From: Mastigocladopsis repens PCC 10914
Lineage (GTDB): Bacteria > Cyanobacteriota > Cyanobacteriia > Cyanobacteriales > Nostocaceae
Direction: 5' to 3'
NCBI RefSeq assembly: GCF_000315565.1
Contig: NZ_JH992901.1
Span: forward strand, 5,362,499 to 5,394,498
DNA: 32,000 nt
A program made the translations under genes and the position numbers. The notes beneath the pieces were generated by a model. The model was not told the DNA's origin, did no database searches, and worked only from the letters and a program-made list of their open reading frames with translations. The stretch's first letter is position 1. The number at the start of each line of letters is the position of its first letter. Shown one piece after another: positions 1 to 32,000 of the stretch.

Positions 1-159
1 GGGAGTGATTGAACGACCTAGTTCAGTGTAGGCAAACCAGAGTAATGCCAGTTTATCGTCAACGCTAAGTTGATCGAACAGTGCTATGGTGGCTGGAATT
101 GGGCTAGGAACTTGAGTGCCAGAGAAAATCTTTTGCGCCGACTCGATAGAAAAGGACAT
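1..159 (-). CDS. Orange carotenoid protein (OCP) family, first 53 codons only; the gene runs off the left edge
   Basis: Not in the ORF track because it is partial. Minus-strand ATG at 159..157 is preceded by GGAG. The translation MSFSIESAQKIFSGTQVPSPIPATIALFDQLSVDDKLALLWFAYTELGRSITP matches the OCP N-terminal extension and first helix as I remember them (MPFTIDSARGIF...PATIARFSQL..DQLALIWFAYLEMGK). Confidence 0.7.
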   Translation of the reverse strand, partial: MSFSIESAQKIFSGTQVPSPIPATIALFDQLSVDDKLALLWFAYTELGRSITP

Positions 160-847
160 CGTCAGAATCTCCTGGTTTGTTTATTAACTTGTTGCTTTCA
201 AAATCAGAGCGTAGGAGGTTCAAGTACTAAACAGGCAGGCTCCCCCATCAAGCCGTGTCTAGTCAGAACCCTAGGGAGCGCCAAGAGCAAGACAAAACCA
301 ATTATGGTACTTTGCGTGCACATTGAGTTTTTCTGCAAGCGCAGTGAAGCCAACCCGGGAGCTACGCGTGCAAGTACATCTGGGTCATAGCGGTGGCGCT
401 CACCTTAGTCATGAATGACGTGGCTTCGTGCTCATGGAAACCCTTGACCTGTGGTTTCATCCGCTTCGTAAACTAATGTAACAGTTAGTTTAACTTTTGT
501 AAAGTTTATTTAAAATAGCAGTAAGACTACTGGCAACCCAGTGATAACCCAAAATCCCGATTCACCTGATTTGTGCAGACTTTCGGCAAATCAGGCTCTA
601 TAACTTATCAGGATTGCTGAACATCGCGTATTGCGGTACGGAGCAATGACCTCAGCATTAACTCAATGTATCTTGCTGTCAAGATATTCAAATTGATACC
701 TACGGCGTACATTTCAGCCCTGATTGCAACCTACTTTCTACCTTGTGATAGATGACAGATTTGAATGAATTAGGGGCAGTGATAGCAATCCGCTTCGGAT
801 AATCTCCCTAGCGATAACCTTTGTAGAGACGGGACGCCAGTCGCCTT

Positions 848-2290
848 CTAAAGCGATGGCTTTTCGCTCAAAGATAAATATTGCTCCTCATTAATTCGTT
901 GAGCTTGATAGAGTGTTTCTGTAATTTCCGACATTGTTAAAACGGCATGACCTCGATAACCATTTTCTTGTAATCGGTCTTTCACCCCTTGTCCATGGTC
1001 GATAAACACCACGATGTCATTGACATTTAATCCCACAGATTTTACCTTTTCTGCTCCTTCCATTACACTTTTTCCGCTGATGAGAATATCATCAACAACA
1101 ACAACCGTCTCGCCTGGATAAAACTCCCCTTCAATTAACCTTCGAGTTCCATGTGCTTTGACTTCTTTGCGAGGGAAAATCATTGGACAATTGAGACGTA
1201 AGGCTAAACCAGTTGCTGTTGGTAAAGAACCGTAGGGAATACCTGCGACTCTATCAAATTTCAAGCTTTTCAATATCTCCTCATAGGCATTGAGAACTTG
1301 ATTAAAAACTTGCGGATTGGAAATGATTTTTCGTAAATCAACATAATAAGAAAATGTGGCACCAGATGCTTGCACATAATCACCAAATATAATGCAACCG
1401 ATATCATAAAGTTGCAAAATCAAGTCTTGTTGGGGGTGTTGTTCCAATAAACAAACATCAGGGAACCATACAGAACAACTAGAAGCATCATTGGTAATTT
1501 CAGTTTTTGCTTGATTAATTTCTAATTGCAAAGACTGGACTTGTTCAGATAAATTTTCCTCTGTCAACATATCTTGAGGAACAGGAATGAGTAGACCATC
1601 ACCGTTAGCATCAAGACCAGCTGCTAAAATTTTAGAAAGGTTGTTACCTTCTGCCCAGATACTACGAGTCATGATAATTCGTTCGGGGGCAACTGCGCGA
1701 ATACGTGCCAAAATATCAGGATTCGTAGTTCCCACTTCTAAACCCAGTTGTTCTGGAGTTCCCCAACTTTTTGATTCCTTAACCACTTGCAAATAAAGAG
1801 GTGACTCAGTTGAAGGATATTGCTGTAAAGGAGCAGCAGTAGGATTAGAAGTACAGCACAAAATAAAAACAGCCTTATCTGGGAAAACCAAAAAAGGGGC
1901 TACATGATCTTGTCCTATATAAGGACTCAATGTTATTGCATCTACACCCCATTGGGCAAACACAGTTCGGGCAAAGATAGTACTTGTGTTTAAATCACCG
2001 TGTTTGGCGTCTAAAATAATCGGAATCTGGGTGGGGATAGCTGCTAGAGTTCGATGCAGCAATTCTAAACCTGGAGCACCCAAAGCTTCATAAAATCCTA
2101 GTGTAGGCTTATAGACACAGACTTTATCGACTGTTTCAGAAATAATGAATTGTAACCAATCCCACAACCCAGAAATGATATCTTGAGATTTGTAGCGGGT
2201 GGGCATCATTTCTGGGTTGGGGTCTAGCCCTACAAATAGTAAACTCTGATTTTGTGAAATTGACTGATTTAATTTATCAAAAAAGTTCAT
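848..2290 (-). CDS. pyrF-pyrE: Bifunctional orotidine-5'-phosphate decarboxylase / orotate phosphoribosyltransferase
   Basis: 480-aa ORF. The N-terminal half is OMP-decarboxylase-like (LLFVGLDPNPEMMP, ILDAKHGDLNTS). The C-terminal half carries the PRTase PRPP loop (VVVVDDILISGKS). This fusion is common in cyanobacteria. Confidence 0.85.
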   Translation of the reverse strand: MNFFDKLNQSISQNQSLLFVGLDPNPEMMPTRYKSQDIISGLWDWLQFIISETVDKVCVYKPTLGFYEALGAPGLELLHRTLAAIPTQIPIILDAKHGDLNTSTIFARTVFAQWGVDAITLSPYIGQDHVAPFLVFPDKAVFILCCTSNPTAAPLQQYPSTESPLYLQVVKESKSWGTPEQLGLEVGTTNPDILARIRAVAPERIIMTRSIWAEGNNLSKILAAGLDANGDGLLIPVPQDMLTEENLSEQVQSLQLEINQAKTEITNDASSCSVWFPDVCLLEQHPQQDLILQLYDIGCIIFGDYVQASGATFSYYVDLRKIISNPQVFNQVLNAYEEILKSLKFDRVAGIPYGSLPTATGLALRLNCPMIFPRKEVKAHGTRRLIEGEFYPGETVVVVDDILISGKSVMEGAEKVKSVGLNVNDIVVFIDHGQGVKDRLQENGYRGHAVLTMSEITETLYQAQRINEEQYLSLSEKPSL

Positions 2291-2320
2291 ACTTGCTTTT
2301 TTTTAAACGATAAAAAATTT

Positions 2321-3055
2321 TCAAAGCCCTGCAAACCATTCGTAACCTTGGTCTTCCCAATAGCCCTTAAAACGAGACAACTGACTCACAAGTGTAATTT
2401 GAATGACCCACTTACTTTGCTTATATCCAAGTTTAATAGGAGAAGCTAAACGCAAAGGCGCACCATTTTCAACTGGCAAAAATTCACCGTTTTTTTGATA
2501 AGCTAACAAAGTTTGGGGATGCAAAGCTGAAGCAATATCCCAGCTTGAATAGTAGCCATCGGCTGATTTGAAGTAAACATACTGAACATTTGCCTTAGGC
2601 TGGGCAAGAGCAACAATTTCTCGCAGACGAATACCTCCCCATTGTACAATTGCCGCCCAACCCTCTACACAAACATGGCGAATAATCATGGAAGTTAGGG
2701 GCAAAAATTGAATTTCTGCTAAATTCAAGCTAAGAGGATTATTTACTTCACCATCAACAATTAAACGATATTTTGCCTGGTCAATAGTTGGAGTAGACCT
2801 GAAGCTATTAATTAACAAAGATTCTGCTTGAATCTCACGAGGAGAAAATTCTGGGACTGGCTTTTGTGAGTTAAAGAGGAAAGCTTCAACCTTCTGATTA
2901 AGTGGTTCAGAAACTTTGCCCACAACATCTTCAAATAGTGGTGTGCCACATCCACCCAGAAGAAAACCCATGCTAGAGAGTCCAGAAATTTTTAGAAATT
3001 CACGGCGTGATAATTCAGGACGATTTACAGAAATTAATTTCATAGAATTAGTCAT
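2321..3055 (-). CDS. Molybdopterin-dependent oxidoreductase of the sulfite-oxidase / YedY-MsrP-like family, Tat-exported
   Basis: 244-aa ORF with a twin-arginine signal (SRREFLKISGLSS, followed by LLGGCG, a possible lipobox). The Mo-ligand cysteine context is RHVCVEGWA. It lies downstream of a cytochrome b partner. Confidence 0.75.
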   Translation of the reverse strand: MTNSMKLISVNRPELSRREFLKISGLSSMGFLLGGCGTPLFEDVVGKVSEPLNQKVEAFLFNSQKPVPEFSPREIQAESLLINSFRSTPTIDQAKYRLIVDGEVNNPLSLNLAEIQFLPLTSMIIRHVCVEGWAAIVQWGGIRLREIVALAQPKANVQYVYFKSADGYYSSWDIASALHPQTLLAYQKNGEFLPVENGAPLRLASPIKLGYKQSKWVIQITLVSQLSRFKGYWEDQGYEWFAGL

Positions 3056-3112
3056 TATTTATTCGTCATTAGTTTTCTTCCCCCACTCCCCCACTCTTCT
3101 TCTACGGTTAGT

Positions 3113-3697
3113 TTACCAAAACATTGATTCAGTTAACTCCTCACCTCCAGCCTTACGCCCTAACAAAAAGTGAGCCATGACAAATAAAATAAGTATTGGT
3201 ACTGAAGAAAAGTGAACAATTCGCAGTGCTTGCCAACTGCCAAACATATCTACAATCCAAGGAAATTGAGCGGGTTTGTACATACCTATACCTGTTAATA
3301 AAGCTAGCAGCAAAATAGGAATAATGGCTGTATATAAAATGCGATGCCAAGCATAAATTAGGCGTTTGGAATTTTTACTTTTTTGCAATGCTTTGAGGTC
3401 ATTAACACCCACAAACCGATGTCGCCAGCGCCGACTGATGAAAATATAAATTCCATACCACATAAGATTAAGCGAAAATAGCCACATAGCCGCAAAGTGC
3501 CAGTGTCTACCTCCGGCGAGCCAACCACCTAAAGTAAATATAGGGGGAATGTGCCAACCTGCTCGTCCACCAAAAACGGGATTGGCGTTGTAAATTTGCA
3601 GTCCACTGGTCAGCATAATAAACAAACTAATAATGTTAATCCAGTGGAAAATTTTTGCTCCTATTGCTTGAGTTGGCAACTTACGAGTTGTATGCAT
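3113..3697 (-). CDS. Membrane cytochrome b (b561 / PhsC / YedZ-like) partner of the Mo-oxidoreductase
   Basis: 194-aa ORF with four predicted transmembrane helices and conserved His (IFHWINI, RHWHFAAMW, RIVHFS). It sits 57 nt upstream of the Mo enzyme on the same strand. Confidence 0.7.
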   Translation of the reverse strand: MHTTRKLPTQAIGAKIFHWINIISLFIMLTSGLQIYNANPVFGGRAGWHIPPIFTLGGWLAGGRHWHFAAMWLFSLNLMWYGIYIFISRRWRHRFVGVNDLKALQKSKNSKRLIYAWHRILYTAIIPILLLALLTGIGMYKPAQFPWIVDMFGSWQALRIVHFSSVPILILFVMAHFLLGRKAGGEELTESMFW

Positions 3698-4332
3698 AAA
3701 AGTCGAAGTTCTAGATAAGCGCGTTCACATCTAGCTTACATATATGGGTTGAGTAGGAGCGCAAGGAGCGATGAAAGCTGTAACTCCCATTGATTGGTGG
3801 CCAATTCTTCGATATACATAACTGCTGTACGATGAGGAAGATATCCTATAGCTCCTCAGCCGTCTAAGCCCCTGACGACAGTATAAACATGGAAAGTGTC
3901 TAATTTGTTAATATTTTTTTAACCCTTGTATCATTAGGTGAGAGATCACTCAGATTTATCACTCATTTGAATTGCAGCCAGAGAACACGTACACCGAGGG
4001 ATGTAACCACTCTTTTGGTCGTCAACGCATTCATAAAGAAAAAATTGGCTACATTTCGTTCATCTACTGTCTAAAAATTTTGAAAAATTAGTATGTAACG
4101 TTACGATATTCTAAACTAGAGTACTTTTTTTAAAAAAAGCTATTACCTAATATGGTATCTATTTTCATAATTTAGAAGAATTGTCAATAGTACTTTGTAG
4201 CTTTTTTTTGAAAAGACTAACTGTCATCTTTAGTCAGGGGGCTACATTAGGGTTATCTTCATTACTTAAACTTTATTTAACAAAGAAAAATTATTTAGGG
4301 AATTCTTACACCGAAGTCGGACCCAATGACTG

Positions 4333-6306
4333 ATGACTATAGATGAAGTTGTACTGCTACTAAAAGCAATCCTTCCAAACGCTTTAACCCCACTCCAAGA
4401 AATAGTGCTGCGCTCTTCATGGGATGGCAAGACTTATATCAGTATAGCGTATGAAGCCCACTACGGAGAAGAGAGAGTCAGAAAAGTAGCATCTCATTTA
4501 TGGCAATTGCTGAGTGAAGTTTGGCAAGAACCTATTAATAAATCTAACTTTCGTCAAACTTTAGAATCTCGCTGCCTAAATAGAGCGCAACAGCAGTTAA
4601 TTCAGGAATTCAACCGTACAGCCATCGCCATATCCCTAGAATTTCCTAGTGGTCCGGTATCCCTTAATTCTAGATTTTATATCCCTCGTCCACCAATTGA
4701 GGAACTTGCTTACGCAGAAATAGCAGAACCTGGGAGTGTCATCTGCATTAAAGCTCCCAAAAAGATGGGTAAGAGTTCCCTCATTTTACGAATTCTTGTT
4801 CACGCAGCAAATCTTGAATACAGCACTGTCAGTTTGGACTTTCAGGAAGCAGATAAAGCAGTCTTTGCCAATATCGATAAATTTTTGCGCTGGTTCTGCG
4901 CCAATGTCACTCGGAAGTTAAGGCTAGAAGTAAAACTTAGTGATTATTGGGATGAGGAAATTGGCAGTAAAGTCAGCTGCTCTTTGTATTTCCAAGAGTA
5001 TATACTATCTACTCTCGAAAATCCCCTTGTCCTGGTCTTAAACGGGGTAGATTGGGTCTTTGAGTATCCAGAAATTGCCAACGAGTTTCTACCACTGCTA
5101 CGCTTTTGGTACGAGCAAGCCAAAGGGGTAGAGATTTGGCAAAAACTTCGTTTTGTCCTCGCTTATTCAGCGGAAATTTTTGTTCTCCCGAGATTGACTC
5201 AATCACCTTTGAATATCGGGTTACCACTAAAGTTACCGCCGTTTACAAAAGAGCAGGTGCAAGATTTAGCACAACGTCATGGACTAGATTGGACAAATGG
5301 TTCCGAAGTTGAAAAATTGATGGCAATGGTAGGGGGACATCCTTACTTAGTTCGACTGGCTTTGTATCACCTCATGGGTCAGGGGGGGTTACAACGGGAT
5401 CTGGAGCAGTTGTTGCAACAAGCACCAACAAAAGCAGGGATTTACAATGAGTATTTAAGGCAGTATATGCTAGCACTGCGAGAGCAGCCAGAATTGGAAG
5501 CTGCTTTTGGTGAGGTGATTTCTGCTACAAATCCTCTGAAATTAGAGCCAGTGGTTGCATATAAATTACAGAGTATGGGATTAGTTAACTTGCAAGGTGA
5601 TTACTGTTATCCCACATATGAATTATATCGTCTCTACTTTAGAGAGCAGCTTAAAGTAACAGAGGATTGGAACAATTCTGTTGTGAATCAGTTGGAAAAA
5701 GAGAACCAGCAATTACAAGTTCTCTCTGCTGTGGATGAACTGACTCAACTCATCAGTCGCCGCACCTTTCACACCTACTTGCAAATAAAGTGGAAAAAAG
5801 CCGCTCGCGAATGCACTCCCCTGTCACTGATTTTGTGCGAAATTGACTTTTTTAAAATTTATAAAAAGAACTACGGAAATACAGCAGGAGATGATTGTTT
5901 ACGACAAATTGCTAATGTTGTTTATAATTGCGTGAAGCGTCTGAGCAGCTTCTCACAACCTAGCACTGTTAAGAGTACTTCATATGCCAGTTATGAACGT
6001 AGTTCTGTATTAGTAGCTCGTTATGATGGTGAAGAATTTGCCATTCTCGCTCAAACAGATGCTATGACTGCTATATCTATCGCTGAAAAAATCCGCGAGC
6101 AAGTCAAAGCTTTGAAGATTGCTTACGAATATCCTGGCGTCGGTGGTCTTCCAGCTAATGTTTTAACTGTGAGTTTGGGTGTTGCTAGCATGATTCCAGA
6201 GTCGGAAACTGACCCTGGCGCTCTTATAAATGCTGCTGAAAAAGCTCTTACTCAAGCAAAACAAAAAGAACGCGATGGCGCAGAGCGCCCACCCCTTGAG
6301 GGGTGA
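4333..6306 (+). CDS. Multidomain signalling protein: N-terminal HTH-like module, AAA-like (STAND-type, AAA_35-like) ATPase, coiled coil and a divergent GGDEF domain
   Basis: 657-aa ORF. Walker A is APKKMGKSSL. Family hallmarks are FLRWFCANV, MVGGHPYLVRLALYHL and PPFTKEQVQDLAQRHGL. The C-terminal GGDEF fold reads LTQLISRRTF ... CEIDFFKIYKKNYGNTAGDDCL ... ARYDGEEFAIL ... VSLGVAS. Confidence 0.8.
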   Translation: MTIDEVVLLLKAILPNALTPLQEIVLRSSWDGKTYISIAYEAHYGEERVRKVASHLWQLLSEVWQEPINKSNFRQTLESRCLNRAQQQLIQEFNRTAIAISLEFPSGPVSLNSRFYIPRPPIEELAYAEIAEPGSVICIKAPKKMGKSSLILRILVHAANLEYSTVSLDFQEADKAVFANIDKFLRWFCANVTRKLRLEVKLSDYWDEEIGSKVSCSLYFQEYILSTLENPLVLVLNGVDWVFEYPEIANEFLPLLRFWYEQAKGVEIWQKLRFVLAYSAEIFVLPRLTQSPLNIGLPLKLPPFTKEQVQDLAQRHGLDWTNGSEVEKLMAMVGGHPYLVRLALYHLMGQGGLQRDLEQLLQQAPTKAGIYNEYLRQYMLALREQPELEAAFGEVISATNPLKLEPVVAYKLQSMGLVNLQGDYCYPTYELYRLYFREQLKVTEDWNNSVVNQLEKENQQLQVLSAVDELTQLISRRTFHTYLQIKWKKAARECTPLSLILCEIDFFKIYKKNYGNTAGDDCLRQIANVVYNCVKRLSSFSQPSTVKSTSYASYERSSVLVARYDGEEFAILAQTDAMTAISIAEKIREQVKALKIAYEYPGVGGLPANVLTVSLGVASMIPESETDPGALINAAEKALTQAKQKERDGAERPPLEG

Positions 6307-6310
6307 ACGC
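6271..6310. repeat. GC-rich double-hairpin element forming the 3' end and stop codon of the GGDEF gene (small dispersed repeat-like)
   Basis: The sequence cgcgatggcgcagagcgcccaccccttgaggggtga contains two hairpins: ggcgc-aga-gcgcc (6277..6289) and cacccc-ttga-ggggtg (6290..6305). It shares the decamer gcgatggcgc with the minus-strand reading of the GC-rich insert in cas5. Confidence 0.5.
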
Positions 6311-6401
6311 TTTGTTATTAATTGTTATTAAATATGGAGACGAGCAAGCGAATTGTGAGTAGAAAATACCCATAACTTCAGTGAGGAGAATTCACTGCTC
6401 A

Positions 6402-9275
6402 TTACTTACTGCTGCTCAATTTGTCTCGTAGTTCTGCCCAGTGGACGCCTGCAAGACTAGGTAAAACAACGTGAGCCGCTCCCACTCGTTCAGTAGGACC
6501 AAGTCCTACAGCCCACATTCCAGCCGCGAGAGCAGCTTCAATGCCTGCTGCTGCATCTTCTACAACGATACATTGCTCAGGTTCGAGTCCTAGCTGGTCG
6601 GCAGCATAGAGAAACAGATCTGGTGCTGGCTTTGGACGCTGCACACTGTAACCGTCTGCAATTATATCAATGCGATCGCTAATACCCAGTTTCTCTATCA
6701 CCGTTCGAGCATTTTTACTTGCAGAGCCAAGAGCTATCTTAATACCAGCTTGCCTCAACTCATCCAACAACACAATTGTCCCCGGCAATAAATCCGCTGG
6801 TGTCATTGTCTGGATATATTCCACATAGTAGCGGTTCTTGCGGTCCATCATCTCTTGGAATTGTGCTTCTGAGTATTTTTTGCTACCAACTATCTTGAGC
6901 AGCGACTCCCGGCGAGACACACCCCGCAGAGCTTCGTTTGCTTGACGAGTAAAGGGCAGTCCCTCTTCATCTGCCAGCTTTTGCCAGCCTAAGTAGTGGT
7001 ATTCTGCTGTATCTGTGAGAACACCATCCAAATCGAAGATAACTCCCCGGATATTGAGAGGCGCCAGGTGATCTTGCCCTGGACGCAGGTCAAACTCGTG
7101 CCACTCGCCACGCCAGTGAAGTTTAAACTGCAAACGTTTCCACCCCGGAGGCAGTTGTGGCGTTGCTGTTGGTCTATCTTCTGCAAGTTGGACACCACCA
7201 AAACCTAGAATTACTGCTTGCCAAACACCACCAGCACTAGCCCCATGAATCCCATCCTCAGCGTTGCCACGAACATCTTCTATATCTACCAATGCGGCTT
7301 GCATAAACCGTTCGTAAGCCTCTGTTGATTTGCCCAAATCTGAGGCTAAGATGGCGTGAATCGCAGGTCCAAGAGATGAGCCATAAGTAATGTCCGTACG
7401 AGGTGCATAGTAGTCCCAGTTTTTCTGCAGCATTTCTTGGGTGTAGGGAAATTCCTGTGATTGCCGCATTAAATAGAGAAGCATCAACACATCTGGCTGT
7501 TTAAGCACCTGCCGCTTGTTCCCTGCTTCAATACCTATAATGGCTTGAATTGAGCGCGTACGTGGTTCATAGTCAGCCAAGTTGATATCTTCTAATTGGA
7601 AAAATCCCTCGGACTGCTCAATAAGTCCTGTCGATGGGTCGTAGGGAATCCATATATTATTGATGATGTCTTGCCAACGAGAAATCCGTCCTGAGGTGAG
7701 TTGCAGTTGCCGCTCTAGTGTACTAGCTCGGTCGGGGTAAATGTTACGCAGCCAGTCATAGACTAAGAGCGCTTTCTGTAAGTGCCATTGCACCAGGCGG
7801 TTCGTGAAGGCGTTGTTGTCTGCAAACTCGTGGTACTCATCTGCTCCAATCACACCGCGAATTTCATACCGTTCGTCCTTGGTGTCATACTCAACACGAC
7901 TCCCCCAGAAGACAGCGGTATCTAGAATAATTTCCGCGCCGCAGTCCCGCATCCACTCGTCGTCGCCACTTGCTTGCCAATAGTACCAGACGGCGTAAGT
8001 GATATCAGCACTAATGTGGATTTCGCGATCGCGACACCAAATCCGGATGTCTTCTCCGTAAAAATCATTAGGAGGCAACCAACGCGGTGTTACTTCATCA
8101 CCCGTATCCGCGCTTTCCCAAGCATACATTGCCCCCTTATACCCGTAATGTAATGCCTTGCGTCTCGCACCATTTAACGTATGGTAGCGGTAACTGAGCA
8201 AGTTGCGAGCAAGTTTTGGTTGAGTGTAAATGAAAAAGGGCAGGATAAAAATTTCGGTATCCCAAAATATATGACCGCGATAGCCAAAACCTGAAAGCGT
8301 TTTCGCTGGGATACTCACTTTATCATCATACTGTGGGGCGCTGATGAGCAATTGAAAGATACTGTAACGGACGGCAAGTTGTGCCTTCGTATCTCCCTCA
8401 ATTATAATGTCGCTTTTGTGCCACGCTTCATCCCATGCTTGTTCATGGGCATCTATGAGCGCCGAATAAGCAGGCAGTTGAACAAGTTTATCACAAGCTG
8501 CTTGCAAAGCATTCTCCACCTCTCGCGATGTAAAAACTGTCACCAGCTTATCCACCGTTATGGTCTGTCCTGAAGAAGCTTGGAATGTGCTGGTCAAAGT
8601 CGGATAGCCTGGTGGACTGGTGACTTGTATCGCGGCGTCAGTTCCCGATACTGTCATTCCAGCAGCCATGCCCAAACTAATGCGGGTGTTGCGAGTCCGC
8701 AGGTGTAGCCAAGTTCCTTGGTCGGTCTTGCCCTGGTCTATCCATTCCCAGTGGTTGAAACCTTGATTTTCGGGATAGCCGTTGATGCTACCCTGAACTT
8801 CAATCAAAACGTCACAATCTACAGGCGTTAACTGACAGCGCAACCCCAACACATGCTCATCCGCTCGACTCGCGAAACGTTCAAAGTAGAGGTCTATGGT
8901 CTTACCGCCTGGACTGCGCCAGCGTATCTTACGGCTCACAATACCACGACGGAGGTCAAGCTGCCGCTCATAGCTCAATATCTCGCCGCGTTCGGTGCGG
9001 AAGCGATCGCCATCGACACTCACAACCAATGGCAACCAGTCAGGACAGTTGGCAAGTTCTGTGTAGACAAGAGGAACATTATCATAGACCCCGTGAATGA
9101 AGGTCGCTGGCAATGCATGAGTAAAACCTTCCTCAAAACTACCCCGCGTTCCCAGATAACCGTTGCCAATTGTGAAAACAGTTTCTCTGTGGTGAGTCTT
9201 GTTGGGGTTTAGCTGAGTTTCGATGAGTGTCCAATCTGTATAAATAAAGTGGTGGGAATAATCTGTTTTATCCAT
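6402..9275 (-). CDS. Glycoside hydrolase family 65 disaccharide phosphorylase fused to a C-terminal beta-phosphoglucomutase (HAD)
   Basis: 957-aa ORF. The GH65 core carries the catalytic-acid region VIGADEYHEFADNNAFTN. The C-terminal roughly 215 aa has beta-PGM motifs: FDLDGVLTDTAEYH, LGSASKNA and VEDAAAGIEAALAAGM. Confidence 0.85.
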   Translation of the reverse strand: MDKTDYSHHFIYTDWTLIETQLNPNKTHHRETVFTIGNGYLGTRGSFEEGFTHALPATFIHGVYDNVPLVYTELANCPDWLPLVVSVDGDRFRTERGEILSYERQLDLRRGIVSRKIRWRSPGGKTIDLYFERFASRADEHVLGLRCQLTPVDCDVLIEVQGSINGYPENQGFNHWEWIDQGKTDQGTWLHLRTRNTRISLGMAAGMTVSGTDAAIQVTSPPGYPTLTSTFQASSGQTITVDKLVTVFTSREVENALQAACDKLVQLPAYSALIDAHEQAWDEAWHKSDIIIEGDTKAQLAVRYSIFQLLISAPQYDDKVSIPAKTLSGFGYRGHIFWDTEIFILPFFIYTQPKLARNLLSYRYHTLNGARRKALHYGYKGAMYAWESADTGDEVTPRWLPPNDFYGEDIRIWCRDREIHISADITYAVWYYWQASGDDEWMRDCGAEIILDTAVFWGSRVEYDTKDERYEIRGVIGADEYHEFADNNAFTNRLVQWHLQKALLVYDWLRNIYPDRASTLERQLQLTSGRISRWQDIINNIWIPYDPSTGLIEQSEGFFQLEDINLADYEPRTRSIQAIIGIEAGNKRQVLKQPDVLMLLYLMRQSQEFPYTQEMLQKNWDYYAPRTDITYGSSLGPAIHAILASDLGKSTEAYERFMQAALVDIEDVRGNAEDGIHGASAGGVWQAVILGFGGVQLAEDRPTATPQLPPGWKRLQFKLHWRGEWHEFDLRPGQDHLAPLNIRGVIFDLDGVLTDTAEYHYLGWQKLADEEGLPFTRQANEALRGVSRRESLLKIVGSKKYSEAQFQEMMDRKNRYYVEYIQTMTPADLLPGTIVLLDELRQAGIKIALGSASKNARTVIEKLGISDRIDIIADGYSVQRPKPAPDLFLYAADQLGLEPEQCIVVEDAAAGIEAALAAGMWAVGLGPTERVGAAHVVLPSLAGVHWAELRDKLSSSK

Positions 9276-9304
9276 AACAAACCAGGGTTTTTGAGATGAA
9301 ACCG

Positions 9305-11716
9305 TTACCTTTGCATATGTTGTTCCAAAATTTTTTCAGCCCTAGGTTTGTAGAGCAGATGGAATAAAGTTTCCAGGTAGCGAGATCTAGCTTCGCCGCT
9401 TTCTTGATTGACAAAGTTCCAAAAGCTATAGATTTTAGAGAGCAATAACAACTGCTTGGTATGTAACTGCCAGTTATATTTGTTACGGATGTGCTGAATT
9501 GCCCACTCTGATATTTTATCCCAGTGTTCTAGATAAGCATTGCACTGGTCAACAAAGTTCAATATCGTTTTGGCTGTTCCTTCTAGGTCTGTTGGATTAA
9601 GATGAAAACCATTTTCTCCATCTTCGATAATTTCTAAGGAACCGCCAAATTGAGTGGCGAAAGTTGGCAACCCGGAACTCATAGCTTCGAGAATGGTTCG
9701 TCCGAAGGCATCAAAGCGGGCAAAATGGACGAAAATTCCGGCAAAATCCGCAATAACACGGTATGCTTCCCCAAGGTCAGCAATGGGCAGCTGTATTCCC
9801 ACCCAACGGATGTGACCGTGAAGATTATACTCGTTGATAATGTTGTGGAGTCTTTCGATTTCTCCTGCTTCTTCTGAATTTATGGCTTGGTGTGGATGCA
9901 GCTTATCAGTCACAATAATTAAGTTGCAACGCTCCTGCAATTCCTGACTTTTGCCAAAGCATTCGGCCAAGCCGGCAAGGTTATCGATAGGAGTGATGGC
10001 ACCAACCGCGAAGATGGGTCGCTTGCTTTGGTTATCCAAGTGTCCGAGAATTTGGGGGTCTTCGCGGGTAAAAAGTAGGTCTTGGACTCTTTTGCTAACA
10101 GAAATATCTCGGTCTTGTATTTGGTTATAGGGGAAGAAGATATTTTCATTGACCCCTGGCGGTATCTTGTTGAACTTAGGACTAAACAGGTCAATCCCAT
10201 CGACCACATGATACAGCTCGGGCATAGTAAAACATTTGTAAGACTCATACTGACCCAGTGTGTCGGGTGTCCCCACAATTTCCTGGTAGGTGGATGTGAT
10301 GATGAAGTCTGCTGCATTCATCCCGATGATATCAGCAGTGTATTGTGCGCTAAAGTGGTATTTATCCTCTAAATCATGCCAGTACAAGTTACTGAACAGG
10401 TGTTTGGGCTTTTCTAAAGAGTGAGCTATGTTGCACTGAGTGACTTTCAGACGGCGCGCCAGCAGAAAGGCAACTAAGTTACCATCGCTGTAGTTGCCAA
10501 TGATCAGATCCGGACTCCCCTGAAACTGTGCAAGGAGTTCTTTTTCTGCATCCAGGGCAAATGTTTCTAAATACGGCCAAATCTCATATTTAGAAATCCA
10601 GTTTTGAGTCACATTAGGATTGAACTCAGCAAAAGGAACGCGCAAAATCCAGGCATTTTCTGTTCCGTCAACTTTTTCCAAGCGTAGGTTGCAGAGTGTT
10701 CCTTCACAATTGGGTATGAGGCGAGTCAGAATGATGACTTGGGGTTGGATACCCAGTAGGTCTAGTCCAGCAAGTTTGATTTCTTCTTGCAGTTTATTTT
10801 CTAAGTGACGAGCTTGCTCAAGAACGTAGATGACTTGACCTGTTGTTTCTGGTCTTCCCAGCACACCTTCTTGGGAAACCCAGCCGTGTATGGAAACGAG
10901 GACAACGCGAAAGACTGTCGGAACACGGGAGACAAAGGCTTCTATGATGGCTGGTTCTGGAGTGTCAATCAGTCGCTTAAGGAGTTCTAAGGTTTCACGA
11001 ACCCGCGATGCGGTGTTACCCCAACCAGGTTCAAAGCCAAGTTCTTGCAGGTCAAAGCGAAATTTTTCGTAGGGTTCGTTATGAGGACGTTCGCTGAGGA
11101 AACTTAGGGCTTGCTTCACTTGTTTGGCGAGCTGGGAACCTGAGAGAATGCGAGCATTGATGAGCAAGGGGATGTCATCGTAAGAACGTCGGTGAAGAAC
11201 GTCAAACAAGACCTCTAACCAGTATTCTGGGTCTGTCAAGACTTGGCTGCACAGGTAACGGTTGAGGAAGCCTAGACCCTGACCAATGTTTCTCGGGTCG
11301 CTAATTCTGGGGTATCCGTGGTAAAATTGGCTGAAGTCAATTTCTAAGATTTGGGGTTGAGAGCGGTTAACTAGGCGATCGCCCACATCTAGTAAAGCCT
11401 TTGAAGTCATTTGCTCGAAGCTTGTCATATTTGCTCCCAGCCGCCAAACTTCTTGGCTACCAATCCTTGGTCGGACAAGGAACCAGGTACTTTCCTCCTC
11501 CGAAATCATTTCATGGGTGTAGTGTATTAGTTTTCCTAGAGAGGAAGAGTGGAAGAAGTAGGCTGGCTTTTGCGAATGCTGACAGTAGTCGGCAAAAGCT
11601 TGCTGAATTTCATTCCTCAGGAAGTACCTTTTACCTGAGGCACTCAGAGCATTGACCAAATGACGCAGAGCAGTTTTCTCATCACTCTTTAAGACAGTTT
11701 GAACCAGTTCATGCAT
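9305..11716 (-). CDS. Sucrose synthase (GT4) paralogue, divergent
   Basis: 803-aa ORF, collinear with cyanobacterial SuSy as I remember it (GFEPGWGNTASRVRETL, TRLIPNCEGTLCN, NAWILRVPF, GNYSDGNLVAFLLA, YESYKCFTMPELYHVV, GLPTFATQFGG). The signature motifs deviate; see findings. Confidence 0.85.
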   Translation of the reverse strand: MHELVQTVLKSDEKTALRHLVNALSASGKRYFLRNEIQQAFADYCQHSQKPAYFFHSSSLGKLIHYTHEMISEEESTWFLVRPRIGSQEVWRLGANMTSFEQMTSKALLDVGDRLVNRSQPQILEIDFSQFYHGYPRISDPRNIGQGLGFLNRYLCSQVLTDPEYWLEVLFDVLHRRSYDDIPLLINARILSGSQLAKQVKQALSFLSERPHNEPYEKFRFDLQELGFEPGWGNTASRVRETLELLKRLIDTPEPAIIEAFVSRVPTVFRVVLVSIHGWVSQEGVLGRPETTGQVIYVLEQARHLENKLQEEIKLAGLDLLGIQPQVIILTRLIPNCEGTLCNLRLEKVDGTENAWILRVPFAEFNPNVTQNWISKYEIWPYLETFALDAEKELLAQFQGSPDLIIGNYSDGNLVAFLLARRLKVTQCNIAHSLEKPKHLFSNLYWHDLEDKYHFSAQYTADIIGMNAADFIITSTYQEIVGTPDTLGQYESYKCFTMPELYHVVDGIDLFSPKFNKIPPGVNENIFFPYNQIQDRDISVSKRVQDLLFTREDPQILGHLDNQSKRPIFAVGAITPIDNLAGLAECFGKSQELQERCNLIIVTDKLHPHQAINSEEAGEIERLHNIINEYNLHGHIRWVGIQLPIADLGEAYRVIADFAGIFVHFARFDAFGRTILEAMSSGLPTFATQFGGSLEIIEDGENGFHLNPTDLEGTAKTILNFVDQCNAYLEHWDKISEWAIQHIRNKYNWQLHTKQLLLLSKIYSFWNFVNQESGEARSRYLETLFHLLYKPRAEKILEQHMQR

Positions 11717-12038
11717 GGCAAACCTCTGAACATTAGCTAGACCAAGACCTCATTCTTCTCCACGTAACCTGAAAATAACTCTGGTTCCCGTATCAACGTT
11801 TCTAAAAGAGGGTTATTTATCCCCTACGTTAGCGCATATCTCAGTTAAGAGAGCAGCTTCTACAGAAAGGTTTTAGGTATCTGTTTGAAATCTAAAACTA
11901 TTTAGGAGTTAGTAGCCTTTTATTTTACTCTTAAAAGCGATGTAATATATATTACTTTTTTTTATGGTTGCTTATTTGCTGCCTGTAACGCATTCAAACT
12001 ACATTTTTTCTGATTAAAGTTGTTCTTAGCCAATAATC

Positions 12039-12096
12039 ATTAGTCGTTTATCTTGGTCATGTTAGTCGTTTTTCATGACAAAGATAAACGACTAAT
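12039..12096. repeat. Near-perfect inverted repeat (hairpin) with 23-bp arms and a 12-nt loop
   Basis: Left arm attagtcgtttatcttGgtcatg (12039..12061) pairs with catgacAaagataaacgactaat (12074..12096), 22 of 23 positions. The loop ttagtcgttttt repeats the ttagtcgttt of the left arm. Confidence 0.8.
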
Positions 12097-12816
12097 TATG
12101 AGATGCTCCTCTACCGTTTGGCTCAAGACAAAAGTCGAATTTTCATCTAAGACTAAAAACAACAACGTTTTACTAAATTAACCATGATTATCTTTTTTCG
12201 GTAACTATCCTAATATGAAAACTCTTTGCTATACTCCTAATAGGTATTAATTCCTTTGTCTTAATTAAGATAAATGCAGAAATATTTCTGTGTTATCTTG
12301 AAGCTCCTTAGTTAGAACCTTTTTTTTCTAACTTCTGAATTCAAAATCGTAAAACCATTTCGTAAGGAGAAAGGTGAAATGGAGGCTTCTGGTAGTAGTA
12401 GTAGCCAAACTACTATTGAGGAATCCATCGTGTCTGACGAAGACCCAGACCAGAGTTCCTGCCGTGGACAGTTGACGAATTCTGTGATGAATCTGCCCCT
12501 ACTGGCTCTCATATAGAGTTATGCGGTTCATCTCTGGTCGGCACTGGGCACAGCGACTGCAAAAAAAGGAGATGAACGATGCAAAGTTTAATTTCAACTG
12601 CATAATTTATAGTTCCCAGTTCCTGAACTTTTGAGAAGATGTCAAGGAGTTGGGTTATCGTCTTTGTCATCGATTTTTCCTATCACAACAGTCATGCATG
12701 AATTAGGCTGATCTCTGATTTTTTATTTAAAAAATCAGCATATTTCATCATGCAAAGTGGTGAAAACATGTAATTCAAGCATGACAAATTGAACAAATCA
12801 GTATCCAGCAAATAGT

Positions 12817-13106
12817 AGATTTCTTGCAAAAGTCAATTATCTTTAAAAATAAACCATAGATGTAGGCGTAAGTCGTGCCGTAGGCTACACGAGATTTACA
12901 CAGATAATTCATCAGTGTGCATCGGTACGGCAGTTGCTACAACGGGGGGAACCCCCCGTGCCTCCTGCGGAGGAGCTTTGCTAACGCGTAGCGTGCGCTT
13001 TGCGCTCAGTTTGCCCGGAGGGAAACCCTCCTTGCAACTTCTCTCCGCAACGCACTGCCTCGTCCATCAGTGGTTTTATAAAAAAATATACTTTTGCAAG
13101 AGTTCT
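12817..13106. mobile_element. MITE-like non-autonomous element: AT-rich imperfect terminal inverted repeats around a GC-rich multi-hairpin core
   Basis: cttgcaaaagt (12823..12833) is the exact reverse complement of acttttgcaag (13090..13100). The inverted similarity extends inward imperfectly for about 45 nt (..aaaccatagatg / catcagtggttt..). The core holds the short GC hairpins gggggg-aa-cccccc, cctcc-tgc-ggagg and ggaggg-aaa-ccctcc. No transposase is present. Confidence 0.55.
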
Positions 13107-13162
13107 AGTGAATAATTATTAGTCTTGCGTCTTCTTACTGATAACTGTTCACTGTACAAAAC

Positions 13163-15295
13163 TTGATTCGTAAAACTGTATTCCCACAAGAAATTTCATA
13201 CCGTAATAGACGTGAAGCTATGCAAGTTTCGTTACCATCGCTGTTTAAACTACGCCAGGAGAAACCTCAGCCCCTACGACCATCAATGCCTGTGGTGCAA
13301 GAAGCAAACACCGAATTAGGGAAATTACTGGTATTCCTCAATACTAGCCGTAAGGGATTGACCGAAGCAGAAGCTTGCCATCGGCTCAAGCAGTATGGCT
13401 GCAATGAAGTGACCTATGGAAAACCTGCGAAGTGGTATTTCCTACTGCTAAATTCTTTTAATAACTCTCTCATCTATATCTTCATGGGGTTGGCGATTGT
13501 CTCCTACCTGACCAAAAACATGGAGATAACGATTGTGCTGATGCTCCTGGTGATGGTGAGGGGATTACTGTGCTTTGTGCAGGAGTATTATTCTATACAA
13601 ACAGAGGAAAAACTCAAGGCAATGGTGAGTGTGACTGCTACTGTTAGCCGCTTGGACAAACGCTTTAATCGCGAACGGCGTAAAGAAATTCCCATCAAGG
13701 ACTTGGTGCCAGGGGATATTGTTCACTTATCAGCTGGAGACATGATACCAGCTGATGTACGACTACTGTTTACCAAGGATTTGTTTGTCAGCCAAGCAGT
13801 TCTCCTTCAAGAAGCCCTTTCCCTTAAGAAACACAACACTTTGGGCAGTGTGGTTGAGAAGATGGCAATTAGTCACAGTCGCAACAGCAGAGATCCGTTG
13901 GACACGTCCACAGTTGGCTTTATGGGAACAAGCGTAGTCAGTGGCACAGCAATAGCAGTCATAGTTGCAACCGGCAAGCGCACCTGCTTGGGTTGGCTGG
14001 CAAAGAATATGGCTAGCAAACAGGCGTTGACTAGTTTTGGAAAAGGGGTTAACGGTTGGAACTGGAGACTGATTGGCTTGATAGCGGTTATGGTGTCAGT
14101 TGTGTTCCTGCTCAATGGCATTGGTAAGGGGAACTGGGCGATCGCCACTTTCTTAACTCCACAAATATTGCACATGATTGTCACGGTGAACCTAGCACAG
14201 AAAGCCTTAGCGATGGCAAAGCAGAAGGTCATCATCAAGCGCCTGAGTGCCATTCAAAACTTGGGTGCGATGAATATACTTTGTACCGATAAGACAGGCA
14301 TACTGACCCAAGGCAAAATTACTTTGGAGCGATATACCGATATTCATGGTCAAGAAAACGAGGAACCCCTCAAGTACGGCTATCTCAATACTTACTACCA
14401 GACGGGTTTGAAGAACCTGCTAGATGTCGCTTTACTAAAGCACGTAGAACAGAAAACCACCTTAAAACCCGCAGAGGAATACTGCAAAGTGGATGAAGTG
14501 CCCTTTGACTTTGTTCGTCATCGGATGTCAGTGGTCTTGAAATACCAACAGCAGCACATATTGATTTGCAAGGGAGCAGTGGAAGAAATTGCTCGCCTCT
14601 GCACTCACGCCAAATTCAATGGGCAGGTTGTTCCCATGAGCGAGTCCTTGAATCAAGAAGTATTGCAAGTGACACGGAGACTAAATGAAGAAGGGCTGCG
14701 CGTGATTGCTGTTGCTTACAAGGAGGTTTCTCCACCCAAAGATAAGTATGAAATTAAAGATGAAAGCAACCTCATACTGGTGGGTTATCTAGCCTTCTTC
14801 GACCCACCTAACGATAGTGCTGCAGAGGCACTTGCTACCTTTCAAGAGCATGGGGTTAGTGTTAAGGTGATCACAGGCAACAACGATATTGTCACTCGTA
14901 AAATCTGCAAACAAGTAGGACTCTACGTTCACCATAGCGTCCTGGGTAGTGAGGTGGAACGCATGAGTGATGAAGAACTGGCAGACATCGTGGACACCAC
15001 CACAGTGTTTGCCAAAATGTCGCCTATGCAAAAAGCCCGGGTTATCGGTATCCTAAAGCGCAAAGGTCATATAGTTGGCTACATAGGCGATAGCATTAAC
15101 GATGCTGTATCGCTACGAAATGCCAATATTGCTATTTCCGTCGATACCGGTGTAGATATTGCCAGAGAGTCATCAGACATTATCCTACTGGAAAAAAGCC
15201 TAAAGGTTTTGGAAAAGGGTGTCATTGAAGGTCGTCGAATTTTCGGCAGGCGATATTACTCTTGGCGAGACTCATTCCTAGGAAGCGTAGAATAA
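13163..15295 (+). pseudogene. mgtA: mgtA-like Mg2+-type P-type ATPase, degenerate and truncated at the 3' end; the reading frame is still open, with a probable ATG at 13220
   Basis: Collinear with E. coli MgtA as I remember it, through the A, P and N domains. Signature motifs are altered: LTGESLPVEK to LLQEALSLKK, LTPEMLPMIV to LTPQILHMIV with about 6 residues missing in M4, DKTGTLT to DKTGILT, TGD to TGN, GDGINDAP to GDSINDAV. The frame ends at GVIEGRRIFGRRYYSW.., before M5-M10. Confidence 0.7.
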
Positions 15296-15321
15296 TTGGT
15301 TTAGAAGATTGGAATCAAGTG

Positions 15322-15831
15322 CTATTTCAATGACAAAATCTCAAACTCAAACTCCAAATTGTGACTGTTGAGAAAATTGTGAGTGAAATGATCCACCACA
15401 TTTGTATTACTTAATTCCAAATTGTAAAAATCCACGGTTTCATGCTCAAAATAGGGTCCAGCGTGCCAAGTTCCTACCTCCAACTTGATAAAGCAATTTC
15501 CTGGAATGCGGAAAGCAGCAATGTCTTCTAGAGATGGTTCATCTATATTATTATTAGGAGGACAAACGGCAATCAACCAGTCCTTCCCTTCCAATGAACC
15601 CAAACATTGAGTGCATTGCACATGGCGAGTGATGGTGTGAAATTTCCGCCCTCTGCGGTGCAGCTGCATGATATAAAAGCGGGGAATACCTTTGTCAAGT
15701 ACGAGTTGAGCATCTTCTGCATCAAACGATGTGCCGTCTAACTGAGCAAAAATCACCTGTCCGTATCGACGGAAATTTTCCGGAGTTATCCATTCAGCCC
15801 GCAATTGTTGAACCGTCTTTGATATAGCCAT
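15322..15831 (-). CDS. Ureidoglycolate lyase (AllA) family-like cupin protein
   Basis: 169-aa ORF. ITPENFRRYGQVI ... HTITRHVQCTQCLGSLEGKDWLIAVCPP ... AFRIPGNCFIKLEVGTWHAGPYF resembles the AllA family pattern. Confidence 0.5.
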   Translation of the reverse strand: MAISKTVQQLRAEWITPENFRRYGQVIFAQLDGTSFDAEDAQLVLDKGIPRFYIMQLHRRGRKFHTITRHVQCTQCLGSLEGKDWLIAVCPPNNNIDEPSLEDIAAFRIPGNCFIKLEVGTWHAGPYFEHETVDFYNLELSNTNVVDHFTHNFLNSHNLEFEFEILSLK

Positions 15832-15915
15832 ATCGACTCCGCTTGCACCCTCATTATTTTACCTCTGTTCTATCTCCTGTTTAGAAGCGGTTACCCAGAG
15901 GTCTGCAAAAGGGAC

Positions 15916-16356
15916 TCACTGCAATTGTTCCAGTTCCTTGGGAATGAGAGACTTGGGAATGATGGAAGCTTGTTTTTCTGGATTTGAAGGTTTTGTATAC
16001 CACCAAGCCCAGGCAATTAAAACCGCCTGAAAAGGAAGTCTTACAGCTTGTAACCAGGGCGAATTTGGTATATGTTCAATCTGAATGTTATTAACGGCCA
16101 TGTTGATATTGGCTGGAAAAACAGCGATAAAAAGAGCAATTAGTCCCCAAGCAGTAGCTTGACTTAGAGGTGGGACTAATAACCCAATACCACCCAAAAT
16201 CTCATAAAAGCCACTCAGATAAACTAATTGTAGAGGGTAGGGCAGTTGCGGCGGCACAATTTTGACATATTGGTCTGGAGACGTAAAGTGCGTTACTCCG
16301 GCGACAATCATACATACAGCAAGGATGACACGAAAGATTTCCTTGATATTGTTCAT
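15916..16356 (-). CDS. DoxX-like (DoxX_2) small membrane protein
   Basis: 146-aa ORF with four hydrophobic helices. AGVTHFTSPDQYVKIVPPQLPYP ... LSGFYEILGGIGLL ... AVFPANINMA is typical of the family. Confidence 0.65.
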   Translation of the reverse strand: MNNIKEIFRVILAVCMIVAGVTHFTSPDQYVKIVPPQLPYPLQLVYLSGFYEILGGIGLLVPPLSQATAWGLIALFIAVFPANINMAVNNIQIEHIPNSPWLQAVRLPFQAVLIAWAWWYTKPSNPEKQASIIPKSLIPKELEQLQ

Positions 16357-16617
16357 CTGTTCCCTTTGACTGTTTAGTTGCGTCCACTCCTTCAGTTTGT
16401 TTGCCTGATGTTACTCTGTCTTCAGTCGAGAGTGGGAAGATGGGAGGATAAGGAGACTGCATTAAAAAAGCAACAGTTTGACCCCTCCCACGCCTTAACT
16501 TGTCACGCATCGGTTAAGCTTTAACCCACGTTCCGGTTAGTGTCACGAAGTTTTCGCAACTGGCAAAGGACAATTTTAGAACGCCGTTATAGCAGCGATT
16601 CCACTATCCTCAGCCGT

Positions 16618-17160
16618 TTATTGCCGTCTGCGCTTCAGCAATGAACCTCCACCTAAAGCACCAACGACCAAGAAAGTCAGTGTAGAAGAAGGTTCAGGAA
16701 CGGAAGTGGTTTTAACTTCGATAATACCCCTCAAAACATTCTGACCATTTAGGTCGTTCCAACCTCCGGCTGTATGTTGGTTCATCGCAGTATAGTCTTC
16801 ACTACCATCATAATTATTTGGCTCACTTAGAACCCAATTTTTAAATATGACAGGTTCCTCACTAATCCATTCAAATACACCTTCTTCATCTTGATCAGTA
16901 AACCCAATCCAGAAAGATTCAGTAGTGCCGAACGCACTCAGAAGAAAATTATGCTCATTAATATCGTTGACAGTAACCAGGCTTCCTCCAGCAGCTTGTG
17001 CTTGTGCTTGAGCATTAGTCCATGTAGTTGTGGTAGTTAAAGAATATGTACTGCCATTGAAGGTGACTGCTTGTGCTATATCGGCTGTTACCAGGGTAAT
17101 AAGCGCTACTCCTCCACCGACCACAGAACCGATAATATTTGCTAATTTCATAGAATTCAT
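16618..17160 (-). CDS. Secreted C-type lectin domain protein with a PEP-CTERM sorting signal
   Basis: The likely start is MNSMKLANII.. (17160), or the MKL start at 17151, followed by a signal peptide ending DIAQA. CTLD hallmarks are WTNAQAQAQAAGGSLVTV, FWIGFTDQDEEGVFEW, EPN and WND. The C-terminus VPEPSSTLTFLVVGALGGGSLLKRRRQ is a PEP-CTERM signal. Confidence 0.75.
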   Translation of the reverse strand: MNSMKLANIIGSVVGGGVALITLVTADIAQAVTFNGSTYSLTTTTTWTNAQAQAQAAGGSLVTVNDINEHNFLLSAFGTTESFWIGFTDQDEEGVFEWISEEPVIFKNWVLSEPNNYDGSEDYTAMNQHTAGGWNDLNGQNVLRGIIEVKTTSVPEPSSTLTFLVVGALGGGSLLKRRRQ

Positions 17161-17269
17161 TCTTTGTTTAAGGCTGATGCATTTCACACCAGTTATTGAT
17201 ATATCCAAACTACGCGGTAAGAAAATTGGAGTGGTGAAGTTCAAGTGAAATATACTTTATGTTCCGTAA

Positions 17270-17926
17270 GTTTAGCAGCAATTTTTGATGAGGTTATGGT
17301 AATGAGTGATCGGATTGCGGTGATGTACACAGGTGAGTTTGTAGGTATTTTGGATGCAAGGACAGCATCCAGCGTGTGCCGGGAATTGAACCAATTGTCA
17401 TTCGTGGTCTTGTGAATATTCCCCTAATCGGGCCTTTGCTATTCCATCAGGAGATTGTCGTATATTTACTGATGATTTTAGTTTTTCTAAGCACCTATAG
17501 TTTGTTTAAACCAGCCTTGGTCTTACCTTACGATCTGTAGGAGAATATCCCAAAGCTACTAACACGGCTGGGGTTCGGGTGTAACAGGTGCGTTACCTTG
17601 CTGTCGTCATCAGTGGTTGTCTAGCTGCGTTGGGAGGTGCTTATTTAACTTTGGAGCAGATAAAATACTTTGCCGAGGGGATGAGTGCGGGGAAAGGTTT
17701 TATTGCCATAGCAGCCTTAATTTTTGGTAAGTGGTATCCTTTAGAAACTGGGTTGGCTTGCTTGCTGTTTGGTGCTAATATCCCTTATCAATTTTTGATT
17801 ATGCGACCCTATTTAACAGCTATGCTTGCCCTTGTTGGTATTAGGTGGTCAGTCTACACCTCCAGCAGCTTTGGGAGTCCTCTACTTGCAAGACAACCCA
17901 CGAGACTAAAGCTCTATCGAATTTAA
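17270..17926 (+). pseudogene. Remnants of an ABC transporter operon: the C-terminal piece of an ATPase plus a fragmented permease
   Basis: IFDEVMVMSDRIAVMYTGEFVGILD is an ABC ATPase tail. The permease pieces lie in several frames: IPLIGPLLFHQEIVVYLLMILVF, then SLGLTLRSVGEYPKATNTAGVRV, an in-frame TAA at 17582..17584, then RYLAVVISGCLAALGGAYLTL...GKGFIAIAALIFGKW. The terminal GGQSTPPAALGVLY is in another frame. Confidence 0.75.
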
Positions 17927-18172
17927 CCAAAGCTAAATTTTTTCAACTGACACTTGACGAAATCCTTATCTAACATAATGATATTTGCTTGATGTTGCCA
18001 CTAGCTCATCGTGTTCTTCCCTAAATATCAGCGCAGAGACACTTTGCCTAGTGAGTCACAGACGAGTCAATCCATCTCAAGCCGCTAACAGCCGCTTAGA
18101 GGAAGCCTCGTACATCTTGCTAACATGATGCTTCCCTAAAAACAAGTTTTTTAGTGACGACGGTTTTGATGT

Positions 18173-18595
18173 ATGTGGTCTCTCTTTAAAGGCAACGAGT
18201 TATCTATGTATAGGCAGCCATTGGTTTTAGTTGTAGAACAAGATTTACACTATTTAGAACTTCTCAATTCTCACTTTAAGTTACTAAAATTATCGTGTAT
18301 TTGTGCCAAACAAGGAATCAAGGCTTTGATTTTGTCGCAAACCCACCAACCAGATTTAATTCTGCTAGATATTGCACTACCTGATTTAAATGGTTTACAA
18401 GTTATTCATTACTTGAAGCGAAACCCAGAGACAACGATGATTCCAATTATTGGAGTGACAGTTTTAACAAGCGAACAAGACGGGGATTCCATTCTTCTAG
18501 CAGGAGCTGATGATTGCATTACCAAACCATATAATTTTCCTCAATTAGAAGCAGCTATCCACTGCCATCTTAATCGGGTACACTCTTACAATTAG
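18173..18595 (+). CDS. Single-domain CheY-like response regulator receiver
   Basis: 140-aa ORF with LVLVVEQD, PDLILLDIALPDLNG, IPIIGVT and ITKPYNFPQLEAAI. The true start may be the internal Met at 18206. Confidence 0.8.
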   Translation: MWSLFKGNELSMYRQPLVLVVEQDLHYLELLNSHFKLLKLSCICAKQGIKALILSQTHQPDLILLDIALPDLNGLQVIHYLKRNPETTMIPIIGVTVLTSEQDGDSILLAGADDCITKPYNFPQLEAAIHCHLNRVHSYN

Positions 18596-18980
18596 CCTTA
18601 GGAATACTTTCACAATTGCGAACCTCTGGCAATGCTTCTAAAAAAATAATAATACCAGTGCGACCTGTTGTTAAACTTGTATTTATCAATAGGTCTACCA
18701 CTATTTTTTTTATGACTCCCTCAATCAAATCTTTGAGTTGTGGGGCAATTATTTTGTTTAAATCTAATCGCACTTGTTCAGCCAAACTCTTATAACCTTC
18801 TGTTATGAGAGTTTGCTCAGGACGGGTCACAGAATTTTCTATAGAGATTGCCAATTCTTTATCAAAAAATTGGCAAATGATTTTTCCTGTTTGATGCCCA
18901 AGTTGATTCCTATACAAGGAGCGGATACGATTTGTTATTTCTCTTTCTAGTTGTCCAATTGTAGGTTTAGACATTTTCAT
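18570..18980 (-). CDS. DUF2294-family protein
   Basis: The likely start is MKMSKPTIGQLEREITNRIRSLYRNQLGHQ.. at 18980; the upstream extension in the ORF track has no support. Its 3' end overlaps the convergent receiver gene by 26 nt. Confidence 0.55.
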   Translation of the reverse strand: MKMSKPTIGQLEREITNRIRSLYRNQLGHQTGKIICQFFDKELAISIENSVTRPEQTLITEGYKSLAEQVRLDLNKIIAPQLKDLIEGVIKKIVVDLLINTSLTTGRTGIIIFLEALPEVRNCESIPKANCKSVPD

Positions 18981-19444
18981 GGATTGCCTAAAAATATTAT
19001 CTTTGGAGTAGAATAGAAATGGTTGACACACAAAATAATAATTTATTAGCTAGTTACTTATCATAATAACTAATTTTACTCTTGCTATTATCTATAACAA
19101 GCATCAAAAGCTATATGTTTCATAAATAAATCTGATTCACATAATCATTTTTTTAGTTCCGAATCCAATAGGGTACTGATGTCATTAATCACATCAGTTA
19201 ATAAAGAATTAGTTCGCATACTATATTTTTTTAGAAGCTTTTAGCTATTGCCTGTGTTATACCAACAAAAGTTGTTTAATTAATTATTTGACAATGATAA
19301 TAAATTTCAAAATTGGCTAGGTGTTTATCTAGGGCGTATATTAAAATAACAAGAAAGTATGTATTTCCGCTAACTTTAAAATAACAGGTCTTGTTCAAAA
19401 GCAAGAATTTATCAACCAACAAAGGTCGCTTGTTAATTTTAAAA

Positions 19445-19890
19445 TTAAGCCAAATCTTGGTCAATGTAATCGAGCAATACTTCTTGAATTGCTTGTTGCA
19501 ACTCATCAAGGTTCACTGATTTGACTAAGTATTGAATTGCCCCCAAGCTGCGAGCGCGTCGCTCGTCTGCTTTAAAAGCAAACGCAGAAACGGCAATCAC
19601 AGGGATGTGCCGCCAGTTTGACTGTTGCTTTTGTTCAAGTAGGGTGTAGCCATCGATGTCTGGTAACTTCAAATCCAGCAAAATCAGATGCGGGTGGAAG
19701 TCAGCTAAAGCCTGAAAAAACCAGAGCCATTAGCTAAATCGAGAACCTGGTATCCACAATAAATGAGATAATCGTCAAACATTAGCCGATTCGTATAGCT
19801 ATCCTCAACCAGCAATATTCGCGCTGCAGCAACCGATATTTTTATGCTTTTCCTCTTGTCAGCTATTGGACTTTCTTGAACATTAAGCAT
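19445..19890 (-). pseudogene. CheY-like response regulator split by a 1-nt frameshift in a homopolymer
   Basis: Two adjacent ORFs cover the gene: 19705..19890 (..ARILLVEDSYTNRLMFDDYL..LANGSGFF) and 19445..19681 (LDLKLPDIDGYTLL..IPVIAVSAF..). One extra A in the A6 run at 19715..19720 would read GSGFFQALADFHPHLILLDLKLPDIDG continuously. Confidence 0.8.
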
Positions 19891-20091
19891 GAGTTGATCA
19901 ACCTTGAGTCGCCTTAAAAGCGTCCTAGCAACTGTTCTTACTTAATGCGTTACTTAAAGTGTGGCTTTTGCCTATCTGCGCTCTGCAAAATTGGGCAGCA
20001 CTGCCATAGCAATGCTGTTTGAGTTGTAATATGTTCGTGGCAATCGTCTTTTTTAGCCTCTGTTATTGATCGCCTTGTCTATACTCGCATT

Positions 20092-20817
20092 GTGAACAAT
20101 TGGGAAGCACAAGATGAGCCGGAGCATTTAAGGACGATCCGCCCATCTGAAGACCCCCCTAGCAAAGGTTTCTATGGTTCCCGTGTTTTTGCCTTCACTG
20201 ATGACTTAGATGTTACCAATCGCTTATTCCACAACCTTTTGGATGCCGAAGGTCGAGACAGTTGGGGTCGTCCCTTACCACGGCGACAGCCATTAGCGGC
20301 TTTGCGATCGCCGCTAATGGTAGAGAAAGGCTGATTGCTGGTCAATCCTGGCTGCTGTGCCAAGAAATCGGTCACGGTTTGCAACTTCCTTTGAATATTG
20401 GGCGCACCAGTTCCCAAGATACCGGAGTTACCCCAAATGCAGACGTGATTGTTGCTACTGCATCCCTGGAAGTGGGATTTAACGATCCAGAAGTTGGAGA
20501 TGTCATCCAGCACAAAGCACCGCGAGATATGGCCTCATTTCTGCAAAGGAAAGGACGGGCGGGACGACGCAGAACCATGCGACCTTGGACGGTGGTGGTG
20601 CTTTCTGATTATGGACGGGACAGAATCGCCTATCAAGGCTATGATATTTTGTTTAACCCAGTTTTAGAAAAGCGATCGCATCTCATGCTAACATCCGCTT
20701 CGACAATGGCCAGGAACTTGATACGACAATTCGCTTCACCCAGAGACAAGATGGTAGTCCAGCAGCTGTGGGATTTACCCAATCTGTTGACGGTCTAGTA
20801 TTTCGCTTTAAAAAAAT
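20092..20817 (+). pseudogene. Remnant of a large SF2 (DEAD/DEAH-type) helicase, with at least 2 frameshifts and its 3' end cut off by the CRISPR array
   Basis: Helicase motifs V-VI are present (VIVATASLEVGFNDPEVGDVIQHKAPRDMASFLQRKGRAGRR). Coding-like sequence lies in three frames: 20092.., 20262.., and 20654..20817 (HANIRFDNGQELDTTIRFTQRQDGSPAAVGFTQSVDGLVFRFKK). The last codon runs into repeat 1. Confidence 0.65.
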
Positions 20818-23278
20818 GTGCTCAACGCCTTACGGCATCACAGGTTTGGGCAGTGATACCTAATGCAAGTGCTTCGTTCTTAGCTTTGTGCTCAACGCCT
20901 TACGGCATCACAGGTTTGGGCAGTGTTTTGACCAAGACTGAATCCGTTGATAACAACTGTGCTCAACGCCTTACGGCATCACAGGTTTGGGCAGTAATCA
21001 AATTAGCTGAAGACGGGTACGTAGTTACGTGCTCAACGCCTTACGGCATCACAGGTTTGGGCAGTCGGCTATTTGTTTCATGGCTTTTTGAAAAGCAACC
21101 GTGCTCAACGCCTTACGGCATCACAGGTTTGGGCAGTCTCTGCTCAAAGGACAGCGATTGCTTACGTAGGCTTTGTGCTCAACGCCTTACGGCATCACAG
21201 GTTTGGGCAGCTCTGTCGTAAAGGTTACGTTGTTGCCAGAAAAATGTGCTCAACGCCTTACGGCATCACAGGTTTGGGCAGAGTTATTTCATCTCCGTGC
21301 TCATCCCAATGAGAAGGTGCTCAACGCCTTACGGCATCACAGGTTTGGGCAGCATAAGCTGTCAAAGCTTGCTGAGCATTAGCAGAGTGCTCAACGCCTT
21401 ACGGCATCACAGGTTTGGGCAGTTATAGTCAATCTTTTCGTTAAGCTGACTAAAAAAGTGCTCAACGCCTTACGGCATCACAGGTTTGGGCAGTCATTAG
21501 CGCCATTGAGGGCAAGCAGGTAATGGTGTGCTCAACGCCTTACGGCATCACAGGTTTGGGCAGGTGAGTTGCTCACCGATGATGCTGATTTTGGATTGGT
21601 GCTCAACGCCTTACGGCATCACAGGTTTGGGCAGTTTGCGACCGAGTTGAGCGCTGGAAGAAAGAAAGAAAGTGCTCAACGCCTTACGGCATCACAGGTT
21701 TGGGCAGCAATTAAATCGTCATAAAGATATTTAAAACCTTGTCGTGCTCAACGCCTTACGGCATCACAGGTTTGGGCAGCAATGCGAGCACCACTGGCGC
21801 GCCGTGCATCGCCAGGTGCTCAACGCCTTACGGCATCACAGGTTTGGGCAGAATTGAATTGGGTGGTGCTTACAAATTGCCCGGAGAGTGCTCAACGCCT
21901 TACGGCATCACAGGTTTGGGCAGAGGGTACAGGAGTTAATGCCTATCTCGTTCCAAATGTGCTCAACGCCTTACGGCATCACAGGTTTGGGCAGAACCTT
22001 AGCGAGTTATCCTTGCTTCCAACTTCTCGTGCTCAACGCCTTACGGCATCACAGGTTTGGGCAGAAGCCGTTAGTGGTTTGCAAAAGCAAAAGGTCTTGT
22101 GCTCAACGCCTTACGGCATCACAGGTTTGGGCAGCATCAATGCTGAGGGCATACCCATTGCTAGATGCCGTGCTCAACGCCTTACGGCATCACAGGTTTG
22201 GGCAGGATTACATTTGAGCGCTGGCAGTCATTCGTCTTTGTGTGCTCAACGCCTTACGGCATCACAGGTTTGGGCAGCTTAAAACAATTATCGCTTAAAG
22301 AGTATTGCTCGTGTGCTCAACGCCTTACGGCATCACAGGTTTGGGCAGAAGTCGGGGAAGTCGTAAGGTTTAAGCTGAAAATTGTGCTCAACGCCTTACG
22401 GCATCACAGGTTTGGGCAGTTGCACACCATGAGAGACTTTCCGTAAAAAGAATGTGCTCAACGCCTTACGGCATCACAGGTTTGGGCAGCTACCAGAAGG
22501 TGAAGCTAAAGGTATGGACGATTAGTGCTCAACGCCTTACGGCATCACAGGTTTGGGCAGATCTGGATCTCCGGGATCGAGTTTTGATGTGTATGTGCTC
22601 AACGCCTTACGGCATCACAGGTTTGGGCAGTTCCGAGCATCTGTCCCCTATTGTCCAAATTTCTAAGTGCTCAACGCCTTACGGCATCACAGGTTTGGGC
22701 AGAATGAACAAGCGTGAAAAGCTGTATCTGATTAACGTGTGCTCAACGCCTTACGGCATCACAGGTTTGGGCAGTTACCAACTTTCCCCCCAGCTTCTGT
22801 TAACACTTCTTGTGCTCAACGCCTTACGGCATCACAGGTTTGGGCAGTCGCAATCGGAACTAGTTGGCTTCGCTGTCCGCCGTTGTGCTCAACGCCTTAC
22901 GGCATCACAGGTTTGGGCAGGTGTACAAATTCGAGTAAGTTCATAATGCTCCTTTGTGCTCAACGCCTTACGGCATCACAGGTTTGGGCAGCGTCTGAAG
23001 CGACAGAGGACAATAGCGCCCAGTACTAGTGCTCAACGCCTTACGGCATCACAGGTTTGGGCAGTCCATTAAAGGATATACTGTTACCTTCTGTTAAGGT
23101 GCTCAACGCCTTACGGCATCACAGGTTTGGGCAGTAACTTCGTTAGTATAAGTAATAAGCAGATAAAAATGTGCTCAACGCCTTACGGCATCACAGGTTT
23201 GGGCAGACTGGTGCAAATTGCCAATCAGTACGGATGCACTATGTGCTCAACGCCTTACGGCATCACAGGTTTGGGCAG
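20818..23278 (-). CRISPR. CRISPR array of 35 identical 36-nt repeats and 34 spacers of 34-38 nt
   Basis: The plus-strand repeat is GTGCTCAACGCCTTACGGCATCACAGGTTTGGGCAG. I checked every copy by eye and all are identical. Repeat plus spacer lengths sum to 2461 nt, which equals the span. Minus-strand transcription is inferred from the cas operon direction, the AT-rich leader on the cas2 side, and the minus-strand reading CTGCCCAAACCTGTGATGCCGTAAGGCGTTGAGCAC. That reading has a GCC-GUAA-GGC hairpin followed by a ..UUGAGCAC tail, the expected position of a type I 8-nt handle. Confidence 0.97.
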
Positions 23279-23549
23279 TCCGCTTGCTGAAACCCATATC
23301 AGATAACCACCCGGCTCTGATATTACAAGCACCTAGCTTTAGAAAGCAACAAAGTAGCTAAATTTTTACCCAAACTTTACCCTAAGGATAGCAGACAATT
23401 TTAAAAACCCTTGAATAGGCTAACTTTCAGGTCATTTAGAGAAAATGCAAGCACTGATCGTTAGTCTAAAAACCTCGAATAGCAAGCCCAATGGGAGTTT
23501 TGTTCTTGTGTTTTTCTGTGTTAAGACTTCACACTCACAGATCCTTGCA
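23279..23549 (-). promoter_or_regulatory. CRISPR leader between cas2 and the first repeat
   Basis: 271-nt AT-rich non-coding stretch. The candidate sigma70-type promoter on the minus strand is TTGCTT (23349..23344), an 18-nt spacer, then TAATAT (23325..23320), about 40 nt upstream of the first repeat. The promoter assignment is weak. Confidence 0.55.
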
Positions 23550-23843
23550 TCAGACAATGCGGTATGCCTCCTCTGGAAATGACCAAGCACCCGGACGGTT
23601 ATAAGCTGGTATACCAGCAACACACTGGTGCGATAGACGAATCAAAAGTAGAGTATCTTCTGGGGCTAATATCTTTTCTAGCTCCCAGCGTAATTTCTCT
23701 CGCGATCGCTGACTTAGCCAAGAGCGAAAAATAGAGTATTGTATTCGTTCGCCATAGCCTTGGAGTAGGTTGTAAGCTTTGCGCCAACGCTTTGAATCGC
23801 GAATATCATAACAAATGAGGTAGCAATTTTTATGTTCTGCCAT
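23550..23843 (-). CDS. cas2: Cas2
   Basis: 97-aa ORF. YLICYDIRDSKRWRKAYNLLQGYGERIQYSIFRSWL is the classic Cas2 N-terminus. It starts 9 nt after the cas4/cas1 stop. Confidence 0.92.
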   Translation of the reverse strand: MAEHKNCYLICYDIRDSKRWRKAYNLLQGYGERIQYSIFRSWLSQRSREKLRWELEKILAPEDTLLLIRLSHQCVAGIPAYNRPGAWSFPEEAYRIV

Positions 23844-23852
23844 TGTCGCACC

Positions 23853-25520
23853 TCATCGCAGCACCAGATGACCAAACAAACCACCCTCACCAGACCATTC
23901 TTTTTCTAACAATCGCACCTCCAACTCAAACAAACGGCGATAGGTAAGGGAATAACTAGTGACTGGATGTTTCCAACTCTCTTGTTTGCGGCGCTCGTAC
24001 AGTTCAACAAACTTGCGCTTACCAGCTTCGCTCAACCAAACCTGCTCTCCACGAACTTCAAAATCTGCCTTGATATCCCATTGGTTGCGATTAACTGAAG
24101 CCATCACTGTCATGTCTACCAAAGGCACTCGAAATATTTCAATCAGATCCAATGCTAGTGGTGCAGCTTGTGAACGCGGCTGATGGTAAAAACCTAATGC
24201 AGGTTCCAGTCCTACTGTCAAGATGGCATTCATTACATCTTTAAGTAGTAAAGCATATCCAAAACTCAACAGCGTATTAAACCTATCTTTGGGTGGATTG
24301 CGGTTTCTCCCAGCAAAATGCATTCCTTCTGGCACTTCTTTAGAAATCAAACAAGGCAGGGCACTAAAATAAAGAGCAGCAAGGTTCCCCTCCAGTCCTA
24401 ATAGGGATTCCAAAGATTTTGCTTGAGGAACTTGTTTGAGGACAACTTTCATTTGGGCGATTGCCGCCTTCAAACTCTCTGGTGTTTCAGCTTTGCCCCT
24501 AGTCCCTCGCATTAAGAACTTCCTCTGTCCCTGAGCGCGACAAACTACCAGTTTACGGGCTAACTCCAGACAGGTATCAGGGTTGCTAAGAGCAGTATAC
24601 TGACGAATACGGCGTTGGATGCTACCCTGGCGGGTATCAAAACTACCGAGGTAACGTCCACCACCAGAAATAAAATGCACCCCAATTCCTTGATCAGCAC
24701 AAAAGTGCAGTGCTTGGGTGGAGATTTGGGAGAAACTGTGCAACACCAGTTGTCCAACCTGACGAGCAGGAATGGTTTCTACAGGTTGATTGCGACGGGC
24801 AATTTTGATTTGTTCTCCTGTTCTGCCGACAGATGTCCCTGGTTCTAAAACATGAATCACTTGCCGTTCGTCGTCTTCAGGAAACAAGCGAATTGGTTGC
24901 CATTCCCGGTCATGGGCAAGTCTCGCTTCTTCAGGCAAGCAGACGGGAGCCAAGGAACAACGGGCGCACAATCGCTCATTATCAATCACTGGTGGTCGGT
25001 GAGTAGATTCTCTGAGAGTGCGTGCTTGCTGAATTGCTTCGCGAACCGCTGAGCGTCCTGCATCATCTAATGGTACATGAACTAAGACATTATCAGCGTG
25101 GTAGCGAATGCGACCTTCTTTGACTGTGATTCCCAAGGCTGATTCTAAGAGATAGGCATAAGCAAGGATTTGTAGCTTGTCGCTCTGCCAAGCAGATGGT
25201 TGCTTGTTCTCGTCTCGGTGAGCGCGACCGCGTTTGTGTTCGTAGGGAATTGTTTGTCCGTCACGGGTGCGGAGGGCATCAAGCCGACCGCGTAATCCTA
25301 GTTCTTCGCTTTCGAGAAAAAGTTCTTCCCACTCTTCGTCTTCTTGTTTTTCGAGTTCGGTGTGCAGTCTGCGTCCGGCAAAGACTGCGGCATCTTGGGT
25401 GTAAAGTTCTTCAACTTCTTCGAGGTAGAAGAGGCGGGGGCAGTAAGCGAGGGCGTGGAGTGCAGATACACGAATGGTTTCTGGTTTTGTAGAAAATTCA
25501 AGATATTTGAGAGTTTGCAT
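23853..25520 (-). CDS. cas4/cas1: Cas4-Cas1 fusion protein
   Basis: 555-aa ORF. The N-terminal roughly 200 aa is a RecB-like Cas4 with a four-Cys cluster (YCPRLFYL ... CARCSLAPVC). The remainder is Cas1 (VIHVLEPGTSVGRTGEQIKI, ISGGGRYLG, ALLLKDV, GFYHQPR, ALDLIEIFR). Confidence 0.92.
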   Translation of the reverse strand: MQTLKYLEFSTKPETIRVSALHALAYCPRLFYLEEVEELYTQDAAVFAGRRLHTELEKQEDEEWEELFLESEELGLRGRLDALRTRDGQTIPYEHKRGRAHRDENKQPSAWQSDKLQILAYAYLLESALGITVKEGRIRYHADNVLVHVPLDDAGRSAVREAIQQARTLRESTHRPPVIDNERLCARCSLAPVCLPEEARLAHDREWQPIRLFPEDDERQVIHVLEPGTSVGRTGEQIKIARRNQPVETIPARQVGQLVLHSFSQISTQALHFCADQGIGVHFISGGGRYLGSFDTRQGSIQRRIRQYTALSNPDTCLELARKLVVCRAQGQRKFLMRGTRGKAETPESLKAAIAQMKVVLKQVPQAKSLESLLGLEGNLAALYFSALPCLISKEVPEGMHFAGRNRNPPKDRFNTLLSFGYALLLKDVMNAILTVGLEPALGFYHQPRSQAAPLALDLIEIFRVPLVDMTVMASVNRNQWDIKADFEVRGEQVWLSEAGKRKFVELYERRKQESWKHPVTSYSLTYRRLFELEVRLLEKEWSGEGGLFGHLVLR

Positions 25521-25539
25521 ATATGTCTGTAAGGTAATT

Positions 25540-25577
25540 GTGTTTTAGCGCCTTACGACATCAGAGGAAATGGAATT
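25540..25577 (-). repeat. Solitary degenerate CRISPR repeat (psi-R) in the Uma2 / cas4-cas1 intergenic spacer
   Basis: Plus-strand gtgttttagcgccttacgacatcagaggaaatggaat aligned to the repeat gtgctcaa-cgccttacggcatcacaggtttgggcag gives 25 of 36 identities with one gap, and 19 of 21 in the hairpin core. The orientation matches the array repeats. Confidence 0.7.
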
Positions 25578-26153
25578 TTAGGGATTTAACCCAGCTTGTT
25601 GAAAGATTGCGTTAGGGGTAATTTCCAATCCTGGTAGCAAATCATCAGTAATGACTTGATCAAATCGATAAGTAATCGGCAAAGATGACGTAAATACAGT
25701 TACAGTTCTAGCTTTTGTATCAACCACCCAAACACAAGGAACACCAGCTTTGAGATAATCAGTCGCTTTTTCGGCAATTTCGCCAAAAGTTTGCCCAGGT
25801 GAGATAATTTCAATTACTAATTCCGGTGCAACAGGGCAAGCTTCATCTAATAGCCAGTCAGCAGGAAGACGGTGATATGAAATATAGGTCAGATCGGGTA
25901 CAGGCATCCAATCTTGTTGATTTCGTGTTAGTTTGATTGCCCATTCAATAACAACTCGACCTTTTGCTTGTGCCCATGCAGACAATAGTATAAATAAAGC
26001 ACCAGTAGTCGAGCCATGAAAAAACTTTGGTGACATTTCATCGTCTTTATATTTTGGGACAGCTTCACCATTAACAAACTCGTATGTAATATCTCCTTCC
26101 GGGAGTGCAAGAAATTCTTCTAGCGTTAGGCGTTGATTAGAAGACTGAACCAT
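25578..26153 (-). CDS. Uma2 family (DUF820) PD-(D/E)xK endonuclease embedded in the cas operon
   Basis: The likely start is the ATG at 26153 (MVQSSNQRLTLEEFLALPEGDITYEFVNGEAVPK); the ORF-track start at 26198 is a TTG. The core reads VPDLTYISY ... APELVIEIISPGQT ... YLKAGVPCVWVVD, matching the cyanobacterial Uma2 pattern. Confidence 0.8.
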   Translation of the reverse strand: MVQSSNQRLTLEEFLALPEGDITYEFVNGEAVPKYKDDEMSPKFFHGSTTGALFILLSAWAQAKGRVVIEWAIKLTRNQQDWMPVPDLTYISYHRLPADWLLDEACPVAPELVIEIISPGQTFGEIAEKATDYLKAGVPCVWVVDTKARTVTVFTSSLPITYRFDQVITDDLLPGLEITPNAIFQQAGLNP

Positions 26154-26201
26154 AGGTTTTATATGGTAAAAGAGGCTTACTTTTAGTTTAAGTGACAACT
26201 G

Positions 26202-26909
26202 CTAAGTTGCTTTAATGACCGTCCAGGCAGACTCAGGAGGATGAGATAACTCAGAAGGTTCAAGTATTATGTATCTCTGCCAATGAGTACCCTTTGAACC
26301 AACATGATCCACCCAATAGGGTAAAGTTAACAACCCGTTTTCATCTTGTACCAGCCATTGCAATGATTGACCTTGGTAGTTTTTGGGCAACAAGGTAACA
26401 TCATTAACCAAATCTCGGCTTTCTCCTAAACAAAGACCGCCAAAACGATTGATGGAAGCAGGATTGGCAAATGCCATCTGTAAGCGTTCTGCTAGCGTTG
26501 GCTGTGAATTATCCTCCCCAGCATCAACCCAAGTAATAAATCTAACATCAGTCAACAGTTCCTGATAATCTGGTCTGGCATTACTAGGATCATGGATATC
26601 TTTCTTCTTAAAACGGCGAAATGTGCGGATAACAGTAGATTTTTGTGGTTGGGAAACCAGAGCGATCGCCCTTTGGGCGGCTCCCTCCGGGAGCATCGCC
26701 TCCGGCGGGCGCGGGAGCGCCATCGCCAAACGAGTTCCACAGTGCTTGTACCTGTCCATCTCACCAACCATTGAAAGTAGCATTCCATAAACTGTGGATG
26801 GTGGAGGGACTGGGTAAGTTTCAGCGTACTCTCTTGCACGAGATTGACGAAAACTAGCTATAGGAACTTCTACGAACATAGCCAATATTTTCTCAGTGGT
26901 TGTCGTCAT
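26202..26909 (-). CDS. cas5: Cas5 (DevS-like)
   Basis: 235-aa ORF. VEVPIASFRQSRAREYAETYPVPPPSTVYGMLLSMVGE is the Cas5 N-terminal signature. An ATGA overlap links it to the cas7 stop. Confidence 0.85.
   Translation of the reverse strand: MTTTTEKILAMFVEVPIASFRQSRAREYAETYPVPPPSTVYGMLLSMVGEMDRYKHCGTRLAMALPRPPEAMLPEGAAQRAIALVSQPQKSTVIRTFRRFKKKDIHDPSNARPDYQELLTDVRFITWVDAGEDNSQPTLAERLQMAFANPASINRFGGLCLGESRDLVNDVTLLPKNYQGQSLQWLVQDENGLLTLPYWVDHVGSKGTHWQRYIILEPSELSHPPESAWTVIKAT
26661..26727. repeat. GC-rich (about three-quarters G+C by my count) in-frame insert within cas5, small dispersed repeat-like
   Basis: The sequence agcgatcgccctttgggcggctccctccgggagcatcgcctccggcgggcgcgggagcgccatcgcc encodes LAMALPRPPEAMLPEGAAQRAIAL. 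It contains the hairpins ctccc-tcc-gggag and cgcc-tccg-gcgg, plus an internal direct repeat read on the minus strand (gcgatg(gcg)ctcccg twice). Confidence 0.55.
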
Positions 26910-27826
26910 CGAATTAACTCCAATTGAGGTAGCTGTAAATCCCTATCGATGACTTGTTTCATGCTTTGAACAGCTAATTTAATTCCTGGGAAAATATTCA
27001 CCCCCAATTCTTCTAATTCTTCCGCTTCCTGAGATTCTGTAATGGCACCAGCTATCCATAACTCCTGCGGTTCAATATCCTGATTTTTGACCTTTCTTAC
27101 CAATTCCCCAATTGATATTTCTTCTTCATTCTCTTCAAAGCAGTAAAGAATACGGGGAGCGAAGTCATGAGTCCATCGTAAAACTAAACTTTCGGGAGAA
27201 AAATCGTAGAGAAAGCGAGAATGATTACCTGCTACTTCGCCCAGAGAACTCAAACCATCTAGAACTGCAATTATGCGAGATTTATCTTTCAGACGTTCTG
27301 GAGTTAATGCAAATCCATATTGATAACGAGTTGCATGAACCTCAGTTCCATAAAGTGAAGTCCGTCCTTTTTTACCACTAGCAGCATTGAAGGTTAAATC
27401 ACCACTAAAAGGTGTTGTAGAAACAGCACGAGTTACTTCCAAAACTCCTCGTTTAGCTGTTGTTGTACCTTTAGGTGCTTTTTTTCCTTTTTGTTTGGGT
27501 TCATCTGAAGCTTCAACTTTTGCACCCTCTGCACGCATAAAACCTAATACATCATCATCAATAAAATTGGTGTCATCAAAATTTTCATTTTGCCAAATAT
27601 TATCATTGGCATCATCATCCCAACGACGATTAACTTGATAACCGTTGCCAGCAGTCTGCCAGTAGTAGCGTAATGCCCAACGAATTGCCTCAGATGAAAC
27701 TGTTGTATGTACTTCTCCCTTCCAAAGAATTTTTTGTAAGGTTGTAATATTACCTTCGTTTTCTCCACGATTATTGGCAGCAGTACCATACCCAGTCAAC
27801 ACATTTCCAAATAAATGAAACGACAT
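26906..27826 (-). CDS. cas7: Cas7 (Cst2/DevR-like backbone subunit)
   Basis: MSFHLFGNVLTGYGTAANNRGENEGNITTLQKI is a typical Cas7 N-terminus. I prefer the ATG at 27826, which is preceded by AGGAG, over the ORF-track start at 27856. Confidence 0.85.
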   Translation of the reverse strand: MSFHLFGNVLTGYGTAANNRGENEGNITTLQKILWKGEVHTTVSSEAIRWALRYYWQTAGNGYQVNRRWDDDANDNIWQNENFDDTNFIDDDVLGFMRAEGAKVEASDEPKQKGKKAPKGTTTAKRGVLEVTRAVSTTPFSGDLTFNAASGKKGRTSLYGTEVHATRYQYGFALTPERLKDKSRIIAVLDGLSSLGEVAGNHSRFLYDFSPESLVLRWTHDFAPRILYCFEENEEEISIGELVRKVKNQDIEPQELWIAGAITESQEAEELEELGVNIFPGIKLAVQSMKQVIDRDLQLPQLELIR

Positions 27827-27883
27827 TTTTGAAATCTCCTCAAGAATTACAAGCATTTACAAAAATCTAATTTCTTCAAACTT

Positions 27884-29383
27884 TTAAATGCCAATATCAA
27901 TTACATCATCTTCATTAGAAACACCTTTACCTTTATAACTAGCTAACGCCAGCAAAGCTAAATCTCTCGATTTTTTCCAGTTCTTCTCAGCCATCACAAA
28001 CTCCATTAACTCTTCCCAATGTTCCTGTAAAGTGGGTAATTTCCCTGCTCGTGACCAAAAATCAGTAATAAATTCTCGAAATGTATCCGAATTTTTACAT
28101 CTACTTAATCCGGTTCTGATTTTTACAGTGACACGTTCAAAATTAGGAATCTCACCAGGTTTAGTTTTATCAGCAACTTGACCATAAGTATAATTGATTG
28201 CCTCATGGCAAGCTTGAACAAATAGTTTTTCGCGTTCATCTGATTTAACTTTCTGAATCACTTGATATAGCCCTCCCCTTTCGTAAGCTAACTTTTTGAA
28301 TAATTCGTTACTGTTTACTTTTTCGGAAATACCAGAATACCAAGGTTGATTTCTAGCTAAGTTTTCAGCAATTAATTCCTTAGCAAAGCTAGTTACCACA
28401 AAATTACTATCCTTACCTTCAATTGATTTATCTTTCAACCAATCTTTACAAACCTGATAGTTGTGACAAATCTCGTCATTGGCTTTTACCACATACATAT
28501 CTGTCCGAGTTTTTTGTTGAGTTGCCCATGCAACAGTTCCCAAAGTGAAAACTTGGCAACGCGATACACCAAAGTCTCTAGTAATATCTATTGTTGTTTC
28601 TAAAGTCAAAAATTTTAGCCCTGCATCACCTAAACCTGATGCATGAAAATCTTTGTAAGTGGCATATCTTAAGTTTTGATTTTGACGATATTGGGCATAC
28701 TTTTCTAAATCTGTAATTTCCGGAACTACCAATGCATACTGAGCACGTTTATCTCGCAACTTCGAGCGCAGAATGTAGTAATAACAAGCGACGGGAGCAA
28801 ATAACAGAACAAATGCATCTTCTGGAAGTTCTTCAAAAGAAGTATCAGAACTGAAAGCAACATGACGTACCACTGCACCAGGATTTAACCACCCAGCAAC
28901 ACTAATTGGTTTTGTCAGTAATTGCCCGTTTTTATCACAAAGGTTACTGGCAAAATCTTGATAAGCATAGCTTTGTAAGGTTTTATATGTAACCTGAATC
29001 TCTTTTTCCCCCTCACCTAATGATAGAGATTCGGTTTTGGTTCCACTCGATTTATGGGTGCTGGTATGCTGTAAAAAAGTGCCAAGAATTCCCTGGTGTA
29101 CAATTACCTGAGCGTCCTTACGCATAGTTTGTGAATCTAAACCGCGAAGGGCAATTAGTCCATCATTTATTTGGAATGATTCTTTTAATAGCCATTCCAA
29201 AACTGTTTTATCGCTTCTTTCCCAATTTAAGATGACTTTTCGGTTGGAAAGCTGCCAATTTAACCCCTCTGGACGAGCCACTTTTTCTATTTCTAACTGC
29301 TTTAAAGTCATCCATAACCCAGCTAAACCAGCACAATGCAATAAAGTAAAGCTAGGATTACCTAAATCAAACTCTAATTTCAC
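27884..29383 (-). CDS. cas8: Cas8-like large subunit (Cas8a1/Csx13-like of MYXAN-type loci)
   Basis: 499-aa ORF in the large-subunit position between cas3 and cas7. Its GTG start overlaps the cas3 stop (GTGA). The C-terminal third is helical. The family assignment rests on position and on a loose recollection of Csx13. Confidence 0.6.
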   Translation of the reverse strand: MKLEFDLGNPSFTLLHCAGLAGLWMTLKQLEIEKVARPEGLNWQLSNRKVILNWERSDKTVLEWLLKESFQINDGLIALRGLDSQTMRKDAQVIVHQGILGTFLQHTSTHKSSGTKTESLSLGEGEKEIQVTYKTLQSYAYQDFASNLCDKNGQLLTKPISVAGWLNPGAVVRHVAFSSDTSFEELPEDAFVLLFAPVACYYYILRSKLRDKRAQYALVVPEITDLEKYAQYRQNQNLRYATYKDFHASGLGDAGLKFLTLETTIDITRDFGVSRCQVFTLGTVAWATQQKTRTDMYVVKANDEICHNYQVCKDWLKDKSIEGKDSNFVVTSFAKELIAENLARNQPWYSGISEKVNSNELFKKLAYERGGLYQVIQKVKSDEREKLFVQACHEAINYTYGQVADKTKPGEIPNFERVTVKIRTGLSRCKNSDTFREFITDFWSRAGKLPTLQEHWEELMEFVMAEKNWKKSRDLALLALASYKGKGVSNEDDVIDIGI

Positions 29384-31800
29384 TGTTCTGCCCCTACCTC
29401 TTCGCTGTAGCGAATTCTGCCTTTTAGAGTGATGGGATAGAATCCCCTACGTTCCCATTGATAGTAGTCTTTCTCAATTCGGATAGGTACTGACCAAGCT
29501 TGTGCTTCCTGTTTGAACAATTTCATCCGGGATTCATTTATGCCTCGTTTGAGTAATTCTTGTCTGCGCTGTTCGGCAATATCCCATATCGCTGTTTCAT
29601 CCTCACCCAATAACACGGTAATTGTGTATCCACCTTCACGTAGAAAATCTGGGCGATTACACCAGTTATCTTCCAACCAACTTGATTTAACTTGCTCGAC
29701 TTTCTCTGAGTGAAGACGGGCAGCGACTTGTGCTAAATCTCGTTGAGAAATACCTGTTTTACCAGAAAATTCTTGAATTAATTGTTTTCCTGTGGCAAGT
29801 TCTGCCAAATCATAGGGTCGTCCATCATTATTCCAAGGATAAATAATTGCCTGTTTTGCCCCTTCTTCTGGTTTCGTCATTCTGCGGTTCAGTCTTCCTA
29901 AGCGTTGAATTAAAGATGCTGCGGGAGCCATTGCAGATATCAAGAAATCAGCGCTTAAATCCAACGACATTTCACAAACTTGCGTAGTGATAGCCAAGAC
30001 TGGTTCATTTTTTCCAAAGGCTTCAATTACAGCTTTATGCTTTTTAAGTCTATCTTTGTAACGGTAACGACTGTGATAAATTAACGGTTCGAGGCTTAAC
30101 TGTGGTAATTGTTCAGCAAGCTTAATTTTGGCTGTGCGATAAATTTTGATACAGCTTGGTACAGAATTAGTTACCCATAACACTTTCTGCTTATTTCTGA
30201 GAGCTTCTATTACAGGTTGCCAGATTTCCTTTTCATCAAAGTCAGTTACTTCAGGGACATATTTAATGTCGTAACGCTTAAGTTCCTCTAGTTCCTTTGG
30301 TCCTTCGATGGGTTCGTCTAATTCTTCGCCTTGTTCTGCAAGTACTTGACGAATAGCTTGTAACTGTTCGGGAGTAAAACTGGCACTCATCAAGAGAATG
30401 GGCGCACCGCGAAACGCTTTGATAAATTTCAACAATGCACCAAAAAGACGTGTATCGTATGCGTGGACTTCATCAAATACAAAAGCTGATTGAGCGATCG
30501 CCGCCCAGGAGTAAAGCGGCTTGCGATTGTTTTGAATTAAGCCCAATACAGAATCAACTGTACAGACAATCAGTTTCTTCCGCCATGCCTGAAAAGCCAT
30601 TAATCGAGCATCGATACCCTCAGAATCATCAGATTCCCCAGAAAATAGTAGTTCTCGATCCAAATCTGCACGAGAATGCATTAAAGCTGCTTCGATTTCT
30701 GTACCATCTGCATAGTCGATATATCCCTGTGAAGCTGTACCTGTAGTTGGATAAGAAAAAAATAGTTTACGTCCTACTGCCCATTTTTCTCCCCAAGCGT
30801 ATGCACCAATCGTTTTACCTGTTCCACAACCTGCTTTGACAAGCGTTACTCGACGACGCGATTTGGCAATTAACTCTTGAAAGGGACGTAACTTTTGACC
30901 TTTTAGGCGTTGATTGACTAATTTCTGAATATCTTCTTTTGAAAGTTGCAATGATAAGACTTGTTCAATCCATTCCTTGAAGTCTTCTTCAGCTAGAGGT
31001 AACGCAGAACCAGCCAAATCTGCTGCAATTACCGTTGCTTTCACAGCAGCAATAAATTTTTGCTGCTCCCAATCTAGTTGCGATTCAAACTGAATAAATT
31101 CGTTACGTAGATTTATTAAAGCCTTTTGTAATTGTGACTTTGACCAAATTTCTGGAGGTAAGTCTGGTAAGCTTTCAGGTAATCCTAAAGCTTTATGACC
31201 CATTTTCAAAACAGCTTGAAAGTCTGAATGATGGGTATAAAACTTTAATTCATCTCCAATACCTGAAGGAATTTCAGCTATAAATTCTGCGGCTTGATTA
31301 TTTTGATTTATTCCTATTTTTAAATGATGTCCCATTGCTGCCCAAACAGCAATCATCAAGTTTGCATTCTGGCATTGTTCCAACCATTCCCTAAAGGTAG
31401 GTACTTGCAACGCCAAAATACCGCTAATAATTTCATGACGCAGCATTTGTTTGTCTGAATGCTCCTTGGAAAGTGCCAAAATTCGCTTTCTATAATCTCG
31501 GAGCTTTGGATCTGGTGATTTAGGATCAAGAGTTTTCAGGTAAACCATCTCCTGAAAATGTTGATTTGCTTTACCCCAATCATGTAAGTACGCGCCTAAT
31601 CTAACTGTCGTTGCAAAGTAATCTAAATCAATATGTTTTATCCCTAATTGCTGGAGAATGGGCTTACCCAAGTTACCTACCAAAACATCAGCCGCTTGCA
31701 CCACCAAGCTGATATGTCCTGTATACTTTGCAGCGCCTCGTGCTATATCGTTTTTGTTCTCCTCTACTGATAACGATTTAGCCAACAACACCTTAAACAT
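29380..31800 (-). CDS. cas3: Cas3 (N-terminal HD nuclease fused to an SF2 helicase)
   Basis: HD motifs are YLHDWGKANQHF and MGHHLK. Helicase motif I is AGCGTGKT, motif II is FDEVHAYD and motif VI is QRLGRLNRR. I prefer the ATG at 31800 (MFKVLLAKS), preceded by GGAGG. The 19-codon upstream extension in the ORF track overlaps cas6. Confidence 0.9.
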   Translation of the reverse strand: MFKVLLAKSLSVEENKNDIARGAAKYTGHISLVVQAADVLVGNLGKPILQQLGIKHIDLDYFATTVRLGAYLHDWGKANQHFQEMVYLKTLDPKSPDPKLRDYRKRILALSKEHSDKQMLRHEIISGILALQVPTFREWLEQCQNANLMIAVWAAMGHHLKIGINQNNQAAEFIAEIPSGIGDELKFYTHHSDFQAVLKMGHKALGLPESLPDLPPEIWSKSQLQKALINLRNEFIQFESQLDWEQQKFIAAVKATVIAADLAGSALPLAEEDFKEWIEQVLSLQLSKEDIQKLVNQRLKGQKLRPFQELIAKSRRRVTLVKAGCGTGKTIGAYAWGEKWAVGRKLFFSYPTTGTASQGYIDYADGTEIEAALMHSRADLDRELLFSGESDDSEGIDARLMAFQAWRKKLIVCTVDSVLGLIQNNRKPLYSWAAIAQSAFVFDEVHAYDTRLFGALLKFIKAFRGAPILLMSASFTPEQLQAIRQVLAEQGEELDEPIEGPKELEELKRYDIKYVPEVTDFDEKEIWQPVIEALRNKQKVLWVTNSVPSCIKIYRTAKIKLAEQLPQLSLEPLIYHSRYRYKDRLKKHKAVIEAFGKNEPVLAITTQVCEMSLDLSADFLISAMAPAASLIQRLGRLNRRMTKPEEGAKQAIIYPWNNDGRPYDLAELATGKQLIQEFSGKTGISQRDLAQVAARLHSEKVEQVKSSWLEDNWCNRPDFLREGGYTITVLLGEDETAIWDIAEQRRQELLKRGINESRMKLFKQEAQAWSVPIRIEKDYYQWERRGFYPITLKGRIRYSEEVGAEQ

Positions 31801-32000
31801 TTCTACCTCCCTTACAAGGCAAGAAATATCCACAACCAAGGTGTCTTTTGCCACCAATCCCTAACTGCTGTAACTTTAAAGAATCATCATCACTTAAGCC
31901 TGAAACTTCTGTTGTAAAACCAACAATGGTATATCGTTTGACTTTAAGCGTTTTACGACTAAAAGCACCTTTTTTATCTACCGGAATAGAAAGTTTCCCT
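31793..32000 (-). CDS. cas6: Cas6 C-terminus (partial; the gene continues beyond the right edge)
   Basis: Not in the ORF track. The minus-strand frame is open from 31999 to the TAA at 31795..31793. It reads GKLSIPVDKKGAFSRKTLKVKRYTIVGFTTEVSGLSDDDSLKLQQLGIGGKRHLGCGYFLPCKGGRNV. GIGGKRHLGCG fits the Cas6 C-terminal glycine-rich loop. The stop overlaps the cas3 ATG by 8 nt. Confidence 0.6.
   Translation of the reverse strand, partial: GKLSIPVDKKGAFSRKTLKVKRYTIVGFTTEVSGLSDDDSLKLQQLGIGGKRHLGCGYFLPCKGGRNV

Follow-up and report, generated by a model that had tools for sequence, protein, structure and literature searches.

A relic CRISPR repeat and a conserved anti-repeat precede the cas4/cas1 start codon in a cyanobacterial type I-MYXAN-like cas operon

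Organization of the cas operon and its solitary repeat

The window (i.e., the whole stretch of 32,000 nucleotides from Mastigocladopsis repens PCC 10914 that was analysed) harbors on its minus strand a type I-MYXAN-like CRISPR-Cas operon, with effector genes in the order cas6-cas3-cas8a1/csx13-cas7-cas5. The features of the operon, in the order of transcription and numbered by window position, are the following.

31796-31999, minus strand: cas6/cmx6, first gene of the operon; the C-terminal 68 codons are present and the rest is cut by the window end; translation ends ...GIGGKRHLGCGYFLPCKGGRNV and stop
29380-31857, minus strand: cas3
27884-29383, minus strand: cas8a1/csx13
26906-27856, minus strand: cas7
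26202-26909, minus strand: cas5 of the Cmx5/DevS type (TIGR02586, 2.4e-42), last gene of the effector module
25578-26198, minus strand: Uma2-family gene (PF05685), between cas5 and the relic repeat; stop codon TAA at 25580-25578
25540-25577, minus strand: CRISPR repeat relic of 38 nt, reading AATTCCATTTCCTCTGATGTCGTAAGGCGCTAAAACAC from 25577 to 25540; 25/36 identical to the array repeat, with one gap
23853-25520, minus strand: cas4/cas1 fusion of 555 aa (TIGR03983 cas1_MYXAN, 1.9e-177, and the Cas4 domain PF01930); ATG at 25520-25518
23550-23843, minus strand: cas2 (TIGR01573, PF09827)
23279-23549, minus strand: leader of about 270 nt, preceding the main array
20818-23278, minus strand: main CRISPR array, 35 repeats of 36 nt; minus-strand repeat CTGCCCAAACCTGTGATGCCGTAAGGCGTTGAGCAC

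A full cas6/cmx6 homologue (TIGR02807 cas6_cmx6, 5e-66) was found at positions 993-1682 of L010, the closest full locus. Adjacent cas genes overlap or are separated by no more than 27 nt, with the exception of the 57-nt gap between the Uma2-family gene and cas4/cas1. The relic repeat is located in this gap, the only sizeable untranslated one in the operon.

The first-pass annotation described the element as a degenerate CRISPR repeat that starts at the first base past the Uma2 stop codon, ends 19 nt before the cas4/cas1 ATG and is oriented like the array repeats, and both the coordinates and the orientation agree with our analysis. The identity of 25/36 with one gap was reproduced by global alignment. 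The core identity of "19 of 21", however, was a miscount: the string in question has 19 letters with 2 mismatches, and the actual value is 17/19 without gaps, or 18/21 if the match is extended. The comparison with shuffled sequences that had been proposed as a check was performed with 300 first-order Markov shuffles of the non-array sequence of the window, in which 17/19 was never reached (0/300) and 18/21 was reached in one of the 300; thus, the match is beyond chance. With a threshold of at least 15/19 identities to any repeat window, the relic was the sole site outside the array on both strands. The reality of the element is settled, as about 46 related loci carry it at the corresponding position, and its derivation from a CRISPR repeat is confirmed. 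The repeat-spacer-repeat regularity of an array is absent from the relic, and no second repeat copy was found in or near the cas operon within the window.

Selective conservation of the repeat core in related loci

Related loci were collected by a Cas4/Cas1 protein scan with one genome per species, which yielded 67 cyanobacterial loci with 73-91% identity. The search for the element in orthologous loci, also proposed in the first-pass annotation, was successful: it is present in 46 of the 65 loci with the start region available, with the motif CCTCTGATGTCGTAAGGCG located 45-65 nt upstream of the cas4/cas1 start. The other 19 loci lack the element and use other leaders; a stem-loop just before the AUG was also seen in unrelated 5' UTRs of loci without the element. 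A metagenome scan provided 48 further loci, which were mostly redundant; about seven distinct sequences were new, and they brought no qualitative change.

The conserved part of the relic and the identities between loci, given for array repeats and for solitary copies, are as follows.

25549-25567, minus strand: conserved repeat core CCTCTGATGTCGTAAGGCG, from which the crRNA 3' hairpin is formed; repeat positions 10-28
First 9 nt of the repeat: identity between loci 0.57 in array repeats, 0.36 in solitary copies
19-nt core: identity between loci 0.87 in array repeats, 0.85 in solitary copies
8-nt handle: identity between loci 0.90 in array repeats, 0.48 in solitary copies

The core is ungapped in all 43 distinct homologues, with eight invariant and five near-invariant positions, and the bases adjoining it are at the neutral identity level. 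The crRNA 5' handle is required for the loading of Cascade. As handle identity falls to 0.48 in solitary copies, compared with 0.90 in array repeats, the solitary copy has selectively lost this part; an intact 8-nt 3' end (UUGAGCAC) is absent, and the window has CUAAAACA(C). By this comparison of sequences, the relic appears to be no passive fossil, with a core conserved like that of working repeats and neutral neighbouring bases.

A long stem between the repeat core and an anti-repeat at the start codon

The main feature of this locus, overlooked by the first-pass annotation, is a conserved anti-repeat bordering on the cas4/cas1 start codon and pairing with the repeat core. The elements of this structure, together with an alternative local fold, are listed below.

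25551-25561, minus strand: 5' arm of the long stem, AUGUCGUAAGG, within the repeat core; in the minimum free energy (MFE) fold; 91% of cells paired across 44 distinct sequences
25535-25550, minus strand: loop of 16 nt, CGCUAAAACACAAUUA; variable save for the 5' CG (25549-25550), which is part of the core
25523-25534, minus strand: 3' arm (anti-repeat), CCUUAC(A)GACAU, ending 2 nt before the AUG; pairing probability 0.89-1.0
25549-25560, minus strand: alternative local hairpin UGUC-GUAA-GGCG; -2.2 kcal/mol; mutually exclusive with the long stem

Most homologues have another conserved block, CCTTACAGACAT, that is complementary to the repeat core and ends 2-8 nt before the start codon. Pairwise identity is 0.85 in the 5' arm and 0.72 in the 3' arm, compared with 0.46 in the loop and 0.41 at four-fold degenerate sites of cas4/cas1. 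The decayed equivalent of the 8-nt crRNA handle lies in the loop, at about 25541-25548. The 3' arm extends from -14 to -3 relative to the cas4/cas1 start, a predicted overlap with the translation initiation region, and the stem is followed by AUAUG.

The MFE fold of the window sequence contains the long stem (-14.9 kcal/mol for 101 nt, with -10.9, or about -11, kcal/mol for the stem context), and the long stem is the MFE fold in most homologues as well. The z-score of the fold, calculated from the window sequence only, is a modest -1.87, with 7/200 shuffles folding equally well. An exceptionally strong block of the start site was considered and rejected: the predicted opening energy of the cas4/cas1 start region, 8.0 kcal/mol, is ordinary (the window median is 8.1 and the value for cas2 is 13.2 kcal/mol). 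As modelled, the long stem is conserved, yet it is not unusually strong.

Signs of selection on the pairing

When 43 distinct sequences were aligned with MAFFT, blind to structure, standard pairs were formed in 86.5% of the cells, compared with 33-55% in slid controls. The covariation score on this alignment was 0.126 versus 0.089 +/- 0.010, as high in 0/500 shuffles, and the double-change count also exceeded all 500 shuffles; on model-based alignments, 91.3-91.6% of the cells pair (29-55% when slid) and two-sided changes were counted in 12-14 cells versus 3.8-5.0 expected (0/500 shuffles), although the shuffle control overstates the significance of all these values because the sequences are related. 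Compensatory changes occur at pairs 10:60 (UA 19, CG 8, UG 4), 12:57 and 13:56, and double changes are limited to three of the 11 pairs. In variants with C for U at position 10, pairing is rescued either by A60G (GGCAU) or by a shifted bulge (CGGACAU). The pairing is therefore maintained by compensatory changes, and the G-U pairs present in the stem and the variable loop length among relatives (11-32 nt) argue for a sense-strand RNA rather than a DNA operator.

RNAalifold, run on both alignments, returned only the 3-bp local hairpin as consensus, and the long stem was absent. The support for the long stem thus comes from single-sequence folds, from the explicit pair counts above and from a natural control, in which a 12-nt arm was searched for a duplex in the next 50 nt. 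The median duplex energy was -12.75 kcal/mol in the elements and -6.5 kcal/mol in 1,482 ordinary repeat+spacer units, and duplexes of -12 kcal/mol or lower were found in 29/46 elements versus 26/1,482 ordinary units.

A covariance model of the element (R1) gave 42 matches of at least 40 bits, of which 41 (40-70 bits) are directly on the 5' side of cas4/cas1. With this model, about 1,200 ordinary array units stay at or below 39 bits, except for one at position 16310 of L033; this high-scoring match away from cas4/cas1 was rejected as an ordinary array repeat whose spacer is complementary by chance. The element is accordingly located exclusively in front of cas4/cas1.

A local Cas6-type hairpin as a second preserved fold

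The alternative local hairpin is weak (-2.2 kcal/mol, compared with -8.5 kcal/mol for an array repeat), and its pairs 9:18, 10:17 and 11:16 are retained in 52/52, 51/52 and 52/52 sequences, respectively. C18 is near-invariant and G19 invariant, although both are unpaired in the long stem; both close the local hairpin. Since the pairs of the local hairpin and these two bases are kept beside the long stem, two mutually exclusive folds have been preserved.

Judged from its bases, the relic has what a Cas6 (Cmx6) substrate would be expected to have, that is, a stem-loop of the repeat type with conservation that reaches the G preceding the expected cut. The first-pass annotation had proposed a Cas6 cleavage site, and this reading is compatible with our data in that the conserved part corresponds to the hairpin of the repeat that Cas6 would bind. 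The solitary copy does not follow the loop and stem changes in the repeats of its own array (L001, L002, L010, L019 and L022), an observation that is neutral to mildly negative for recognition by Cas6.

Origin of the relic and its relation to the Uma2 gene

Full CRISPR arrays are located between cas5 and cas4/cas1 in four related loci (L035, L038, L039 and L055), and all of them end in the degenerate copy. Mini-arrays occupy the same interval in five others (L022, L037, L009, L053 and L021), again with the degenerate copy as the last unit. Because the arrays and mini-arrays of these relatives end in this way at the same position, the sequence comparison indicates that an inter-module array formerly separated the effector from the adaptation genes and that the relic was its terminal repeat. 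The related loci show adaptation modules inside or beside arrays, swapped at repeat boundaries.

The Uma2-family gene was found in about 20 related loci and is missing from others that keep the element. In eight loci (L001, L002, L016, L017, L019, L022, L031 and L034), the element occurs without Uma2 and cas5 is directly upstream, with about 15-19 nt between its end and the GAUG of the motif. The element also survives the deletion or fragmentation of Uma2 in L003, L008, L013 and L064, and it is retained with effector genes only 25-45% identical to those of the window in L003, L008, L012, L013, L015, L024 and L064. Thus, the element belongs to the adaptation module, which it accompanies across several swaps of the effector module, and was not made by Uma2; the Uma2 gene is an optional neighbour outside the element. 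The junction before cas4/cas1 is a point of exchange for effector modules, Uma2 and arrays.

The first-pass annotation had considered a fossil of an older array or of a recombination joint, perhaps the scar of the Uma2 insertion. Only part of this proposal holds: the origin from an array is borne out by the arrays of the relatives, but the scar is rejected, as the element exists without Uma2 and outlasts Uma2 decay, and a merely passive fossil is at odds with a core nearly as conserved as that of array repeats (0.85 versus 0.87).

Possible function in the expression of the adaptation genes

Excess Cas1, Cas2 and Cas4 carries the risk of self-derived spacers. To our knowledge, how type I systems set the levels of the adaptation proteins separately from those of the effector proteins is poorly understood. 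With moderate confidence, we consider the relic repeat and its anti-repeat to be a cis-regulatory 5'-UTR structure for the adaptation genes, which would have been kept from the inter-module array and is possibly opened by Cas6. On the cas mRNA, the repeat core AUGUCGUAAGG is predicted to pair with the anti-repeat CCUUAC-A-GACAU, 2 nt before the AUG, and the long stem would then mask two sites, the relic hairpin that Cas6 would recognise and the ribosome landing site of cas4/cas1 from -14 to -3. As the core pairs with an anti-repeat that ends at the AUG, one stem would hide both sites, and a single conserved structure unites the Cas6-type hairpin with the start site. From this arrangement, we infer that the stem acts on the translation or the stability of cas4/cas1. 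Most economically, the stem would govern the start of translation, or the mRNA 5' end, of the adaptation genes separately from the effectors; since the only sizeable gap of the operon (57 nt) precedes cas4/cas1, the structure likely sets the amount of Cas4/Cas1 (and Cas2) independently of the effectors.

How such a stem might be opened is more speculative, including any part of Cas6 as the switch. Cas6/Cmx6 would be the likeliest trigger: the local repeat hairpin would be transcribed first and could be captured by free Cas6, which would perhaps cut after the conserved G at 25549, and capture or cleavage would block formation of the long stem, exposing the start site. The relic and anti-repeat may thereby constitute a natural Cas6-gated RNA switch, a proposal that is tentative and somewhat doubtful, in which the stem hides the Cas6 site and the start region as long as no free Cas6 (i.e., Cas6 not tied up on pre-crRNA or Cascade) is available, while capture would allow the acquisition proteins to be made. 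If true, this switch would couple spacer uptake to the state of crRNA processing, and it would represent a post-transcriptional counterpart of the CreR-type sensing of crRNA load as well as a natural precedent for synthetic Csy4 switches.

Several other explanations have to be weighed against a cis-regulatory structure. A plain Cas6 processing site, at which a cut separates the effector from the adaptation transcripts and the complementary downstream arm is incidental, agrees with the array-like orientation, with the conservation of the Cas6-bound part of the repeat and of the G before the expected cut, and with the cas6/cmx6 gene in the operon. It leaves unexplained, however, why a 3' arm that sequesters the very hairpin needed is conserved and co-varies, and the local hairpin is weak relative to the long stem (-2.2 versus -10.9 kcal/mol); we regard it as rather unlikely. 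A determinant of mRNA stability or processing independent of Cas6, in which the stem-loop shields the 5' end of the cas4/cas1-cas2 mRNA or the A-rich loop is an RNase E site, could accommodate the A/U-rich and unstructured loops of all homologues and the stem-loops before the AUG in the unrelated 5' UTRs of loci without the element. A weak promoter-like match (25575-25602, minus strand; -35 TCAACA, -10 TAAAAT; 9/12 consensus) would even let transcription begin at the 5' border of the core, but such sites are not above shuffle expectation, the match being no better than chance and lacking conservation in loci with an array or cas5 upstream, and the invariance of the repeat-specific unpaired positions (CCU, G6, C18 and G19) would be unaccounted for, which makes this explanation unlikely. 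Distinctly unlikely is a passive fossil, in which the last repeat of an inter-module array since lost is decaying, or a recombination joint has been left behind, and the apparent hairpin reflects the palindromic nature of the repeat. Relatives do carry arrays at the site, degeneracy is usual in terminal repeats, cas loci often contain standalone repeats (PMC10120712), 19/65 loci are without the element and the energy of the start-region stem is ordinary; nevertheless, decay would not leave the core (0.85) and the 3' arm (0.72) conserved against 0.41-0.48 in the loop, the handle and the four-fold sites, nor pairing maintained by compensatory changes, a duplex that is rare in ordinary units (26/1,482 versus 29/46), or an element that outlasts Uma2 decay and effector-module swaps.

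The role of the site as the exchange junction for effector modules, Uma2 and arrays, together with the recombinogenic nature of repeats, might point to an element acting at the DNA level, either an inverted repeat to which a regulator binds as a dimer or a site of recombination where the modules meet. The arm spacing that varies from 11 to 32 nt, the G-U pairs valid only on the sense RNA strand and the bulge in one arm make this very unlikely. The first-pass annotation had also raised a repeat-derived regulator of the CreA/CreR kind, and this reading fared worst. As a crRNA-like guide (of the CreA/CreR/scaRNA type), the relic and its flank would load Cascade and repress a promoter through partial complementarity; elements of this kind are common across type I loci (PMC10120712; bioRxiv 10.1101/2023.03.10.532045), and two-repeat mini-arrays exist at the site in a few relatives (L022, L037 and L009). 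The window, however, has a single copy with no second repeat-like match, and the 8-nt handle is at neutral identity (0.48 versus 0.90). Targets of the pseudo-spacers on either flank were sought in the window, which lacks the operon promoter, and in L010, where the search extended to the sequence ahead of cas6, and only background matches were found (best 20-22/36, with a shuffle mean of 22). With no second repeat and no guide target found, the relic is not CreA/CreR-like, and a guide function is highly improbable. An intrinsic terminator between the modules, which would have a G+C-rich stem with a U-run after it, was also tried and rejected, with 0 terminator-like sites in 25300-26300. A search with the Rfam covariance models assigned no family, giving just two chance-level lncRNA matches (E values of 0.23 and 3.9).

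Relation to known repeat-derived elements

The cis-regulatory structure that we favour can be compared with several known systems. With degenerate terminal (leader-distal) array repeats, the relic shares the repeat family and the orientation, and the copy of the relatives is the last unit of an array between cas5 and cas4/cas1. Unlike them, the relic of the window has no attached array and has a core selected at the level of working repeats, and ordinary terminal repeats, including the one at the distal end of the window's own array, are without the complementary partner that the relic has.

Standalone repeat-like elements, mini-arrays and single repeat units have been documented in cas loci (Shmakov et al. 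2023, PMC10120712), and the degenerated mini-CRISPRs CreR and CreA repress cas promoters via Cascade (bioRxiv 10.1101/2023.03.10.532045). Like these elements, the relic is derived from a repeat, resides within a cas locus, is conserved among related loci and plausibly regulates cas expression. The known elements are trans-acting guides loaded onto Cascade or Cas12a, with two repeats, a pseudo-spacer and a promoter target, whereas the relic comprises one repeat with a decayed handle, no target found and a cis anti-repeat at the start codon. It therefore likely shares with the known standalone repeats both its ancestry and a regulatory role, with the cis anti-repeat at the start codon as an addition. 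A term search of both reports (PMC10120712 and bioRxiv 10.1101/2023.03.10.532045) showed that neither mentions cyanobacteria or a regulatory repeat ahead of cas4/cas1, and a literature search of incomplete coverage found no description of a repeat/anti-repeat hairpin before cas4/cas1, which is no proof of novelty. If regulatory, the element would add a cis-acting use of CRISPR repeats as RNA structure to the trans-acting CreA, CreR, scaRNA and tracr-L, and it would offer a directly testable handle on the control of adaptation in filamentous cyanobacteria.

A repeat-complementary sequence in the cas locus that pairs with repeat RNA is also found in the anti-repeat:repeat duplex of the tracrRNA in types II and V. 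In contrast to the tracrRNA, the pairing of the relic is in cis, within an mRNA leader, and spans 11 bp only, and its system is type I, with no known involvement of tracrRNA, RNase III or Cas9. By analogy, the nearest functional equivalent may be the synthetic Cas6/Csy4 hairpin switch placed in a 5' UTR, as in a Cas6f-based translational control system (PMC13478208). These switches similarly set a Cas6-recognised hairpin by the ribosome binding site, and translation is altered by Cas6 binding or cleavage; they are synthetic, however, and a natural equivalent, like the responsiveness of the relic to Cas6, is hypothetical. Finally, the phage-encoded Racrs are solitary repeat units that serve as decoys sequestering Cas proteins (PMC10651486); they too are single repeat copies that retain the Cas6-binding hairpin, whereas the relic belongs to the chromosome, where it sits within the cas operon and is linked to a start codon.

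Repeats flanking the adaptation genes

In four of the related cyanobacterial loci recovered with the Cas4/Cas1 protein, one genome per species (L035, L038, L039 and L055), arrays lie on both sides of the adaptation genes, one before cas4/cas1 and one after cas2. The two arrays share the same orientation, and cas4/cas1-cas2 is thus bracketed by direct CRISPR repeats. In addition, one adaptation module was found combined with at least three classes of effector module (60-96%, about 40% and about 25-30% identity). Taken together, the direct-repeat flanking and this mixing suggest that CRISPR repeats served as recombination points for module exchange. A further locus, L048, carries an array upstream of cas4/cas1 without the hairpin of the relic repeat, the degenerate solitary repeat found at this place in the window.

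Repeat-like copies are also present 5' of cas4/cas1 in two other loci. In L031 (7905-7990), two of them lie nearly back to back, with a spacing of 41 nt that leaves no true spacer between them, while L016 (7948-8003) has kept a single copy, which is similar to the first of the two in L031 and has its own complementary arm, GCAUC. Judging from these sequences, the double copy and its single counterpart suggest that the relic repeat was replaced or duplicated more than once.

The junction between cas5 and the relic repeat is occupied in the window by one gene:

25578-26198, minus strand, Uma2-family gene (PF05685), between cas5 and the relic repeat

This gene begins 3 nt from the cas5 stop codon and ends 0 nt from the relic repeat, and a Uma2-family gene occupies exactly the same place in about 20 related loci (L005, L006, L010, L012, L015, L021, L024, L030, L032, L033, L050, L053, L054 and L059-L063), with two copies in L012 and L050. 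Only its final 20-30 nt remain in L008, L013 and L064, and L003 holds fragments of it. The Uma2-family gene may be an accessory gene, or the junction may be a hotspot for cargo insertion.

Leaders without the relic repeat

In relic-less loci (L007, L049, L041, L066, L023, L040, L043, L046, L056 and L057), the leaders directly 5' of cas4/cas1 are unrelated, yet a stem-loop is again found directly 5' of the AUG, which may represent a convergent solution. In L040, the stem-loop (GGGCA...UGCCC) ends 3 nt before the AUG. A TTTTGCCGGG/TTTTGCAGGG motif is common to several of these leaders.

Other features of the window

In region 20810-20853, the main array closes on its leader-distal side with a repeat that is non-degenerate and lacks an anti-repeat, the arm that pairs with the relic core, whereas the cas4/cas1-proximal copy differs in both respects. 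On the minus strand, this last repeat is directly followed by AUUUUUUU, where the pre-crRNA may end in the manner of a terminator. Adjoining this distal end are:

20092-20798, plus strand, split ORFs with only a helicase C-terminal domain (PF00271)

These ORFs appear to derive from a helicase gene that has been truncated or has become a pseudogene.

In region 31793-31857, the cas6/cmx6 frame is open as far as the stop codon at 31793-31795, so that the mechanically listed cas3 start (TTG at 31857) would put about 60 nt of cas3 within cas6; this start probably lies too far upstream.

Positions 1-19000 hold ordinary chromosomal content, among it a PyrF-PyrE-like fusion, a molybdopterin oxidoreductase with cytochrome b561, an AAA_35-GGDEF protein, a GH65 phosphorylase-HAD fusion, sucrose synthase, a P-type ATPase and a C-type lectin domain protein. 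This content and the related loci are consistent with a filamentous cyanobacterium.

Follow-up and report, generated by a model that had tools for sequence, protein, structure and literature searches.

One question about nuclease genes that lie inside cas operons is whether they belong to the CRISPR–Cas system or only reside there. It is posed here by a Uma2/DUF820 gene in 32,000 nt of Mastigocladopsis repens PCC 10914 DNA (the whole stretch analysed, hereafter the window), which sits between cas5 and cas4-cas1, i.e. between the effector and adaptation modules, where the first-pass annotation of this DNA had correctly placed it. That annotation offered two alternatives, a selfish insertion riding on cas transcription and a recruited accessory nuclease, of which the former is the better supported. 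The reading developed below, which we consider probable, is that Uma2 is a mobile passenger cassette in a variable cargo spot, autonomous and no dedicated component of the CRISPR system.

Table 1. Features of the cas locus and its array, with coordinates in the window
Feature	Coordinates	Strand	Evidence or sequence
cas6 3' end	31793..32000	-	truncated by window end; frame translation terminates ...GCGYFLPCKGGRNV*
cas3 (HD nuclease + helicase)	29380..31800	-	Pfam Cas3_HD, Cas3-like_C_2; NCBIfam cas3_core E 2.6e-52
cas8a1/Cmx1 (Csx13) large subunit	27884..29383	-	NCBIfam TIGR03485 E 2.4e-98, TIGR03486 E 2.1e-41
cas7 (Cst2/DevR)	26906..27856	-	NCBIfam TIGR02585 E 1.5e-37
cas5 (Cmx5/DevS)	26202..26909	-	NCBIfam TIGR02586 E 2.4e-42; Pfam Cas_Cas5d
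Uma2 cassette leader	26154..26201	-	CAGTTGTCAC TTAAACTAAAAGTAAGCCTCTTTTACCATATAAAACCT; equals the 48 nt gap cas5/Uma2
Uma2/DUF820 gene, PD-(D/E)XK nuclease fold, 191 aa, intact	25578..26153	-	PF05685 E 2.2e-29
Degenerate CRISPR repeat (psiR)	25540..25569	-	TTCCTCTGATGTCGTAAGGCGCTAAAACAC vs array repeat AACCTGTGATGCCGTAAGGCGTTGAGCAC; aligns locally with the repeat of the window's array
Hairpin before cas4-cas1	25523..25561	-	psiR 3' half (25551-25561) pairs with 25523-25534
cas4-cas1 fusion (adaptation module)	23853..25520	-	NCBIfam cas1_MYXAN E 1.9e-177; Pfam Cas_Cas4, Cas_Cas1
cas2	23550..23843	-	Pfam CRISPR_Cas2 E 1.5e-18
CRISPR array, 35 repeats of CTGCCCAAACCTGTGATGCCGTAAGGCGTTGAGCAC	20818..23279	-	35 Rfam CRISPR-DR33 matches, all over the gathering score; TRF; sequence

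The locus is of type I-MYXAN, NCBIfam I-MYXAN models scoring above cutoff for Cas5, Cas8a1/Cmx1 and Cas1_MYXAN. Its order, cas6-cas3-cas8-cas7-cas5-cas4/cas1-cas2, is also found in annotated Nostoc plasmid loci, and Cas6/Cmx6 occupies the corresponding position upstream of cas3 in related loci. The whole locus, array included, lies on the minus strand, so that Uma2 shares the strand of the cas genes as had been stated, and the tight packing described earlier was also recovered: cas6 and cas3 overlap by 8 nt (ATGTTTAA, covering the cas3 ATG), cas3 and cas8 have GTGA in common, cas7 and cas5 ATGA, and Uma2 is flanked by gaps of 48 nt and 57 nt. The probable start of cas3 is the ATG at 31800; the program-made list of open reading frames begins it at a TTG (31857). 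The premise that cas5 normally runs directly into cas4/cas1 did not survive comparison, as this is true of only 28 of 73 related loci (gap <250 nt), the remainder having Uma2, arrays or other cargo between these genes.

Membership of the family was confirmed by an HMM search, in which PF05685 scored 102.6 bits (cutoff 27) and aligned from position 1 to position 170 of its 172. The gene starts at the ATG at 26153 rather than the TTG at 26198 to which the open reading frame list extends it, a choice backed by homologues, over 100 of them and 191-192 aa long, that begin MVQS/MTQ and also by the maintenance of the upstream sequence as a non-coding leader. Residues E25, D87, E115 and S118 do not vary in either of two clade alignments (A4, A6); K129 likewise does not vary in A4 and hardly does in A6, and Y133 is conserved across the Uma2 clade, as are the hallmarks (PD and ELVIEIISPGQ) pointed out in the first-pass annotation. 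Its view that the gene is not a decayed one also stands: the protein is full-length with its signature residues kept, and junction copies are under purifying selection (dN/dS 0.09-0.30). By analogy with the superfamily, the signature residues would have catalytic roles. An AlphaFold model built from database proteins (pLDDT 70, pTM 0.71, moderate confidence only) has the restriction-endonuclease-like fold of 3OT2 and 1WDJ; Foldseek ranked 3ot2, 1wdj, 9y1l and 6okh as its best matches (E 3e-9 to 8e-8), with fold matches confined to DUF820 structures, and a profile search found the same four PDB relatives at the sequence level. Uma2 is thus a predicted nuclease by its modelled fold.

The protein does not differ from the family as described (Uma2/DUF820/COG4636, PF05685; 3OT2 Ava_3926, 1WDJ TT1808, 6OKH, 9Y1L), sharing its PD...E-x-x-S...K signature, length of ~190 aa and fold, and is unusual only in where it lies, within a type I-MYXAN operon. 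In the literature COG4636/Uma2 is called a 'likely solo toxin'; the family is expanded in cyanobacteria and mostly solo, with tandem paralogue cassettes (PMC2701414), a description that the gene in the window and its relatives also fit. No biochemical data for any family member were reported in the literature searched. PADLOC PDC-S03 models match the protein (E 5e-20), and the family is thereby already listed among candidates for phage defence; PDC-S03 has no more than candidate status, with no defence phenotype on record in the same literature. No antitoxin reading frame was found beside Uma2 in either the 48 nt or the 57 nt gap, and solo copies had no conserved partner gene nearby. A type II toxin-antitoxin pair is not supported, for lack of a small adjacent antitoxin gene.

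Recurrence was assessed in 80 genome loci, out of at least 536 that were confirmed, with junction counts taken over 73; individual loci are referred to by L numbers. A full Uma2 gene is present at the cas5/cas4-cas1 junction in 16 of the 73 (22%), always on the cas strand, and remnants occur in six more (30% with these included), as deletion footprints or fragments in L012, L017, L018, L021, L086 and L089, the footprint of L017 starting directly after a HIP1 site. Absence from all related loci, which had been named in advance as speaking against a link with the cas genes, is therefore not what is seen. At least five Uma2 lineages, as well as tandem copies, are represented at the junction, which suggests that the gene arrived there several times independently. 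Full copies number 16 in the 73 junctions vs 5 in the other ~1.27 Mb of the same loci, counts which are not independent events because the loci are related by descent, and the association of Uma2 with the junction is far above random placement. In a metagenome sample of the Uma2 clade, 11 of 59 evaluable copies (~19%) are at the junction and 47 of the 59 are without a cas gene within 4 kb.

Uma2 is not the sole occupant of this site. IS1, MNT/HEPN toxin-antitoxin pairs (in L064, L071 and L081), GNAT and XisH genes are found at the junction of other loci, and internal CRISPR arrays of 3 to 66 repeats at that of others again; the junction is a variable cargo hot spot, of which Uma2 is the commonest occupant. 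Empty junctions that keep psiR are seen in L010, L011, L043 and L030 (Cas proteins 85-96% identical), as well as in two Nostoc plasmid I-MYXAN loci. Uma2 appears dispensable for the cas locus, to judge from these empty closest loci and the footprints elsewhere. Intact tandem Uma2 genes can also stand beside cas4-cas1 fragments, which are of 30 and 134 codons in L104 and L109.

The closest Uma2 homologues (73-92% identity) are found in unrelated chromosomal contexts in other Nostoc genomes, and seven of the nine homologue proteins examined for context are solo copies, whose neighbours include purH, a Mg-chelatase-like gene with a sigma factor, HxlR, Psb27 and ParDE. Some of these are syntenic across genomes (purH-adjacent in L007, L008 and L098-L101, chelatase/sigma-adjacent in L001 and L176) and are therefore stable residents. 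DNA homology between junction and solo copies extends from HIP1, ~45 nt before the ATG, to ~10 nt past the stop codon, and the cassette edges showed neither a target-site duplication nor terminal repeats. The leader of ~45 nt precedes both kinds of copy in other genomes and starts in relatives at a HIP1 site (GCGATCGC) that is mutated in the window; HIP1 is present upstream of Uma2 in 34% of clade copies vs a background of 5%, and a -10-like box in 44% vs 6%, the window's own being TAAAAG at 26180-26185. No stable RNA fold was predicted in the 48 nt leader (z 0.06).

When the window is compared with L019, no gene of the locus has diverged less than Uma2, whose dS is 0.31 vs 1.04 for cas4-cas1, and dS between the window copy and solo copies is 0.25-0.34; the clade alignment also reveals mosaic protein segments. 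Uma2 distances do correlate with those of cas4-cas1 (Mantel r 0.68, p 2e-4), and the history of Uma2 appears only partly decoupled from that of the cas genes. Several further possibilities were considered and set aside. Concerted evolution that homogenises junction and solo copies was not seen in Nostoc FACHB-190 (GCA_014696905.1; like Nostoc sp. WHI, a strain with a filled junction), which carries one of each in a single genome at 74% identity; a phage origin found no match by tblastn over 50,697 phage records; and a plasmid-borne cassette is not favoured by the two Nostoc plasmids with I-MYXAN loci, neither of which has Uma2 at the junction. As a separate observation that runs against a passenger, the junction enrichment, co-orientation, dN/dS, Mantel correlation and co-occurrence with three effector variants would together fit long-term CRISPR-linked retention.

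The intergenic gaps, in which the first-pass annotation had seen no obvious terminator or promoter, do carry features: the 48 nt gap is the travelling leader and the 57 nt gap holds a degenerate repeat and a hairpin. The repeat, psiR, begins 8 nt past the Uma2 stop codon and lies no more than 120 nt ahead of cas4-cas1 in 48 of the 80 loci, whether Uma2 is present (14/20) or not (34/60). In L048, L053, L058 and L061 this repeat is the last one of a full internal array at the same site, and psiR, judged by sequence and position, is what is left of the terminal repeat of such an array. It had no match to Rfam CRISPR-DR33 at E<=1, and a known RNA family at the junction was likewise discounted, Rfam returning nothing at that threshold except a spurious lncRNA match. 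The hairpin has an MFE of -10.9 kcal/mol (z -3.1); over 22 loci, pairing holds for 82% of cells vs 32-52% with the partner slid, compensatory changes are seen at three pairs and the covariation score is above 498 of 500 shuffles. These values come from an explicit test of the hairpin, RNAalifold on the region upstream of cas4-cas1 having given only a 3 bp repeat stem. Regulation of cas4-cas1 by psiR or the hairpin may follow from this arrangement. The earlier statement that the gaps contain no obvious terminator or promoter holds in its first half, as no intrinsic terminator was found in either, and read-through co-transcription consequently stays plausible; its second half is doubtful because the cassette leader is conserved and its -10-like box 7-fold over background. 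A consensus promoter scan gave one promoter-like site, across the Uma2 stop codon (25602-25575), with total matches at chance expectation.

On the passenger reading, Uma2 is an intact, self-contained mobile cassette made up of a HIP1-bounded leader of ~45 nt, an open reading frame of 576 nt and ~10 nt past the stop codon. It is placed in a variable region with the effector module (cas6-cas3-cas8-cas7-cas5) on one side and the adaptation module (cas4/cas1-cas2) on the other. An internal CRISPR array belongs to this region; some relatives still have it in full, and the window keeps only its degenerate terminal repeat. The region tolerates insertions and gathers small mobile or toxin-like genes. 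Expression of Uma2 probably relies on read-through from the cas promoter, on the cassette's leader, or on both, and its product probably acts autonomously, as a DNA nuclease of the solo toxin-like or defence-island sort that selection maintains for its own sake, rather than as a subunit or obligate partner of Cascade or Cas4-Cas1-Cas2. A selfish insertion is favoured by four considerations, viz. the same cassette and leader at unrelated chromosomal sites, the absence of Uma2 from the most similar cas loci, its deleted and decayed copies, and the other mobile or toxin-antitoxin cargo at the same junction. Published descriptions agree with it: the solo-toxin label (PMC2701414), DUF820 genes in the hox operon (PMC4963859) and a Uma2 gene in a Microcystis cmr operon (PMC11855584).

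Considering the other alternative of the first-pass annotation, a recruited nuclease could help adaptation by making or trimming prespacers, or act as a second effector or abortive-infection nuclease co-expressed with cas. This would account for the same position and orientation in 22% of related loci (30% with remnants), for the concentration of ~19% of the metagenome-sampled clade copies at this one junction, for a gene that stays beside the adaptation module whichever of three effector-module variants accompanies it, and for intact signature residues, purifying selection, the correlation of Uma2 and Cas4-Cas1 distances and the PDC-S03 match. Precedents exist for Uma2 genes among cas genes, between cmr4 and cmr5 in the Microcystis type III-B (Cmr) cluster, where the gene is treated as accessory (PMC11855584), and near type V-A Cas12a loci (PMC9067536); function was shown in neither, and they differ from the window in CRISPR type and position, the window being a type I effector/adaptation boundary and the only case in which recurrence and mobility have been analysed. 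The co-oriented recurrence fits such a role, but Uma2 is absent from 70-78% of related loci, the closest ones included, ~80% of clade copies lie away from cas genes, with most clade members not cas-adjacent, and most homologues examined are solo. Uma2 also persists beside decayed cas genes, shares its site with unrelated cargo in other loci, has synonymous divergence decoupled from that of flanking genes and is not fused to Cas proteins among the 120 closest Cas4-Cas1 homologues, so that recruitment is judged unlikely. A related proposal, in which Uma2 replaces a degenerate Cas4 domain, was rejected: the Cas4 motifs and Cys cluster are invariant with and without Uma2, and nothing is therefore being replaced. 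A free-standing homing-type endonuclease, which would cut Uma2-less alleles (at the empty junction or at HIP1) and be copied in by recombinational repair, is quite unlikely. The PD-(D/E)XK homing endonuclease I-Ssp6803I occurs in cyanobacteria, which are polyploid and often naturally competent. Like homing genes (phage seg/mob, I-Ssp6803I), Uma2 has a nuclease fold and is patchy yet specific to one intergenic site, with empty closest relatives and decayed copies; the fragments and footprints are what repeated gain, degeneration and loss would leave, the gene is the least diverged between the window and L019, and HIP1, lying at the 5' edge of the cassette well above background and directly before the L017 footprint, could be a short homing target. 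Unlike homing genes, nearly identical Uma2 proteins occur at many unrelated sites, a poor fit to a single long recognition site, and the syntenic solo copies are stable residents; no target-site duplication or terminal repeats accompany the cassette, and neither in structure (by Foldseek) nor in sequence does the protein resemble any characterised homing enzyme.

The proximity of Uma2 to psiR raises a further explanation, that of an addiction or safeguard module, in which a toxin-like nuclease is restrained, as in CreTA, by the CRISPR machinery, or penalises deletion between the modules, and so stabilises the cas locus. As in toxin-antitoxin and CreTA modules in cas loci, a small toxin-like gene in the cas operon lies directly beside a degenerate repeat; repeat-like sequences stand on both sides of Uma2 in L029, L032 and L121, classical toxin-antitoxin pairs occupy the junction elsewhere, and the family itself has been termed a solo toxin (PMC2701414). 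Kopfmann et al. (2016) reported a DUF820 gene, sll1222, inside the Synechocystis hoxEFUYH operon, where toxin-antitoxin and DUF820 genes were proposed as stabilisers; that gene resembles Uma2 in being co-oriented within a functional operon, near toxin-antitoxin modules and recurrent in several strains, and differs in that its host operon encodes a hydrogenase with no repeat relic reported, whereas the junction type in the window also hosts CRISPR arrays (PMC4963859). In contrast to CreTA, there is no room for an antitoxin reading frame, the repeat is as common without Uma2 and is accounted for as the last repeat of an internal array, and inspection by eye found no convincing match of the post-repeat sequence to the Uma2 leader, as a spacer-like guide would have; Uma2 has moreover been cleanly deleted elsewhere with cas genes intact, and solo copies lack nearby cas genes, which makes a safeguard very improbable. 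A CreTA-like pairing of psiR with Uma2 was itself dismissed, psiR being independent of Uma2.

A different use of the repeats is also conceivable, and decidedly unlikely: Uma2 might be a CRISPR-linked module in an array-like context, possibly carried in a pre-crRNA-like transcript and freed or stabilised by Cas6 cutting at the repeat. The basis for this suggestion is the presence of repeats on both sides in the three loci just mentioned and the position of Uma2 directly upstream of the terminal repeat in nearly all loci; in the window, no repeat copy was found upstream of Uma2. If it were true, expression of a toxin-like DNA nuclease would be tied to the state of the CRISPR machinery, Uma2 could act as a backup effector or abortive-infection arm, a locus safeguard or a supplier of DNA fragments to Cas4-Cas1-Cas2, and the repeat-derived hairpin before cas4-cas1 would be in the same regulatory unit. 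The idea of a 'giant spacer' put in by Cas1-Cas2 was tried and, for the window, rejected, given the missing upstream repeat in the window, the restriction of both-side repeats to three loci and a length of 640 bp, far above spacer size.

Few uncharacterised nuclease-fold families of cyanobacteria are as large as Uma2/DUF820, of which a genome can hold tens of copies, and the junction is a natural experiment for the study of these proteins, offering close cas loci with, without and with decayed Uma2, and solo paralogues in the same genomes. The effector/adaptation boundary of I-MYXAN loci, as a former internal array and cargo hot spot, bears on the shuffling of cas modules, and the terminal repeat kept as a hairpin before cas4-cas1 bears on possible regulation of the adaptation genes. 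If Uma2 is a mere passenger, as we think probable, cyanobacterial genes found within cas operons would need comparative evidence before they are labelled 'accessory'.

A complete type I-MYXAN CRISPR–Cas locus runs along the minus strand of the window, and in it a 191-aa Uma2 gene occupies the junction between cas5 and the cas4-cas1 fusion, i.e. the boundary of the effector and adaptation modules (see table). The organisation described in the first-pass annotation holds in the ORF coordinates, with cas6 and cas3 overlapping by 8 nt, GTGA common to cas3 and cas8, ATGA common to cas7 and cas5, and gaps of 48 nt and 57 nt flanking Uma2. Its family assignment was borne out by an end-to-end match to Pfam PF05685 (E 2.2e-29, 102.6 bits against a threshold of 27), as were the family hallmarks: E25, D87 (‘PD’), E115 and S118 (‘IEIIS’) and K129 are invariant or nearly invariant across the clade. 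A moderate-confidence AlphaFold model (pLDDT 70) of a window-clade Uma2 has as its only matches the DUF820 structures 3OT2, 1WDJ, 9Y1L and 6OKH, all uncharacterised, and the protein is also matched by the PADLOC defence-candidate models PDC-S03. Past the distal end of the array there are fragmentary ORFs only, one of which (178 aa) looks like the C-terminal portion of a DEAD/DEAH-type helicase (...GRAGRRR...) and is an apparent gene remnant; elsewhere in the window a P-type ATPase-like ORF of 710 aa, with a TTG start, seems short and may be truncated or a pseudogene.

Coordinates of features in the window and in the loci compared with it (L-numbers)
Sequence	Feature	Position	Strand
Window	cas6, 3' end	31793-32000	-
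Window	cas3	29380-31800	-
Window	cas8a1/Cmx1	27884-29383	-
Window	cas7/DevR	26906-27856	-
Window	cas5/DevS	26202-26909	-
Window	remaining cassette leader	26154-26201	
Window	Uma2	25578-26153	-
Window	degenerate repeat	25540-25569	-
Window	hairpin	25523-25561	-
Window	cas4-cas1 fusion	23853-25520	-
Window	cas2	23550-23843	-
Window	CRISPR array, 35 repeats	20818-23279	-
Window	fragmentary ORFs	19000-20800	
Window	helicase-like ORF	20262-20798	
Window	P-type ATPase-like ORF	13163-15295	
L007	HIP1-edged leader	9955-10000	
L019	HIP1-edged leader	7585-7632	
L048	internal array	9218-9957	
L053	internal array	9379-9966	
L058	internal array	8048-9959	
L061	internal array	5226-9952	
L056	IS1 transposase at junction	8503-9270	
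L064	MNT/HEPN (HepT) toxin-antitoxin pair at junction	2450-3116	
L081	MNT/HEPN (HepT) toxin-antitoxin pair at junction	9196-9540	
L071	MNT/HEPN pair and DUF6883 at junction	7466-8629	
L073	GNAT acetyltransferase at junction	9279-9785	
L084	XisH at junction	9513-9932	
L061	other Uma2 lineage	12143-12703	
L068	other Uma2 lineage	2552-3100	
L081	other Uma2 lineage	1166-1774	
L104	tandem Uma2 and cas4-cas1 stump	2467-3785	
L109	tandem Uma2 and cas4-cas1 stump	4001-5690	

Cas4-Cas1 homologues were aligned and one genome per species was scanned, and the window's Cas proteins and an iterated Uma2 HMM were mapped onto the best 80 of at least 536 confirmed loci, all 80 of them cyanobacterial. Junction states were scored in the 73 of these with both sides of the junction on the contig; because the 80 are the closest loci and related by descent, percentages should not be read as numbers of events. 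The junction was tight (<250 nt) in 28 of the 73 and held an internal CRISPR array of 3–66 repeats in seven, two repeat-like elements in three and other content in 17. At least one full-length Uma2 was present in 16 (L014, L015, L019, L022, L027, L029, L032, L035, L040, L041, L045, L047, L067, L077, L078 and L080) and HMM-detectable fragments only in two (L086 and L089). Absence of the gene from all related loci, which the first-pass annotation had named among the marks of an incidental insertion, is thus not what its proposed comparison returned. Among junctions scored as tight or other, L012 has a Uma2 with an internal deletion, and L017, L018 and L021 retain just the cassette's last codons and 3' flank; in all, Uma2 or its remains occur at about 30% of the 73 junctions. 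All junction copies lie on the cas strand, and these 1.28 Mb of loci yielded only five full copies off the junction. At least five Uma2 lineages are represented, with tandems of two or three genes in L029, L062 and L080. Other lineages were seen directly after cas2, ahead of the array (L061), and ~1–2 kb before cas3, close to the upstream limit of the mapped cas genes (L068 and L081), which would fit a defence-island habit of the family.

The junction also receives other cargo, from an IS1 transposase to toxin–antitoxin pairs (see table). Across L010–L089, within the best 80 loci, Cas4-Cas1 is 73–91% identical to that of the window, and Uma2 accompanies this conserved adaptation module (≥73% identity) under all three upstream effector-module variants, whose Cas3, Cas7 and Cas5 are ~50–96%, ~40% or, with no Cas8 match, ~29% identical to the window's. 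This indicates module shuffling at the repeat-bearing effector/adaptation boundary. Two Nostoc plasmids, pCENA543a (L174) and pNSMS101 (L175), carry complete relatives of the window's I-MYXAN locus, and one of them is mobilizable (MOBF); plasmid carriage could explain why cas genes diverge more than Uma2 between strains.

Comparison with seven empty junctions (L010, L011, L013, L023, L030, L034 and L043) identified the 57 nt gap downstream of Uma2 as native cas DNA. It holds TTCCTCTGATGTCGTAAGGCGCTAAAACAC, which is a degenerate version of AACCTGTGATGCCGTAAGGCGTTGAGCAC, the CRISPR repeat of the same locus. Such a degenerate repeat, 20–45 nt before the cas4-cas1 start codon, was found ≤120 nt upstream of the gene in 48 of the best 80 loci, about equally often without Uma2 (34/60) as with it (14/20). 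In L048, L053, L058 and L061 a full array between cas5 and cas4-cas1 ends in this element, its most degenerate repeat, and the junction is therefore an internal array site, the array having collapsed to its terminal repeat in most loci. Further internal arrays were found in L050, L030 and L073, and since the internal array is additional to the post-cas2 array in some loci, the locus family has a two-array architecture. Uma2 is placed just upstream of the terminal repeat, and L029, L032 and L121 have another repeat before Uma2 too. A conserved hairpin of ~11 bp is formed by the 3' half of the degenerate repeat and the bases preceding the cas4-cas1 ATG (−10.9 kcal/mol, z −3.1 in the window); over 22 loci, pairing extends to 82% of cells, against 32–52% with the partner slid, and three pairs show compensatory changes. 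Rfam gave no match for this hairpin, whose possible roles are as a Cas6 site or in translational control of the adaptation genes.

When junction copies and solo copies, i.e. those away from cas genes, were aligned with their flanking DNA, homology extended from a HIP1 site, the cyanobacterial palindrome GCGATCGC, ~45 nt before the ATG to ~10 nt past the stop codon, with the leader GCGATCGC-CTAAACTAAAAGTAAGC.TCTTTTACC.ATATAACACCT. Among 95 distinct clade copies, 34% have HIP1 ≤75 nt upstream of Uma2, against 5% of random windows, mostly at 40–59 nt from the ATG, and 44%, against 6%, have a −10-like box (TAAAAT, TAAAAG or similar) at −45 to −14. In the window HIP1 is mutated, and the remaining leader occupies the entire 48 nt gap. 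In L017 the last Uma2 codons and 3' flank abut the HIP1 of the cassette's 5' edge, a deletion footprint, and HIP1 may play a part in the cassette's movement or loss. Neither flanking gap had appeared to hold a promoter or terminator; no terminator was found in either, and a consensus scan gave no promoter in the upstream gap, but the conserved leader and −10-like box suggest that the cassette may have a promoter of its own.

The closest database homologues of the window's Uma2 (69–97% identity, all 189–220 aa) are from Nostocales. Individual look-ups placed two close homologues at the junction (P0010 and P0060) and seven in unrelated contexts, adjoining purH (P0002 and P0008), HxlR (P0034), Psb27 (P0089) or ParDE (P0016), or between a Mg-chelatase-like gene and a sigma-factor gene (P0017 and P0035). 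Nostoc sp. FACHB-190 has both a junction and a solo copy, 74% identical. A metagenome scan anchored on the clade gave 79 loci, of which nine had Uma2 at an intact junction, two adjoining cas4-cas1 stumps, one near an unrelated cas1 and 47 without a cas gene within 4 kb, the other 20 being too short for judgement. In the stump-bearing loci, L104 and L109, two intact Uma2 genes lie in tandem ahead of a cas4-cas1 remnant of just 30 or 134 initial codons; cas genes are absent upstream, and both are decayed cas loci with surviving Uma2 genes. With about one fifth of its metagenome copies at the junction and the majority elsewhere, the clade is not specific to cas loci, though greatly enriched at the junction.

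Both kinds of copy are under purifying selection, with dN/dS of 0.09–0.30 at the junction and a similar 0.09–0.19 for solo copies. Over 20 junction loci Uma2 and Cas4-Cas1 distances are correlated (Mantel r 0.68, p 2e-4), yet the synonymous divergence of Uma2 is decoupled from that of its flanking genes: pairwise dS for Uma2 and cas4-cas1 is 0.31 and 1.04 between the window and L019, 0.37 and 0.94 with L015 (values near 1 being imprecise), 0.28 and 0.79 with L092, and 0.36 and 0.12 between L040 and L045. The window's Uma2 is as close to solo copies of other genomes (dS 0.25–0.34) as to junction copies, and known junction and solo copies interleave in the Nostocales part of a neighbour-joining tree of this recombining gene, whose basal junction-only branches are a sampling artefact, these copies having been fetched via their cas neighbours. 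The clade's proteins are mosaics: in L015 and P0060 both termini match those of the window's Uma2 but the central segment (residues 47–80 of the clade alignment) differs, and L022, L029 and P0112 are of another type at the C-terminus (residues 155–191). Such swaps among otherwise near-identical sequences point to gene conversion among paralogues. We infer that sites have repeatedly exchanged copies, whether by gene conversion or by re-insertion, on a background of partial co-inheritance with the adaptation module.

Of the two options offered in the first-pass annotation, a selfish insertion and a recruited accessory nuclease, the former is the better supported. Uma2 is probably a mobile, self-contained cassette in a permissive, array-derived cargo site between cas modules, kept for a function of its own rather than as a CRISPR component; it would be a predicted nuclease of selfish, toxin-like or defence-island type, under selection on itself. 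Recruitment as a CRISPR accessory draws on the strong junction enrichment, the universal co-orientation with cas and retention across effector-module variants, and is nevertheless unlikely. A homing-type mechanism, which would account for the patchy yet site-specific distribution and the HIP1 edge, is more doubtful still, the same protein at many sites and the syntenic solo copies fitting it poorly, while a CreTA-like safeguard role is very improbable.

The mobile-passenger reading fits the published picture of the family: Uma2/COG4636 has been called an abundant ‘likely solo toxin’ occurring in paralogue cassettes (PMC2701414), DUF820 genes lie within the hox operon (PMC4963859), and Uma2 genes occur within a cmr operon of Microcystis and in the vicinity of type V-A loci (PMC11855584, PMC9067536). 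In the literature searched, the coverage of which was incomplete, no description was found of Uma2 at the I-MYXAN effector/adaptation junction, nor of the degenerate repeat with its hairpin ahead of cas4-cas1. The Uma2 gene of M. repens adds a new instance to two known kinds, DUF820 genes embedded in cyanobacterial operons and cas loci that host toxin-like or defence genes.
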